Part shown: positions 1 through 64,000 of the stretch, piece by piece
Numbering within the stretch: position 1 is the first letter of the stretch
Layout of the letters: each line of letters opens with the position of its first letter
NCBI GenBank assembly: GCA_964595045.1
Contig: CAZQOW010000001.1
Location: 9,183 to 73,182 of the forward strand
Source of the DNA: an uncultured Pseudomonadota bacterium
GTDB taxonomy: Bacteria > UBA10199 > JADFYH01
Direction: 5' to 3'
DNA: 64,000 nt
Translations under genes and position numbers: made by a program
Notes under the pieces: model-generated
Databases searched by the model: none
What the model was told of the DNA's origin: nothing
Seen by the model: only the letters and a program-made list of their open reading frames with translations

Positions 1-472
1 TCCGATCGAGAGTAAAAAAACAACCGGTTACATTTTCTAAAATTCCTCTGACTTTTATTTGCGAATGATGTAACTCTTCTTCAATAAATCTCTCGCTAAT
101 TAAAGTTCTATGAAATTTTTCACTTAATAAAACAAGAATTGAACTGATAAAGCAAAATAGCAAAGTATAAAATAGATCAATTCCTGTCGTAGAAAAATTG
201 AGATAATATTTTGGCTCAATGAATAGAAAATTCGCTGCAAAAGCACTCAATAAAATTGAGAGTACTCCAGGAAAAAAACCTGCATACCAAGCTGTGACAA
301 AAATTACCGGATAAAAAAATGAAAATGGAGCATAAACTTTTTGAAAAAAAAGATCGAAAATCAAGTGAGAAAGAACTCCCAACCCAACCATCATGATCGA
401 AAAGCTAAAACGCCAAAAATAACTTTTATGACGTAAAAACTTCTCTGTTTGTAAGAATTTAAAATGAGTCAT
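1..472 (-). CDS. Sensor histidine kinase, N-terminal fragment (DUF4118-like membrane domain then start of a PAS domain). The 3' part lies beyond the window start.
   Basis: Manual reverse-complement translation from the ATG at 470-472 gives MTHFKFLQTEKFLRHKSYFWRFSFSIMMVGLG...FVTAWYAGFFPGVLSILLSAFAANFLFIEP...ILENVTGCFFTLDR. The hydrophobic KdpD/DUF4118-like segment is followed by a PAS-like start. It is not in the ORF track, possibly because it runs off the window edge. Confidence 0.45.
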   Translation of the reverse strand, partial: MTHFKFLQTEKFLRHKSYFWRFSFSIMMVGLGVLSHLIFDLFFQKVYAPFSFFYPVIFVTAWYAGFFPGVLSILLSAFAANFLFIEPKYYLNFSTTGIDLFYTLLFCFISSILVLLSEKFHRTLISERFIEEELHHSQIKVRGILENVTGCFFTLDR

Positions 473-1064
473 TTTATCCTTTTTTAAAAATTCCCCTTAA
501 ACCTTTTCTCTACTTGAGTAGTATCTAAATGGCAACATACCTACTTTACCTTGTTGATTTTATAAAAGGATATATAAGCTGTTAAAATTACTAGTGATTT
601 AAATAATATTAAAGAAACAGTACAAAAACTTTCATCAACAAAAATGATATTTTTCAAATGATCTGTCGCTTCAAAGTTCTATCCATAGATTTCCAACACT
701 AGCCCTATTCCTATCCCTAAAAACATCAGAATCAGGTGAAGCTTTTTTTCTATAAATTTAAAAAAAAATTGATTTCTCGTTTTCATAAATTCGTTTATTT
801 AGAATGAAATCTAAGTTTTATTTTTTACTATGATTCTATCGTACATCTAAATGAATCTTTATCTTTCTAACAATGGGGGATAATACGGTTTAAAAATAGG
901 GGAATACCGGGGAAAAGAATCTTAAAAAAAGAGAAATTTTTATTAATTTTACTTCATATAAATACAGATAAAGAATTTTATTCCTAATTTTAAAATCTTT
1001 AATTTCACTTAAGCTAAAAACTAATCTTAATTAAAATTTAATATTTTTAGAAACTAAGAAGTTT

Positions 1065-1096
1065 CCCTACTTGCAAATAAGAGCTCCCCTGATAGT
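1065..1096 (+). promoter_or_regulatory. Bipartite C-rich motif CCCTACTT-N10-GCTCCCCTGATAGT about 70 nt upstream of the 1165 gene. Second copy at 1697-1728, related copy at 62540-62566.
   Basis: Direct comparison: cCCTACTTgcaaataagaGCTCCCCTGATAGTttt versus cCCTACTTaaaaatcatttGCTCCCTGATAGTaat. Both sit in AT-rich intergenic DNA at similar distances from a start codon. Confidence 0.45.
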
Positions 1097-1164
1097 TTTT
1101 TTTGAACTGCTCTAATATAGTTTTTTATATTTATAAAAAACTTAAATTAATGAGGGAGAAAAAA

Positions 1165-1557
1165 ATGAAAATTTTTAAATTTTATTTTCAAATAAAACTA
1201 TTTTTTTTGAGCATTTTTATTTTTATAATTTTATTAATTTCTCAAATTTCTCAAAGTCTTGCTCGAACAAGTCATTTTAAAAAAATATTAATAAATCGAT
1301 CACATTTTACAGCAAATGAAATTCCATCGAACACTACTACTAATCCTCCAGGAACTATTCATACTAGCCCGAATCCGCCCCCTCCAAAGATTACGCCGAC
1401 TACGCCTCAGCCATCCGATTCATCTATAGAAGGAGCAATTAAAGATGATCCCTCGTCGTTAAAAAACAACAACCCTCCTGCCACAAAAAGTAAGAAGGTT
1501 GGAACTCCTTCAACAATTCGAACTTGGCCACCCCATAATAATAGTTATCAAAACTAA
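1165..1557 (+). CDS. Secreted Pro/Thr-rich low-complexity protein
   Basis: Preferred start is the internal ATG at 1165, behind GAGGGAG at 1153-1159. N-terminal signal-like stretch MKIFKFYFQIKLFFLSIFIFIILLISQISQSLA, then P/T/S/N-rich sequence (NPPGTIHTSPNPPPPKITPTTPQP). No recognisable enzymatic motif. Confidence 0.4.
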   Translation: MKIFKFYFQIKLFFLSIFIFIILLISQISQSLARTSHFKKILINRSHFTANEIPSNTTTNPPGTIHTSPNPPPPKITPTTPQPSDSSIEGAIKDDPSSLKNNNPPATKSKKVGTPSTIRTWPPHNNSYQN

Positions 1558-1795
1558 ACTTCACTTTGTACAATAGTTCATTAAAAAAATAATAATTAGT
1601 ATTGCTGAACATTGTGAAGAATTTAAAAAATTAATTAATTTCGTTCATTTTATTTTTAGATTTTTTAATCTTTTCTTATCTATTTTTAGGGCCTCCCCCT
1701 ACTTAAAAATCATTTGCTCCCTGATAGTAATTAAAATCTATCTCATTTTAATATTACCAAATCAAAATCATTAACCATTTATTAAGGAGATAGTC

Positions 1796-2104
1796 ATGAA
1801 CAACCAATCAGACAATCAAAAGAACAAAAGCGAAGGAAATAAAAATTTATCTGAGAAAGATAAAAATCAGAATCTTAACCAAGATTCAGATACTCAAATG
1901 AATGAAGAAAATCAGGATCGAAGACAAGAGAGAGATCAGGATTCAGGTACTCAAAAAGATGAAAGATCTGGAGAAGAAATAAAACGAAGAACTTCAACTG
2001 AACTTGAAGAAGAAGATGAAAATGATCCGTCAGTAAAAGAGAAAGTTGAATACAAAGATCCAATCAAACCCCAAACAGAAGCTGAACGTTTCGCAAAAAA
2101 ATAA
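1796..2104 (+). CDS. Small highly charged protein (D/E/K/Q/N-rich), predicted disordered. Stress-protein-like.
   Basis: Strong Shine-Dalgarno (TAAGGAGATAGTC) before ATG. 102 aa with no hydrophobic segment. Composition resembles hydrophilin/LEA-like stress proteins. Confidence 0.4.
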   Translation: MNNQSDNQKNKSEGNKNLSEKDKNQNLNQDSDTQMNEENQDRRQERDQDSGTQKDERSGEEIKRRTSTELEEEDENDPSVKEKVEYKDPIKPQTEAERFAKK

Positions 2105-2141
2105 TTATTTAATCAATTTAAAATTTATAAAGGAGACTAAT

Positions 2142-2408
2142 ATGGAAAACGTAAAATCATTCGGAAAAGAAATTAAAACCGATGCAGAAAATCTCACTAC
2201 GATCGTTCAAAATGCAGTGAGAGATTCTGTCCAGAGTATTAAAGAGAATTTTTCAGAATATTATGAAAAAGGAATCGAAGGGGCAAAAGAATGGGAAAAA
2301 AAAGCAGAAGGAAAAATTAAAGATTATCCTTTGCAATCTCTTTTAATTGCCGCCGGGGTCGGTTTAGTTTTCGGACTATTATGTCACAAAAAGCAAGCAT
2401 GCAATTAA
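2142..2408 (+). CDS. DUF883/ElaB/YqjD-family membrane-anchored stress protein
   Basis: Internal start with AAAGGAGACTAAT Shine-Dalgarno. About 88 aa. Hydrophilic helical N-terminus then a C-terminal anchor YPLQSLLIAAGVGLVFGLL, the typical ElaB/YqjD architecture. Confidence 0.55.
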   Translation: MENVKSFGKEIKTDAENLTTIVQNAVRDSVQSIKENFSEYYEKGIEGAKEWEKKAEGKIKDYPLQSLLIAAGVGLVFGLLCHKKQACN

Positions 2409-2419
2409 AAGGAGGCTTT

Positions 2420-2878
2420 ATGGATGCAATACAATTATTAAAAGAAGATCATGAAAAAGTAAAAAAGCTATTTAAAGAATATGAATCCTTAGGAGAAAAG
2501 GCTCTTTCTAAAAAAAAAGATATCGCTGATAAAATTTTGATGGAACTGGAAATTCATGCTGAAATTGAAGAACAAATTTTTTATCCGCGAGTCAAAGAGG
2601 CAACGGAAGATGAAGACATTAAAAAATTAATCTATGAGTCTTTTGAAGAACACAAAATTGTAAAAACACTTGTTGCCGAATTAAAAGAGTCAGAAGAAAT
2701 CGATGAAGTTTTCGAAGCTAAGATGAAAGTTTTACGAGAAAGTGTTGAGCACCATATTAAAGAAGAGCAAACAGAACTTTTCCCAGGAGCTAAAAAAGCA
2801 ATGAAGGAAGAGTTGAAAGAGTTAGGAAATGAAATGCAAGCACAAAAAGAGGTTTTGAAGGAGGAAAAAGCAGCTTAG
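2420..2878 (+). CDS. Hemerythrin-like (HHE cation-binding) domain protein
   Basis: Start preferred at ATG 2420 behind AAAAGGAGG. Contains LLKEDHEKVKKLFKEY, EIHAEIEEQIFYP and ESVEHHIKEEQTELFP, the H/E-rich motifs typical of hemerythrin-like domains. Confidence 0.55.
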   Translation: MDAIQLLKEDHEKVKKLFKEYESLGEKALSKKKDIADKILMELEIHAEIEEQIFYPRVKEATEDEDIKKLIYESFEEHKIVKTLVAELKESEEIDEVFEAKMKVLRESVEHHIKEEQTELFPGAKKAMKEELKELGNEMQAQKEVLKEEKAA

Positions 2879-2910
2879 TTAACAATAACAATAATTCTAT
2901 AGGAGGTTTT

Positions 2911-3126
2911 ATGTCAAAAAAAGCATCTGAACATCATAATAAAGCTTCTGAGCATTATGATAATGCTTCCAAACATCATAAAGAAGCGGCAAAGCATTAT
3001 GATGCTGGTAACCATGAAAAAGCAGCACATCATGCTCATACTGCACATGGCCATAGCCAGACTGGCAAAAGTCATGCAAACGAAGCTTCGAAGTCTCACA
3101 CAGAAGAACATGGAAGTAAAAAGTAA
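2911..3126 (+). CDS. Histidine-rich repeat protein (ASEHH / AAKHY / AAHHAH repeats). Possible metal-binding stress protein.
   Basis: Behind ATAGGAGGTTTT Shine-Dalgarno. 71 aa, about 25% His in degenerate heptad-like repeats. Followed by a stem-loop terminator. Confidence 0.45.
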   Translation: MSKKASEHHNKASEHYDNASKHHKEAAKHYDAGNHEKAAHHAHTAHGHSQTGKSHANEASKSHTEEHGSKK

Positions 3127-3138
3127 ATCTACTTTATA

Positions 3139-3173
3139 CCCTTTCTATCTTTAAAGGTAGAAAGGGTTTTTTT
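3139..3173 (+). terminator. Rho-independent terminator after the His-rich gene
   Basis: CCCTTTCTA (3139-3147) and TAGAAAGGG (3158-3166) form a perfect 9-bp stem with a 10-nt loop, followed by T7. Confidence 0.55.
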
Positions 3174-3449
3174 ATGTCCTTCACACTCTCACATCTTTCT
3201 TTTTCAGAATTTTTAGGACTGATCCTGACAATTTTCGGAACGCTCTGTTGGGGAATTTGTTTTTATTGGATGAAGCGAATCTCTGATCGACAAGACAAAG
3301 TAATGAATGAGCTTCAAACTCAAGGAAAGCGAATTGAAAAATTATCAAAAGCTGAGCACGATTTAATTAAAGAAGTGCATCCACAAGTTGGGGAAATCAA
3401 AGAGAGCATTGAAGCTGTCGTAAAAATCATAGATGTGAATAATATTTAA
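3174..3449 (+). CDS. Small membrane protein (one or two TM segments plus a charged C-terminal helix)
   Basis: ORF starts immediately after the terminator T-run. N-terminal hydrophobic segment FLGLILTIFGTLCWGICFYW. No recognised family. Confidence 0.3.
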   Translation: MSFTLSHLSFSEFLGLILTIFGTLCWGICFYWMKRISDRQDKVMNELQTQGKRIEKLSKAEHDLIKEVHPQVGEIKESIEAVVKIIDVNNI

Positions 3450-3464
3450 TTAAAAGGAGAAAAT

Positions 3465-3611
3465 ATGCTGCGTACAATTTTAATTGTTCTACTCGTTCTT
3501 ATGCTCGTTGGAATGTTACCGATATGGCCTTACAGTGCCCATTTTGGATATTATCCGAGTGGAGCTGCTGGATTAGTACTCATCGGATTGATTATTCTTG
3601 CTTTGAGATGA
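3465..3611 (+). CDS. DUF3309-like small membrane protein, 48 aa. Below the ORF-track size cutoff.
   Basis: AAAAGGAGAAAAT Shine-Dalgarno then ATG. Manual translation MLRTILIVLLVLMLVGMLPIWPYSAHFGYYPSGAAGLVLIGLIILALR. The PxWPYS...GYYPSG pattern is typical of DUF3309. Confidence 0.5.
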   Translation: MLRTILIVLLVLMLVGMLPIWPYSAHFGYYPSGAAGLVLIGLIILALR

Positions 3612-3647
3612 ACAATCCAAGAAGAAATAAACAAAATCGTAAAGAAA

Positions 3648-4553
3648 TTAATTTTTTAATAATTCTCCTAAAATCGCTTTTTGAATGTGAAGGCGATTTT
3701 CGGCTTGCTGAAAAATATAAGATTGTGGCCCATCCATTATTTCGCTGGTAATCTCTTCACCCCGATGAGCCGGGAGACAGTGAAGGATCATTGCTTTCGG
3801 AGCAGCATGACTTAAAAGTTTTTTATTAATCTGAAATGGTAAAAATTGGCTCTTTTTTTGTGGATCTTCTTTTTGCCCCATCGAAAACCATGTGTCTGTA
3901 TAAACTACATCAGCGTTTTTTACCGCTTTGATCGGATCAGACGAAATTGAAATTTGAGGATAACTGGTGATCTGTGTCAACAATCCACCCGACGGCAAAT
4001 GCCCCTGGGGAGAGGCAATTCTCAATTCAAAACCGAGCAGGATAGACGCTTCAATCCAGGAATTTGCCAGATTATTCCCATCTCCCACATAAGCAATTTT
4101 CAATTTTTTATAATTTTTTTTCACTTCAACAATCGTCAAAAGATCTGCCAAAATTTGAACGGGATGAAAAAGATCAGATAAACCGTTGATCACCGGAACA
4201 GCAGAATTCTTCGCCAACTCTTCCAGATTTTTCTGAAGAAAAGTACGAATCACAATTCCGTGAACATAACGTGAAAGAACTCTGGCGGTATCCTGATAAG
4301 ATTCTCCACGCCCAATCTGGCTTTCTTGTCCGCTGAGATAAATGGAAGTTCCACCCAATTCACTCATTGCGACTTCAAAAGAAACCCGAGTGCGCGTCGA
4401 ACTTTTTTCAAAAATCATCGCAAGTGTTTTTCCTGAAAGTGGTTTCGGATGTTTTTTCTTCCCGCGAAGAAGTTTGTATTGGCGAGCTTTTTTGAGAAGC
4501 TGATCCACTTCTTTTGGTTGAAGATCAAAAAGGGTGAGAAGATGTTTTTTCAT
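3648..4553 (-). CDS. argF: Ornithine carbamoyltransferase
   Basis: STRTR carbamoyl-phosphate motif (FEKSSTRTRVSFE), HCLPAHRGEE ornithine-binding motif, about 300 aa. Overlaps argD by 4 nt. Confidence 0.9.
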   Translation of the reverse strand: MKKHLLTLFDLQPKEVDQLLKKARQYKLLRGKKKHPKPLSGKTLAMIFEKSSTRTRVSFEVAMSELGGTSIYLSGQESQIGRGESYQDTARVLSRYVHGIVIRTFLQKNLEELAKNSAVPVINGLSDLFHPVQILADLLTIVEVKKNYKKLKIAYVGDGNNLANSWIEASILLGFELRIASPQGHLPSGGLLTQITSYPQISISSDPIKAVKNADVVYTDTWFSMGQKEDPQKKSQFLPFQINKKLLSHAAPKAMILHCLPAHRGEEITSEIMDGPQSYIFQQAENRLHIQKAILGELLKN

Positions 4554-5752
4554 CTCAATAAATCCTCCAAAATCTGAATCGCCAAATCAACCTCCTGTTT
4601 GGAAATGATCAATGGAGGAACAAATCGCAAAACCTTCTCTTGAGTACAATTTAGCAACAAACCTTTTTCGAGCCCTTTTAAAACAATCTCTTTGCCGGGT
4701 TGACTTAGCTCAATTCCCAGCATCAACCCTTTTCCGCGAACCTCGATAATTATCGGATGTTTTTTCTTCAACTCTAAAAGTTGATCAAAAAAATACTTTC
4801 CGACTTCTTTGCAATTCTGGAGAACCGTTTCCTGGAGGATTGAAATCACCTCTTTTGCTACCCGCGTCACTAAAGGATTTCCACCGAAGGTTGCCGCGTG
4901 ATCTCCCGGCTCAAAACTTTTCGCCACTTTTTCATTCGCGAGAATCGCACCGATCGGTAAACCTCCCGCCAACCCTTTTGCCAAAGTCAGAATATCGGGC
5001 GCAACACCTGACTGCTCGTATGCGAACAAAGATCCGGTCCGGCCAATTCCTGTTTGAATTTCGTCATAGATCAGAAGAAGATTTTGCTCATTGCACAACT
5101 GTCGAACTTTTTGAAGATAATCAGTCGAAGCGAGACAAACTCCCCCTTCTCCCTGAATCGGCTCAATCAGAACAGCTGCGGTTTTGGAAGAGATCGATTG
5201 TTTGAGTGCTTCAAAATCGTTGAAAGGGACATGTTTAAATCCTTCTACCAGAGGCTCAAACCCTTTTTTCACTTTTTCCTGGCCGGTCGCGCTGATCATC
5301 GCCAGCGTTCGTCCATGAAAAGAGTTTTTCATCGCGATCACTTCATATTTTTCAGGAGAACCGTTTTTTTTGAAATATTTTCGAGTAAGCTTCACGGCTC
5401 CTTCATTTGCCTCTGCGCCGCTATTACAGAAAAAAACTTGGTCAGCGAAGGAATTTTCTACAAGAGTTTCCGCCAACTCAATCTGAGGAAGATTAAAATA
5501 AAGATTGGATATATGGATCAGCTTGGAAGCTTGATCTGCAATCACCTTGGATAATCGAGGATGGGCATGTCCTAGGCAATTCACCGCAATTCCGCCGACC
5601 AGATCGAGATATTTTTTTCCTTCGACATCCCAGACAAAACAACCTTCTCCGTGGGTGAGCACAACAGGAAAACGGGAATAGGTGTTCATGAGAACCTGAT
5701 TCGCTCGATGAATAATGGATTGGTTGTTTAAAGTTTCAGAAGACATTTTCAT
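4550..5752 (-). CDS. argD: Acetylornithine aminotransferase (class III PLP aminotransferase)
   Basis: Class III aminotransferase signature (LIYDEIQTGIGRTG, TLAKGLAGG), 400 aa. Position between argB and argF. Confidence 0.85.
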   Translation of the reverse strand: MKMSSETLNNQSIIHRANQVLMNTYSRFPVVLTHGEGCFVWDVEGKKYLDLVGGIAVNCLGHAHPRLSKVIADQASKLIHISNLYFNLPQIELAETLVENSFADQVFFCNSGAEANEGAVKLTRKYFKKNGSPEKYEVIAMKNSFHGRTLAMISATGQEKVKKGFEPLVEGFKHVPFNDFEALKQSISSKTAAVLIEPIQGEGGVCLASTDYLQKVRQLCNEQNLLLIYDEIQTGIGRTGSLFAYEQSGVAPDILTLAKGLAGGLPIGAILANEKVAKSFEPGDHAATFGGNPLVTRVAKEVISILQETVLQNCKEVGKYFFDQLLELKKKHPIIIEVRGKGLMLGIELSQPGKEIVLKGLEKGLLLNCTQEKVLRFVPPLIISKQEVDLAIQILEDLLR

Positions 5753-5766
5753 TTAATATCAATTCC

Positions 5767-5800
5767 CCCTCTCCTCCGGGGAGAGGGCTGGGGTGAGGGG
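5767..5800. repeat. GC-rich hairpin (8-bp stem CCCTCTCC/GGAGAGGG) overlapping a four-run G-tract (GGGG AGA GGG CT GGGG TGA GGGG) in the 57-nt argB-argD spacer
   Basis: Direct reading. Hairpin at 5767-5787. G4-type motif at 5778-5800 on the plus strand, which is the template for the minus-strand arg genes. Very GC-rich island in AT-rich surroundings. Confidence 0.5.
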
Positions 5801-5809
5801 AAAACAATT

Positions 5810-6688
5810 TTATTGTAAAACTGTTCCGACCCCTTGATCTGTAAATATCTCAAGTAGAACGGCATGCTCGACCCGCCCATCAATAATATGAGCACTTTTA
5901 ACTCCGTTCGCGAGCGCTTTGATACAGCATTCGACCTTCGGAATCATCCCCCCTTTAATCACATCTTCTCGAATGAGTCTTTTTGTTTCGGCAACTCCAA
6001 GATTTGAAATTAATTTTCCCTGTTGATCTTTTACCCCTTCCACATCGGTTAAAAGAACCAGCTTTTCTGCTTGAAGGGCGGAGGCAACCGCTCCCGCAAC
6101 GAGATCGGCATTGATATTCAACGCTTCCCCTTTTTCAGAAATGCCAACCGGAGCAATAATCGGGATAAAATGATCATTCGCTAAAATTTTGAGGAGATTG
6201 GCATTCACTTCAGTGACATTTCCAACACGCCCCAAATCGATAATTTCAGCCACTTTTTGATCAAACGTTACTTTTTCTTTGGGAAGTTTTTTTGCTTTAA
6301 TTAGATCTCCGTCAGCACCAGAAACCCCCACCGCCTTCCCTCCATGGCGGTTCATCAAGCTCACAATCTCTTTGTTTACTTTTCCGACTAACACCATTTC
6401 GACGACATCCATCGTTGCTTGATCGGTGATTCGAATTCCCCTATGAAATTTGGATTCGATTCCCAGCTGTTCAAGCATTTTTCCTATTTGCGGGCCACCA
6501 CCATGAACCACCACCGGATTCAATCCGATATATTTCATCAAAACGATATCTTTCGCAAAGCTCTCTTTCAGAGCTTCATCGACCATCGCATGACCACCAT
6601 ACTTCACGATGATCGTTTTACCGAAAAAACGTTTGATATAAGGGAGTGCTTCCATCAAGGTGGAAGCTTTTTGTAGGGCTTCTTGCAT
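5810..6688 (-). CDS. argB: Acetylglutamate kinase
   Basis: Amino-acid kinase family motifs ([30 protein letters not shown]), 292 aa. Confidence 0.9.
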
Positions 6689-6692
6689 AATA

Positions 6693-6750
6693 GTTATGGG
6701 TTATGGGTTATGGGTTATGGGATTTTTTATTCTTATTCATTACCCATAAC
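6693..6750. repeat. Tandem heptamer GTTATGG x4 (6693-6720) plus an inverted partial copy CCCATAAC (6743-6750)
   Basis: Direct reading. On the argB (minus) mRNA this reads CCAUAAC x4 then UAUU then AUG, so it occupies the position where a Shine-Dalgarno would be. It also lies 3' of the hslU stop. Confidence 0.8.
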
Positions 6751-6768
6751 TCATCACTCATAACGCTC

Positions 6769-8187
6769 TTATAAAATATATCTGCTTAAATCTTGATCTT
6801 TCGCGATATCAGTCAATCTCTCTCTCACATATTTCTGATCAATACAAACCTCTTTTCCCTTCATTTCGGGAGCGCTAAACGAAACATCATCCAAAACTCT
6901 TTCCATGATTGTATGCAAACGTCTTGCTCCAATATTTTCAGTTCTTTCATTCACCGTCGCTGCGAAGGTAGCAATTTCTTCCAATCCATCTTGCCGAAAA
7001 TCGACTTTTACCTCTTCGGTTTTTAACATGGCAACCGACTGTTTCATGAGCGAGTTTTCAGGTTCAATTAAAATTCTCAAAAAATCTCCCTGACTCAAAG
7101 AATCGAGCTCTACTCGAATCGGAAATCTCCCTTGCAATTCAGGAATCAAATCGGACGGCTTTGAAACATGAAAAGCGCCGGCTGCAATAAACAAAATATG
7201 ATCGGTTTTGACCATTCCATATTTCGTATTGACGTTTGAACCTTCAACAATCGGCAAGATATCCCGTTGAACCCCTTCTCTGGAAACATCAGGACCTTGG
7301 GCACTTTCACGGCCGGCGATTTTGTCGATTTCATCTAGAAAGACAATTCCGTTTTGTTCGACCCGCTCTATGGCACATTTAATAACGTAATCCATATCAA
7401 TTAAACGACCCGCTTCTTCTTGAAGTAAAATCTGTTTTGCTTCTAGCACTTTTACTTTTCTTCGCTTTTTTCCTTTGGGCATGAAGCTTTGAAACATATC
7501 GCGAAGATTCATTCCGATCTCATCCATGTTCGCTCCGCTGATTACTTCCACCATCGGCATCGAGGCTTGGGAGTTGATTTCGAGATCAACGATCCTTTCA
7601 TCGAGTTTTCCAGCGCGAAGAAGCGCTCTTAACTTTTCGCGGGTTTCATCGGTCGGTTCTTGTACCGGTTCGATCGGCTCTTCTACAGTGGCCGAAAAGT
7701 CTGCTTTAGAAAATTCGTTATCTTGCAAAACAGTTTCTTGAGATTCAGTCGGTTCAGGAGATTGTCTTCTCGGAAGTAAAAGATCTAAGATCTGTTCTTC
7801 AACCAGCTCTTCGGCTTTTGCGAGAACTTTTTCTTTTTCTTCTTCTCGGACCATGTTCACCGCCAAGTCAGTCAATTCGCGGATAATCGACTCAACATCT
7901 TTTCCGACATAACCCACCTCGGTAAACTTGGACGCTTCGACTTTGACAAACGGCGCCTGTGCAAGCTTTGCCAAGCGACGCGCAATTTCAGTTTTTCCAA
8001 CGCCGGTTGGTCCGATCATAATAATGTTTTTTGGAGCAATTTCATCGCGAAGTTCTTTCGGAACCTGCTGCCTTCTCCATCGATTCCGAAGCGCAATCGC
8101 TACGGCACGTTTAGCTTTTGCTTGTCCGATAATATATTTATCTAACTCAACCACGATTTCTTTGGGGGTAAAATTCATATTAACCAA
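6769..8187 (-). CDS. hslU: ATP-dependent protease ATPase subunit HslU
   Basis: N-terminal [33 protein letters not shown], Walker [16 protein letters not shown], 472 aa with an acidic variable insert (I-domain). Overlaps hslV by 8 nt. Confidence 0.9.
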
Positions 8188-8737
8188 CTTCCTCTACGCT
8201 AATTTGATTATTCGTATAAATACAAATCTCGGAAGCAATTTTCAGAGATTCTGTTGCGATCTCTTTTGCTGAAAGATCGGTAAACTTCATCAAGGCGCGC
8301 CCTGCAGACAGCGCAAACGGGCCACCGGAGCCGATAGCGCTCACTCCGTCATCGGGTTCAATCACATCGCCGTTTCCAGAAAGAGTCAAAATCTTATCTT
8401 TATCAGCCACAATCAGTAACGCTTCAAGTCGCCTTAAAATTCTATCGGTTCTCCAATCTTTTGCGAGCTCGACTGCAGCTCGTGTCAAGTTCGCCTGATA
8501 TTGATCGAGCTTTGCTTCAAACTTTTCAAAAAGGGTAAACGCATCAGCTGTTGAACCGGCAAAACCGGCAATTACTTTATCATTTTTCATTCGTCTTACT
8601 TTTTTGGCGGTATGTTTCATCACCGTATTTTGAAAACTAACTTGACCATCTCCCGCAATCGCAACTTTTCCATTTCGCATAACGGCTATAATAGTCGTTC
8701 CTCTAAACTGTAATAAATTATTTTCCGATTGATTCAT
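8180..8737 (-). CDS. hslV: ATP-dependent protease subunit HslV (ORF has a 13-aa extension before the catalytic Thr-Thr)
   Basis: [21 protein letters not shown]...[17 protein letters not shown] aligns with HslV from its mature N-terminus. Adjacent to hslU. Confidence 0.85.
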
Positions 8738-8788
8738 AGATTCCTCTCTGGTGAGTAGCTCAGAGGATGATTAACTCCAAAGCTTCGC

Positions 8789-9682
8789 TCACGCCTTCGG
8801 ATGGGCTTTATCGTAGATTTCCATTATTTTTTCAAGACTAAGATGTGTATATTTTTGAGTGGTAGAAAGCGAGGCATGCCCCAGAAGTTGCTGGATACTT
8901 CTTAAATCAGCTCCGGCCCCCAGTAAATGGGTTGCATAGGAGTGTCTGAGGCCATGGGGGCTCACTTTGTGGCCATATCCTGCCTGAAGTTGATAACTTT
9001 CAACTAACTTTTGAACAGTTCGAATGGAGAGTCTTTTTCCTCTTTCATTTAAAAATACTGCTTTCTCATCTTTCTTCTCACTACCAGAATCAGCTTTTAA
9101 ATATTCTTGGAGAATATCAAACGCTTTTTCACCGATTGGAATGATTCTTTCTTTATTTCCTTTCCCCCTAACTCTCAGAAAATGATCGGATAGATTGCAA
9201 TCATCGATATTTAATCCGACCAACTCACTGACTCGTAGACCACATCCATATAACAACTCCAAAATCGTCTGATCTCTCAGAGAACTTTTTTTGATCTGCT
9301 TCTGAGGTTGCTCAACCAATCCAAAAGCTTCATCTACTGAGAGAAAGCGAGAAAGTTTTTTAACTCTTTTGGGAGCAGAAATTGTTCGGACAGGATGGTT
9401 GGTTAAAAGTTTTTTTTTCAGACAAAAATTGTAAAAAGATTTGAGAGTAGAAATTTTTCGACTAATCGAGTGAGAACTATTTTTTTTGATTAAATAGGCA
9501 ATAAATGACCGTATGCTTCTTACAGTAATATCTGACCAAAGTGGCTGTTCATTCTGAATTAGTGTAGGAAAACTTTCTTTTAGATAACTATAAAACTCTA
9601 AAAGATCTCGCCGATAATTTTTTATGGTATGAGGTGAGGCAGAACGTTCGTTTTTTAAGTAAGTAAAAAATTGGTTAATCAC
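8789..9682 (-). CDS. xerC: Tyrosine recombinase, XerC/XerD family (chromosome-dimer resolvase, not an island integrase)
   Basis: Catalytic motifs RVSELVGLNIDD, HGLRHSYATHLL, LGHASLSTTQKYTHL, 297 aa. Conserved xerC(codV)-hslV-hslU arrangement. Confidence 0.7.
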   Translation of the reverse strand: MINQFFTYLKNERSASPHTIKNYRRDLLEFYSYLKESFPTLIQNEQPLWSDITVRSIRSFIAYLIKKNSSHSISRKISTLKSFYNFCLKKKLLTNHPVRTISAPKRVKKLSRFLSVDEAFGLVEQPQKQIKKSSLRDQTILELLYGCGLRVSELVGLNIDDCNLSDHFLRVRGKGNKERIIPIGEKAFDILQEYLKADSGSEKKDEKAVFLNERGKRLSIRTVQKLVESYQLQAGYGHKVSPHGLRHSYATHLLGAGADLRSIQQLLGHASLSTTQKYTHLSLEKIMEIYDKAHPKA

Positions 9683-9708
9683 TTATTTACAATTAATCAA
9701 AAAAAAAA

Positions 9709-10956
9709 TTATTTCAACGTTTTCAATGGTAACTTTTTATTTTCACTTAATTTTCGAAAATGTTCGATTGAAAACGTTAAAAAAATGCTAAAAAATAATC
9801 CGCCTATAAAAGCAATAAGTGTATTTTGTCGCACTTTTGGGAAAGAGGGCCCCCTAGGAACTAGGGCTTTATCAATTACTTGAAAAGCTAGATCTTCTTT
9901 TGATTCTTCTATTTTTGCTAACTCATATTGCTGCATAAGAAGAGCATTTGTATTTGTAAGTAATTCTCTTTGAAGAGTTACATACTGTAAGTAAACTTGA
10001 GCCGGAACATTTTCGACAACTCCTTTTTGATTCAATCTCAATAAATGTGCGTCAGATCTTTCTTTTTGTTGCTCCAAGATGCTAAGGTGCTGGCGGAATT
10101 CTTCAAAAGTTTTAGGAAGGATTTCTGATTTCCCGACATCAACATTTATAGTAGACTGTACGCTTGAGATTCTATTATTAGTATAAAACTCACTTAATTT
10201 TTTACTAAACTCTAAGAAGTCTACTTTATTCTTCTGTAACTGAATCTCTATAAACTGACGGTTCCTTTTAGCTGTGGTCAAATTATTCGTAGTAATATAA
10301 TCTTGTAGTCGAACAACAAAATGATTCGCTATGCTCGCAGTTAATTGTGGATCTTTGAAAGTAACTACGATTTTAAGTAGTCCTGTTTTTTTATCTTCAG
10401 CTACTTTTAAAACTTTTGATTGAATAACGCCTACTCCATCTTCGATGCGTGGGATTTGCTCTGCGTTATTATACTTCCAATTATTTTTTGAAACATCCCA
10501 TTGATTCTCAAAAAGAACCGGCATTAAATGTAGATCTTCTATAACCCCCTCAATAAGGGTACGACTGTTTAAAATATTTTTAAATTGCTGAGTTTGTTGA
10601 TCATTTCCCCCAAGTCCTGCCAATTGACTTCCTATAACTGGAATAGAATTAGCTTGAGTTAGTAATGCAGAAAGTCCTCCTCTCCCTGATGAAATTGGAG
10701 TTAAGGCAACCTCTGCCTGGTATAGCTTGGGTGATTTTGAACTAATCCAAAAAGTTATCAGTGTTAATAACAAGGTAAAACAGGCAATTTTCAGTTTATG
10801 GTTATAAAGCATTCTCCCATAATCTAGGAGATTTATTTCATCATCTTCCGCTTTTTTTTGCCAATCATAATAGAAAGATGGAATTGGGAATGGTGGACTA
10901 GAAAAACCTGAATCATCTCCAGGTATGGTTTTGGAATGTTCAGAATCAATTTGCAT
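9709..10956 (-). CDS. Wzz-like polysaccharide co-polymerase (PCP) without a C-terminal BY-kinase domain
   Basis: Wzz-type N-terminus (EINLLDYGRMLYNHKLKIACFTLLLTLITFWIS, TM1), long coiled-coil periplasmic region, C-terminal TM2 (LIAFIGGLFFSIFLTF). Only 415 aa and no Walker motifs. Confidence 0.65.
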   Translation of the reverse strand: MQIDSEHSKTIPGDDSGFSSPPFPIPSFYYDWQKKAEDDEINLLDYGRMLYNHKLKIACFTLLLTLITFWISSKSPKLYQAEVALTPISSGRGGLSALLTQANSIPVIGSQLAGLGGNDQQTQQFKNILNSRTLIEGVIEDLHLMPVLFENQWDVSKNNWKYNNAEQIPRIEDGVGVIQSKVLKVAEDKKTGLLKIVVTFKDPQLTASIANHFVVRLQDYITTNNLTTAKRNRQFIEIQLQKNKVDFLEFSKKLSEFYTNNRISSVQSTINVDVGKSEILPKTFEEFRQHLSILEQQKERSDAHLLRLNQKGVVENVPAQVYLQYVTLQRELLTNTNALLMQQYELAKIEESKEDLAFQVIDKALVPRGPSFPKVRQNTLIAFIGGLFFSIFLTFSIEHFRKLSENKKLPLKTLK

Positions 10957-11104
10957 TTTTCACCTTGAACTCTGAATACTGAACCTTCTGGATACTGTCA
11001 ACCAGCGATTTCTTATTAACTCGCAGTTGAAATATTGACATTCAAATCGATTCTGATATGGGTAACTTCCCTTAAGGATTGAATAGATTCAGTAAAATTT
11101 TCAT

Positions 11105-12223
11105 ATGAAAAAATGTTTTATATTAATTTTAATAATAAGCATGGTAATGTCGCAAACCTATTTCCTCCAAGCTCAAGGTTTCGACCCATCTTCTCTTCTT
11201 AACAATCGAGGTGGGAGTAGAGTTAATGATGTACAAAGAAGCTTTCGTGCATTGCCAAACTCTTCTACTGGAAATAAAGGAGAAGCCACCGACACTTCTT
11301 TTTCTTCTCCATCAAACTCAATAGGGAGAGTTTCTGAAGGATCTATATACTATAACATCCATGTTCTTGGGGAAGTGAATAGACCTGGAACATATAAAGC
11401 CCTACCCTCTGACCGCATCACTGATGGGGTAAGGTACGCTGGTGGAATCTCTGAAAATGGCTCTCAAACAGCGATTCAACTCAGAAGACAAGGTAAGAGA
11501 ACGCAAATACTTGATCTTTTTTCTTATAAATTTAAAGGAATGCTTGATCAAAATCCTTATCTTATTGAAAACGATGTTATTTTCATTCCTCTTAAAGAAG
11601 GAGAGTTTGAAGTAGAAGGACCAGTAAAGCGACCTGGTAAATATGAAATGACCGGCTCTATTAACTTAGAAAATGCTATTAATATGGCAGGTGGATTTGC
11701 AACTGGACGATCTATACAAGCTCCGATTCACATTATTCGTTTCAATGAAAATGAAAAAAAAGAAATTCTTAAAATAGATAATAAAGAAGAATCAATCAAG
11801 AGTTTTGCCATTCAAAAAGGCGATGTAGTAATTGTCCCTCATGTTTTAACTGCTAATAATAAATTTGATTACAACTTAAAGCAACTTCCGGGTGATCATA
11901 TTTTTTACCCAACATTGAATGATCAAATTTACGTTTCTGGCGCCGTATCCTTACCAGGACCTTATCCATTTCAACCTGGTCTTTCGGTGAATAATTATAT
12001 AAGTCAGGCGGGACCAAGCGATAAAGCTAGTTTAAAAAGAGCGAGGATCATTGGATCTGATGGTAAAAGAAGAACTGTAAATGACATTGATCTAGTCAAT
12101 CCCGGAGATACGATTGTAGTTCCTGCTAAAGCAATTACTGTTACTAATGCTATCTCATGGTTTAGTACTTTATCATCACTTGCTCTAACAAGCTTTGTTT
12201 TTTATGATAGATTTGCTAAATAG
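11105..12223 (+). CDS. Wza-like outer-membrane polysaccharide export protein (Poly_export + SLBB domains)
   Basis: Signal peptide, PGTYKALPSDRITDGVRYAGG-type Poly_export motif, repeated SLBB-like segments, 372 aa. Divergent from the Wzz-like gene. Confidence 0.7.
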   Translation: MKKCFILILIISMVMSQTYFLQAQGFDPSSLLNNRGGSRVNDVQRSFRALPNSSTGNKGEATDTSFSSPSNSIGRVSEGSIYYNIHVLGEVNRPGTYKALPSDRITDGVRYAGGISENGSQTAIQLRRQGKRTQILDLFSYKFKGMLDQNPYLIENDVIFIPLKEGEFEVEGPVKRPGKYEMTGSINLENAINMAGGFATGRSIQAPIHIIRFNENEKKEILKIDNKEESIKSFAIQKGDVVIVPHVLTANNKFDYNLKQLPGDHIFYPTLNDQIYVSGAVSLPGPYPFQPGLSVNNYISQAGPSDKASLKRARIIGSDGKRRTVNDIDLVNPGDTIVVPAKAITVTNAISWFSTLSSLALTSFVFYDRFAK

Positions 12224-12376
12224 TTCTGTAGAAATTGTCTTTAATTGTAAATCCCTGCTTAAATTTTTCCCTTTATAAAGTCTCCTATATCTATTTTGTT
12301 TATGCCATAATTAACTAATGGCTATTATCCCTTTTGACATTTTTCATTAGAATAAAAACTGTCTCCCCCCTTCGAT

Positions 12377-13873
12377 ATGAGACGATTATTTCTTGTAGGT
12401 ATTTTTCTGTTTGATATCCTCTTTTTTTCAGGATGCGTTGGCCCCTCTGATTCAAATAACTCTTACATTTCCAAATTAACAAATCCTAAACTCACCCTCA
12501 CCATCACAGGTATTGGCAAAGGGAAGATCCACTCTTCCCAAGGAGAAATCAATTGCTCAAAAGCAGGAGGTGCCTGTAGCACTATCACTCACAAAGGAGA
12601 GAAGCTCACCCTCACAGCTGAGCCGGAAAACGGGTACCTCTTTTTGGGATGGTATGGGGGCATTTGTCACGGAGGTCTCGATTGTGAAGTGACGATGGAT
12701 CAGGCAAAAGAGATCAAAGCTGCATTTGGAATGGTCGCTTATATATCTAATTTAAATCCTTTTCCCAATTCCATGAAAAACTCCAATCGATCTTTATCGG
12801 ATATCGAAGCGAGTCAGATTTTTAATATTTGGATTGCGACCACTGATGGCAAAACCTCTTATCCTCTCACTCAACTGGGCAGAGCTAATAGCCAATTCCC
12901 TCGCTGGTCTCCTGATGGAACCAAACTCCTTTATCAATCTTCTAGAGCGTTGGATGGAAGCGATCAGGATATCGGCCGATCTAACATCTGGGTTGTAAAC
13001 GCCGACGGCTCCAATCATAAACCGCTTACCAGCCTGACTCAGGCTGACAGCTTTCTTCCCCAATGGTCTCCCGATGGAAAACAGATTGTCTACGGATCCT
13101 TTCAGGCTTTGGATGGAACAGATTATAAAAGCGACTTTTCAAATATTTGGATGATGAACTCCGATGGATCAAATCCCAAACCGCTCACAAAACTGACAAA
13201 GGGGGGAAGCTACGAACCTCAGTGGTCCCCCGATGGAAAACAGATCGTCTATGAATCTGCACGCGCGCTCGATGGAAACGACAGTACCAACGAGCATTAT
13301 AATATCTGGATCATGAATGCAGATGGATCAAGCCCCAAGCCTCTCACTCAGTTGACAAAGGCGGATAGTTACCTCCCCCAATGGTCTCCCGATGGGAGCA
13401 AAATAGCCTATCAATCTTTTCAAGCTCTGGATGGAAAGGATCATAAAAATGATTTTTCCAATATTTGGGTGGTCAATTCAGATGGCTCAAACCCGAAACC
13501 TATCACCCAGCTAACGAAGGCTGGAAGCTACTCAGCGCAATGGTCTTCGGATAGCACTCATCTGCTTTATGAATCTTCTCGCGCCTTGGATGGAACCGAC
13601 AATACGAATGAACATTACAATATTTGGATTGCGGATCTAAACGATCCAAACCACAAACCGCTCACCCATTTCACACAGGCCGACAGCTATGTTCCACAAG
13701 GATCTGCGGACGGAAGTCAATTGATCTACGGATCCTCTGCGACTCTCGATGGAGCAGATCAGAACAATAATCACCTTTCCAACATCTGGGTGATGAATCT
13801 GGATCAACTTGAAACAAAACCGCTGACTCAATCAAATAACGCCCATAGTTTTTTGCAGTTTATTGCGGAGTAA
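12377..13873 (+). CDS. Lipoprotein: N-terminal divergent InlB-B-repeat-like domain, then about 8 PD40 (TolB-like) beta-propeller repeats
   Basis: Lipobox LFDILFFSGC. Cys-containing domain (GEINCSKAGGACSTITHKGEKLTLTAEPENGYLFLGWYGGICHGGLDCEVTM) resembling InlB B-repeat. A roughly 47-aa unit (NIW..N.DGSN.KPLT.LT.A.S..PQWSPDG..I.Y.S..ALDG) repeats eight times. Confidence 0.6.
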   Translation: MRRLFLVGIFLFDILFFSGCVGPSDSNNSYISKLTNPKLTLTITGIGKGKIHSSQGEINCSKAGGACSTITHKGEKLTLTAEPENGYLFLGWYGGICHGGLDCEVTMDQAKEIKAAFGMVAYISNLNPFPNSMKNSNRSLSDIEASQIFNIWIATTDGKTSYPLTQLGRANSQFPRWSPDGTKLLYQSSRALDGSDQDIGRSNIWVVNADGSNHKPLTSLTQADSFLPQWSPDGKQIVYGSFQALDGTDYKSDFSNIWMMNSDGSNPKPLTKLTKGGSYEPQWSPDGKQIVYESARALDGNDSTNEHYNIWIMNADGSSPKPLTQLTKADSYLPQWSPDGSKIAYQSFQALDGKDHKNDFSNIWVVNSDGSNPKPITQLTKAGSYSAQWSSDSTHLLYESSRALDGTDNTNEHYNIWIADLNDPNHKPLTHFTQADSYVPQGSADGSQLIYGSSATLDGADQNNNHLSNIWVMNLDQLETKPLTQSNNAHSFLQFIAE

Positions 13874-14022
13874 AAAAAATTCTATTTTTTAATTGGCTGC
13901 TTTTTGGATTTTATCGAGCAATAAAGTATGAAATTAGGACAATAAAAAAATCCTTCTTCTTCTCTAATCTAGAAAAACACTCTCTTTCTCAATTGGCATA
14001 ACCTCTGCATGACCTGCCGGTC

Positions 14023-14646
14023 ATGAGTGATGTAAAAAATATTTTAACCATTATCGTTCTCTTCTCATTTCTTTTACTGAATGGATCATTTGCTCGTACA
14101 GCGGAAAAACCAACTCTGCATCAATTAGAAGTCGCTGCGCTCAAATATGCAAGTCTAGATCCGCAGGAGGTAATAAATTGGAAATCGAGAATCAAGTGGG
14201 CAAAAGCCTTGCCGCAAGTAACCGTCGGTTATGAACAACGGCTCGTCAATCAAATCAACAATACGATTCAAGATTCTATTTCAGTCACCAGCTCAAGCAT
14301 TACGGTCGGCCCTCCTCAATCTCAACTCAATCAAAACAACAATCTCAATCAAGGCTTTGAAGCAAAAGCAACTTGGTCTTTGGATGAACTGGTCTTTAAT
14401 AAAGATTCTCTCTTAATCTCTAAAGAGGCTCGCTACCGCAACCTCATGCGCTCGCAGGTTTTAGAGGAGCTTTACCAGATTTATTTTGAAAGAAAAAAAC
14501 TGCTCTTGAAAGAAGGAGAAAAAAAACGGGAAGAACTTTCATCTATCACTCAGCTCCGTCTTGAGGAGTTGGAGGCAAAACTCGATTCTCTCACCGGAGG
14601 ATATTTTTCCAAAACCACAGAACCCATTCAAGGAGATGAAAAATGA
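14023..14646 (+). CDS. Secreted hypothetical protein (signal peptide, coiled-coil C-terminus). Weak resemblance to the N-terminal helical repeat of outer-membrane efflux proteins.
   Basis: Signal peptide ILTIIVLFSFLLLNGSFA. PTLHQLEVAALKYASLDPQEV resembles a TolC-family first repeat, but the protein is only 207 aa. Overlaps the next gene by 4 nt. Confidence 0.3.
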   Translation: MSDVKNILTIIVLFSFLLLNGSFARTAEKPTLHQLEVAALKYASLDPQEVINWKSRIKWAKALPQVTVGYEQRLVNQINNTIQDSISVTSSSITVGPPQSQLNQNNNLNQGFEAKATWSLDELVFNKDSLLISKEARYRNLMRSQVLEELYQIYFERKKLLLKEGEKKREELSSITQLRLEELEAKLDSLTGGYFSKTTEPIQGDEK

Positions 14647-15716
14647 AAATAAATAGCAGATTACTTTATTATTTTTTGTTCACCTTTCTTTCTCTCATCA
14701 TCGGTTGCCAAAATTTGCCGAACGGAAACTTTCATTCTCTCGTTCAATCTGAGCCTTATCTGCTTGCCATCTCTCCTGCTCCTGGAGATCGATTGGAGAA
14801 GATCGATCAAATCGAGTTGACCTTTTCTCATCCGATTGAAACAAAAACAGTCAACGCAAAATCAATTTTTCTTCTAAAAACAGAAATCAATCCGACTCAA
14901 TATTCAACCGGTGATCTCATTCAAAAAGATTTGGATAAAGGAAAACTAAATCGGGTCGATGGAACTTATACAACTAATTCAAATTTGCAAAAAATTACCT
15001 GGTCATCCTCTGAAATTTTAAAGAGCGGAAGTTATACTTTGGTAATTACTTCTGATTTGTTGGCAATAAGTAAAGCCCCCTTTAACCAAAAACCAGGGGA
15101 TCAAACCATTCCATTTCTTGCCGTTTTCAAATTGCCAATTCCATTACAACCAACTCCAACACCACAACCGAATTCGGATCCACCTCCTCCGGAGAAAATA
15201 AGACCAACCTCACTAGTAATGAATGAAATTCTTTACGACTCAGCAGAAAGTGATACCGATGGAAATGAGTTTGTCGAACTTTACGGAACACCCAATAGCG
15301 ATATTGATGGGTATCAACTGGTCATCGTCAACGGATCGGATGGAAAAATTCTAAAAATCATCACCTTTCCGGAAAACAGCAAAATCCCTGCAGATGGCAT
15401 TTTCCTCATCGCCGACGCCCAAAATGGAAAGCCTTCCCAATCGAATATTCCTGGAGCCGATTTTATCGACAACTTCGACCCTCAAAATGGCCCAGATGCA
15501 ATTCAGCTTTTGGATGATCAGGGAAATTTACTGGATGCTGTTTCTTATGGTGAAGTCAGCGTCACTCTAGCGAGCAATGGGCTCGCAATTTTGCAGGGAA
15601 AACCTGCATTCGATGTGAAAGAAGGACATAGCCTATCGCGGATCAAAGGACAGAATACAAAGGATAACAGCAAAGACTTTATCGATCTCGAAAAACCAAC
15701 CCCAGGAGAATTATAA
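14643..15716 (+). CDS. Lipoprotein with a C-terminal lamin-tail domain (LTD)
   Basis: Lipobox LSLIIGC. C-terminal LVMNEILYDSAESDTDGNEFVELYGTPNSDIDGYQLVIVNGSDGKI...IFLIADA...DAIQLLDDQGNLLDAVSYG matches the LTD pattern (NE.lyd......EFVEL.N......L.GY.L). Confidence 0.55.
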   Translation: MKINSRLLYYFLFTFLSLIIGCQNLPNGNFHSLVQSEPYLLAISPAPGDRLEKIDQIELTFSHPIETKTVNAKSIFLLKTEINPTQYSTGDLIQKDLDKGKLNRVDGTYTTNSNLQKITWSSSEILKSGSYTLVITSDLLAISKAPFNQKPGDQTIPFLAVFKLPIPLQPTPTPQPNSDPPPPEKIRPTSLVMNEILYDSAESDTDGNEFVELYGTPNSDIDGYQLVIVNGSDGKILKIITFPENSKIPADGIFLIADAQNGKPSQSNIPGADFIDNFDPQNGPDAIQLLDDQGNLLDAVSYGEVSVTLASNGLAILQGKPAFDVKEGHSLSRIKGQNTKDNSKDFIDLEKPTPGEL

Positions 15717-16754
15717 ATGTCATTTACAACAAAGAAGTTAATTCTTTTTTTTGCCTTCCTTTTTTCGGGCTGCGCTGCACTCAAACAGAACCCTTTTCCA
15801 AAGGATTGGCAACAGACTCCCACTCCTCCTGAATTAAATTCTTCAAATGAAAACAGTGGGAGTCTTAAAATTACTCTTCTCGATATTGGTCAAGGGGACG
15901 CCACATTGATCACTACCCCCAAAGGAAAAAATATTCTGATCGATGCGGGAAATATTGGAAAGGGAACCGATATCATCCTCCCCTACCTTCAATCCCATCG
16001 AATCAACTCTCTTGATATGATCATTGCCACTCATTATGATGCGGACCATATCGGTGGAATAAGCGAAGTGATTGCAGGAGCGGATGGCCAGTTGGAAACA
16101 GCCGATGATTTAATGCCGTCACAAGGGATTTACGATCGGGGTGGAACTCCGCTCGATTCTTCTCCCCTTTACACAGACTATTTAAAGGCGGTTGAAAAAA
16201 ATAGATTTTCTATTTTACCGGGAGACCTGATCGGTCTTGATCCGGAAGTCATCATTCGTTGTGTGGCAGTCAATGGATCAGTTTGGAATGGCCCAACGCT
16301 CGATCTCTTTCAGGTCGGCATTCATGAAACCGAAAATAGTGCCGCAATCTCTCTGCTGATCGAATATAAGAACTTTCGTTATCTTACTTCGGCTGATCTA
16401 ACGGGCGGAGGAAGTCCTGGAGGATTTAAAACATTGGATATAGAAACTCCCTTGGCAGAACAGATTGGAGAAATTACCGCTATCCATGTCAATCATCATG
16501 GAAGTAGTACAAGTTCCAATCAAAGCTTTGTCAACAGTCTAAAACCCAAAGTTGCCCTGATTAGTGTAGGAAATGGAAATAGTTATCATCACCCTGACCA
16601 GCAAATTCTCGAACGTTGGCAAAAATCGGGAGCAAAAATTTGGCTGACTGAAAAAGGGGCGGGAGGATTTGTCACCAAGGAAAAAATTGCCAATGGTGCA
16701 GTTGAACTGATTACAGATGGAAATTTAATTATAATTAATGGGGAAAAAATTTAA
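15717..16754 (+). CDS. Lipoprotein, metallo-beta-lactamase fold hydrolase of the ComEC/Rec2 C-terminal-domain type
   Basis: Lipobox LFSGC. LKITLLDIGQGDATLITTP.GKNILIDAGN and IATHYDADHIGG match the ComEC-type MBL motifs. Directly abuts the LTD gene. Confidence 0.6.
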   Translation: MSFTTKKLILFFAFLFSGCAALKQNPFPKDWQQTPTPPELNSSNENSGSLKITLLDIGQGDATLITTPKGKNILIDAGNIGKGTDIILPYLQSHRINSLDMIIATHYDADHIGGISEVIAGADGQLETADDLMPSQGIYDRGGTPLDSSPLYTDYLKAVEKNRFSILPGDLIGLDPEVIIRCVAVNGSVWNGPTLDLFQVGIHETENSAAISLLIEYKNFRYLTSADLTGGGSPGGFKTLDIETPLAEQIGEITAIHVNHHGSSTSSNQSFVNSLKPKVALISVGNGNSYHHPDQQILERWQKSGAKIWLTEKGAGGFVTKEKIANGAVELITDGNLIIINGEKI

Positions 16755-17065
16755 TAACTTCTAAATATTTTGACTATTATTTCATTTTTTAAAATTCAAA
16801 ATACCAACTATCCTATACTTTTTATCGATATAATCTCTCCAGATCTTTTTCCCTTAAACCTACGAAAATCAACCGATAGCTCATATTTTTTTAGTTGATA
16901 AAATTTTCTTTAGCGAATACAGCAAACAGCTAAGAAATATATCTGTTTGCCTAATTTTTATTCGTGGAACTGTTTAAAGAATTGTTCAAAAACCCTTTTT
17001 GCGCCTACAAGGGTGATTTTGAATATAACTTATTGGAATTACACAAGAATCTCATTTGATTCAAT

Positions 17066-17077
17066 GGCGGTAGCCTG
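17066..17077 (+). promoter_or_regulatory. ops-like element GGCGGTAGCCTG (11/12 match to the E. coli RfaH recruitment site GGCGGTAGCGTG), 40 nt upstream of the NusG-paralog start codon
   Basis: Direct reading of 17061-17080 (tcaatGGCGGTAGCCTGctt). Candidate -35/-10 (TTGCGC ... TATAAC) about 45-65 nt further upstream would place the element in the 5' UTR. Confidence 0.5.
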
Positions 17078-17117
17078 CTTAAAGTATCACTTTTCATGCT
17101 GAGGAAATAATAACAAA

Positions 17118-17597
17118 ATGAATGCTTGGTACGTCATTCGAACGAAACTAAAAAAAGAAAAAGAAGTTATAAACCAGCTCAACAGAGCTCATTATGAACT
17201 CTTCTTTCCCCAAATGAATGCAGTTCCATCTCCTAAACCTCTTTTTCCTTGCTATCTCTTCATCCGAACAGATTTTACCGATCCAAATCATCACCGAATG
17301 GTCCGATACACTCGCGGAGTAAACAGAATTTTGGGAACTGGAACAGATCCTGCCCCTGTTTCGGATATCGTCATTGAAACTTTAAAAATGAAAACGGAAA
17401 ACGGTTTACTGCGGGAACAAGAACTTCTTTTTAAAGAAGGGGACGAGGTAAAGGTGAAAAAGGGAATCTTAAAAGATCTGCAGGGAATGATAGAAAAAAA
17501 TCTTCCGGCTGCAGGTCGGGTAAAAGTATTGTTTAAATGGTTGAACGTAAATATGCGAGCAACCTTGAAATACACTGATTTAGAAAGACATGGTTAA
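17118..17597 (+). CDS. NusG/RfaH-family specialised transcription antiterminator (NGN + KOW domains)
   Basis: NGN start WYVIRTKLKKEKEVINQL, KOW-like FKEGDEVKVKKGILKDLQGMIEK, 159 aa. First gene of a co-directional gene run of about 42 kb, preceded by a 360-nt leader. Confidence 0.7.
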   Translation: MNAWYVIRTKLKKEKEVINQLNRAHYELFFPQMNAVPSPKPLFPCYLFIRTDFTDPNHHRMVRYTRGVNRILGTGTDPAPVSDIVIETLKMKTENGLLREQELLFKEGDEVKVKKGILKDLQGMIEKNLPAAGRVKVLFKWLNVNMRATLKYTDLERHG

Positions 17598-17642
17598 TTT
17601 CTGTTTAAGAAAAGTTTTACATTTTTTGGTCTTATCTGCGTT

Positions 17643-19310
17643 TTGAGCTTATTTTACAATTCGTTCGCTTACACTCAAGCATCCATCAATATATCGACCT
17701 TAGATCCTGTTTATCGAGACATTGATCGGCTAACTTCCCAAGGGTTGGTGGACAAAATCATTGTGGGGCAACGTCCCTATTCACGAAAAGAAATTGCAAG
17801 AATTGTTTCTGAAGCGATAAAACATCTCCCGAACCTAGAAGAGAAACTCAATAACCCCAAACTTTCTGAAACAGAAAAGCAGGCGATTCAAGCCAGAATA
17901 GACTATTTAAAACCGACTCTTAACCGTTTAAAACAGGACTTTCATGAGGAGTTAGTTTTCTTAAAAACCGTAGAAGGGGAAAACAATTGGTACTCTCTTC
18001 ATCCACTAGAAAAAGTAACCGTCGATCTGACAGGATCCAATAGTAAATCAAGACAGGTGATTCCGAACAATGGTGCTGGAAGCATCAATGCCACCATCAA
18101 TCCGCTTCTTCAATATCAACAAGGAAGAGAATTAATTGAAGGAGTGAACCCTTCTCTCGAAACCACTCATTGGGCGAGACTCACAAACCATTTTGCTCTT
18201 TATCTGCAACCCCGTTTTCAACTAGCTTTTGCAACCGGCAACAATGAATCAAATGATAATAATATTTTCCTTCTCTATCTTTACGGCAAAGTTTATTTTA
18301 AAAATTTTGAATTAGAAGTAGGTCGAGACAATCTAGTTTGGGGACAGGGAAAAGATGCGGGACTCGTCTTATCCAATAACCCCCGCGGTCTCGACATGAT
18401 AAAGATTTCCAATGATAGCCCTTTTTTTCTCCCTTCCATCTTAAAATATCTCGGGGCGATCAAAATGTCTTATTTCTTTTCTAATTTGGGTCCTGAGCAA
18501 AATTATCCCTATCCTTATCTTTTAGGATATAAGTTTAGCATTCAACCATTTTCGTTCTTCGAACTCGGGTATGAAATGTTAGTGGAGTCAGGAGGAAGAG
18601 GTGCACCTTACAACTCTTTTAAAAATAGCTTATTAGAAGGAATCCCTTTCGGTGCTTTATATAATGGAGCCAATTCCGATATTGCTTCCAATAAAATGGG
18701 AGGACTCGATTTTCGATTTCGAATTCCGCCTGCTCGAAATTTGGAGATTTACGGTGAGTTTATATTAGATGACAGCCCTACTATTAATCGAACAAAAGAT
18801 TTTTTTCTTTTAGACTCAGGATTTATGGGTGGAATTTATTTAGGACGATTGGTGAATACTGGAAAAGCAGATTTGAGATTAGAATATCATCATACAGGAC
18901 CCATCTTTTATCGAAACTCCCAATACACAACTGGTTTAACTTTAAATGGATTTATCTTAGGAGATAACTTAGGTCCTGATGCACAGGGGTTTTATTTAAA
19001 CTCCAACGTAGATATTAATTCACAAAATCAACTGACATTTAATGAAGCTGTGGAACTCAGAAGCGGTGATATTTGGGCTGGTGCTGTGAGCCCTCAATTT
19101 GTAGTGATTCAAAATAATCCAAGTGAAAATCGCTATCGCACAACAGTCGAATGGTTATACCGCATGAATAAAAATCCATTTCTTATAAAAACAAAGGTTG
19201 GATACGAATTTGTTCAAAATTTCAATTTTGTAAGCAGTCAAAGTCGAAATAATTTTTTAGGAGAAATTTCCTTTCAATTCAACATTGACCATTTAATCCA
19301 CTTACAATAA
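17643..19310 (+). CDS. Wzi-like capsule-anchoring outer-membrane beta-barrel protein
   Basis: N-terminal LDPVYRDIDRLTSQGLVDKIIVGQRPYSRKEIARIV matches the Wzi D..L.DRG.I...PLS..EIAR.L motif. About 555 aa, aromatic-rich with alternating beta-strand pattern. TTG start, N-terminus uncertain. Confidence 0.55.
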   Translation: MSLFYNSFAYTQASINISTLDPVYRDIDRLTSQGLVDKIIVGQRPYSRKEIARIVSEAIKHLPNLEEKLNNPKLSETEKQAIQARIDYLKPTLNRLKQDFHEELVFLKTVEGENNWYSLHPLEKVTVDLTGSNSKSRQVIPNNGAGSINATINPLLQYQQGRELIEGVNPSLETTHWARLTNHFALYLQPRFQLAFATGNNESNDNNIFLLYLYGKVYFKNFELEVGRDNLVWGQGKDAGLVLSNNPRGLDMIKISNDSPFFLPSILKYLGAIKMSYFFSNLGPEQNYPYPYLLGYKFSIQPFSFFELGYEMLVESGGRGAPYNSFKNSLLEGIPFGALYNGANSDIASNKMGGLDFRFRIPPARNLEIYGEFILDDSPTINRTKDFFLLDSGFMGGIYLGRLVNTGKADLRLEYHHTGPIFYRNSQYTTGLTLNGFILGDNLGPDAQGFYLNSNVDINSQNQLTFNEAVELRSGDIWAGAVSPQFVVIQNNPSENRYRTTVEWLYRMNKNPFLIKTKVGYEFVQNFNFVSSQSRNNFLGEISFQFNIDHLIHLQ

Positions 19311-19356
19311 GCATATAATAAAACGGTAATCTTTATAAAATTCAAAAATATAATTT

Positions 19357-20658
19357 ATGGAAAATTTTCATCTAAAAATAGCAGATAAATCGGTTCGAGC
19401 AGCAGTGATTGGCTTAGGTTATGTAGGTCTCCCTCTTGCGGTTGAAATTGCTAAAAACGGTTTTAACATTTGGGGATTCGATATTTCAGAAGCTAAAATT
19501 AATACATTAGTACAGGGACAAACATATATAAAGGATATTGACGAACCAAGTTTCTATAATTTAGTTAAAAGCGGAAAATTTAAGGCCACTACCGATTTTT
19601 CGCATCTAAAAGATTGCGATCTTATTTCTATTTGCGTTCCAACTCCTCTCGGAAAAGGAAAAGATCCAGACGTTTCATATATCCTACAAGCTGTAAACGA
19701 AATAAAAAAATACCTTCGCCCTGGACAAACGATCATATTAGAGTCTACCACGTACCCTGGCACTACCAACGAATTGGTTTTAACTCTTCTCGAGGAAACT
19801 GGTCTAAAAGTTGGAAAAGATTTTTATTTGGCTTTTTCTCCTGAGAGAATTGATCCAGGAAACAAAAAGTTTGGAATTAAGAATACCCCTAAAATTATTG
19901 GAGGAGCCACTCATAACTGTACAGAAATAGCCTGCAGTTTTTATAAAACCTTTATCGATAAAGTTATCCCTGTAAGCTCTACTCAAGTTGCAGAGATGGT
20001 AAAACTTCTTGAGAACACCTTTCGAGCAGTCAACATAGGACTCGCTAACGAAATAGCCATTATCTGTAACCGCTTAGGAATTAACACTTGGGAGGTTATT
20101 GAAGCTGCTGCAACTAAGCCTTTTGGATTTATGCCTTTTTACCCGGGCCCAGGTCTTGGGGGACATTGCATTCCGGTTGATCCTCATTATCTAGTCTGGA
20201 AATTAAGATCCATGGATTATAACCCCAAATTTATTCAATTGGCGGATGAAATTAATTCTTCTATGCCCCGAGTTGTTGTTGAAAAAATTACATCTGCTTT
20301 AAACTCTAGAAAAAAATCGGTCATGAGTTCTAAAGTTATGATCTTAGGGGTTGCTTATAAAAGCAACATTGATGATTATCGTGAGTCTCCTGCACTTGAC
20401 GTTATTAAACTCCTTAAAGAAAAAGGAGCCGAGGTATCCTATTACGATCCATATATCCCATCAATAAAGTTTGATGGATTTTTTTTAGAATCTGTTTCAC
20501 AAATAGTAAATTTAAATATTTATGATTGTGTAGCTATTCTTACGCATCATGATCAATTTTTAGTGAAAAAAATATTGGAAGAATGCAATCTTTTAGTAGA
20601 TGCACGAAATGCTACAAAAGACATTCTTGGTTTTTCAGAAAAAATTTTTAGGATTTAA
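19357..20658 (+). CDS. Nucleotide-sugar 6-dehydrogenase (UDP-glucose/GDP-mannose dehydrogenase family; UDP-GlcNAc/ManNAc dehydrogenase-like)
   Basis: N-terminal Rossmann VIGLGYVGLPLA. Catalytic GGHCIPVDP with Cys, 433 aa. Confidence 0.85.
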   Translation: MENFHLKIADKSVRAAVIGLGYVGLPLAVEIAKNGFNIWGFDISEAKINTLVQGQTYIKDIDEPSFYNLVKSGKFKATTDFSHLKDCDLISICVPTPLGKGKDPDVSYILQAVNEIKKYLRPGQTIILESTTYPGTTNELVLTLLEETGLKVGKDFYLAFSPERIDPGNKKFGIKNTPKIIGGATHNCTEIACSFYKTFIDKVIPVSSTQVAEMVKLLENTFRAVNIGLANEIAIICNRLGINTWEVIEAAATKPFGFMPFYPGPGLGGHCIPVDPHYLVWKLRSMDYNPKFIQLADEINSSMPRVVVEKITSALNSRKKSVMSSKVMILGVAYKSNIDDYRESPALDVIKLLKEKGAEVSYYDPYIPSIKFDGFFLESVSQIVNLNIYDCVAILTHHDQFLVKKILEECNLLVDARNATKDILGFSEKIFRI

Positions 20659-20793
20659 TCTGTAATTAACCAAATAAATTTTTTCTACCTACCATTAAGA
20701 TATGACAGAAGAATGGTTTAACTAACTATCGTCTTTCATCAAAGCTCAAAAGCTCAACTACTATTAAAATCAATAAACGTTATATTTTCTATT

Positions 20794-21717
20794 ATGAGAA
20801 TTTTGTTTACTGGAGGTTCAAGTTTTTTGGCATTAAATTGGGCTTGTTGTATGAGAGAACAACACGAGATTATACTTTCTACTCATAAAAAAACTATCTT
20901 ATTAAAAGGTGTCAGAACAGTACCTGGAAATTTTGGTTCTTTTGATACCATTCGAGAAAATCTACAAAAAATTCAGCCGGATCTCATTATAAACACTGCC
21001 GCTATTACTAATGTAGATGAATGCGAGCATTATCCAGGAGCAGCTTATGAATTAAATGCTGAATTCACACACCGAATAGCAAAAGCTGCTTTTTTAGAAA
21101 AAATTTCTTTTATTCATATTTCAACTGATCAGCTTTTTGATGGTTCACAATCCTTTATAAAAGAAAATGAAATCCCCTCTCCTTTGAACGTATATGGTAA
21201 AACCAAAGCACTTGCTGAGCTTTATGTATTGCAAGCCGCGCCTACAGCTTTGATTTTGAGAACAAATTTTTTTGCCTGGGGACATAAATTTCGTAATTCT
21301 TTAACTGATTGGATTTTACAAAGTATGAGATCTGATCAAGAGATCAAAATGTTTAAAGATGTTTTTTTCACTCCTATATTGGCTGATAATTTGATTAAAA
21401 CTGCTCATATTCTTCTAGAAGCTAGAGAGAAAGGGATTTTTCATATCGTAGGAGATGAACGAATTTCAAAATATGATTTTGCAATTCGTATTGCAAAAAT
21501 TTTTGGTTTTTCTGAAGGACTTATAATTCCGATTCATCTCGCAGATAAAAAGTTGGCTGCAAGACGCCCTTTTGATATGTCTTTAAATAATCATAAAACC
21601 TGTTCAGCTACTGGTAAATGTCTTGGAGATATTGATATGCAAATCAACGAACTTAAGCTTCAACAAGAGAAAGGTAGAGCCGAAGAGTTAAGAACGGCTG
21701 TGGTAAACAACGTATGA
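20794..21717 (+). CDS. RmlD-like NAD(P)H-dependent sugar reductase (dTDP-4-dehydrorhamnose reductase family)
   Basis: RmlD substrate-binding-domain pattern (ILFTGGSSFLA, NTAAITNVDECE, YGKTKALAE), 307 aa. Glycine motif somewhat degenerate. Confidence 0.55.
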   Translation: MRILFTGGSSFLALNWACCMREQHEIILSTHKKTILLKGVRTVPGNFGSFDTIRENLQKIQPDLIINTAAITNVDECEHYPGAAYELNAEFTHRIAKAAFLEKISFIHISTDQLFDGSQSFIKENEIPSPLNVYGKTKALAELYVLQAAPTALILRTNFFAWGHKFRNSLTDWILQSMRSDQEIKMFKDVFFTPILADNLIKTAHILLEAREKGIFHIVGDERISKYDFAIRIAKIFGFSEGLIIPIHLADKKLAARRPFDMSLNNHKTCSATGKCLGDIDMQINELKLQQEKGRAEELRTAVVNNV

Positions 21718-22706
21718 TTTTAGATGGAAAATCAATCCTGGTAACTGGAGCTACTGGTTCATTTGGAAAACGTTTCATAAAAACTGTTTTAGAAAACCAC
21801 AAACCTAAAAGAATAGTTGCTTTCAGCCGTGATGAGCTCAAACAGTTTGAACTGCAACAGCATTTAAGCTCCCCTATTCTACATTATATGTTAGGTGATG
21901 TTCGCGACAAAGAAAGACTTTATCGTGCAACAGATGGAATAGACTGTGTTGTCCATGCCGCTGCCATGAAACAGGTCCCTTCCTCTGAACATAATCCAAT
22001 GGAAGCAATTAAAACTAATATTATTGGTGCAGAAAATATTATCAATGTTTGTATTGATCAGGGAATTGAACGTGTCATAGCTATGAGCACTGATAAAGCA
22101 GCTAATCCAGTAAATCTTTATGGCGCAACAAAACTATGCTCGGACAAGCTTTTTATAGCAGCAAACGATCTCTCTCGAAAACATCGCACCCATTTTTCAG
22201 TGGTACGCTATGGGAACGTTGTTGGTTCCCGAGGCAGTGTCATCCCTTTTTTCATGAAATGCCGACAAAGTGGCACTTTGCCGATTACAGATGTCCGTAT
22301 GACTCGCTTCTGGATTACTCTTAGTCAAGGAGTACAGTTTGTCATTCGCTCTTTAGAACGAATGAGAGGGGGAGAGCTATTCGTACCAAAAATACCATCC
22401 ATGAATATTATGGATGTCGCTAAAGTCGTAGCCCCAGAGTGTCAGACAGAAATTATAGGAATACGACCTGGAGAAAAGCTTCATGAAATTATGATTACGC
22501 GAGATGATTCAATTCATACTCTTGAATTTGACGACTTTTTTGTTGTTCAACCCTCTGCGGAGTGGTGGAATAAAAAAAATTATAAAGAGGAGTCGGGTGG
22601 CAAACCAGTCCCTGAAGATTTCCAATTTAGCAGTGATCTGAATAATCAATGGATGACAGTTGCAGAGTTAACAGATCTTTTAAAAAGAGAACCAATTGAA
22701 TTATGA
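21714..22706 (+). CDS. pseB: UDP-GlcNAc 4,6-dehydratase/5-epimerase (PseB/FlaA1-type short CapD)
   Basis: KSILVTGATGSFGKRFIKTVL, FSRDELKQ, HAAAMKQVPSSEHNPMEAIKTNIIGAENI, STDKAANPVNLYGATK. Near-collinear with PseB. Followed by a DegT aminotransferase. Confidence 0.8.
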   Translation: MILDGKSILVTGATGSFGKRFIKTVLENHKPKRIVAFSRDELKQFELQQHLSSPILHYMLGDVRDKERLYRATDGIDCVVHAAAMKQVPSSEHNPMEAIKTNIIGAENIINVCIDQGIERVIAMSTDKAANPVNLYGATKLCSDKLFIAANDLSRKHRTHFSVVRYGNVVGSRGSVIPFFMKCRQSGTLPITDVRMTRFWITLSQGVQFVIRSLERMRGGELFVPKIPSMNIMDVAKVVAPECQTEIIGIRPGEKLHEIMITRDDSIHTLEFDDFFVVQPSAEWWNKKNYKEESGGKPVPEDFQFSSDLNNQWMTVAELTDLLKREPIEL

Positions 22707-23941
22707 TTCCCTACGGTCAACACTTTATTGATGAAGAAGATATTCAGGCGGTTGTTGAGCTTTTGCGTACCGGATATCTTACACAAGGTCCAAAAATTAT
22801 TGAGTTTGAAAAAACAGTCGCCCAATATGTAGGGGCCAAATTTGCTGTCGCCACTTCTAGTGGAACAACGGCTCTACATCTTGCTTGTATTGCTGCTGGA
22901 ATTGAACCTGGAGATAATTTAATCACTTCTCCTAATACTTTTGTGGCTAGCTCTAATTGTGCCATTTACGTAGGTGCCATTCCTCACTTTGCTGATATTC
23001 ATCCGGAAACTTTAAATATCGATTCATTCAAACTTAAAGAAAAACTTAATGAACTGGGTCGTGTGAAGGCTATCATACCTGTTCACTTTGCAGGTTTTCC
23101 TTGTGAGATGCCCGTAATCAAAAAAATAGCCGATGATTTGGGCGCCAATATTATCGAAGATGGTGCACACGCTTTTGGCGCATCTTATCCAGATGGGGGG
23201 AAAGTGGGAAATTGTGCCCATTCTCTTATGACGGTTTTCTCTTTTCATCCGGTAAAAATGATTACTTCAGGAGAAGGAGGAATCATTACAACCAATGATG
23301 AGGATTGCTATCGAAACCTTCTACGATTTCGAAGTCACGGCATCAATAAAGGGAATGACCCTTTTATAGATCTTAAGCTAGCATTCGACGAAGGCAAAGT
23401 AAACCCTTGGTATTACGAAATGCAATATTTAGGTTTTAATTACCGTATTACTGATATTCAATGTGCTCTAGCTATTTCTCAAATGAAAAAGCTGGATCAG
23501 TTTGTGATGAAACGTCGTGAAATTGCCATTCGTTACGATGAAGCATTTGCCGATCTTCCTTACTTAATGAAAACGCAAGTGGAAGGAAGAGACTTAAGCA
23601 GTCATCATCTTTATGTAGTCCGTATTCAATTTGAAGAGCTTGGTATTTCTCGGCGTGAATTAATGGCAAAACTAGCCAGTTTGGGAGTTGGGAGCCACGT
23701 TCATTACATTCCGGTACCAATGCAACCTTACTATCGAGAACATTACCAAATTCCGGAAAGAGATTACCGCGAGGCTAATCAATACTATCAAGAAGCTCTC
23801 ACACTACCAATTTTTCCCTCTATGAAAGAGGAAGAGATCAGTAACGTCATCAACTCTGTTAAATCTATTTGTCTGCATGAATATAAAAAATCTCTCAATA
23901 CTGATCGTCGGCTGCGGCTCGATCGGCAAGCGACACGCTAA
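22703..23941 (+). CDS. pseC: DegT/DnrJ/EryC1-family aminotransferase (PseC-like, UDP-4-keto-6-deoxy sugar 4-aminotransferase). 3' end probably about 70 nt shorter than the ORF.
   Basis: SSGTTALHLA, FSFHPVKMITSGEGG (Lys-PLP region), 412-aa ORF. The last ~22 aa overlap the next gene and look like read-through. Confidence 0.75.
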   Translation: MIPYGQHFIDEEDIQAVVELLRTGYLTQGPKIIEFEKTVAQYVGAKFAVATSSGTTALHLACIAAGIEPGDNLITSPNTFVASSNCAIYVGAIPHFADIHPETLNIDSFKLKEKLNELGRVKAIIPVHFAGFPCEMPVIKKIADDLGANIIEDGAHAFGASYPDGGKVGNCAHSLMTVFSFHPVKMITSGEGGIITTNDEDCYRNLLRFRSHGINKGNDPFIDLKLAFDEGKVNPWYYEMQYLGFNYRITDIQCALAISQMKKLDQFVMKRREIAIRYDEAFADLPYLMKTQVEGRDLSSHHLYVVRIQFEELGISRRELMAKLASLGVGSHVHYIPVPMQPYYREHYQIPERDYREANQYYQEALTLPIFPSMKEEEISNVINSVKSICLHEYKKSLNTDRRLRLDRQATR

Positions 23942-24881
23942 AAACCTTCTTCAATGCGGAGTCTACAAAATTTGTGGTGTCGACCCTAACGTTCAACGAC
24001 GGGAGGAAATGTGTTCAATCACAAACACTCAAAGTTTTGCTTCCATGGAAGAAGCTTTGATTAACGATTCTTTTGATGCCGCTTTTATCACATCGCCCAC
24101 TTCTTCGCATATTACAGATGCCTTATATGCTGCCAACTTTAACTGTCATCTCTTTATTGAAAAACCTTTATCGCACAGTCTTGAGCAGCTAAATGAGCTG
24201 ATCGAAATTGTTCGGAGTAGAAGAATTAAGGGACATCTTGGAAGCAATTGGAAGTTTCATCCTTCTTTCAAACGGATAAAAAAAATTCTCGAAAATAACG
24301 AAATTGGAAAACTGCTGTCGGTTCGTTGCCAAGCAGGTCAATATCTTCCCGATTGGCATCCTTGGGAAGATTATCGCAAAGGATACTCAGCCAATAAAAA
24401 AATGGGGGGGGGAATCCTTCTAGATTGTCATGAGTTTGATTATTTAACCTGGTTTGTGGGTGAACCTGAAAAAATTGCCTGTTTTACCGATAAAACAAGT
24501 TCTTTAGAAATTGACACAGAAGATGTCGCTGAAGTGATTCTGAAATTCAAAAACGGTTCTATCGGTGAAATTCATGTAGATTATATTCAACGTGCATACC
24601 AAAGAAATTATGAATTCTTTGGTGAAGAAGGCTCTCTGTTTTGGAATTTCAATTCAAAAAAAGTTCGCCTCTATTTAGCTCGTGATAAGTCTTGGCAAGA
24701 ATGGCAAGAACCGGAAGGTTATGATTTAAATCAAATGTATCTTGATCAAACCTCTCACTTTTTAAATGTATTAGCGGATGAAGAAAAGCCTATTACTCCA
24801 CTGGATCGTGGACGTGATGTACTTTCATGGATCTTAGCGGCAAAACAAGCTTCGGAAAACAACACAGTAATAAGGATATAA
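23877..24881 (+). CDS. Gfo/Idh/MocA-family NAD(P)-dependent oxidoreductase. Contains a G9 homopolymer at 24406-24414.
   Basis: N-terminal LSILIVGCGSIGKRHAKNL Rossmann, EKPL motif (LFIEKPLSHS), 334 aa. Confidence 0.75.
   Translation: MNIKNLSILIVGCGSIGKRHAKNLLQCGVYKICGVDPNVQRREEMCSITNTQSFASMEEALINDSFDAAFITSPTSSHITDALYAANFNCHLFIEKPLSHSLEQLNELIEIVRSRRIKGHLGSNWKFHPSFKRIKKILENNEIGKLLSVRCQAGQYLPDWHPWEDYRKGYSANKKMGGGILLDCHEFDYLTWFVGEPEKIACFTDKTSSLEIDTEDVAEVILKFKNGSIGEIHVDYIQRAYQRNYEFFGEEGSLFWNFNSKKVRLYLARDKSWQEWQEPEGYDLNQMYLDQTSHFLNVLADEEKPITPLDRGRDVLSWILAAKQASENNTVIRI
24406..24414 (+). repeat. G9 homopolymeric tract inside the Gfo/Idh/MocA oxidoreductase CDS (candidate slipped-strand phase-variation site)
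   Basis: aaaaaaATGGGGGGGGGaatcc encodes K-K-M-G-G-G-I in frame. It is the only G-run of 8 or more noticed in the window. Confidence 0.6.
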
Positions 24882-24882
24882 T

Positions 24883-25890
24883 ATGAACTCACTGAAGATC
24901 ATTGCTGAAGTAGCGCAAGGCTATGAAGGAAAACCCGAGCTCGCTGAAATGCTTGTCAAAGGAGCGGCAGCAGCAGGGGCAGACGCAGTCAAGTTCCAGC
25001 TTATTTATGCAGATGAATTGGCAACCCCTGATTATAAACACTTTCAACTTTTTCAATCTCTAGAAATGCAAGATGCTGTTTGGTTGAAAATTGCCTCTCT
25101 CGCTCAAGAAAAAAACATATCTCTCTTTTTGGATGTCTACGGTGCAAAGAGTTTAAAGCTTGCAGAACATATGCAAGTGTCTGGTGTCAAAATCCATAGC
25201 ACTGACATGCAAAATCTCGATCTACTTAAATCGATATCTAAATCAAAAATTCCCCTTATTTTTCTATCGATCAGCGGTTGTCTTCGAGAAGAAGTTCATC
25301 AAGCGATCGAGATCATGGGAGAAAAAAACATTGTTCTTCTCCATGGCTTTCAAAGCTATCCGACACCGATTGAAGCAAATCAAATCAAACGATTATCAAC
25401 GCTCATGACTCAGTTTGGAAACCGAAAAAATATTGGCTACGGGTTCGCAGATCATGTGCCTGTCGAAGATGAACTTCGCTTTACCCTCGCGGCTGTAGCG
25501 ATTGGTTTCGGAGTGAGCTACTTAGAAAAGCATTTGACACTTTCCAAAGTAATGAAACTAGAAGATCACGAGTCCGCCCTCTCTCCGGATGAGTTTTTAC
25601 GCTTTGTTCGCTTCATGAGGCAGTGCCACCAAGCTGTAGGCGAAACTGATCCTCTCAAGGGTGAATTTACAACGAATACTTCAGAACTAGACTACCGACG
25701 AATGACTCATAAACATGTCGTCACCGCACGAAAATTAGAATCCGGGACCCTCTTAACACCGGAGCTTTTGACCTTAAAAAGAACTGCCGCAGCCAATCCA
25801 CTCTATGATATTAAAAGCATCTATGGAAAACGCCTCACTAAAAGTCTGGAGCAGGGGGTAGCCGTTACCATTGAAGTATTGGAGACCTAA
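24883..25890 (+). CDS. NeuB-family nonulosonic-acid synthase paralog (SpsE-like; AQGYEG variant of the AGxNHNG loop) with C-terminal SAF domain
   Basis: IIAEVAQGYEGKPELAEMLVKGAAAAGADAVKFQ aligns with the NeuB N-terminus. C-terminal SAF-like HVVTARKLESGTLLTPELL, 335 aa. Confidence 0.65.
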   Translation: MNSLKIIAEVAQGYEGKPELAEMLVKGAAAAGADAVKFQLIYADELATPDYKHFQLFQSLEMQDAVWLKIASLAQEKNISLFLDVYGAKSLKLAEHMQVSGVKIHSTDMQNLDLLKSISKSKIPLIFLSISGCLREEVHQAIEIMGEKNIVLLHGFQSYPTPIEANQIKRLSTLMTQFGNRKNIGYGFADHVPVEDELRFTLAAVAIGFGVSYLEKHLTLSKVMKLEDHESALSPDEFLRFVRFMRQCHQAVGETDPLKGEFTTNTSELDYRRMTHKHVVTARKLESGTLLTPELLTLKRTAAANPLYDIKSIYGKRLTKSLEQGVAVTIEVLET

Positions 25891-25892
25891 TC

Positions 25893-26639
25893 ATGAAACG
25901 TCGACTTGTCGCCTCTCTTGCCTGCCGTAATAATGGATCACGTCTTTATGGCAAGCCACTTCAAAGAATTTTAGAGAATGTTACTATTCTTGACCAAATC
26001 ATCACTGCACTTAAAACATTTCCAGTCATCGATGAAATTGTTCTTGGTGTTTCTGAGGGGATCGACAATGCAGTTTTCGTCGATATTGCTCATGCACACA
26101 ACATTTCGTATATTTATGGAGACCCTACAGATGTTCTCATGAGGCTCATTCAATGTGGAAGATCCGGTAAGGCAACTGATGTTTTTAGAATCACCACCGA
26201 ATGCCCTTGGTTTGCTTATGATTTGTTAAATATAGTTTGGGAAAAACATATCAAACAAAGCAATGATATTACTGTTTGCGATCGCTTGCCAGAAGGGCTT
26301 CACTTTGAAATTTATACTCTAGATGCATTGGAAAAATCCCATCAAAGAGGAACTTCGAAAGACCGTTCGGAGTTCTGCTCTAATTATCCTCGAATGAATC
26401 CAAAAGAATTCAAAATCGATGTAATATTGCCACCCGAAAAATTTCAACGGATGGATCTCCGCGTCACTGTTGATTATCCTGAAGATTTAATCCTCTGCCG
26501 TGAAATTGCAAAAGCCCATCTTGATTACATGCCGCTCATCTCGGTTGAACAGATTATTAGCTTTCTCGATTCAAGACCCGACTTGAAAGATCTCACAAAA
26601 TCTTTTGTCGTGCCCAAACCTCTCTGGGATGTTTTATAA
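25893..26639 (+). CDS. Cytidylyltransferase, SpsF/PseF-like (CTP_transf_3 family), candidate CMP-NulO synthetase
   Basis: ASLACRNNGSRLYGKPLQ matches the (A)RxxSxRLxGK motif, 248 aa. Immediately downstream of a NeuB-like gene. Confidence 0.6.
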   Translation: MKRRLVASLACRNNGSRLYGKPLQRILENVTILDQIITALKTFPVIDEIVLGVSEGIDNAVFVDIAHAHNISYIYGDPTDVLMRLIQCGRSGKATDVFRITTECPWFAYDLLNIVWEKHIKQSNDITVCDRLPEGLHFEIYTLDALEKSHQRGTSKDRSEFCSNYPRMNPKEFKIDVILPPEKFQRMDLRVTVDYPEDLILCREIAKAHLDYMPLISVEQIISFLDSRPDLKDLTKSFVVPKPLWDVL

Positions 26640-26656
26640 TAGAAAAAATCCAATCG

Positions 26657-27709
26657 ATGAACTATTGGGCGCAAAAAAAAGTTTTTAATTTCCCTTTGCC
26701 TGATCGGCTGGATTTAACCTTGCTGCTCAGAGGAATCCTGGCAATTATGGTTGTCTGGTGGCATACGAATGGTTATCGTATCACTAATACTCCGATTGCC
26801 TTCCTAAATATTGCAGGACGAATCTGCGTTTGGGTCTTTTTCATTTTGTCTGGATATACTATTGGTTATGCTTTTGAGAAAAAACGATATCAATTTAATA
26901 CAAAAGAAATTTTCTATTTCTACAAAAATCGACTGGTCCGAATCTATCCCCTTTTGCTTTTCATTACTGTTTTATCATTTTTCATAAATACCCATTTTAG
27001 CCAAGATCCTATCCCGTGGACTAGTTCCCTATTTATGAAAGAATTTTTGATGCTTCAATGGAATCATACCTATTAACTCGTCGGTGTCTTTTGGGCCTTG
27101 GGAGTCAAAATCCAGTTCTATCTCATCGCACCGCTGTTAGCTTTTATCCTCCAAAAAACGGGAAAGTCATTCTCCATGATTGCCCTTACATTTGCTTTCT
27201 TTTTATTCATACCCACTCTGGCAAAGTTTATTTCTCACTATTCGTGGGTCAATCGATCACTGACAGGAAATTTATCTCATTTTTATGCCGGATTTATTTT
27301 AGATTATTTAATAGACAAAATCGCTCCCTCAAAACTTGATACAATATCACCCATCCTTATTATGCCTCGCCTCTCTTATTATTTTATATTCCACTTTATG
27401 GATGTATCAAAAAAACCAGGTTTGTTTTGGGCTTCAGGACCTCTGTCAGTCGATTTAGCAGGAGTCGGACTTTTAACAGCACACGTTTTATGGGATAGAG
27501 AAAAAATTTCTTTAAGTGGGCTAGCATTCATTCTTTCAACCTTAGAGGTATTTTCCTATGGAATCTATGCCTGGCACGGACTTTTGGTGCAATACTCAGA
27601 TTACTGTGAATCTCATTTTTTCGTTACTCTTTTAGCAACAATCATTCTCTCTATTCTTTCTTATTTTTTGATCGAAAAACCGCTATTGTGTTATCGTCGT
27701 TCCACTTAA
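26657..27709 (+). pseudogene. Acyltransferase-3 (OafA-like O-acyltransferase) gene interrupted by a single in-frame TAA at 27074-27076
   Basis: ORFs 26657-27076 and 27098-27709 are in the same frame (both start positions are 2 mod 3). Across the stop the sequence reads ...QWNHTY*LVGVFWALGVKIQFYLIAPLL, i.e. the conserved acyltransferase-3 W.L..E.QFYL motif. The joined product would be 351 aa and multi-TM. Confidence 0.6.
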
Positions 27710-27715
27710 AAAGTT

Positions 27716-29002
27716 ATGATCCACTATACTTCTTCTGAAAAATTACTTGAGCAAGCTCTAAAAACCATTCCGCTCGGTTCTCAAACTTTTAGTAAAAGCA
27801 AAACTCAATTTCCACTGGGTGTCTCCCCATTTTTCTTGAAAAAAGGACGAGGGTCCCATGTATGGGACGTTGATAGAAATGAGTACATCGATTTTATTAA
27901 CGGGCTGGCATCGATTACTCTCGGCTATTTAGATCCTGATGTGACTTCTGCAGTACAAGAGCAATTGCAAGAGGGAGTTATTTTTAGCCTTCCTCATCCC
28001 ATTGAAATTAAGGTTGCGGAAAAAATTTCTGAGATGATTCCTTGTGCTGAGATGGTTCGTTTTGCCAAAAACGGTTCCGATGCGACCGCAGGAGCAGTTC
28101 GGCTCGCCCGAGCTTACACAAACCGCGATCATATTGCTGTTTGCGGCTACCATGGTTGGCAAGATTGGTATATAGGATCAACCACCCGAAACCGTGGAGT
28201 TCCAAAAGCAACCAGGAAGCTGACGCATACTTTCATTTATAACGACATCGAATCTCTTCATCAGTTATTTTCGAATTACCCCGACTTGATCGCCGCTGTT
28301 ATTCTCGAACCGATGAATGTGACAGATCCATTGCCAGGCTTCTTAGAAGAGGTAAAAACACTCACCCATCGCCATGGTACCCTGTTAATCTTTGATGAAA
28401 CGATCACCGGTTTTCGCTTTGCAAATGGAGGGGCACAAGAGCTCTTTAACGTCGTTCCAGATCTGGCGACTTTTGGCAAAGGCTTGGCAAATGGTTATCC
28501 TCTTTCTGCCATCGCTGGACGTGCTGAAATCATGAAACTGATGGAAGAAATCTTTTTTTCATTCACTTTCGGGGGAGAAACATTATCACTCGCAGCGGCC
28601 CTCGCTGTGATGAAGAAATTACAGCAACAACCGGTCATTAAGCATCTTTGGCAGCAAGGAGAAAAACTCATTCATGGGCTTCGGGAAATCATCCAAAAAA
28701 ACAGACTCGAAGAATTTTTAAGCGTTTCCGGAAAACCGTGTTGGTCATTTCTACTCATCAAAGATACCCCAAAATGCAGCTCATCTGAAATCAAGACTCT
28801 TTTGCTGCAAGAAGTTTTCGCCCGAGGGATTCTGACAGTCGGCACGCACAACATGAGTTATGCTCACTCAAATTCAGATATTAGACGGCTAATGGTTGTC
28901 TACGAAGAAGTGATACCGATTCTAAAAAAAGCAATCGATGGTTTCCCTCTTTCAGATCTTTTACGATGCCATCCTCTCGAGCCACTTTTTAAAGTACGAT
29001 GA
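27716..29002 (+). CDS. Class III PLP aminotransferase, glutamate-1-semialdehyde aminomutase-like
   Basis: FAKNGSDATAGAVRLARAYT, LIFDETITGFRF, TFGKGLANGYP, 428 aa. Confidence 0.75.
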   Translation: MIHYTSSEKLLEQALKTIPLGSQTFSKSKTQFPLGVSPFFLKKGRGSHVWDVDRNEYIDFINGLASITLGYLDPDVTSAVQEQLQEGVIFSLPHPIEIKVAEKISEMIPCAEMVRFAKNGSDATAGAVRLARAYTNRDHIAVCGYHGWQDWYIGSTTRNRGVPKATRKLTHTFIYNDIESLHQLFSNYPDLIAAVILEPMNVTDPLPGFLEEVKTLTHRHGTLLIFDETITGFRFANGGAQELFNVVPDLATFGKGLANGYPLSAIAGRAEIMKLMEEIFFSFTFGGETLSLAAALAVMKKLQQQPVIKHLWQQGEKLIHGLREIIQKNRLEEFLSVSGKPCWSFLLIKDTPKCSSSEIKTLLLQEVFARGILTVGTHNMSYAHSNSDIRRLMVVYEEVIPILKKAIDGFPLSDLLRCHPLEPLFKVR

Positions 29003-29478
29003 CAAAACTTACTTTAAGACTCGCCTCAGGCGATGATGCAAAACTCTTGTGGGAATGGGCGAATGATCCAGAGACGCGCAAATTCTCCTTTTCGAGCGCG
29101 CCAATTGCTTGGCAAACTCATCAAACATGGCTCGCATCGAAATTGAGCAACCCATCTTATTTTTTTCGAATCGCTCTTGATGCCTCTGAAGTACCGATCG
29201 GATATATTCGTTGTGAAAAAAAAGAAAATAGAGGTCTAATTTCAGTCAGTGTCAGCCCACTCATGCGGAGAGAAGGATATGGCAGCAGAATCATTCAATT
29301 GGCAACTCAAGTGATCTTTAAAGAAATGAATGTCGAAATGATTCATGCTTATATTAAAAAAGAGAACCAAGCTTCTCAAAAGACTTTCGAAAAAGCCGGC
29401 TTCCAATACGAAGGGATTGTCGTTCTGGAACAGCATCAAGCTCTTCAATTTACATATCAAAGGAATCAGACCTTATGA
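28999..29478 (+). CDS. pseH: GNAT N-acetyltransferase (PseH-like)
   Basis: 159 aa GNAT fold (RREGYGSRII..., KENQASQKTFEKAGF). Sits between an aminotransferase and pseI. Confidence 0.55.
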   Translation: MTKLTLRLASGDDAKLLWEWANDPETRKFSFSSAPIAWQTHQTWLASKLSNPSYFFRIALDASEVPIGYIRCEKKENRGLISVSVSPLMRREGYGSRIIQLATQVIFKEMNVEMIHAYIKKENQASQKTFEKAGFQYEGIVVLEQHQALQFTYQRNQTL

Positions 29479-30524
29479 ATGAAATCACTATTGGTAAAAA
29501 AAAGATTGGGCCTGCTCATCCGGTCTATATCATTGCAGAAATCTCGGCAAATCATCATCAAAATTTCGATCAGGCGGTAGAGTTAATCAAAGCCTCTAAA
29601 GAAGCGGGGGTCGATGCTGTCAAATTACAAACCTATACCGCCGAAACGATCACACTCGATTCAAATAAAAAGCATTTTCAGATTAAAGGGAAAACCCTTT
29701 GGGATGGGCAGCGACTTTATGATCTATATAAAGATGCATATACTCCCTGGGAATGGCAACCGCGTTTAAAAGTAATTGCAGAACAGATCGGTCTCGATCT
29801 TTTTTCTTCTGCTTTCGATTCAACCGCGGTCGATTTTTTAGAAGGAATGAATATTCCGGCGCACAAGATAAGCTCATTTGAGATTGTTGATCTTCCACTC
29901 ATTGAAAAAATGGCAAAAACCAAAAAACCGCTTATCATTTCAACAGGAATGGCAACTTTAGAAGAAATTTCTGAAGCAGTGAGCACCGCTCGTTCTGCCG
30001 GGGCTGATCAAATCGCTCTTCTCAAATGTACCAGCGCGTATCCCGCTCCACCCGACTCGATGAGGCTCCGAACAATTCCGCATTTGTCAGAAACCTTTCA
30101 AATTCCAATAGGCCTTTCCGACCATACGCTGGGAGTCATTGTTCCAGTCGCCGCAGTCGCGATGGGGGCGTGTATTATTGAAAAACATATCACTTTATCC
30201 ACAAATATTTCGGGTCCTGACAGTGCCTTCTCACTCGAACCGGATGAATTCAAACAAATGGTGGAAAGTGTGCGAATAACCGAACAAGCTTTGGGAAAAG
30301 TTCATTATGGAAGAAGTGAACAAGAGGAAAAAAACCATCTTTTTCGGCGATCACTCTTTATCGTGAAAGATGTGAAGTTGGGTGAAACTCTTACAGAAGA
30401 GAATATTCGCTCTATTCGACCGGGGCATGGCCTTTCTCCAAAGCATTTTAAAGAAATCATCGGACGAAAGGCGACTCAAGATATTCCCGCCGGAACCCCT
30501 CTCGACTGGAGCCTTGTTCAATGA
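29475..30524 (+). CDS. pseI: Pseudaminic acid synthase (NeuB family with C-terminal SAF domain)
   Basis: YIIAEISANHHQNFDQAVELIKASKEAGVDAVKLQTY, the PseI-type N-terminal signature. SAF domain present (LFIVKDVKLGETLTEENIRSIRPG), 349 aa. Followed by a PseG-like gene. Confidence 0.8.
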   Translation: MNEITIGKKKIGPAHPVYIIAEISANHHQNFDQAVELIKASKEAGVDAVKLQTYTAETITLDSNKKHFQIKGKTLWDGQRLYDLYKDAYTPWEWQPRLKVIAEQIGLDLFSSAFDSTAVDFLEGMNIPAHKISSFEIVDLPLIEKMAKTKKPLIISTGMATLEEISEAVSTARSAGADQIALLKCTSAYPAPPDSMRLRTIPHLSETFQIPIGLSDHTLGVIVPVAAVAMGACIIEKHITLSTNISGPDSAFSLEPDEFKQMVESVRITEQALGKVHYGRSEQEEKNHLFRRSLFIVKDVKLGETLTEENIRSIRPGHGLSPKHFKEIIGRKATQDIPAGTPLDWSLVQ

Positions 30525-31624
30525 ACATTACTATCCGTGTTGATGCATCTTCTCTCATGGGCTCAGGACACGTGATGCGTTGTATTGCACTGGGGGATAC
30601 TTTCGCCGAGAACGGATCAGAAGTATCTTTTATCTGCCGCGAGCTTGAAGGGCATCTTTGCGACTTCATGGAAAACCGAGGATTAAAGGTCTATCGTCTA
30701 CCCCCTCCAAAAAAAACATTATCGAAAGAGATCGGTTCTATACGTCATAAAGACTGGTTAGGAGTCCCTTTGGAAGAAGACTGCATGCAAACCGAGGAGA
30801 TTTTAAGAACGATTCCAACACCCGATTGGTTAATTCTCGATCATTATGCGCTCGATGTTAAATGGGAAAACTTTGTACGGCGGTATGTTAGAAAAATTCT
30901 GGTGATCGATGATCTCGCTGATAGAGCACATGACTGCGACATCCTTCTCGACCAAAACGTCTCTGAGTCACATGCGAATATCTACCAACAGCTCACTCCA
31001 AAGAATTGCGAAATCATACTCGGTCCTCGCTACTCTCTTCTACGTTCAGAATTTCGTAAAAAGCGTTCAACGATGCGCCAACGAGATGGAAAAATAAAAA
31101 GAATTCTTATCTCATTCGGAATGATTGATCAAACGAATGAAACTTTTAAAACGCTCAAAGTAATCGAATCTCTTCAAGAAAAAAACTTCAGTTGTGACGT
31201 TGTTGTCGGTCAACAAAATTGGCACAAAAACGAGATCGAGAATTTTTGCAAACAGTTGCCACACACCCGTTTTCACTTTCAAGTTGACTATCTCTCTGAA
31301 TTAATTGCTGCTGCGGATCTAGCGATTGGAGCATCCGGATCTACCCATTGGGAACGTTGTTGTCTCGGCTTACCTTCTCTTCTTATTTCCGTCGCTTTCA
31401 ATCAGGAATCAATTGGTAAAACATCTCAAGAAAATGGGACTGGTATTTATCTCGGCACTTCCGAAGAAGTAACCTCTGAAAGAATCGCAAATGAGATAAA
31501 AAACCTTTTTACTGATTCAAAGCGAATGCTTGACTTATCTCGTAATGCCAAAGCGATCGTAGACGGTGAAGGAGCTTTACGTGTTTATGATAGAATGTTA
31601 AAAAAAATAACTACAAAATTATAA
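30521..31624 (+). CDS. pseG: PseG-like UDP-sugar hydrolase (GT-B, UDP-2,4-diacetamido-2,4,6-trideoxy-L-altropyranose hydrolase family)
   Basis: N-terminal ITIRVDASSLMGSGHVMRCIALGDTF, the PseG S..GxGH.mR motif, 367 aa. Confidence 0.7.
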   Translation: MNITIRVDASSLMGSGHVMRCIALGDTFAENGSEVSFICRELEGHLCDFMENRGLKVYRLPPPKKTLSKEIGSIRHKDWLGVPLEEDCMQTEEILRTIPTPDWLILDHYALDVKWENFVRRYVRKILVIDDLADRAHDCDILLDQNVSESHANIYQQLTPKNCEIILGPRYSLLRSEFRKKRSTMRQRDGKIKRILISFGMIDQTNETFKTLKVIESLQEKNFSCDVVVGQQNWHKNEIENFCKQLPHTRFHFQVDYLSELIAAADLAIGASGSTHWERCCLGLPSLLISVAFNQESIGKTSQENGTGIYLGTSEEVTSERIANEIKNLFTDSKRMLDLSRNAKAIVDGEGALRVYDRMLKKITTKL

Positions 31625-31635
31625 CGTATAAAAAA

Positions 31636-32193
31636 ATGATAACAAATGATCACTTAATATTCAGAGGCGGCCATCTTCGTGTTTTAAGAGAAGAAGATGT
31701 TCATCAAAGATACGTAGATGGGCTCAATAACTCCCTCGTTAATCGCTATCTTGGTAACGTAAAAAAAACGACGCAAACTCTAGAAACTGTCTCTCAATTT
31801 GTTAAACAAAACCTACAAGATCCACATGGTATCTTGTTTGGAGTTTGGCCAGACAACTCAAAGAACCACTGTGGCACCGTTCGATTACATAGTATTGATG
31901 ATTATCATTTAACAGCGAATATTGGGATTTGTATTTTCGAAACTGACTTTTGGGGACAGGGCATCGGAACCAAATCTATTCAGATCATTACGCAATGGGG
32001 AATAGACACTTTAAAACTTCGCTGGATTGAATCAGGAATTTATATCGACAATAAAGCATCGCAAAAAGCATTCTTAGCTGCCAACTACAAATGGATATGT
32101 GATTTAGAAGGGAAGCATCTCTTCGATGGCTTACCAACTATTACTCGTATTTATGCAGCCCGCAATAATTATTGTGAAAAAAAAACATCCTAA
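31636..32193 (+). CDS. GNAT-family N-acetyltransferase (RimL/PseH-like), second copy
   Basis: 185 aa. LRVLREEDVHQRYVDGLNN then GQGIGTKSIQIITQWGID, an acetyl-CoA binding pattern. Confidence 0.55.
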   Translation: MITNDHLIFRGGHLRVLREEDVHQRYVDGLNNSLVNRYLGNVKKTTQTLETVSQFVKQNLQDPHGILFGVWPDNSKNHCGTVRLHSIDDYHLTANIGICIFETDFWGQGIGTKSIQIITQWGIDTLKLRWIESGIYIDNKASQKAFLAANYKWICDLEGKHLFDGLPTITRIYAARNNYCEKKTS

Positions 32194-34069
32194 AGCTCTT
32201 ATCGTATTACGACTACATCCTTTAAATTTCCCTTTGATTTTAATTGGAAGTTTTTTTTTCAATATTGTCTATTGGAAATCAGAAAAAATTCCAGAATCGT
32301 GGCTTAAGAGATTCGAAGTCATAGATCCTGAAGATTACTTTACATACGAAGAATGGATAGAGGTCACTGCTCAAGCCCAGAAGAGTTGGAAAATAAAGAT
32401 TGAACCATGGAACGACAAAACCTCTTTTTTATGGAAACAAATTAATATTACGGTTGATTTCAGTAATACATGGCTACAATGGCTTGGAATATACTTTGAA
32501 GAGTACTTTTTTTTTCTCCATTTATCTAAACGTTGGATCGAGAAAGCTATTAGCATTAAAGCAGTCAAATTCGCTGATTTGATGATATTTGACTTAGCCT
32601 CCGACTTAAAATACATAGTTTCAGCTTCTTCCCTCAGCATCATAAAAATTTTCTACTATCTCGATTTGGCATGGCAATGGTCTCTTGCTTTAATATTTTG
32701 CTTTCGCCAACTTGGAAGGCTTATTCAAAGGAGAGACAAATCTGTAAATACTAGAGAAACATACCGTTACCTATGGACTGGAATCAGCCCACAAGAAGCA
32801 GCTAGCGAACCGAACCAACTCGATTTTGCATTTCTTGTTGAAAGAGGAATAATAAACTCTAAAGATTGTCTTTTCATCCTAGCCAAACAACCATCAAATA
32901 CGACTATCAGTTATCTTAGTAAAAGAAATATCCATTGGACCACCACTCAAGACATTGGGAAATGGCTTAACATTCGAGAACGAGTTCTAGCACTTCTTGG
33001 ACTTTTCAAAACTCTATTGCATGGATGTTTTTTGAGAAAGAAACAGATTCATACCCCCCTTATCTTGCAGTTTTGCTTTAATACCCAATCATGGATTTTT
33101 TTCATAAAAAAAATCAAACCGGAAATCTATTTTTCTACTGTGAGTGAATCCTGGCCTGAACGTCCTGAGGTGTCTGTTATAAACGCTTTAGGTGTCAATA
33201 CAGTGAACTGGTTTTATTCGGCAAATATATTTTCGTATTCTCAGACAAATCCTGCCTTTGAAGATCTCGGTATCTTGAGAAGTATTTCTGTCGCACGAGA
33301 AATATGGGTTTGGAACGAAACAGTCGCTCAGTGGTTTAATTTAAGAAATATTCAACCAAAACCTGATCAACCAAAAATCAAAGTCACAGGACCCATAATG
33401 TGCGGAAATTCCCAATGGCTAAAAAAAACCCCAGCTGATGTTCGAAGCTCTTATGGAATTAAATCAGAAAAAACGACAAAATTTATTGCCGTATTTGATG
33501 TGCCTACCATTACTAGAGCATACCGGATTAAAATAGGTCATGGCCCATCTCTTTACCCCTTAAAGATGCTCGAACAATTTTTTGATGATCTCTGTAACCT
33601 CTTAGATGCTTTCGAAAATGTAAACTTGATTATAAAACCTAAAAGATCATTAGAAGATCCCCAAAGAGACTATTCAAAAGGAATGTGGCGCCTCATAAAT
33701 CCGACGGGACATTATCAAGAAAGAAAAAAAATCACTCTTCTCCCACATAATATTGATCCGTATTTACCGATCGCCATGTCAGACTTCTGTGTAGGTCTCC
33801 CCTTTACCTCTCCAGTTCTTGTCGGTCTAAGCAGTGGCAGAGATGGTCTTTTTCATGACCCACTTTCTTGTGTAAATTATTTTTATCCTAAGGAAATAAC
33901 CCCCTTGATTACTCATGGAAAAAAAGAGTTTTTAGAACGAATCGATCAATGGATGAAGGGGAACAAAATCAAAATACGCAACCAATCAGTTGCAGAAGCT
34001 TACTGTGGCTCTTCGGTTGATCCTGCAATACAATTTGCAACTCTTGCCTTATCAAACCCCAGTAATTAA
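32126..34069 (+). CDS. Uncharacterized large protein with GT-B-like C-terminal half. Candidate CMP-NulO/Kdo-type transferase. Start uncertain.
   Basis: C-terminal NLIIKPKRS...KITLLPHNIDPYLPIAMSDFCVGLPFTSPVLVGLSSGRDGLF looks like a GT-B nucleotide-sugar-binding domain. The 5' end overlaps the GNAT gene by 68 nt in another frame, so the true start is likely downstream. Confidence 0.4.
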   Translation: MAYQLLLVFMQPAIIIVKKKHPKALIVLRLHPLNFPLILIGSFFFNIVYWKSEKIPESWLKRFEVIDPEDYFTYEEWIEVTAQAQKSWKIKIEPWNDKTSFLWKQINITVDFSNTWLQWLGIYFEEYFFFLHLSKRWIEKAISIKAVKFADLMIFDLASDLKYIVSASSLSIIKIFYYLDLAWQWSLALIFCFRQLGRLIQRRDKSVNTRETYRYLWTGISPQEAASEPNQLDFAFLVERGIINSKDCLFILAKQPSNTTISYLSKRNIHWTTTQDIGKWLNIRERVLALLGLFKTLLHGCFLRKKQIHTPLILQFCFNTQSWIFFIKKIKPEIYFSTVSESWPERPEVSVINALGVNTVNWFYSANIFSYSQTNPAFEDLGILRSISVAREIWVWNETVAQWFNLRNIQPKPDQPKIKVTGPIMCGNSQWLKKTPADVRSSYGIKSEKTTKFIAVFDVPTITRAYRIKIGHGPSLYPLKMLEQFFDDLCNLLDAFENVNLIIKPKRSLEDPQRDYSKGMWRLINPTGHYQERKKITLLPHNIDPYLPIAMSDFCVGLPFTSPVLVGLSSGRDGLFHDPLSCVNYFYPKEITPLITHGKKEFLERIDQWMKGNKIKIRNQSVAEAYCGSSVDPAIQFATLALSNPSN

Positions 34070-34074
34070 ATTGA

Positions 34075-35829
34075 TTGGAAAAAAATGTGTCTACCTTTAA
34101 AATTAAATCCTCTCTAGCTAAATTTAAAAAATGGCTGTCCATCAAACATCTTAAAAAAACTTATCTCTTTTTAGGGTCTCGTGTCATTTACTATCTGAGT
34201 GGAAGCGGAATTGCTGGACTACTCCTTTTTTTAACTGAAGCAGCATTTGCACTCGGGTTACAACTTTTTCTTCTAGCTCTCGGAATTGCATCTCCTCAAA
34301 CTGTCAAGCTTCCAAACTGGCTAACTGGATTGGGATTTTATCAGGTGATTGGACTTGTCTTTTCGATCGGTGTATTTCGAGCGTTACTACTCTGGTTTCA
34401 AACTTATCTGCAAATGGCCTCTATGGAGGAGCTTAAATATCTTATTCGAACTCGAATATTATCTTGGGCTTTTCATGCTAAGTCAGTAAGTGCTACCCAG
34501 GTAACCTCGATCTTTAATGAGAGATGTAATATAGCAGCAGGTGCTATAGGAAATTTTCAAGGTTTAATTGTAAAAGTAATCGCCGGGATCTGCATCCTCA
34601 TCAATCTGTTCATTCTTTCCCCTTTCACAACCATAGTCACTAGTATCGCTTTTCTCTGTTTAGGACTAATTGCCACTCAGATGAGCCGTAAAATTACGAA
34701 TGCTGGCTCTAATCTTAAAAAGGAATGGGATAGAACAAATCGAGGACTTCTTAATAGTATTAAAAATTTACTGCTCATGCAAATCTATGGAACACAATCC
34801 ATGGAAGAAGCGAAAGCGCAGAAAAGTCTAAGAACCTATCGTGATCATATTATGAATCATTTTTATAAAGCTGGTTTCAATTCTGCTATTCCACAGATTG
34901 GAGGAATTGCAATGATCTGCGCCATTGCCCTTACTTACAGATCCCACTACGGAATTGCCCCGGCTGCTTTGGTTTCTTATCTTTATCTTTTTTTGCGACT
35001 AGCTCAAAATTTTTCAGAAAGTGTTCACAATGGCTCAAACCTACTGTTTTATTGGCCTCAATTTATTGAGATTGGACAATGGTGGAATCAAACTCTTTCA
35101 TCGGATGAGCATGACCCATTACCAGTCGTACAAAAATATGATTTTCAAATTAAAAATATTTCTCAACCTTTAGGTTGGATGATCAAAAATGTTCAATATA
35201 GCTACCCCGCTACAAACCACTCTGCTATTAAGCAATTTAATCTACATTTAGCCCCAGGTAAAACTCTTGTGATTACTGGTCCTTCTGGCTCAGGGAAAAG
35301 CACTATTTTGGGATTAATGCTCGGAATTCTTTCTCCTCAAATAGGAGAAGTAAATATTTTATTTGGAGAAACTTCGTATCCCATAGAGAGTGTAAAACCA
35401 ATCCTTCTAAAAAATATTGGCTATGTAGGAGCTGAAAGCTTTCTTTTGGAAGGAACAATTTATGATAATATTATTTATGGATTGAGTACTATCCCTACCG
35501 AAGCTGAAATTCATGAGGCACTCAAACTATCTGAATGTGATTTTATTTACAACTTTCCCAAACAGCTCAATCATAAAATCACAGAACAAGGTCATGGGTT
35601 ATCTGCGGGGCAAAAGCAACGACTTTCTCTAGCAAGAGCATTTCTTAGAAAACCAAAAATTCTATTTCTAGATGAAGCGACTGCAAATCTAGATTCAAAA
35701 ACTGAAATGAAGTTGGTGACCACTCTAGGTCTTTCAAAAGGTAAAATGACAATTATTGCTGCTACGCATCGAAGTGCAATGCTTACCATCGCTGATGTTC
35801 AATTAAAGTTAGATAAGAGTGATGAATAG
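34075..35829 (+). CDS. ABC exporter, fused permease + ATPase (MsbA/PglK-type half-transporter). Candidate lipid-linked oligosaccharide flippase.
   Basis: Six predicted TM helices. Walker A GPSGSGKST, ABC signature LSAGQKQRLSLARAF, Walker B ILFLDEATANLD, 584 aa. Confidence 0.85.
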   Translation: MEKNVSTFKIKSSLAKFKKWLSIKHLKKTYLFLGSRVIYYLSGSGIAGLLLFLTEAAFALGLQLFLLALGIASPQTVKLPNWLTGLGFYQVIGLVFSIGVFRALLLWFQTYLQMASMEELKYLIRTRILSWAFHAKSVSATQVTSIFNERCNIAAGAIGNFQGLIVKVIAGICILINLFILSPFTTIVTSIAFLCLGLIATQMSRKITNAGSNLKKEWDRTNRGLLNSIKNLLLMQIYGTQSMEEAKAQKSLRTYRDHIMNHFYKAGFNSAIPQIGGIAMICAIALTYRSHYGIAPAALVSYLYLFLRLAQNFSESVHNGSNLLFYWPQFIEIGQWWNQTLSSDEHDPLPVVQKYDFQIKNISQPLGWMIKNVQYSYPATNHSAIKQFNLHLAPGKTLVITGPSGSGKSTILGLMLGILSPQIGEVNILFGETSYPIESVKPILLKNIGYVGAESFLLEGTIYDNIIYGLSTIPTEAEIHEALKLSECDFIYNFPKQLNHKITEQGHGLSAGQKQRLSLARAFLRKPKILFLDEATANLDSKTEMKLVTTLGLSKGKMTIIAATHRSAMLTIADVQLKLDKSDE

Positions 35830-35993
35830 AAAAATAGTAGCCAATCATTAACCGAAGTTTTAAGTTAACTTTGTATCTGGAACGTCTTGAGACTATCCTA
35901 TGATATTTCCGAAATCAGCTTAAGGCTATTGAGAAAAAAACGATGTTCAATTCAACTTTCCGCTATTACAGAAAACACATATTTGGATAAACA

Positions 35994-36818
35994 ATGCCCA
36001 ACAAAATAAAAAAAACCTATATTATCGCCGACATTTCTTCTAATCACATGGGTAATATGGCAATAGCCCAAGCAATGATTGATGTAGCTGCCAATATTGG
36101 TATTGACTGCGTCAAGTTTCAATCTTGGAAGGCAGGCTCACTCCGTAAAGATTTTCCAGATTACAATGCCACCTACAACCGCCACAAAAAAACCGAGCTT
36201 TCCGAAGATGACCATTTACTGTTGATAGAACATTGTAAAAAAAATAGCATCGACTTCCTCACTACCTGCTTTGATCTAAATCGTATTGATTTTTTAGCTT
36301 CTCTTGGAATCGACACAATCAAAGTTGCCAGTCCTGATTGTGGAAGTATTCGGCTTCTTGAATCTTTAATGAAACATTTTAAAAAACTGATTATTTCTAC
36401 GGGCATGACGCAGGATACAGATGTTCAAAAAGCAATTGAAGTGACACGAGGTCATGATGTTGTTTTTCTTCATTGTGTATCGCTCTATCCTACCCCCCCT
36501 GAAAAAGTAAATATGAAGCGATTAGACTGGCTTAAATCAATGGGGGTTCGTGTCGGTTACAGTGATCACACCATGGGAGTGGATGCTGGGAAGCTTGCCA
36601 TATCTCGCGGAGCAGAGATTTTGGAAAAACATTATACTCTCTCCCGTGACTTGCCTGGTAAAGATCAAGCAATGTCTATGATGCCAGAAGAGTTGGCAGA
36701 GCTCTGCCGTTTTGCGAAAGTGGTTGAGCGGATGGATGGGGTATCGCAACCAGAACTCTCTGAAGATGAAAAAAAACTTCGGGCAATTTATGTTGGAAAA
36801 TGGGGAAATAACCGATGA
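35994..36818 (+). CDS. Short NeuB-family nonulosonic-acid synthase (TIM-barrel only, no SAF domain)
   Basis: YIIADISSNHMGNMAIAQAMIDVAANIGIDCVKFQ and GYSDHTMG, 274 aa. Ends before where a SAF domain would begin. Overlaps neuC. Confidence 0.7.
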   Translation: MPNKIKKTYIIADISSNHMGNMAIAQAMIDVAANIGIDCVKFQSWKAGSLRKDFPDYNATYNRHKKTELSEDDHLLLIEHCKKNSIDFLTTCFDLNRIDFLASLGIDTIKVASPDCGSIRLLESLMKHFKKLIISTGMTQDTDVQKAIEVTRGHDVVFLHCVSLYPTPPEKVNMKRLDWLKSMGVRVGYSDHTMGVDAGKLAISRGAEILEKHYTLSRDLPGKDQAMSMMPEELAELCRFAKVVERMDGVSQPELSEDEKKLRAIYVGKWGNNR

Positions 36819-37975
36819 GTGATAAAAAAAGAAAAATTTGCATTGTGGTTGCCAGTCGTGCCAACTATGGAAGAATTAAATCTGTCTTAAAGGCTATTCA
36901 AAAACACCCCTCTCTTGAACTTCAGTTGATCGTCGGCGCCTCTGCCCTTTTACATCGATTTGGAAGTGTTATTGATATTATTCGAAAAGACGGCTTCGAA
37001 CCTAATGCAACTCTCTATTCTATTGTCGAAGGAGAAAATCCAACAACGATGGCTAAATCAACTGGGATGGGCATTATAGATCTAGCAACACAATTCGAAA
37101 ATTTAAAACCTGACGTTGTGCTAACAGTGGCTGATCGATTTGAAACCATGTCGACCGCCATTGCCGCTTCCTATATGAATATTGCTCTCGCGCACACACA
37201 AGGTGGAGAAGTCACAGGCTCACTCGATGAAAGTGTAAGACATGCAATCACTAAACTTGCCCATATTCACTTTCCTGCAACTCCTATCGCTGAGCAAAGA
37301 CTTTTAAAAATGGGAGAGGAACCTGAAAGAATTCGAATGACAGGTTGCCCCTCTTTAGATCCTATTTGTGATATCGATCTTAAACTTCCCGAAGATATTT
37401 TTCGTCGATATGGAGGGGTCGGGGCCGACATCAAAACCAACTCAGAGTACATCGTGGTTCTTCAACATCCAGTGACAACTGAATATGGATCCGGATTAGC
37501 ACAAATTAACGAAACACTGAAGGCTGTCTCTCAACTCAAAAAACCAACGATATGGCTCTGGCCAAATGTTGACGCAGGATCTGACGATATCTCCAAGGGG
37601 CTTCGAACTTTTCGTGAACGGGAAAAACCAGACTATATCCATTTTTTCCGTAACTTCTCAGTTGAGGATTATGCTCGTTTAATCTCTAACTGCATCTGTC
37701 TCATCGGAAACTCTTCCAGTGGGATACGAGAAGGAGCATTACTCGGTACGCCCGTAGTAAATATAGGATCACGCCAGCAAGGTCGAGAACGTGCCCAAAA
37801 TGTATTGGACGCCGATTATAAAGCCGAAGAGATTCTCAACAAGACAAAAATTCAAATTGATCATGGAAAGTATAAATCTAATCCGCTTTATGGAGATGGT
37901 CATGCAGGTATAAGAATTGCGGATAATTTGGCAACAATGTCACTTCACAATCTCCAGAAACGTCTAACCTATTAA
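36815..37975 (+). CDS. neuC: UDP-N-acetylglucosamine 2-epimerase (hydrolysing), NeuC/LegG type
   Basis: ICIVVASRANYGRIKSVLKAI, DRFETMSTAIAASYMNIALAHTQGGEVTGSLDESVRHAITKLAHIHF, 386 aa. Confidence 0.8.
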   Translation: MSDKKRKICIVVASRANYGRIKSVLKAIQKHPSLELQLIVGASALLHRFGSVIDIIRKDGFEPNATLYSIVEGENPTTMAKSTGMGIIDLATQFENLKPDVVLTVADRFETMSTAIAASYMNIALAHTQGGEVTGSLDESVRHAITKLAHIHFPATPIAEQRLLKMGEEPERIRMTGCPSLDPICDIDLKLPEDIFRRYGGVGADIKTNSEYIVVLQHPVTTEYGSGLAQINETLKAVSQLKKPTIWLWPNVDAGSDDISKGLRTFREREKPDYIHFFRNFSVEDYARLISNCICLIGNSSSGIREGALLGTPVVNIGSRQQGRERAQNVLDADYKAEEILNKTKIQIDHGKYKSNPLYGDGHAGIRIADNLATMSLHNLQKRLTY

Positions 37976-38009
37976 TACATCCCAAATCTTGTAAGTAAAA
38001 CGATTCAAT

Positions 38010-39407
38010 ATGAAACCACTCCTGTTCATGATTCTTCATAATGATTATATGGCACGTGACTTTGTGGAGAGTGGCGTTTTAGTTCAGTTAAAACAAGAGT
38101 TCGAATTATATTTTGCCATTACTGATAAAAATTTTACCTTGGATCTCTCTCCGTATGGGAAAGTTATTGGAAAATATACAAATCCATCCTGGAGAGAAAG
38201 AATTTGGGAAATTGCCTTTGGCTTAAAACATCTCGCCGACCTCGATCCGATTATTCATACACAAAAAAATCGATTAGACGTGTTTCAAAGAGGTCGCGGA
38301 CCTCGACTAAAAAAACTAGTATTTCTAATTCATCGGATGGGACTTTCGAATTTTTTCAGTAAGATCTTTCAAAAAATTTTTCTTTGGAGTTCCAATAATT
38401 TTATCAACTTTCCTCGACTCCCCTCTGTGGCACTTTTACCTACAGGAATCAATGATCCTTTTTGGTCAGATGCTTTAACTATATGTAAACGAAATAAAAT
38501 CCCTTCACTTACCTTAACTGTCAATTGGGATAATATTGCACATAAAATCTTTCTAGTTCAACCAGATCTTCTAGGGGTCTGGGGGGAACAAGGCTATCTT
38601 TTTGCACGGCTTCTTCAAAAAATTCCTGTCGACAAAATTGTCAATGTCGGGACACCCCGTTTCGAAGCTTATCGAACCGTAAAAGCTTCGCGGATAGAAG
38701 CCCGAAAACAGGTAGACTTTCCGGAAGAAAAACGGATCCTACTTTTCGCCGGGGCTGGGGTGGCATTTGACGAAGTTTCACTGATTGAAGAGTTTGAAAA
38801 GGGATGCAGAGATGGAACACTCCCATCCGATCTCTATTTAGTTTACAAACCACATCCAAAAAGACACAAAAGAGTCGCTGAACCTCCTTTGAAACCTGAG
38901 ACATACAAATATGTTCAAGTATTGCAAAACTCCGGTTATACACCACTTCAACAATACCCAATTTTGCTCTCAGCGGTAGATGGATTGATCACCCCCTTTT
39001 CCACTATGCTATTGGAAGGGGCATTAATGGGTTTACCCGCTATTGGACTTGCTTATGACGATCCTAATCATGGGGATTTCTCTTGGTCAAACGCAAGAAT
39101 GAATAATCACCTTCATCCAATGCTTGATGAAAGATGGATGATTCAATGCTTCGAGCGTAAAGAATTTATCCCCAGCATACTCAAACTTTTACCGATGATT
39201 CGTAATCCCAAAGTAACAACCTCTGCTTATCAGACATCTCAGTTTATTCTGTTCAACGATCATCAAACATATGCGGACCGAATTACTCAAATTTTGAAAC
39301 AAGTCTCATCTCAACCTTATTCAAAAAAAATCTCGGATGAATTAGAAAAACAGATGGTGGAAAAAGGACAGAGCTATGTTAGCGAGCCGAATGTGCCAAC
39401 TTTGTAA
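38010..39407 (+). CDS. Uncharacterized GT-B-like protein. Candidate NulO/capsule transferase.
   Basis: YLVYKPHPKRH...LITPFSTMLLEGALMGLPAIGLAY is a GT-B C-terminal-domain pattern. No classical GT motif. 465 aa. Confidence 0.4.
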   Translation: MKPLLFMILHNDYMARDFVESGVLVQLKQEFELYFAITDKNFTLDLSPYGKVIGKYTNPSWRERIWEIAFGLKHLADLDPIIHTQKNRLDVFQRGRGPRLKKLVFLIHRMGLSNFFSKIFQKIFLWSSNNFINFPRLPSVALLPTGINDPFWSDALTICKRNKIPSLTLTVNWDNIAHKIFLVQPDLLGVWGEQGYLFARLLQKIPVDKIVNVGTPRFEAYRTVKASRIEARKQVDFPEEKRILLFAGAGVAFDEVSLIEEFEKGCRDGTLPSDLYLVYKPHPKRHKRVAEPPLKPETYKYVQVLQNSGYTPLQQYPILLSAVDGLITPFSTMLLEGALMGLPAIGLAYDDPNHGDFSWSNARMNNHLHPMLDERWMIQCFERKEFIPSILKLLPMIRNPKVTTSAYQTSQFILFNDHQTYADRITQILKQVSSQPYSKKISDELEKQMVEKGQSYVSEPNVPTL

Positions 39408-40269
39408 TTTTGATCAATCTTATATTGTTTATGAAGGATCTATTCGTTCAGGACTTCCTGGAACCACAACAAACGGTTATAAAATTTTAGAATGTCATCA
39501 TTGTAAAATCCAATATTTAGATCCACAGCCTGAAAATCCACTTCAAAAATACGAAGATGGTTCTTATCGGAAAGATTATGATGGAGCAGAAAATTTATCT
39601 TCCTATCGACAAAAACATGACAAAGATCAGTCACTGAAAATCTCTCTCATTGGAACTGAAAAACTGCGTGACATTGCTATAGCTGACGTTGGGTGTGGTG
39701 CAGGGGCCTTTCTTGATTTAGTAAAGGGAATGGCTTTACGCACTATAGCAGTCGAGCCAATGCTTTCTTATCACGACTATTTATCAAAAAACTTTACTGC
39801 GTGCTATCGCAGCACCTCCGAATTTTCCAAAAATGAACTCAACACGGTGGATATCATCACGACTTTTGCGGTCATCGAACATGTTCAGAATCCGTTAGTT
39901 TTTTTGAAAGAGCTTCGAGTGGCATTAAAACCTGGAGGTTATCTTTGTTTAACTACGCCTAATCGTCGAGAGATTTTAATGACCACCAATGAAGTTTCTT
40001 TTAAGCCACATTTTTATCGTACCGCTCATCTCTGGTACTTTGACCGCGAATCATTAATTAATCTTGCTGAGCAAGCTGGATTTAAAGTAAAAAGTTTTCA
40101 TACATTTCACACTTATAATTTTTCCAATTATGTTGTTTGGCTGCGAGATAGAAAAGTATCAGGAAAAGACTCTATTTTTAAAGAATTCACTTCAGAAATT
40201 GATGACGCTTGGCGTTCTTTTCTTGAAAGAAATGAATTGGCAGATCAAATCTACATGGAGCTTATATGA
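39376..40269 (+). CDS. Class I SAM-dependent methyltransferase with N-terminal Cys-rich (zinc-ribbon-like) segment
   Basis: CQLCNFDQ...ECHHCKIQY then motif I ADVGCGAGAFLDL, 297 aa. The 5' end overlaps the preceding gene, so the start may be at internal Met. Confidence 0.6.
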   Translation: MLASRMCQLCNFDQSYIVYEGSIRSGLPGTTTNGYKILECHHCKIQYLDPQPENPLQKYEDGSYRKDYDGAENLSSYRQKHDKDQSLKISLIGTEKLRDIAIADVGCGAGAFLDLVKGMALRTIAVEPMLSYHDYLSKNFTACYRSTSEFSKNELNTVDIITTFAVIEHVQNPLVFLKELRVALKPGGYLCLTTPNRREILMTTNEVSFKPHFYRTAHLWYFDRESLINLAEQAGFKVKSFHTFHTYNFSNYVVWLRDRKVSGKDSIFKEFTSEIDDAWRSFLERNELADQIYMELI

Positions 40270-41039
40270 AAGAAATTGAATCTCACTATGAATTTCTTCA
40301 TGAAAAAATTTTCCAAACAAAAACAAAATGGCCACAATTTAAGCGAATGCTCGAGGACGTTCGTGACTTGTCGATTCAACTTCCTCAAAGTTCGAATGTC
40401 ATAATTCTAGAGAGAGCTTATGTCTACGGCGGAAACAGTCTTTTTGCTCCATTATTTCATCAGCATCAAGTGACATCGGTCGATTGTGAAATACCAACAA
40501 CTACGGAACGTAGAGGATATCAAAAATCATGGACTGAAGATCCGCGATGTATTCAAATACCTGCTCAAACAAAAGCTTCAATCACAAAAACTGGACTACC
40601 CCATGCCAGTGCTGACTTGTTGCTTGTCCCTAATGTAGTTCATCACGAACCGGATCAAGAGGGAATGTTCGAAGAAATCGCCCGTCTTCTTCGGCCAGGA
40701 GGAACAGGATATATTTTCGAAGCACTTATAAGAGAATTGCATCAGATTCCTGATGACTACATAAGATATACTCCTTGGGGATTTCAAAAGATACTAGCTC
40801 GTCATGGTCTTGAAATGACTGAATGGAAACCAACAGGTGGTCCCTTTGAGGCAATTTCTTATTGCTGGATACAGGCATTGCAGTTCATTCCTGAAAGTGA
40901 GCGTGGTGAAAAAGAAAAGTGGTTTTTTACTGAGCATCTTCCAGAACTTTTAGAAATGGATAAACGATATACAACAAATATCTCCCGACCACACACTACA
41001 TTTCCAGTTGCCTACTCTATTTATTTTAGAAAGTCTTAA
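40266..41039 (+). CDS. SAM-dependent methyltransferase-like protein
   Basis: LLVPNVVHHEPDQEGMFEEIARLLRPGGTGYIFE resembles the post-motif-I/II region of Methyltransf_11/23 enzymes. 257 aa. Confidence 0.5.
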   Translation: MKEIESHYEFLHEKIFQTKTKWPQFKRMLEDVRDLSIQLPQSSNVIILERAYVYGGNSLFAPLFHQHQVTSVDCEIPTTTERRGYQKSWTEDPRCIQIPAQTKASITKTGLPHASADLLLVPNVVHHEPDQEGMFEEIARLLRPGGTGYIFEALIRELHQIPDDYIRYTPWGFQKILARHGLEMTEWKPTGGPFEAISYCWIQALQFIPESERGEKEKWFFTEHLPELLEMDKRYTTNISRPHTTFPVAYSIYFRKS

Positions 41040-41042
41040 CAA

Positions 41043-41756
41043 ATGTTTTCTCACCTCCCTCCAGCTCTCAAACCGGTATTGGCGTTCATTCCTGCAAGAG
41101 CTGGTAGCAAAGGAGTTCCTAATAAAAATCTTAGAACACTCGATGGAAAAAGCTTAATGCAACTCGCCATAGAATGTGCAAAATCATCCTCTATTTTTGA
41201 CCGTATTGTCGTTTCATCCGATGGAGAAGAAATTCTAAAAGAAGCCACCCGATATGGTGCCGAAACGATTCAACGTCCCCCAGAACTTGCAATTGATAGT
41301 GCCAATATTCTGGATTCAATCACTCATACTCTTCAGTTTTTATTTTCTCAAGGATATCAACCAGCTTCTATTGCACTTTTAGAACCCAGCTCTCCATTTC
41401 GTACACCGGCACTTGTTCAACAGGTAGTTTCCTTATTAAGTGAGCATGAAGCTGCTTTTACAGTAACTGAAGTAGATTTAAAATTTCACCCTGCAAAACA
41501 ATTTATTCTAAATGATCAAAGAATAGCCCTTCCCTCCTGTTCAAATCTGGCTTCTCCAGTGAATCGTCAAGAATTAGACCCAACGTTCATTAGAAATGGT
41601 GGAGTATATGCTTTTCGAACAGAAATGTTTCTTCGAGAAAAATCAGTCTTAGGAAAAAGGCCCCGGGCTTTTATAACAAAGGAAGTTTTGATAAATATCG
41701 ATACGATGGCAGATTATAAACTTGCTCAAAAGCTGATACAAAAAATAAATAAATAA
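41043..41756 (+). CDS. neuA: Acylneuraminate cytidylyltransferase (CMP-NulO synthetase, NeuA/LegF-like)
   Basis: LAFIPARAGSKGVPNKNLRTLDGKSLMQLAIECAKSS...RIVVSSDGEEI aligns with the NeuA N-terminus. 237 aa. Confidence 0.8.
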   Translation: MFSHLPPALKPVLAFIPARAGSKGVPNKNLRTLDGKSLMQLAIECAKSSSIFDRIVVSSDGEEILKEATRYGAETIQRPPELAIDSANILDSITHTLQFLFSQGYQPASIALLEPSSPFRTPALVQQVVSLLSEHEAAFTVTEVDLKFHPAKQFILNDQRIALPSCSNLASPVNRQELDPTFIRNGGVYAFRTEMFLREKSVLGKRPRAFITKEVLINIDTMADYKLAQKLIQKINK

Positions 41757-41760
41757 AACT

Positions 41761-42678
41761 ATGCACAAATTAGCCTTTGTAATTCCAACCAAAGACCGCC
41801 CAAACGACATGCGAGTGATGCTTACAAGTCTTTCTCGTCAGACACTTCTCCCTAATCAGATTATTGTCGTCGATGGAAGTAATCCAGACATTCAATCTGT
41901 CATTAATGAGTTTCCACAATTACATATCGATTATGTCCGTGTTTATCCCCCTTCTCTTGCAAAACAACGCAATGAAGGAATGAAAAAAATAAAGCCTGAA
42001 ATTACGCTTGCTGGATATTTAGATGACGACGTAGAACTTCAACCAAACGCCGTTGCATCGATGATGAACTATTGGGAAAAAAGTGCTCCTGATCTAGGTG
42101 GGACCTGTTTCAATATCGTCAACACCGATCCTGCTCGATGGACAAAAGTTAAGAGTGTTTTTGGCATTGATGGTTCAATTCCAGGAAAAGTTTTTCCCTC
42201 AGGATGCGTCTCTATTCTTGGATATCAATCCGAGGATATAGAAACAGACTGGCTTTGCGGAGGTGCAACCATATGGCGACGAGAAATTATAGAAAATTAT
42301 CCCTATGACGAATGGTTTAAAGGAACCGGGTTCCTTGAAGATGTCGACTATAGCTTTAATGTACGTGAGAAGTATCGCTTGGCTTTGGTAGCTTCAGCGA
42401 AGCTGAGTCACTATAGCCCGCCGATCCGATCCGATCGACATTTTTTGCTTGGGAAGTGGCAAATTGTCAACCGTATGTATTTTGTTAGAAAGTATCGAAT
42501 GAGAGGCCTATCCATTTCCAAAGCGTGGATTGCAAATTTTGGAATGTTGTATTTGAGACTTATTCAGGCTCTTCTTAAGAGGGATCGAAACAGCTGGAAT
42601 CAATTTAGAGGTCATGCAGCTGGTATATGGTCTGAGATTCGCGGTAAAAACGAGCAAATCGGCGGATTCTTGAAATAA
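41761..42678 (+). CDS. Family 2 glycosyltransferase
   Basis: FVIPTKDRPNDMRVMLTSLSRQT...IIVVDGSNPD, DDD motif (YLDDDVEL), 305 aa. Confidence 0.75.
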   Translation: MHKLAFVIPTKDRPNDMRVMLTSLSRQTLLPNQIIVVDGSNPDIQSVINEFPQLHIDYVRVYPPSLAKQRNEGMKKIKPEITLAGYLDDDVELQPNAVASMMNYWEKSAPDLGGTCFNIVNTDPARWTKVKSVFGIDGSIPGKVFPSGCVSILGYQSEDIETDWLCGGATIWRREIIENYPYDEWFKGTGFLEDVDYSFNVREKYRLALVASAKLSHYSPPIRSDRHFLLGKWQIVNRMYFVRKYRMRGLSISKAWIANFGMLYLRLIQALLKRDRNSWNQFRGHAAGIWSEIRGKNEQIGGFLK

Positions 42679-42775
42679 ACATTGATAGAGTTGATAAATT
42701 TTTATTCGCCTATTGGAAAATTTAAATAGCAATGGGAGCAAAACAAATAAAAACAGAGATCGGAGTTTGTAATAA

Positions 42776-43621
42776 ATGAGTATCGTATCCATTTTGAAAT
42801 CAACTCTTAAACCAATAATCCCATCCTTCATATTTCAAAGAACTCATATCATACGTAAAAAAATCCAGAAACTTCGTTTCTCTTTTTTTGAAAAAACTGT
42901 AGACTGTGATGTTTTAGGAAATACAATTAAAATAGGGGTTTCCTCGGATATCGAAAAATACCGCACTGAAACTTATTCCACCAAAGAGCCTGAAACACTG
43001 AACTGGTTAAAAAAGAATCTTCAGGAGGGGGATGTTTTTTACGATATCGGAGCAAATATTGGGCTTTATTCATTATATGCAGCGAAACTTCATCCGCATA
43101 TTAAAATATTCGCTTTCGAACCAGAATCCCAAAACTTTGCAAGACTCTGCAAAAATTTGATTCTCAATCATGCAACTCAAGTAATTCCTTGTAGTTTTCC
43201 TTTAACTGATAGAGAAATATTCGATTACTTTTTTATCAGTGAATTGAAGGCAGGATGTGCCTTTCATGAGTTCGGATCGCCTAATCAATACCGTTGGTCT
43301 AAAGAAACAGAACCGTTCAAACAGGGAGCTTTAGGAGTTTCTTTAGATTGGCTGGTCAACGTTCTTAAAGTTCCGGCCCCCACATTGTTAAAGATTGATG
43401 TGGATGGAATTGAAGAAAAAATATTGGCGGGAGGATCTTCACTAATCACACAAAGGAGCATTCGCTCCATTCTTATAGAAGTGACAGATAACAACGGGGA
43501 AAAAGATCGGGTAATCAACTTATTTAAAAAGGCACAATATCAACTTACAGAAGAAGGCGAAGAGCTGACCACTTCCAATGGATCCAGAAGCCGCAATCTC
43601 ATATTTGATCGAATCTCTTAA
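42776..43621 (+). CDS. FkbM-family methyltransferase
   Basis: FYDIGANIGLYSLYAA motif, FAFEP, IDVDGIEEKIL. 281 aa. Confidence 0.7.
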   Translation: MSIVSILKSTLKPIIPSFIFQRTHIIRKKIQKLRFSFFEKTVDCDVLGNTIKIGVSSDIEKYRTETYSTKEPETLNWLKKNLQEGDVFYDIGANIGLYSLYAAKLHPHIKIFAFEPESQNFARLCKNLILNHATQVIPCSFPLTDREIFDYFFISELKAGCAFHEFGSPNQYRWSKETEPFKQGALGVSLDWLVNVLKVPAPTLLKIDVDGIEEKILAGGSSLITQRSIRSILIEVTDNNGEKDRVINLFKKAQYQLTEEGEELTTSNGSRSRNLIFDRIS

Positions 43622-43637
43622 ATGATTTTAAGATTAA

Positions 43638-45197
43638 ATGAATCTCAGGAAAAACTCAAAAAAAGATTTCATATTTTCATATGCCAAGACCATTGCTTCT
43701 GCCGGCTCCCAGAACCTTTCACTGAACTGGTGGCCAACTTGGCTTTCTTCAAAAAACAGGTACCTCTCTTCAGCTACACGCTATTTTGAAGAAATTTTTC
43801 TTAATGAAAAAACTTTTCATGAACCTCCCAAGAAATTTCGTTACGGACTTGCCCTTATTTCTGCAATTGCTCGCTCGATCAAATGTAGTATAAAACTACT
43901 TTTTCAAATAGGCTTAATGCGTATTAAATATGCATCTCTTACCAAGAGAATAAAAAAAGAATTCAAGGGTAAAGAAGTTTATCTCATCAAGACGTTTGCT
44001 TATAAACATAGTTTTAAGGATAAGTCATTTAGAGATGTTTACTTTGAAACTTTACCACAGCATTTAAAAAAAAGAGGGATTGCGACTCTCACTATTTTTG
44101 ATCCTATTGATTGTTTTAAAGAGACATTCCGTTATGGCTTCGCAAATCTACTAAAAGAAAAAGCCTTACCTTTCTATCTCTTCTGTAACTTCTTTGACCT
44201 TTTAAAGGCTTGGAAATACTTGATTAGAGGTGCTCTTTGCGCCCAATTTCAAAATGTTCTTTTTGGTTCCCAGGATGTATCTTGTGAAATTAAACGCTTC
44301 CATCAAATCGATATGTTGGGAGCAAACTCTCTTTACAGCTTCGTGATTTATTTGGCCTTCTGTAGAATTTCAAAAACTTTCAATTTGAGTCACTTTCTCT
44401 TTACTTTTGAAAATAACCCTTGGGAGCGTTTATGCCAAATCGCCGTAAAAAAGCAAAACCCAAAAACCAAAACTATAGGATATCAACACTCAGTATTAGC
44501 CGAGTCTTCAATGAATATGTTTGCAGGAGAAGGTGAGCTTTCTTACGCTCCTTATCCGGATCGTGTACTGACAGTCGGTTGGGAGACAGCACAAATTATC
44601 AAACAATATAGTGCTGCGCCGCCCCCTTCTCCAGAGCCTGCATGCGCTCTAAGATTTCAATATCTCGAAAAAATGCAGACTCGTTCTGGGCCTGTAACAA
44701 AAACTCTACTCGTCGCTCTAGATGGTGCTCGCGAAGCCTCTCAGGTAATTCATTACATTTTTCAAAACTTATCGGCTTTAAAAGATTGGGAAATAATTAT
44801 TAGAATGCATCCATCTTTATCGATAAGTAAATTAAAAGGGATAAATCTTGATTTTTCTTATTCTAATATTGAACTTTCTAAAAATAGAAAGCTTTACGAA
44901 GATCTAAGTAGAAGTGGAGTTGTTTTCTATCAAGGCAGCTCTGTTGCTCTCGAGGCATTAATGCTTGGTCTTCCGATCATTCATTTTGATACTAATAGAA
45001 TTCTATCCGATGATCCCCTTTTTGCTTGTCCTCACTTAAAATGGATAACCCAACATTCTTCGGCACTTAATAATGTTTTAGAGAATATATTGACTATCCC
45101 CCTTATTTCTCTTAATGAGTCACGTCTGAGAGCTCAAGAATATTTACGTAAATATTTTTATCCGGTCACTATTCAATCAATGAATCTCTTTATTTGA
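43638..45197 (+). CDS. Uncharacterized GT-B-like protein. Candidate NulO/capsule transferase or polymerase.
   Basis: EIIIRMHPS...VVFYQGSSVALEALMLGLPIIHFD is a GT-B C-terminal pattern. 519 aa, no classical motif recognised. Confidence 0.4.
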   Translation: MNLRKNSKKDFIFSYAKTIASAGSQNLSLNWWPTWLSSKNRYLSSATRYFEEIFLNEKTFHEPPKKFRYGLALISAIARSIKCSIKLLFQIGLMRIKYASLTKRIKKEFKGKEVYLIKTFAYKHSFKDKSFRDVYFETLPQHLKKRGIATLTIFDPIDCFKETFRYGFANLLKEKALPFYLFCNFFDLLKAWKYLIRGALCAQFQNVLFGSQDVSCEIKRFHQIDMLGANSLYSFVIYLAFCRISKTFNLSHFLFTFENNPWERLCQIAVKKQNPKTKTIGYQHSVLAESSMNMFAGEGELSYAPYPDRVLTVGWETAQIIKQYSAAPPPSPEPACALRFQYLEKMQTRSGPVTKTLLVALDGAREASQVIHYIFQNLSALKDWEIIIRMHPSLSISKLKGINLDFSYSNIELSKNRKLYEDLSRSGVVFYQGSSVALEALMLGLPIIHFDTNRILSDDPLFACPHLKWITQHSSALNNVLENILTIPLISLNESRLRAQEYLRKYFYPVTIQSMNLFI

Positions 45198-45271
45198 ACT
45201 TTATAAAAGATTGTTTCTCAAAGCATGAAAGACTAATAAAACATTTAAAATAAACAATAGAGGTATGTATT

Positions 45272-45991
45272 ATGATAGCCGCTTTACTTATTGGTCGTAA
45301 AGGAAGTGTCGGATTTCCTGGAAAAAATAGTTATCCCATTAATGGAAAACCTCTGGCATCTTATCCCATGCATGCTGCCAAATCATCCTCTCTTGTAGAT
45401 CATATTTTCATCTCCACTGACTGCGAAAAGCTCATCGATTTGGCCAAGGAAAACGACCTTAAAATTATTAATCGCCCTGATTATCTCGCCACCAGACAGG
45501 CTCTGGGGGAAGATGTCTTTGTTCATGGTTATAAAGAAATCAAGCAACAAATGGGAAACTTAGAGTTTATGGTTCTCCTTCATTGTAACTCTGCAACTGT
45601 TACAGGAAAAATGATAGATGAAGGAATTCAAACGTTGCGCAAAAACCCTTCCTTCGATTCGGCTGTCTCTGTTTCACGTTATAATATGTGGAGCCCATTA
45701 CGTGCCCGAAAAATTGGATCTGATGGACTTTTACATCCCTTCATCCCACTTGAAACTTTTGGTGATCCAAAAACCCTTAATTGTGATCGGGACTCTCAAG
45801 GAGATGTCTATTTTGCTGATATGGGAGTTTCGATTGTACGCTCGTACTGTTTAGAGCATATTGAAGAGGGATTACTTCCTCAGAAATGGATGGGGCAAAA
45901 AATATATCCATTGATCCAAGAGGCAGGATGCGATGTAGATTATGAGTTTCAAATTCCTCAAACCGAATATTGGATTAAGAAAAACTTATAG
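45272..45991 (+). CDS. Acylneuraminate/CMP-Kdo-type cytidylyltransferase (third CMP-sugar synthetase in the locus)
   Basis: MIAALLIGRKGSVGFPGKNSYPINGKPLASYPMHAAKSS...HIFISTD. 239 aa. Confidence 0.75.
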   Translation: MIAALLIGRKGSVGFPGKNSYPINGKPLASYPMHAAKSSSLVDHIFISTDCEKLIDLAKENDLKIINRPDYLATRQALGEDVFVHGYKEIKQQMGNLEFMVLLHCNSATVTGKMIDEGIQTLRKNPSFDSAVSVSRYNMWSPLRARKIGSDGLLHPFIPLETFGDPKTLNCDRDSQGDVYFADMGVSIVRSYCLEHIEEGLLPQKWMGQKIYPLIQEAGCDVDYEFQIPQTEYWIKKNL

Positions 45992-46033
45992 TGAGTGATT
46001 CAACCGTAAGTTTTTTTAGAAATATATTTTCAT

Positions 46034-47176
46034 TTGATCATGAAAAACAGACAAGAATACATTAAACACCATAGCTTTAAAGAATTCCATTCAAATGTAG
46101 ATACAAAACAGGAGACTCAGCGTGAAAGGGTCATTAGAATTTTGCACGGAGCAAAACAGTCTCAGCATGAAAAAATATTCCAATCCATTCTTTCCGATCT
46201 AGAAAACTATTCGAACAGTGAGATCGACTTTAAAATTACTCTTCATATTGCGGATGAGCTCTCTAAGATAGAAGATATAGATGTTTCACGCTATCTTTAC
46301 CATCGATATCGATACGATATATATCCAAAAAAGAAAATATTGGACCAATTCCCCCCTTATTTGCAGATTGAACCAACCTCAATATGTAATTACCGATGTG
46401 TTTTTTGTTATCAAACAGATGCTGAATTCACAAATAAGAAAAATGGTTTTATGGGGTTTATGTCGTTTGAACTATTTAAGATAATCATCGATCAGATTGA
46501 AGATAAAATCGATTTTTTATCACTCGCATCCAGAGGTGAACCACTTTTGTGTCGTGATATTGATCAAATGCTCGAGTACTGCCAAGGAAAATTTTTAGGG
46601 CTTAAGCTGAACACAAATGCGTCCATGCTAAATGAAAAACATTCTCATGCAATTTTATCTGGTGGGGTAAATACTGTAGTCTTCTCTGCCGATGCAGCAA
46701 ATGAGAATTTGTATAGTCAATTGCGTGTCAATGGAAGTTTAAAAAAAATTTTAGCAAACATTCAAATGTTTCAAAAAATTAAGGAAACACATTATCCCAA
46801 TTCGAAAATTATCACCCGTGTTTCAGGGGTGCGATACTCCGATAGTCAAGATATGGACTCAATGATTAACCTTTGGAGTAGTCTAGTGGATCAGATTTCG
46901 TTTGTGGCCTATAACCCTTGGGAAAACATCTATGCCTCTGAACCTAATGAAATAAAAAAAGCCTGTAGTGATCTTTGGCGCCGAATGTTTATTTGGTTCG
47001 ATGGCACTGTTAACCCATGCGATACCGATTATAAATCAAGCCTTAAAATTGGGAACATCAAAGAAAATCGAATTGAAGATCTTTGGAGTTCAATTGATTA
47101 TCAATTCCTTCGTGAACAACATATCAAATCTAAACGTAGCTGCGTTAATCCTTGTAACCGTTGTACGGTCATATAA
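46034..47176 (+). CDS. Radical SAM enzyme with C-terminal SPASM/twitch-like Cys cluster
   Basis: CxxxCxxC as IEPTSICNYRCVFCYQ. C-terminal CSDLWRRMFIWFDGTVNPCDTDY...SCVNPCNRC. 380 aa with an N-terminal extension of about 110 aa. Confidence 0.75.
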   Translation: MIMKNRQEYIKHHSFKEFHSNVDTKQETQRERVIRILHGAKQSQHEKIFQSILSDLENYSNSEIDFKITLHIADELSKIEDIDVSRYLYHRYRYDIYPKKKILDQFPPYLQIEPTSICNYRCVFCYQTDAEFTNKKNGFMGFMSFELFKIIIDQIEDKIDFLSLASRGEPLLCRDIDQMLEYCQGKFLGLKLNTNASMLNEKHSHAILSGGVNTVVFSADAANENLYSQLRVNGSLKKILANIQMFQKIKETHYPNSKIITRVSGVRYSDSQDMDSMINLWSSLVDQISFVAYNPWENIYASEPNEIKKACSDLWRRMFIWFDGTVNPCDTDYKSSLKIGNIKENRIEDLWSSIDYQFLREQHIKSKRSCVNPCNRCTVI

Positions 47177-47887
47177 ATGAAAAAGAAAAAAATTCTTATC
47201 ACCGGAGCAGGAACCGGAATAGGCTTAGCCATCACCTGTAAATTCTTGGAACAAGGATGGGAAGTTGTTGCTCATTATAATCTTTCCGGAGATCAATTAA
47301 TAAAGCTTAAAAAACAAAATTTTCCTCTTAGACTTCTTAAAGCTAACTTTGCCAAAACCTCTGAAATCAAAAATTTTATTAAAGTTGTGTCAAAAGAATC
47401 GTTTAATATTCTCATCAATAATGCAGCCATATATGATCTTTCTTTGAGCGCTAAAAATCGGATTTCTTCGATTGAAGATGTTTTAAGAGTCAACATGATA
47501 GCCCCCGCATTAATTGCCGAGGCTCTTTTCCAAAAAATGAAACTTCAAAAACGAGGGCACATTATTAATATTAGTTCGATCGGTGCCAAATATGGTAGCG
47601 ACAGTGAAAACAAATTTTATAGCATGAGTAAACGCGGACTAGAGTCTTTAACCAATACGCTCGCTCGAGAAGGAGCGTCCTTTAATATAGCTGTTAATAC
47701 AATACGACCAGGAGTTATTCAAACGAATTTCCATATTAAAAATAAACGAGTTTCAAAACAGCGACTTCATAAAATTCCTATGAAGCGTCTTGGTAAGCCA
47801 GAAGAGATTGCGGATTTTATATTTTATTTGTGTGATCAACAAACTTTTCTAACTAATCAAACGATTGCGATCGCAGGAGGAGAATAA
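47177..47887 (+). CDS. Short-chain dehydrogenase/reductase (SDR)
   Basis: ILITGAGTGIGLAI (TGxxxGxG), NNAA, catalytic YSMSK. 236 aa. ATG overlaps the radical SAM stop. Confidence 0.75.
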   Translation: MKKKKILITGAGTGIGLAITCKFLEQGWEVVAHYNLSGDQLIKLKKQNFPLRLLKANFAKTSEIKNFIKVVSKESFNILINNAAIYDLSLSAKNRISSIEDVLRVNMIAPALIAEALFQKMKLQKRGHIINISSIGAKYGSDSENKFYSMSKRGLESLTNTLAREGASFNIAVNTIRPGVIQTNFHIKNKRVSKQRLHKIPMKRLGKPEEIADFIFYLCDQQTFLTNQTIAIAGGE

Positions 47888-47890
47888 ATC

Positions 47891-48820
47891 ATGCACGACA
47901 TCCTAATTTCTGCTACCCCTTTTGCCGAGTTCAGCACTTATCCTATTCAAAGACTTTCTGAACATGGCTTTAGAGCTACTATAAGTCCCTATGGATCTTA
48001 CGCAACCGAAGAGCAAAGCATCTCTTTATTAAAAGAAACCATCGGTATTATTGCAGGATTAGAACCTCTTACCAGAAAAGTATTAGAATCTTCTCCAACA
48101 CTTCGAGTCATCTCTCGAGTCGGCATAGGATTAGATAATATTGATTTGCAAGCTGCTGAACAATTAAATATTAAAGTTTTAAATACTCCGGATGCACCCA
48201 CTGATGCAGTTGCCGAGTTAACACTTGCACATCTCCTTGCACTGCTTCGCCAAACTCCTAAAAACAATTTGGAAATGAAAAATGGAGAATGGATTCAAAA
48301 TCCTGGTACCCTTTTAAAAAATAAAACGGTTGGTGTTATAGGTCTTGGAAGAATCGGAAAAAGATTCATTGAATTGCTTAAAGCATTCAAAGTAAAAATT
48401 TTAGGATTTGACCTCACCCCCCCATGGCCTTTCATTGAGGAATATGGTGTTAATCATTGCAATAATATTGAAGAAATTATTCAGGATGCAGACATCATTT
48501 CACTCCATATTCCGCATACCAAAGGGATCGGTTATACAATTGGAAAAAAAGAAATCGCCAAAATGAAAAAAAATGCGACTCTAATCAATTGTTCCAGAGG
48601 AGGCTTGGTCGATGAAAACGCTTTGTTACAAGCATTACAGGAAAAACGAATCAGCGCGGCTGCAATCGACTGCTTTGAAGAAGAACCCTATCGAGGTTCT
48701 CTGAAACAACTTGATAATATTATTCTTACTCCTCATATAGGGTCTTATACTAGAGAAACACGGGTCCAGATGGAATCCGAAGCAGTTGAAAATTTGATTA
48801 ATTATCTAAAACAGATATGA
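47891..48820 (+). CDS. D-isomer-specific 2-hydroxyacid dehydrogenase (phosphoglycerate/glycerate dehydrogenase-like)
   Basis: KTVGVIGLGRIGKRF, HIPHTKGIGYTIGKKEIAKMKKNATLINCSRGGLVDENAL. 309 aa. Confidence 0.8.
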   Translation: MHDILISATPFAEFSTYPIQRLSEHGFRATISPYGSYATEEQSISLLKETIGIIAGLEPLTRKVLESSPTLRVISRVGIGLDNIDLQAAEQLNIKVLNTPDAPTDAVAELTLAHLLALLRQTPKNNLEMKNGEWIQNPGTLLKNKTVGVIGLGRIGKRFIELLKAFKVKILGFDLTPPWPFIEEYGVNHCNNIEEIIQDADIISLHIPHTKGIGYTIGKKEIAKMKKNATLINCSRGGLVDENALLQALQEKRISAAAIDCFEEEPYRGSLKQLDNIILTPHIGSYTRETRVQMESEAVENLINYLKQI

Positions 48821-49491
48821 ATTTGAAATATAAAATACTTTCATATCCTTTAGAACAAGAAACGCCTCTTTATGGGGATACTCCCAAAATTCAGTTTGTC
48901 CCACTAAAGAGCATCGCTAAAGGAGACAGTTCAAATACAACTTTTGTCTCATTTTGTACACATTCCGGAACCCATATCGATGTTCCACTTCACTTTTCCT
49001 CTCAAGGATTTTCCATCACTGACTTTACAATTGAAGATTTTATTTTTCACTCCCCATTTTTGCTAACGTGCCCTAAAGAACCGGGTACTTTGGTGGAAAT
49101 TAATGATATTTTAAAATACGAAGAGATGTTAATAAAATGCGATATACTTTTAATTCGCACGTTATTTTCTCGCTTTCGCGGAAAAGAAATTTATCGAACT
49201 CAGAACCCTGGAATATCCTCTCTGTTAGCAAAATTTATTGTCGATCGATTTAAAAATATTCGTGCAATCGGTATTGACTCAATTTCTATTAGTTCTTATC
49301 AACACCGACCTATGGGAAGGGAAACGCATCAAATTTTTCTAGAGAGAGATTCTAATTACCCACCGATGATCATTATTGAAGATTTATACTTAGAAAATCT
49401 AAATCAACTGGAAAAACTATTTGTTATCCCATTATTTTTAAAAGGATTAGATGGTTCACCCGTCACTGTATTTGCCCAGATTAAACTATGA
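48817..49491 (+). CDS. Cyclase-family protein (kynurenine formamidase-like metal hydrolase)
   Basis: HSGTHIDVPLHF matches the cyclase HxGTHxDxPxH motif. 224 aa. Confidence 0.6.
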   Translation: MNLKYKILSYPLEQETPLYGDTPKIQFVPLKSIAKGDSSNTTFVSFCTHSGTHIDVPLHFSSQGFSITDFTIEDFIFHSPFLLTCPKEPGTLVEINDILKYEEMLIKCDILLIRTLFSRFRGKEIYRTQNPGISSLLAKFIVDRFKNIRAIGIDSISISSYQHRPMGRETHQIFLERDSNYPPMIIIEDLYLENLNQLEKLFVIPLFLKGLDGSPVTVFAQIKL

Positions 49492-50324
49492 ACCTCAGTC
49501 AATTAACCAAAGATGTAATTCTCGTCTGCCAGCGTGCTGGAGAATATCTTTTAAAAACTATCAACGATGTTAAGCCTGAGTTGAAAGGCTCGAACGATTT
49601 TGTGACCCAAGTAGATGTAGGTTCGGAAAAAATACTACTCAAAGGACTTGCTACTCTTTGCCCTCAAGCGAACTTCTTGAGTGAAGAAGCTGGAGAACAA
49701 AAGAATAATTTGAATGAAAGCTTGTTATGGGTAGTTGATCCTTTAGATGGTACTGTAAACTATGCTTTTGGTATTCCTTTTTTTGCAATATCAGTGGCTC
49801 TTATAAAAGAACAAAAACCTATTTTAGCGGTGGTCTATGCTCCAGCCCTTAACGAATTGTTTGTTGGGGAAATTGACAGAGGATCATATCTTAATAATAA
49901 GAGATTATCCTTAGATGAAAACAAAAACCAATTGTTAAAAATGATAGCAACAAGTGCCGGAATGACAGAAAGCGATTTTACTGGTAAAACATCCTATTAT
50001 CACCAAAACCTTCTTCCTCATTATAATCGTTTGCGACTCCTCGGTTCGCAAGCACTCCATTTGTGTTATGTGGCAGCCGGCAGATTAGAGGTTGCATTAA
50101 CTAACCAAGCAAAATTATGGGATGATGCTGCAGGATCTCTCATTCTGCAGGAGGCGAGTGGGATTTATAGTGATTTTTCCGGAAAAGAAATTTTTCCTCT
50201 CAAGAGAAATTCTCCTGTTTACGAAGGAAAATCATACGAAAGTATTGGTTCTTCAAGTCAAAAAGCTCTTGATAAAATTGTAAAACTCCTCAATGTTAAT
50301 CAAGAGGAAAGAGGTATTATATGA
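49488..50324 (+). CDS. Inositol-monophosphatase-family sugar-phosphate phosphatase
   Basis: WVVDPLDGTVNYAFGIPFFAISVAL (IMPase motif), LGSQALHLCYVAAGR. 278 aa. Confidence 0.75.
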   Translation: MNLSQLTKDVILVCQRAGEYLLKTINDVKPELKGSNDFVTQVDVGSEKILLKGLATLCPQANFLSEEAGEQKNNLNESLLWVVDPLDGTVNYAFGIPFFAISVALIKEQKPILAVVYAPALNELFVGEIDRGSYLNNKRLSLDENKNQLLKMIATSAGMTESDFTGKTSYYHQNLLPHYNRLRLLGSQALHLCYVAAGRLEVALTNQAKLWDDAAGSLILQEASGIYSDFSGKEIFPLKRNSPVYEGKSYESIGSSSQKALDKIVKLLNVNQEERGII

Positions 50325-51262
50325 GCGAAAAATTAGTTTGCGTTTTCGGCGGAAGTGGTTTTCTTGGAAGTCATGTCGCTGATACGCTAACCGAAGCAGG
50401 ATATAAAGTTAGAATTTTTGATTCTCAACCCTCCCCATTTATCCAAAAAAACAGCCAAGAAATGGTCATAGGAGATATTATGGATTTTGAGGCTGTCAGG
50501 AAAGCAAGTGAAGGGTGTAATATTATTTATAATTTTGCAGGTCTATCTGACATTGATCAAGCAAATGATAGACCTCTCGATACGGTTCACCTTAATGTAT
50601 TAGGTAATATTAATATCTTAGAAGCGGCTCGACAAGTAAATGCAACAAGATTTATTTTTGCTAGCAGCATTTATGTATTATCTGAGAAGGGATCTTTCTA
50701 TAGAGCCAGTAAACAATCAGCAGAAAGATTCGTAGAGGCTTATCATGAAAGGTATGGTCTCGAGTATACAATTTTACGTTATGGTTCTCTTTACGGAAGA
50801 AGAGCAGATGAACGTAATGGAATTTATCGCATGGTCAAGCAGGCGCTAGAAAATCGTTGTATCATTTACAATGGCGATCCTGACTCAAGTAGAGAGTACA
50901 TTCATGCTAAAGACGCGGCTCAATTAAGCGTTCAAATTCTTAATCCTACTTATGCAAACCGTCATATTATTTTAACAGGGCATGAGCGTTTTAAGGTAAA
51001 AGACCTGATGAAATTAATTGCGGAAATGATACCCGGTGGAGCGGAGATTCATTTTGGAGAAAAGATGATGAAAAGTCATTATGTAATGACTCCCTATGCG
51101 TTTAATCCAAAAATTGGCCACAAACTTCTTGCGGATGATTATATTGATCTTGGACAGGGAATATTAGATTGTCTTACAGAGATTTACGAAAATAACTATA
51201 AAAATGAACAGGTTAAAGATAATAAACTAGTCTCATTTGCCCAACTCGTTTATGAAGAATAA
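50321..51262 (+). CDS. NAD-dependent epimerase/dehydratase-family protein
   Basis: LVCVFGGSGFLGSHVADTL Rossmann, YxxxK (YRASKQSAE). 313 aa. Confidence 0.7.
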   Translation: MSEKLVCVFGGSGFLGSHVADTLTEAGYKVRIFDSQPSPFIQKNSQEMVIGDIMDFEAVRKASEGCNIIYNFAGLSDIDQANDRPLDTVHLNVLGNINILEAARQVNATRFIFASSIYVLSEKGSFYRASKQSAERFVEAYHERYGLEYTILRYGSLYGRRADERNGIYRMVKQALENRCIIYNGDPDSSREYIHAKDAAQLSVQILNPTYANRHIILTGHERFKVKDLMKLIAEMIPGGAEIHFGEKMMKSHYVMTPYAFNPKIGHKLLADDYIDLGQGILDCLTEIYENNYKNEQVKDNKLVSFAQLVYEE

Positions 51263-51312
51263 ATATCTGATTCTCACAATAACTATGCAAAATCGAATTC
51301 GATAAAGAAGTA

Positions 51313-52509
51313 ATGTATTATTACTCCCTTCTACTATTCGGCATTTCCTCCTTTTTTATTACCATGACTCTCTTTGGTATTCGTGCGCCTTTTAGTATAT
51401 ATGTTCCATTTATTTGTCTCCTTGATTTCCCTTTTTTTCTAAAAATTATAGAACGTTTACGGCTTCATCTAACTCATGTTTCTTATGTAGCGTTGTTTTT
51501 TTCTTACGTTCTATTCAATGCATTATTTCATTCATTAAGTATTGCTATTATTTCCCTTATCATTATTACTCTTCTTAAACTTCTTATCCTCATTTATCTC
51601 TTTTTTTACTTCACAGATAGAATCAGAAAATTCGGGCTTCACTTTTTCTATGCAGGACTTTTTGTCCATTTTTTATACGTCTGTTATCAACAGATATCGT
51701 ATGCTTTTTTTGGTGCTTCACTCCCTTTCTCCACCCCATTAGATCTTCCTTTTGTCATTCATGATGGAGGATTTACTGTTGCTGACTCTAACTTTGGAGG
51801 CACCGAAAGCTTTATCATCTCAACTATATTTCGGGTACGAGTTTCTGGTTTCACTCAAGAACCTAGCTATCTGATTGCTGTCTCTTTTCCGCTCCTTCTT
51901 ACCCGCATTTCTAAATTTTTTAAATATATTTTGATTTTTTTCATCGTCGAAGCTCTTGCAAAAAACGCTCTTCTCATCATCGGACTTTTCAGCAGTTACT
52001 TTATCCTTTCACGCTTCTTAAAGGATCTCCACGCTTTTCTTATTACACTTTTAGGAACAATCGCAATCCTTTCACTTACTTCTTATTGGACAATTTCCCT
52101 GGGTGCGACCTATCTGAGCAGGTTTAGTCCTTTTTATCACTACATTTACCAAGCTAATTTCATGGAAAAAATATTTGGAGTTGGAATGTATAACTATGCC
52201 ATGACTTATGGCACTGGTTTAGTTAATGAAATGACCCCTCCCATGGGGGCTTTTGGAGGTATTCTGATAGAATTAGGCCTCATTGGTTTTTTATTTTATA
52301 TGGTTGCAATTGTTTATATTTTTAATTCTGCCCAAAATAAATATCTTTTTATCTGTATTATTGGCTTACTCTTTAGTTGGGGTTATTTCACAGCTTGGCC
52401 AATCTGGCCTTTTGCATTGGCGATGGATCGCGCTTTACCATTCAGTCCAAAGATCCCGAAACGAATTAAAAATAATGTTGTTTATTCAAGTCTTGCTCAA
52501 CGAGCTTAA
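51313..52509 (+). CDS. Wzy-like polysaccharide polymerase / O-antigen-ligase-family membrane protein
   Basis: 398 aa, about 10-11 hydrophobic helices, large loop near the C-terminal third. Location among GT genes. No soluble-enzyme motif. Confidence 0.5.
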   Translation: MYYYSLLLFGISSFFITMTLFGIRAPFSIYVPFICLLDFPFFLKIIERLRLHLTHVSYVALFFSYVLFNALFHSLSIAIISLIIITLLKLLILIYLFFYFTDRIRKFGLHFFYAGLFVHFLYVCYQQISYAFFGASLPFSTPLDLPFVIHDGGFTVADSNFGGTESFIISTIFRVRVSGFTQEPSYLIAVSFPLLLTRISKFFKYILIFFIVEALAKNALLIIGLFSSYFILSRFLKDLHAFLITLLGTIAILSLTSYWTISLGATYLSRFSPFYHYIYQANFMEKIFGVGMYNYAMTYGTGLVNEMTPPMGAFGGILIELGLIGFLFYMVAIVYIFNSAQNKYLFICIIGLLFSWGYFTAWPIWPFALAMDRALPFSPKIPKRIKNNVVYSSLAQRA

Positions 52510-52515
52510 CCCCAT

Positions 52516-53313
52516 ATGGAATATGCTCCTATTACAGTGATCATTCCTTGCTATTGCTGCAAACAAACGATTGAAAAAACATTAGAATCGGTCGTTCACC
52601 AAACTTATCGTCCAAAAGAACTATTTTTAATCGACGATGCTAGTCCAGATGGAACGATACAAATACTCTATCAACTACAAAATAAGTACGGTTCAGACTG
52701 GATTCAGGTTTTTCAATTACCATTTAATCAAGGCCCTTCTACTGCACGAAATTATGGATGGAAAAGATCAAGCCAACCCTACATTGCTTTCCTAGACGCA
52801 GATGATATTTGGCATCCTCAAAAAATTGAAATTCAATATAAATGGATGATAGAGCATCCTCAATATGTCATCACAGGGCATCGATATCGATATTTGAGAA
52901 ACAATCTGCCATTCTTTCAGATTAGATCAATCCCGAAAAAAAAAAACCTTAGTAAAACTAAAATGCTTTTTTCAAATTATTTGAGCACTCCATCGGTAAT
53001 GCTGAAACGTGAACTTTTAGAAAGATTTGATCCAAAAAAGCGATATGCTGAAGATTATCTTTTATGGCTTACCCTCCTCTGTCGTGGCTATCTGGCAGCA
53101 TACATAGACCTCCCACTTGTGTATCTTTTGAAACACGCTTATGGAAGCGGCGGCTTAAGTAAAAACCTCTGGAAGATGGAAAAAGGGGAATTGGAAGTTT
53201 ATTGGCAACTCCACAAAGATCGTTATCTTTCAATCTTCCCTCTTTTTATTTTGCTCGGTTTTTCACTTATAAAATACTTACGGCGAGTAATACTATCTTT
53301 TTTTCGAACGTAG
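52516..53313 (+). CDS. Family 2 glycosyltransferase. Contains an A11 tract at 52936-52946.
   Basis: ITVIIPCYCCKQTIEKTLESVVHQTY, LIDDASPDGT, DADD motif. 265 aa. Confidence 0.75.
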   Translation: MEYAPITVIIPCYCCKQTIEKTLESVVHQTYRPKELFLIDDASPDGTIQILYQLQNKYGSDWIQVFQLPFNQGPSTARNYGWKRSSQPYIAFLDADDIWHPQKIEIQYKWMIEHPQYVITGHRYRYLRNNLPFFQIRSIPKKKNLSKTKMLFSNYLSTPSVMLKRELLERFDPKKRYAEDYLLWLTLLCRGYLAAYIDLPLVYLLKHAYGSGGLSKNLWKMEKGELEVYWQLHKDRYLSIFPLFILLGFSLIKYLRRVILSFFRT

Positions 53314-53399
53314 CATCTTAATTTTGACCACTCTGGTGACGATTTTATCAAGAAGAATTGCTTTTTGACAAATCACACTACCAGAGATAGATATTCCAA

Positions 53400-54380
53400 A
53401 TGAATAAAGTATTAGTAACAGGAGCAGACGGCTTCATAGGAAGTCACTTGGTTGAAGAACTTGTTCAAAATGGATACTCTGTAAAAGCTTTTGTTCAATA
53501 TAATTTCCGAAACCAATGGGGTTGGCTAGAAAATCTTTCCGCCCAACATCTTGCTTGTATAGAAATTTTTTCGGCCGATCTCCGAGATCCATTCGCAGTA
53601 CAAAGAGCTGTACGTGGATGCTCACGTATTTTTCATCTTGGTGCATTAATTGCCATACCGTATTCTTATATGGCACCCCAAGATTATATACAAACAAACG
53701 TTTTAGGAACTCTAAATATTCTGCAGGCTTCTTTAGAAGAAAAAGTAGATCAAGTTATCCACACCTCTACCAGTGAAACTTATGGTACAGCCATCTATGC
53801 TCCTATTAATGAAACTCACCCTCTTCAAGGACAATCGCCTTATTCTGCTAGTAAAATAGGGGCTGATAAACTTGCGGAAAGTTATTTTTTATCTTTTGGT
53901 CTACCAGTTACTACCATCCGACCTTTTAATACTTATGGTCCAAGACAGTCTGCTAGAGCGATTATTCCTACCATAATAACCCAGATCTTCTCTGACCAAA
54001 AAACCATTAAATTAGGAGCTCTTGATCCTGTTCGAGATATGAACTTTGTTACTGATACAGTAAATGGTTTTATGAAAGCAGCTAAAACTAGCGACTCAAT
54101 TGGTGAAACAATCAATATTGGTTCTGGAAAAGGAGTAACTATTGGTGAAATCGCTGAAATGATTTTAAAAATTACAAACTCTGAGAAGTCTATTGAAAAA
54201 GATAATATTCGATTACGTCCTCAGAAAAGTGAGGTCATGAAATTGATTTGCGATAACTCTAAAGCAAAAAAATTACTTGATTGGGAACCGACTATTAGTC
54301 TGGAAAATGGCCTTAAAAGCACAGTCAATTGGTTTAAAGACCATCTTTCCTTTTATAAGTCGAATATTTACAATTTATAG
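53400..54380 (+). CDS. NAD-dependent nucleotide-sugar epimerase/dehydratase
   Basis: VLVTGADGFIGSHLVEEL, STSETYG, YSASKIGADKLAES (catalytic YxxxK). 326 aa. Confidence 0.75.
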   Translation: MNKVLVTGADGFIGSHLVEELVQNGYSVKAFVQYNFRNQWGWLENLSAQHLACIEIFSADLRDPFAVQRAVRGCSRIFHLGALIAIPYSYMAPQDYIQTNVLGTLNILQASLEEKVDQVIHTSTSETYGTAIYAPINETHPLQGQSPYSASKIGADKLAESYFLSFGLPVTTIRPFNTYGPRQSARAIIPTIITQIFSDQKTIKLGALDPVRDMNFVTDTVNGFMKAAKTSDSIGETINIGSGKGVTIGEIAEMILKITNSEKSIEKDNIRLRPQKSEVMKLICDNSKAKKLLDWEPTISLENGLKSTVNWFKDHLSFYKSNIYNL

Positions 54381-54389
54381 GATAAAAAT

Positions 54390-55088
54390 ATGCATGCAGT
54401 CTTATTGGCTGGTGGAGTAGGGACCAGACTTAAACCATACACAACTATTATACCAAAACCGTTGATGCCGGTTGGGGGAATGCCTATTATGGAAATTATT
54501 CTCCGCCAACTCGCCCGAGATAATTTTAAAGAGGTAACTATTACCTTAGGGTATCTAGGAAAACTTATAGAAAGTTACTTTGGAAATGGAAGTCAACTGG
54601 GAATTCGAATTACTTATTCTTATGAAACTACTCCTCTAGGAACCATGGGGCCTTTAAAACTTATTCGTGAATTGCCTGAAAACTTTCTTGTTATGAACGG
54701 CGATATTCTTACAGACTTATCTTTTATAAATTTTTATAAAAACCATCTAGAAACTAGAAAAATTTTTTCTGTATCTACTTATTACCGTAAAATTTCAACC
54801 GAGTTAGGAATTTTAGATATTGATAACGAAGGAAATCTTATAGGTTTTCGTGAAAAACCTAAGCTTGGATTTCATGTCAGTATGGGAATTTATATGGCCA
54901 ATAAGCAAATATTAGATCACATACCTGACAATTGTCCTTTTGGATTTGATCAATTAATGAGACGTTTTATTGAGTTGAAAAATTTCCCTTATATTTATCA
55001 TCATGAAGGTTACTGGCTCGATATCGGACGCACAGAAGATTATAATCTTGCTCAAGAAGATTTTGATAAGATTCAACAATTACTTTAA
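54390..55088 (+). CDS. Sugar-1-phosphate nucleotidyltransferase (HddC/ManC-like short NTP_transferase)
   Basis: MHAVLLAGGVGTRLKPYTTIIPKPLMPVGG is the G-x-G-T-R-L pyrophosphorylase signature. 232 aa. Confidence 0.75.
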   Translation: MHAVLLAGGVGTRLKPYTTIIPKPLMPVGGMPIMEIILRQLARDNFKEVTITLGYLGKLIESYFGNGSQLGIRITYSYETTPLGTMGPLKLIRELPENFLVMNGDILTDLSFINFYKNHLETRKIFSVSTYYRKISTELGILDIDNEGNLIGFREKPKLGFHVSMGIYMANKQILDHIPDNCPFGFDQLMRRFIELKNFPYIYHHEGYWLDIGRTEDYNLAQEDFDKIQQLL

Positions 55089-55169
55089 ATCGAAATAGAC
55101 ATAGTGGTGATAGTTCTGATAAAACCATCAAACATAAAAATATAGATCCAACACCTCGTCCCTTAACGA

Positions 55170-56390
55170 ATGTTTAAGTTAGACATTTCAGGAAATTATG
55201 CTGTGACCTCTTCAAGACGATTGAAAATTTTTCATATAATCTCTCGACTCAATGTTGGAGGAGCAGCAATATATGGAATTTTTTTGGCTTCCTATTTAAA
55301 AAAGAGAGGTCACGAAGTTACTTTAATCAATGGTAAATCTGGTGTGTCTGAAGGAGATATGACCGAGCTTGTGGATAAAGACCTAGTTAATTTTGAACAA
55401 ATCTACATTTCCGATTTAGGACGTGAAATCCACCCTCTTAAAGATATTAAAACTCTTTTTAAACTTATCAAAATTTTTTGGAATGAAAAACCAGATGTTG
55501 TGCACACACATGCCTCAAAAGCAGGTTTTCTTGGACGTATAGCAGCACTATTCGTAAAAACACCTCTAATAATCCATTCATTTCACGGTACTATTTTTGA
55601 TGGTTATTTTAATCGTTGGAAGTCAAGTTTTTTTATCTTTATTGAAAAGCTTCTTGGAAAATATTCAGATTGCCTCTTTACTGACACAGCTTCTAATCGA
55701 GAAGAAATTATCCGGCTTAAGATAGCAGCGCCTAGAAAAATAAAAGTTGTACCAATAGGCATTGATTTAGATCCGTTCAAAGATATAACCTCTTTTAAAG
55801 GAATTCTTCGAAATAAATTACATCTAAACGAAAAAACTAAAATCATCGGAACTGTAGCCAGACTTGTCCCAATTAAAGGTATTTCTTATTTTTTAGATGC
55901 GGCCTCTCAAATTCTACTTAAATATCAAAATGTGCATTTTGTTATTGTGGGAGATGGAGAGTTAAGATCATCTTTAGAAAAAAAAGTAGAAGAGCTAGGA
56001 ATAACTAAAAATATTACTTTTCTTGGTTTTTGGCGAGACTTAAGAGAAATATATGCCGATCTTGATCTGGTTATACTTTCTTCATTGAATGAAGGGTCCC
56101 CCATTACTATTTTAGAAGCCATGGCTTCTGGGAAACCAGTCATCGCAAGTTCTGTGGGCGGTGTCCCAGATCTTATTCGGCATAATGAAAATGGTCTTTT
56201 GGTTCCATCAAAAAATGGAGATAAAATTGCGGAGTTTGCACTAAACTTACTTACAAATGCAGCAGAATGTGAACGCCTATCTAGTAAAGCGAAACAAGAA
56301 GTTTTCGAAAAATTTACAATATTGAAAAGCGTTGAAAATACAGAAGGTTGGTATTTAAATCTAATGAACTCATCTGCTGAATTGCTATAG
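55170..56390 (+). CDS. GT4-family (GT-B) glycosyltransferase
   Basis: EGSPITILEAMASGKPVIASSVGGVPDLI is the E-x7-E motif. 406 aa. Confidence 0.8.
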   Translation: MFKLDISGNYAVTSSRRLKIFHIISRLNVGGAAIYGIFLASYLKKRGHEVTLINGKSGVSEGDMTELVDKDLVNFEQIYISDLGREIHPLKDIKTLFKLIKIFWNEKPDVVHTHASKAGFLGRIAALFVKTPLIIHSFHGTIFDGYFNRWKSSFFIFIEKLLGKYSDCLFTDTASNREEIIRLKIAAPRKIKVVPIGIDLDPFKDITSFKGILRNKLHLNEKTKIIGTVARLVPIKGISYFLDAASQILLKYQNVHFVIVGDGELRSSLEKKVEELGITKNITFLGFWRDLREIYADLDLVILSSLNEGSPITILEAMASGKPVIASSVGGVPDLIRHNENGLLVPSKNGDKIAEFALNLLTNAAECERLSSKAKQEVFEKFTILKSVENTEGWYLNLMNSSAELL

Positions 56391-56412
56391 TTAAGAAAGG
56401 GGTAACAAAAGA

Positions 56413-57387
56413 TTGAAAGTATTAATTACAGGTGGAGCAGGATTTATAGGAAGCCATTTAGCTGAAGAATATTTAAACAAAGGAGACGAAGTATACGTTA
56501 TAGATGATCTATCTACTGGCTCCCGAGACAATATAATAGCCATACAAAATAAATTACCTTCTAAAATGGGTAGTCTTTTTGTTACTTACGATTCTGTTTT
56601 AAATCGAGAGGTCATGTTAGAGCTGATTGGTATTTGTGATGTCGTAGTTCATTTAGCCGCAGCGGTTGGAGTGAAATATATTTTAGACAATCCTCTTAGC
56701 TCAATTATTACCAACATTCAAGGGACCGATTTAGTATTGAATCTTTGTGCTAAATTTAAAAAAAAAGTTTTAATTGCTTCCACTTCTGAGGTTTATGGAA
56801 AACATGATCATGCCCCCCTGGTGGAGACTGACGATTGTGTATACGGCCCTTCAGTCAAATCTCGCTGGAGTTATGCAGCTGCCAAACTAATGGATGAATT
56901 TACAGCCTTAGCTTATCACCGCACTAAAAACTTGCCTGTATTGATTGTACGTTTTTTTAATACCGTCGGCCCTCGCCAAACAGGTCGATATGGGATGGTA
57001 ATTCCCCGCTTCATTGAACAAGCCATGAAAGATGAAGATATTACTGTTTATGGGGATGGGAAACAAACTCGAACGTTTACTCATGTCTGTGAAGTTGTAA
57101 ATTGTTTAATTCGATTGATAGATGAACCTAAAGCAATTGGTGAAGTAATTAATATTGGAGGAATCGAAGAAATTTCAATACTGAATCTGGCGACACGAAT
57201 TCTTGAGATTACCGGCTCTAAATCATTAATAAAAACTGTTCCTTATGAAGAAGCTTACCCCAAAGATTTCGATGACATGCAAAGAAGAGTCCCCTCTACA
57301 GAAAAGCTGCAAAAAATCATAGGAATTGCGCCAAAGATGACCATGAATGATATATTAAAAGACATTATTAAGAGTTTTAAAACCTGA
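56413..57387 (+). CDS. UDP-glucuronate decarboxylase / UDP-sugar 4-epimerase-like SDR (UXS/ArnA C-terminal type)
   Basis: KVLITGGAGFIGSHLAEEYLNKGDEVYVIDDLSTGSRDNI is close to the UXS N-terminus. YAAAKLMDE (YxxxK). 324 aa. Confidence 0.7.
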   Translation: MKVLITGGAGFIGSHLAEEYLNKGDEVYVIDDLSTGSRDNIIAIQNKLPSKMGSLFVTYDSVLNREVMLELIGICDVVVHLAAAVGVKYILDNPLSSIITNIQGTDLVLNLCAKFKKKVLIASTSEVYGKHDHAPLVETDDCVYGPSVKSRWSYAAAKLMDEFTALAYHRTKNLPVLIVRFFNTVGPRQTGRYGMVIPRFIEQAMKDEDITVYGDGKQTRTFTHVCEVVNCLIRLIDEPKAIGEVINIGGIEEISILNLATRILEITGSKSLIKTVPYEEAYPKDFDDMQRRVPSTEKLQKIIGIAPKMTMNDILKDIIKSFKT

Positions 57388-57411
57388 TCAATTTATTCTT
57401 GAAAGTAGTTA

Positions 57412-59304
57412 ATGATTAGATTTTTTTTCTTTGGTTTTGTTGCCTTTAATTTAAGCCTTTTAGCTGTATGGTTTACACGTAATCTCTCTCGCAAACAGGG
57501 ATGGGTGGCTTCCCCGCGTGCCGATCGATGGCATAGTACCCCAACTGCTTTATATGGAGGGGTTGGAATCTTCTTTTCCTTTTCCATTACTAATCTCTTT
57601 ATTTATTTTTTTTATAAACCAATTATCCACTATTCGTTTTTTTTAGTATTATTTCTTGGGGGGAGTGGAAGTTTTTTATTGGGCTTTATTGATGATCTCT
57701 ATCATCTTAAACCTGTTTCAAAACTTGTTGGAGAAATCGCCTTATCAACCCTATTCATTATTATGGGAGGTACTTTTGAAATCTCCTCCAGTAACACAAT
57801 CAATATTTTACTCACTTACTTTTGGTTTATCGGTATCATCAATGCGATTAATTTTCTCGATAATATGGATGGATTGGCCTCGGGAGTGAGCATTATCTCT
57901 TCGTTGTCACTTTTAAGTTTAATGGTAATTAATGGAAGTAAATTAGCCACTGATCCTATGTTATTGATTATTTTTATTTTTATAATGTCAATACTAGGGT
58001 TTTTAGTTTTCAACTTTTCTCCAGCTTCAATTTTTATGGGAGATATGGGTAGCCTTTTTTTAGGTTACACACTAGCGGCTCTTACTATACCTCATTCCTT
58101 TAATCATTATGGAGATCAAGCCAACTACTCTTCACTACTTAGCCTCTTCCTTCCTGTTGTAATATTAGGAATTCCCATCTTTGATACTACCCTTGTAACG
58201 GTCTCTCGAATATTCTCAGGAAGAGGAGTTACCCGTGGAGGATGTGATCATAGTTCTCACAGACTGGTAGGGCTCGGATTTTCTGAAAAATTGTCTGTTT
58301 TAATTTTATATATACTCACTTCAATTGGGGGACTTACTGCAATACTGATGACGTTATTTCATGAAACTTCTCTACTCCTTTTTGGAATATATATTGTTTT
58401 CTTAATTATCATTGGTATTTACTTAGGGAAGAAAAAAATCACTTCTTATAATGAAGCTCCCAAAAATAACAAACGTTGGACCCCTCTAGTAGGACAAATT
58501 ATGTATAAAAAAGGTATGATTGAAGTAGCATTAGATATCATACTAATTTCTCTATGTTATTTTTCGTCATTTTTATTAATAACTCCCACGACTACCTTAA
58601 AAACTACTCCCAACAGTTATGCAGTTACTCTTCCGATTGTTATCGTCTCTACTATTATTGTTTTTCAATTTTCTCATGTTTATAGAGGTGTTTGGCATTT
58701 ATTAGCCATTGAAGATATTTACATATTTTTAAAAGCTATCTCTGTTTCTTTTTTCATGCTCCTTTTAATTAATCTGTTTATTTTTCATTCTTCAGTTCCT
58801 TGGGAAGTTTATATCACCTTTTCTTTACTTCTATTTTTTTCCGTCGTTGGAAGCCGTCTTTCCTTTCGATTTTTTGATACTTTTGTCAGCACTCATGGCT
58901 TATCAAAACGTCCAAAAAAAATATTACTATATGGAGCAGGCGCTGGCGGCAAACTGTTGGTTAGCGAAATCAAAAAAAATGAAAAATTTAGCTCGTGGAA
59001 ACCGATCGGTTTTTTAGATGACGACTTAAGTAAGCAAGGACGAACTGTATCAGGAGTTAAAATTTTGGGAGATTTATTATGGCTATCGAAAGGAAAATAT
59101 AATCCTAAAAATATTAATTTTTCAGAAATTTGGATTACTTTTAAGAAAATACCTGCTGGTAGAATTGAAGAATTAAGAAAAATTCTAAATAGCGATCTCC
59201 CAATTAAAAAGATTTCTTTGGATATTATTGCAATTGAAACAACCTCTTTCCAAAACACTGAGGAACTTGAGGACTACGAACCATCAGAAGGATGGGCTGG
59301 TTAA
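57412..59304 (+). CDS. WecA/WbpL-type polyprenyl-phosphate HexNAc-1-phosphate transferase (Glycos_transf_4) fused to a C-terminal Rossmann-like domain resembling the CoA_binding_3 module of WbaP/PglF-type proteins
   Basis: NAINFLDNMDGLASG and FMGDMGSLFLGY (MraY/WecA motifs) within about 11 TM helices. C-terminal KILLYGAGAGGKLLVSEIKKNEKFSSWKPIGFLDDD...GVKILG with no Bac_transf domain after it. 630 aa. Confidence 0.65.
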   Translation: MIRFFFFGFVAFNLSLLAVWFTRNLSRKQGWVASPRADRWHSTPTALYGGVGIFFSFSITNLFIYFFYKPIIHYSFFLVLFLGGSGSFLLGFIDDLYHLKPVSKLVGEIALSTLFIIMGGTFEISSSNTINILLTYFWFIGIINAINFLDNMDGLASGVSIISSLSLLSLMVINGSKLATDPMLLIIFIFIMSILGFLVFNFSPASIFMGDMGSLFLGYTLAALTIPHSFNHYGDQANYSSLLSLFLPVVILGIPIFDTTLVTVSRIFSGRGVTRGGCDHSSHRLVGLGFSEKLSVLILYILTSIGGLTAILMTLFHETSLLLFGIYIVFLIIIGIYLGKKKITSYNEAPKNNKRWTPLVGQIMYKKGMIEVALDIILISLCYFSSFLLITPTTTLKTTPNSYAVTLPIVIVSTIIVFQFSHVYRGVWHLLAIEDIYIFLKAISVSFFMLLLINLFIFHSSVPWEVYITFSLLLFFSVVGSRLSFRFFDTFVSTHGLSKRPKKILLYGAGAGGKLLVSEIKKNEKFSSWKPIGFLDDDLSKQGRTVSGVKILGDLLWLSKGKYNPKNINFSEIWITFKKIPAGRIEELRKILNSDLPIKKISLDIIAIETTSFQNTEELEDYEPSEGWAG

Positions 59305-59393
59305 ATAGTCTTCTCAGTAATTTTGGTCCGCACTAACTCACATTATGTTTGCTGCAAACTGCCAGTCTTTTTTTAGCACTGCAATAAATTAAA

Positions 59394-59420
59394 AGACCCG
59401 CTAGTAAAAATAGCGGGTCT
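59394..59420. terminator. Bidirectional stem-loop terminator between convergent genes
   Basis: AGACCCGCTA gtaaaaa TAGCGGGTCT, a perfect 10-bp stem. A/T runs on both sides, with a T-run on the minus strand after the LamG gene. Confidence 0.55.
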
Positions 59421-59453
59421 AAAAAGATTTTCCCTACTCTCCAGATACTTGCA

Positions 59454-62276
59454 CTACAAATTACAATACCTAGGTAGAGGGGTAATTCCAACAAGGGCTT
59501 GATCTGCGCAGTTCTTATTAGTGATTGACTGCTCTGAAAGATCCGCTGAATAAATAATAGTTTCATCAATTAAACCTTCAAAAAAACCATTAAACGCGGC
59601 TCCTTTGTCACAGTAAGCACCAATACAAACATCCACGGAATTGTTAGATATTACACCACTCTGTGGTGTTGATGACTCCATGACTTTATCAACATATAAT
59701 TTTTGCAGCTTTCCATCATACACGCCAACAATATGATGCCACTTTCCATCATTTATCAATGTATTGGATTCTGACTCAGCTACCACCAATGTTTTAGTCG
59801 AAAAACCAACTACAAGACCAGGGCCATTAACTCTAACTCTCATCCAATAGGAAGAATCAACCATTCCAAGCTTTGATAAAATAGATTTATTTGTTGAAAT
59901 TGCAGTAGTCTTCACCCAAGCTTCAATAGTTAATTTATTCATACCATCGAGGGTGGAACTATCTGGCATTAGCGAATAACCGCTTATTCCATCAAATTGG
60001 AACAACCTTCCTAAAATGCCAGTCATAGGTGGTAACCAAGAGATTCCTCCATGCAACATTCCATGATTTCCATTACCCGAGTAGTCGCAAACCCCATTTC
60101 CTGGCATTCCTCCAGGTGCAGTGGGCTTACCTAAACCAGCTGGACAAAGAATATTTGGGTCCGAATCGAATCTCCACCACCCAACAATACTATCATCTGT
60201 ATTAAACCTACTGGGTTCAGTGCAAATTGAAACAGCTCCCTGAGCATCTTTCGAACAAATTCTCCACGCATACGATTTATTTGGTTGCAAATAAAGAGCT
60301 GTAGTCCCCATATTCGGAGCGAATGCAGCGTTACCATCGGTGGAGTTTTGGATAACGAATTTCGAATCTTTCACATCACTTCTATAAAGTGCAGCTTGAG
60401 GAAATACTTTTGGGTCACTCGAAACCTCCGAGAAGTAAACTTCGTAAGCTATTTTATCCCCATCAGGATCGTTCGCAGGATTCCAATGTAGATATAGTCT
60501 TGTCGGAGCCCATGTTACCCCATTTGCAGGTGACGCGGCTAATTCAGGGGTGAGTGGACTGTTATTTTTAGCCGAAGAAAGAAACTTATAGGCTTGAACT
60601 GTTTCGACTCCATTCGCAGTCCCTGCCCAAGTAACAACGAAATTCGAAAAATCGCTGGCAAGCTCTGCAAGACGACTGTTTTGAGCCGTCGTCGAAATGC
60701 TCACAGGTCCTTTGAGCACATTCAACATTCCATCCAAAAGAACCGCTGAGAAATTATTTTGATTAATAAACGAAAGAGCAATGGTGTCTGAAGCACCGGC
60801 AGCCGAATTTCCGGAAATTCCAAAACCACTTGATAAACGTGGTTCGACTTTTCCTTCATTTCCTCCCAATGCTAAATTTACTGAGGCTAATTCTATCAAA
60901 TCAAGACCAATCGATTTCAAAGAGATATTATGCTGGTCATCGTAGGCAAGAACCACATGATCAAGATAAGAAATAATATCAGGATTTTCCAGAAAACCTC
61001 CGTCTCCACCTTTCACAACATATTCAGTAAAGGTGGGATTTTTAACTAGTCCATCATTTGATGTATTCAACGAAATTCTCTGTGCCCCAATATCTCCGCG
61101 ACTTGGAGATGCAGCTCTGGCAAATTCATAGGCGATCACAAAATCACTTGAACCGGTCCCTTTATTCATACTGTTATATGCAATGCGTGGTTTTTGAGCT
61201 CTAAAAACGTTGGGGAGAGCAAAGCAAGCACCGGTATCAGACGCTTTGAGTGCCGCTGTAGGATCACTATAAACTGGAAATGACGATTTGTTTAACGCGC
61301 GATTGGTTGGAGAAAACTCCGGTTGAATATAGCGGGCATATACAGAAGTAGAATCTCGTCGAGCGGGATCATCACAACCGATAAAACCTTTATTGGTTTG
61401 CCACGTCACCAAAAAACCATTGGAACTCGAAGGAGCAACATCTGGCTTACCAGACTGTTCCCATGCCTGAATTTCACTATCATTCGTAGCAGGATGAGCT
61501 GGATTGTTTGAAACAATCCAGATACCTGAAATCAAAATCCCCTCTTCCCAAACAAAATCAGTTCCTGTCCCACCACTCCCTTTATCATCTGGATGAGCTG
61601 CCGGGGTTAAATCATTGGCGTTTAACATCTTTACGATGATATTGCTGAATTTTCTTCCTTCAGAATTACTAGATCCATCTGAGTTTTTTGCAAAATCTGC
61701 AATTCCTTTTAATTCCCAAACCACTAAAAAACGCCCTTTTCCATCCGAACCTTTATTGTAAGCAACAGCAGGATTGGAAGCGTTAGGACAATTTTTTGGA
61801 GTCGTAATTGCCGAATTATCTGAATCGAAAGTTTCATAAAAGCAACCGCGCTTGGTACGTGGTGTGCTAATAAGCACGGGATAGTTAAGAGAATTACCCG
61901 CTTTATCTCTAAATTGACCTAGAATATTAGAAGATCCATCATCATTTTTCTTTTCCCACACAACCAAATATCTTTGATTGTCGGGATCATAAGCAATATC
62001 AGGATGAGTCGACTGAACTTTCACATTTTCAAGATTTGATGTTTTCGAATTGATAACAAACGGACTTCTTCGCACTCCTATGGCAGAACCGCTCTCCGAA
62101 AGGGAATTGGTTTGACGATTAAAAAATTTTGATGGATAAAGTGCCGAATTTATTTTTCTAAAAAAATCATTCAGAGAAAAATAAAGATTAGGTTGAGCCT
62201 GGCTAGTGTTCGATATTATCACCAAAAGAACTAAGAGGCTGAACCCCTTCACAAAAAAAGTTTTAAAAAACCTCAT
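59454..62276 (-). CDS. Large secreted protein with FN3-like segment and C-terminal LamG (concanavalin-A-like lectin) domain
   Basis: Signal peptide FSLLVLLVIISNTSQAQ. FN3-like GVTWAPTRLYLHWNPANDPDGDKIAYEVYFS. C-terminal LamG-like ...LTIEAWVKTT...DGKWHHIVGVYDG.KLQKLYVDKV. 940 aa. Confidence 0.6.
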   Translation of the reverse strand: MRFFKTFFVKGFSLLVLLVIISNTSQAQPNLYFSLNDFFRKINSALYPSKFFNRQTNSLSESGSAIGVRRSPFVINSKTSNLENVKVQSTHPDIAYDPDNQRYLVVWEKKNDDGSSNILGQFRDKAGNSLNYPVLISTPRTKRGCFYETFDSDNSAITTPKNCPNASNPAVAYNKGSDGKGRFLVVWELKGIADFAKNSDGSSNSEGRKFSNIIVKMLNANDLTPAAHPDDKGSGGTGTDFVWEEGILISGIWIVSNNPAHPATNDSEIQAWEQSGKPDVAPSSSNGFLVTWQTNKGFIGCDDPARRDSTSVYARYIQPEFSPTNRALNKSSFPVYSDPTAALKASDTGACFALPNVFRAQKPRIAYNSMNKGTGSSDFVIAYEFARAASPSRGDIGAQRISLNTSNDGLVKNPTFTEYVVKGGDGGFLENPDIISYLDHVVLAYDDQHNISLKSIGLDLIELASVNLALGGNEGKVEPRLSSGFGISGNSAAGASDTIALSFINQNNFSAVLLDGMLNVLKGPVSISTTAQNSRLAELASDFSNFVVTWAGTANGVETVQAYKFLSSAKNNSPLTPELAASPANGVTWAPTRLYLHWNPANDPDGDKIAYEVYFSEVSSDPKVFPQAALYRSDVKDSKFVIQNSTDGNAAFAPNMGTTALYLQPNKSYAWRICSKDAQGAVSICTEPSRFNTDDSIVGWWRFDSDPNILCPAGLGKPTAPGGMPGNGVCDYSGNGNHGMLHGGISWLPPMTGILGRLFQFDGISGYSLMPDSSTLDGMNKLTIEAWVKTTAISTNKSILSKLGMVDSSYWMRVRVNGPGLVVGFSTKTLVVAESESNTLINDGKWHHIVGVYDGKLQKLYVDKVMESSTPQSGVISNNSVDVCIGAYCDKGAAFNGFFEGLIDETIIYSADLSEQSITNKNCADQALVGITPLPRYCNL

Positions 62277-62865
62277 AACACCCTCCTTATAGGAATAACT
62301 TTCATTAAAAATTCCCTCTCAAAAAACCCCGTTATAGTCGTCCTCGAAATCTATTAGAGATAGTTGCTAATTTTTTTAATTTTTATTTAAATATTAATAA
62401 TTGATTAGAAGATTTTTCATTTCTAAAAAAAATTAATGAGGATTATCAGCTTCTTAATTCCTTTTCATGATTTTCGATTATCAAATCGTCTCAAACTGTT
62501 TTTAGGCTCCCCCTGGTGGCTCAGATCATTAACTATATTGCAAAACTCTCCCCCCTCCTGTGATAGAAAATAAAACCTTTAGAAAGCAATTGAAGCACCC
62601 AATTATTCGAACACGAATGGCTCTACCGAGTTGGAAAAAAACAGCCTTCTTGTACCTTGAAACCGACACTCTAAGAAATGGTACACGAGGTGAAACGGGT
62701 TGAACTAAACATTGGACTTCATGACATTTTCATCAGCCCGGAAAATTAGTAACGGAATCGATCCAAGAGGCGAGGGATCTGCCTTGGGAGACTGATGAAA
62801 AAATATTTTTTTTAGAACTATTTCTGGAAAACCGCGTTGGTTCTCCAAATAAAGGAGAATTATTC

Positions 62866-63258
62866 ATGCAAAGAACAATCATTTTTTCTACACTTATCGG
62901 ATTAGGGCTTATCTTTCTCACCTCTTGCGGGGGAGCACTCAACGCGCCAGCCCCTGATATTACCGGTATTTACACTCTAACTACCACCCAATGTGCCGGA
63001 TCCCTTTCCAATCAAATCAAAATTGAGCAAGATGGGTACAATTTTTCTGCGACTTCTACCCCCATAAATTCCATGAAACCTTGGAGTGGAACCGTAGGAT
63101 CCAGCGGTGCGCTTTTTATTTCAATTCCTACGACCGGAAGCAATCGAATCGTCTGCGATGGCACTCATCATGACAATTTGATTGATTTAGATTGTGATCT
63201 CAATGGAGGAAACGCTCCTGAGATTCCCTGTAAAGTTCAATACCAGAAGAATAATTAA
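62866..63258 (+). CDS. Small lipoprotein
   Basis: AGGAGAATTATTC Shine-Dalgarno. Lipobox LIFLTSC. 130 aa. Terminator downstream. Confidence 0.45.
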   Translation: MQRTIIFSTLIGLGLIFLTSCGGALNAPAPDITGIYTLTTTQCAGSLSNQIKIEQDGYNFSATSTPINSMKPWSGTVGSSGALFISIPTTGSNRIVCDGTHHDNLIDLDCDLNGGNAPEIPCKVQYQKNN

Positions 63259-63280
63259 AAACTTCGTTTACCCCCCTACG

Positions 63281-63323
63281 AGTGGTGAAGAGCAGTTTAA
63301 AAACTTCACCACTTCTCTTTTTC
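63281..63323 (+). terminator. Rho-independent terminator
   Basis: AGTGGTGAAG (63281-63290) and CTTCACCACT (63304-63313) form a 10-bp stem, followed by TCTCTTTTTC. Confidence 0.55.
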
Positions 63324-63499
63324 AAAAGATATCTTTCACCAGGACAAGCTCTGTTCAATTTTAGGTTTTAAAAATAAGGAAAGTTAAAAACTCTCAAATC
63401 AATTCTTTCTCATGAGATCTCTTGCCATAGAATGGGAAGATGGGATATGAACTTTCAGCTTTATTTGTTGAATAGACAAGCCTTTAAAGAAAGCAAACT

Positions 63500-63838
63500 A
63501 TGAAAAAAACTATTTTTTTAATGTTATTCCTACTCAGTGTCACTGCTTGCACTGGACGTCTCCCGTCAACAAACACCGCCCAATCGATTATTAAAAAACA
63601 TCTGAACAAATATGCGAAAAAATATCCAAACACTATTTTATCAGGACACCATGTCGCCAAAGTCGACATCGTCAATCTAGAAGAAATGCAAAAATATTTT
63701 GCAACAGCTGAAGCAGTCGTTGGATTAGACGACGGCACCCAATTCAAAATGCAGATGAACTTTCTTTACAAACGCCCGTTAGGCTGGCGTCAGCAAGGGT
63801 GGGAGATTTTAGATGCAGCTCCTGCTGTTTCCCCATAA
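63500..63838 (+). CDS. Small lipoprotein
   Basis: Lipobox LLSVTAC. 112 aa. Confidence 0.45.
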   Translation: MKKTIFLMLFLLSVTACTGRLPSTNTAQSIIKKHLNKYAKKYPNTILSGHHVAKVDIVNLEEMQKYFATAEAVVGLDDGTQFKMQMNFLYKRPLGWRQQGWEILDAAPAVSP

Positions 63839-64000
63839 AAGTGTGAATCGATAATTTTTCTCCATTCCATTTCAGATCGATTTCTCCGTCTATATCTGTT
63901 CTAAAAAGTTCACTTCTCATTATTTTATAACGATGAACTACTTCGGAATGAGGAAACTTAAACCAGTTTTTCCTCCCTATCCCCATCAATCCAACTTGGG

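Follow-up and report, generated by a model that had tools for sequence, protein, structure and literature searches.

The gene studied lies at the end of a large glycan gene cluster, on the forward strand of the 64,000-nt stretch of DNA that was analysed (the window). Its open reading frame (57412..59304; ATG start, TAA stop) encodes 630 amino acids, in which a polytopic phosphoglycosyltransferase (PGT) domain is followed by a four-transmembrane-helix bundle (4TMH) and a cytoplasmic Rossmann-like domain (DUF). The frame and the motifs quoted in an earlier note on this DNA were all present at the positions implied. Upstream, on the same strand, are the other genes of a cassette, in the order sugar-1-phosphate nucleotidyltransferase (54390..55088, 232 aa), GT4-family glycosyltransferase (55170..56390, 406 aa) and extended SDR of UXS/ArnA-like type (56413..57387, 324 aa), the first two recognised by Pfam and the SDR by Pfam and NCBIfam. 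Rfam gave no matches within the window.

The N-terminal domain, residues 1-340 (57412..58431), was matched by PF00953 Glycos_transf_4 over residues 78-226 (E=1.3e-31, 110.2 bits against a cut-off of 27). The structure of the protein was predicted with a model pLDDT of 85, and Foldseek aligned the PGT domain with MraY (6OYH, E=6.5e-9, TM-score 0.74 on the target) and with DPAGT1 (E about 5e-6), ie an MraY/DPAGT1-like fold of 10-11 transmembrane helices; eleven are predicted here, as the earlier note had it. Across 50 homologs, ten residues are invariant, D94, D95, K104, N147, D150, N151, D153, D211, H280 and H283, and with them the motifs DD, NxxNxxDNMDG (N144/N147/D150), FMGDxGS (F208-G213) and DHSSHR (D279-H280-x-x-H283-R284). 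The Asp pair D94-D95 (57691..57696) follows TM3, and we take it to be the Mg2+/phosphate site of MraY/WecA enzymes. The ORF translation and the homolog alignment place the DNMDGLASG motif at residues 150-158 (57859..57885) and FMGDMGSL at residues 208-215 (58033..58056). The DHSSHR sequence, residues 279-284 (58246..58263), is in the cytoplasmic loop before TM10, at the place of the MraY HHH motif and the WecA His loop; it is part of a signature, GG(R/K)DHSSHR, which is the family's own and sets it apart from WecA, WbpL, TagO, MraY and DPAGT1, with which the catalytic fold and motifs are otherwise shared. The term WecA-type used in the earlier note is right only at the level of the superfamily. 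The WecA equivalog model (TIGR02380 ECA_wecA) scored 84.3 bits against a cut-off of 326, and the MraY equivalog model 45 bits against 192, so that on its sequence the domain is a member of the MraY/WecA (PNPT) superfamily and not a WecA ortholog.

Characterised polytopic PGTs are about 320-410 aa long and end without a C-terminal 4TMH and DUF, whereas here the protein continues. A basic linker, residues 341-357 (58432..58482), is modelled with low pLDDT and is part of a loop (residues 341-366) with six K/R residues that separates the first 11 helices from a further four. The 4TMH, residues 358-498 (58483..58905), contains the invariant residues K366, D375, W428, D435 and R482. It leads into the DUF, of CoA_binding_3 type, at residues 499-600 (58906..59211). 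There the glycine loop G508-A-G-A-G-G513 falls in residues 503-520, KILLYGAGAGGKLLVSEI, and is followed by KPIGFLDDD (530-538, with GFLDDD at 533-538), GVKILG (548-553) and E572. The last 30 residues (601-630, 59212..59301) form a tail which is poorly conserved and modelled with low confidence. By the logic of this topology the catalytic loops, the linker and the DUF are all on the cytoplasmic side. E. coli WecA is reported to have an 11-helix layout with a cytoplasmic C-terminus, and such a layout allows a module that runs from cytoplasm to cytoplasm to be appended C-terminally.

That the added segment is a transmembrane cluster with a Rossmann-like domain agrees with three kinds of evidence. 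Firstly, residues 374-611 align with positions 2-235 (of about 450) of the NCBIfam models TIGR03023 WcaJ_sugtrans and TIGR03025 EPS_sugtrans (E about 1e-13); the alignments cover only the transmembrane and DUF half of the models, the catalytic half being unmatched, and score 48-50 bits against cut-offs of 296-411. Secondly, a family profile searched against the PDB found 3NKL, the DUF of a WbpM-like protein (E=2.4e-10). Thirdly, the predicted structure has a Rossmann-like fold after the four-helix bundle, superposable on the DUF of WbaP or PglF type. The PF13727 (CoA_binding_3) model, proposed in the earlier note as a check, gave an intermediate answer: searched with the full-length protein it gave no match at E<=0.01, and on the isolated C-terminus it scored 22.5 bits (E=1.3e-4), slightly short of the gathering cut-off of 25 bits. 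Taken by itself that shortfall would favour a reading in which the C-terminal 290 residues are extra helices and a linker-like tail, with neither a Rossmann fold nor homology to the WbaP/PglF module, but the 3NKL, NCBIfam and fold matches contradict it and we consider it barely credible. Most homologs carry a precomputed PF13727 match, and homologs score above threshold, with 44.7 bits in P0013 and 78.5 bits in P0260 as examples. The GAGxxG, GFxDD and E572 elements are conserved, and the module positions invariant among 50 sequences of 35-54% identity (the five in the 4TMH, and Y507, G508, A509, G513, F534, D536 and E572) indicate long-term purifying selection, which acts strongly on the module half as it does on the PGT half.

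The same 4TMH and CoA_binding_3-type DUF, with conserved positions in common, are carried by the long-form UDP-GlcNAc 4,6-dehydratases PglF, WbpM and CapD (Cap5D). In these the module stands at the N-terminus, ahead of a Polysacc_synt_2 SDR dehydratase, whereas here it comes after a polytopic PGT with nothing behind it. The beta-4 motif, E(I/V)xIAIPSA in PglF-type proteins, reads EIWISS here. The large monotopic PGTs WbaP, WcaJ and CpsE also have the module at the N-terminus, but their catalytic domain is a monotopic Bac_transf (PF02397), evolutionarily unrelated to the polytopic PF00953 domain, and the WbaP-like beta-hairpin is not predicted in the model of residues 601-630. Kinship with WbaP was seen only by fold and through TIGR03023 and TIGR03025; PDB searches with the single sequence and the family profile did not return WbaP at E<=1. 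When the module alone was used in an HMMER search of 1.84 billion representatives, with matches classified by BLAST, 827 clusters (50% identity) were obtained at E<=1e-10. Among the best 150 representative matches, five had an architecture without a PGT, and all five were module plus Polysacc_synt_2. The classification also gave 52 short matches with the module only, which are candidate stand-alone proteins. The earlier note had likened the module to either WbaP or PglF; it is common to both, and by these comparisons is closest to the PglF/WbpM type.

The architecture had also been called unusual. That holds against characterised enzymes but not in general. Genomes were scanned with two PGT-domain motifs as patterns, including the DHSSHR signature, and 599 of 600 stretches were confirmed as relatives; at least 599 species genomes matched the motifs. 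The full PGT plus module match was found at each of the best 80 loci, with an ORF of 583-709 aa at 79 of them, in Acidobacteriota, Nitrospirota, Desulfobacterota, Planctomycetota and other phyla. The best 120 matches in the protein database were likewise all long proteins of this type. The same continuous-ORF layout in these 80 loci and 120 protein clusters rules out a gene-fusion artefact. The combination of a polytopic PGT with the module is real and widespread in environmental bacteria.

Three independent proteins (P0191, P0260 and P0262, 936-975 aa) have a further part. They carry the signature G[RK]DHSSHR, a PGT domain 37-45% identical to that encoded at 57412..59304 and the module likewise after it, and in addition a C-terminal PglF-type dehydratase domain (Polysacc_synt_2). 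In a tree of the module, those of the triple fusions cluster with the PglF-type modules, which makes the ancestral loss of a dehydratase domain a plausible origin for the family. The existence of such proteins also bears on whether the gene studied is what is left of a PGT-PglF or WbaP-like fusion whose last catalytic domain recently disappeared through frameshift or truncation, leaving a module with no function. The local DNA contradicts this. Neither Bac_transf (PF02397) nor Polysacc_synt_2 (PF02719) was found in the ORF by Pfam, in agreement with the earlier note. A convergent gene (59454..62276) starts 150 nt past the stop, stops crowd all three forward frames downstream, and tblastn with a PglF-type dehydratase domain found no match there. 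A frameshifted or lost downstream domain was thus ruled out. The two-part protein has, moreover, the same end point in homologs of several phyla, and its module residues are invariant over 50 sequences. The number of relatives, the narrow range of ORF lengths and the 827 module clusters describe a stable family and not decay, and we regard a recently degraded fusion as very improbable. The sole strong PF02719 gene within the window is a short-form gene at 21714..22706.

The gene directly upstream, the SDR, is a conserved partner. An ortholog (>=45% identity) was found upstream of the PGT at 46 of the 80 loci, within 500 bp at 42 and on the same strand at 45, and every deep branch of the PGT tree includes loci that have it. 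A homolog of the GT4-family gene lies upstream on the same strand at 49 of 80 loci, and the nucleotidyltransferase gene belongs to the cassette in a subset (21 of 80). At two loci (L006 and L007) the SDR and PGT genes form a pair away from any glycan cluster. One Pyrinomonadaceae clade of PGT paralogs has kept the module while the SDR is missing. The best PDB relative of the SDR is a UDP-glucuronate decarboxylase (E=4e-42), and its invariant set comprises STSE, Y154, K158 and R220. The putative reaction can be given as a class only, UXS/ArnA-like, with GMD/LegB-like 4,6-dehydratase chemistry as a possible alternative. The pairing was also approached from the SDR. Of the SDR-anchored metagenome loci, 40 extended far enough downstream to be informative, and 30 of these had no PGT there, which rules out an SDR exclusive to the PGT-module partnership; in the same sample, all ten WecA-like PGTs found downstream of the SDR carried the module, and none was a PGT alone.

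From these results, the gene probably encodes an active initiating polytopic PGT which uses a sugar product of the adjacent SDR and whose C-terminal module would serve in uridine-nucleotide sensing or scaffolding. With a UDP-sugar as donor and polyprenyl phosphate as acceptor, the enzyme would transfer a sugar-1-phosphate, release UMP and thereby prime the glycan of the large cluster that the gene terminates; the donor would be produced or modified by the SDR. The conserved Rossmann-type positions are what suggests that the DUF may bind uridine nucleotides. By analogy with WbaP, UMP/UDP or a UDP-sugar would occupy the conserved glycine loop and the acidic end of beta-2, and the DUF might tune transferase activity or hold together an oligomer or a group of enzymes at the membrane. 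In WbaP the DUF binds UMP, UDP and UTP and forms the dimer interface, and the enzyme is inhibited by UMP with an IC50 of 4.1 uM (PMC10942596). The authors of that 2024 structure paper proposed UMP-based feedback, and found it puzzling that large monotopic PGTs and PglF-like dehydratases share the 4TMH-DUF (PMC10942596). Since polytopic PGTs likewise release UMP, the reasoning on product feedback in WbaP extends to them directly. The oligomerisation role may not transfer, since the beta-hairpin that mediates dimerisation in WbaP is not predicted here. The earlier note suggested that, through the module, initiation may be coupled to another enzyme or to nucleotide sensing; the conserved adjacent SDR gene and the triple fusions are consistent with this.

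A different emphasis is that the module is mainly a membrane platform which recruits the adjacent UXS-like SDR to the PGT, so that the transferase would receive a labile UDP-keto or decarboxylated sugar straight from the SDR. The triple fusions would then be the covalent form of the complex, and PglF/WbpM a half-complex. The fusion of the module to SDR dehydratases of PglF type, and its position between PGT and SDR dehydratase in P0191, P0260 and P0262, are in keeping with recruitment, as are the SDR upstream at more than half of the loci and the module on every WecA-like PGT downstream of the SDR. The triple fusions sit in glycan clusters, and the separate UXS-like SDR is missing from both of the contexts examined. 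Adjacency, however, indicates metabolic linkage and is no proof of physical contact. Being UXS-like, the adjacent SDR is of another subfamily than the Polysacc_synt_2 domains to which the module is fused elsewhere. A large clade of PGT paralogs retains the module without the SDR, and in WbaP-type PGTs the module occurs with no SDR at all. Recruitment as the main role is possible but rather unlikely.

The module has so far been described only in WbaP-type transferases and PglF-type dehydratases, and polytopic PGTs are a third and widespread host. It tracks a step of the pathway, the entry point at the membrane where UDP-sugars are consumed, and not a catalytic fold. Speculatively, it could serve the first committed steps of glycan assembly as a portable coupling device, joined on separate occasions to SDR sugar-nucleotide enzymes and to both of the unrelated PGT superfamilies; the present gene would then belong to a membrane metabolon in which a labile modified UDP-sugar goes straight from SDR to PGT under uridine-nucleotide control, with the triple fusions as its covalent version. 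If true, this would account for the conservation shared by WbaP and PglF, which has been called puzzling. The new host and the triple fusions offer a testable handle on the role of the module, be it nucleotide sensing, oligomerisation or enzyme recruitment.

No description of the PGT plus module architecture was found in the literature, which is weak evidence because subscription journals were thinly covered. Such proteins are currently annotated as hypothetical or as UDP-GlcNAc:undecaprenyl-phosphate GlcNAc-1-P transferase, a name which leaves about 45% of the protein out of account and probably gives the wrong donor sugar. The best relative of the protein in the genome collection is from a Nitrospirae MAG and is only 42% identical. 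Apart from NCBI, the identical protein is recorded only in a Logan assembly, of run SRR23447887.

The ORF at 57412..59304 on the forward strand runs from an ATG start to a TAA stop and encodes 630 aa. The motifs named in the earlier note were all found in the translation where they had been implied: DNMDGLASG at residues 150-158, FMGDMGSL at 208-215, KILLYGAGAGGKLLVSEI at 503-520, KPIGFLDDD at 530-538 and GVKILG at 548-553. Residues 78-226 match Glycos_transf_4 in Pfam (PF00953, E=1.3e-31), and the NCBIfam WecA and MraY models align weakly over residues 10-334. The WecA score was 84 bits against a cut-off of 326 bits, so the label "WecA-type" has to be replaced: the protein shares the polytopic MraY/WecA (PNPT) superfamily with WecA but is not an ortholog. 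The NCBIfam WcaJ and EPS large-PGT (phosphoglycosyl transferase) models match residues 374-611 through model positions 2-235 (E about 1e-13), ie through their TM-plus-DUF half only, and these alignments show a protein that is split in nature. PF13727 (CoA_binding_3) scored 22.5 bits on the isolated C-terminus, slightly below the 25-bit cut-off. The module is held in common with the large monotopic PGTs and the PglF-type dehydratases, but the Pfam search found neither PF02397 nor PF02719 in the window protein, which is therefore not a member of either group.

AlphaFold2, given 50 homologs, produced a confident model (pLDDT 85.3, pTM 0.85). The model predicts eleven TM helices to residue 340, a low-confidence linker (341-357) inside a basic loop, four further TM helices (358-498), a beta-alpha-beta domain (502-600) and a disordered C-terminal tail. 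MraY and human DPAGT1 superpose on the N-terminal part (Foldseek, E=6.5e-9), and the PNPT catalytic domain is intact. The domain matches and this fold bear out the proposal of a PGT followed by the module common to WbaP and PglF. With the N-terminus outside, the predicted topology is coherent: the DD pair, the NxxNxxDNMDG, FMGDxGS and DHSSHR loops, the linker loop 341-366 (6 K/R) and the DUF would all be cytoplasmic. Such a placement of the module is compatible with action on the active-site face. The model contains no counterpart of the WbaP beta-hairpin, and for that reason WbaP-style domain-swapped dimerisation is unsupported.

The C-terminus was checked for a frameshift, as the earlier note had proposed. 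All three forward frames downstream of the stop codon are rich in stops, PglF-type dehydratase domains used as tblastn queries gave no match downstream of the ORF, and the next gene, encoding a 940-aa LamG-domain protein on the reverse strand (59454..62276), is convergent and starts 150 nt past the stop codon. Among the 80 best genome loci (L008-L087), 79 ORFs were of 583-709 aa and the remaining one of 391 aa; homologs share the C-terminal end point of the window protein. Across 50 sequences merely 35-54% identical to it, module residues K366, D375, W428, D435, R482, Y507, G508, A509, G513, F534, D536 and E572 are invariant. A degraded fusion, with its last catalytic domain recently lost or frameshifted, was rejected on the missing remnant, the shared ends and the invariant residues; the PglF/WbaP-type 4TMH-DUF (four-TM-helix bundle plus DUF) is intact and under purifying selection. 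The LamG-domain protein looks secreted; its C-terminal part is a Laminin_G_3/ConA-like lectin domain (E=6e-20), and the N-terminal ~750 aa are otherwise without annotation.

A search of 5.8 billion proteins returned only long proteins in the best 120 clusters (512-682 aa, query coverage 82-100%), most bearing precomputed PF00953+PF13727 matches; because such pairs occur there, the architecture is already implicit in domain databases. Scanning one genome per species with two PGT-domain motifs confirmed at least 599 stretches as relatives, the best of these in the genome collection being 42% identical to the window protein. The full PGT+module match was present in 80 of the 80 best loci, drawn from Acidobacteriota (many Pyrinomonadaceae), Nitrospirota, Desulfobacterota, Planctomycetota, Omnitrophota and Heliomicrobium. 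The architecture is thus common in environmental lineages, and the earlier description of it as unusual holds relative to characterised enzymes but not overall. Homologs P0013, P0016, P0023 and others carry a precomputed PF22674 match in the database table; no such match came back when P0013 was scanned with Pfam at a threshold of E<=1e-3.

With the module alone as query, 4192 cluster representatives matched at E<=1e-3, of which 827 reached E<=1e-10. The best 150 representative matches comprised 90 PGT+module proteins, 52 short module-only sequences (400 aa or less), five module+Polysacc_synt_2 proteins (PglF/WbpM type), three triple fusions (PF00953+PF13727+PF02719) and none of WbaP-type architecture. 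The short proteins (P0132, P0133, P0139, P0171, P0265 and others), some beginning with M or V at the module boundary, could be stand-alone, split genes or contig-edge fragments. The triple fusions are P0191 (955 aa), P0260 (936 aa) and P0262 (975 aa). The two looked up (loci L168:882-3809, L169:5001-7868 and L170:5001-7868) are continuous genes within glycan clusters, and P0191 is present on two separate contigs. All three fusions have the G(R/K)DHSSHR signature of the family, and the PGT domains of two examined were 37-45% identical to the window protein. Their modules group with PglF-type modules in an unrooted neighbour-joining tree, and D375, YRGxW, D435, R482/R486, GAGxxG, GFxDD and E572 are conserved alike in all three classes. 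The census, the tree and these shared positions indicate, at the level of sequence, that the module of the window protein is PglF-type. Origin by PGT-PglF fusion with ancient loss of the dehydratase domain is plausible, the unrooted tree giving no direction. No description of the triple fusion was found in the literature searched, coverage of which was incomplete.

Directly upstream of the PGT gene are an NTP-transferase (54390..55088), a GT4 (55170..56390) and an extended SDR (56413..57387), an order which recurs across phyla. An SDR ortholog (45-72% identical) is upstream in 46 of the 80 genome loci, lying at most 500 bp away in 42 and sharing the strand of the PGT gene in 45; counted over the cassette, GT4 homologs are upstream in 49, the SDR in 43-46, the NTP-transferase in 21, and GT4 or SDR in 63. 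Linkage of the PGT+module gene to SDR and GT4 is therefore conserved. At L006/L007 the SDR+PGT pair lies away from any glycan cluster. Human UDP-glucuronate decarboxylase aligns end to end with the SDR (E=4e-42), and its STSE, Tyr, Lys, Arg set is kept and is invariant in 19 orthologs from different phyla, a very conserved subfamily with 65% mean column identity; the SDR has the UXS/ArnA catalytic set but is not a canonical UXS. In the reverse test, with 40 SDR-anchored metagenome loci having sufficient downstream DNA, ten had a PGT downstream, every one with the module, and 30 had none; the association is asymmetric. SDR pairing is present in all deep branches of the PGT tree, and one Pyrinomonadaceae paralog clade has GT4 and no SDR. 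Gene order in that clade is NTP-transferase, RmlC-like cupin, GT4, PGT-module, then genes for TPR and Wzy/ligase-like proteins. The main rival explanation of the module, as a docking platform for the SDR in a metabolon, draws on the adjoining SDR and on the triple fusions, both examined contexts of which lack a separate SDR, but has to contend with the SDR-less clade and with the presence of the module in WbaP.

The gene itself is ordinary, a putative priming transferase closing a glycan cluster; the protein is informative for the question of what the 4TMH-DUF module does. In WbaP the DUF binds UMP, UDP and UTP, forms most of the dimer interface, and UMP inhibits WbaP with an IC50 of 4.1 uM; the presence of the module in PglF-like dehydratases is unexplained (PMC10942596). 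The Myxococcus large PGT EpsZ is activated by a response regulator, which modelling suggests stabilises the DUF-mediated dimer (PMC12802240). We infer that the PGT+module protein starts the glycan of the cluster from a UDP-sugar which the adjacent SDR makes or modifies. The DUF would bind a uridine nucleotide in the conserved crevice of glycine loop, GFxDD and E572, and would either throttle the PGT or organise an assembly; throttling by UMP is conceivable because UMP is a by-product of polytopic PGTs also.

The PGT+module ORF closes a glycan cluster that extends over about 42 kb (about 17.6-59.3 kb) and also contains an ABC exporter, methyltransferases and GT2/GT4 enzymes. The cluster starts with a Wzi-family capsule assembly protein (17643-19310, E=4e-62), followed by a UDP-sugar 6-dehydrogenase (19357..20658) which could supply a uronic-acid substrate to the UXS-like SDR. 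Two NeuB-family nonulosonic acid synthases (24883-25890, 29475-30524), PseB-like (21714..22706) and PseC-like (22703..23941) genes, a GNAT (31636..32193), two CTP_transf_3 cytidylyltransferases (41043..41756, 45272..45991) and a UDP-GlcNAc 2-epimerase (36815..37975) suggest that two different nonulosonic acids, or one modified, are made. ORFs at 32126-34069, 38010-39407, 43638-45197 and 51313-52509 (647, 465, 519 and 398 aa) had no Pfam match at 1e-4; the last, very hydrophobic, may be a Wzy-like polymerase. A radical-SAM/SPASM protein (46034-47176) adjoins a stretch (47177..50324) encoding an SDR, a 2-hydroxyacid dehydrogenase and one protein each of the cyclase and inositol-monophosphatase families, an unusual combination for sugar modification.
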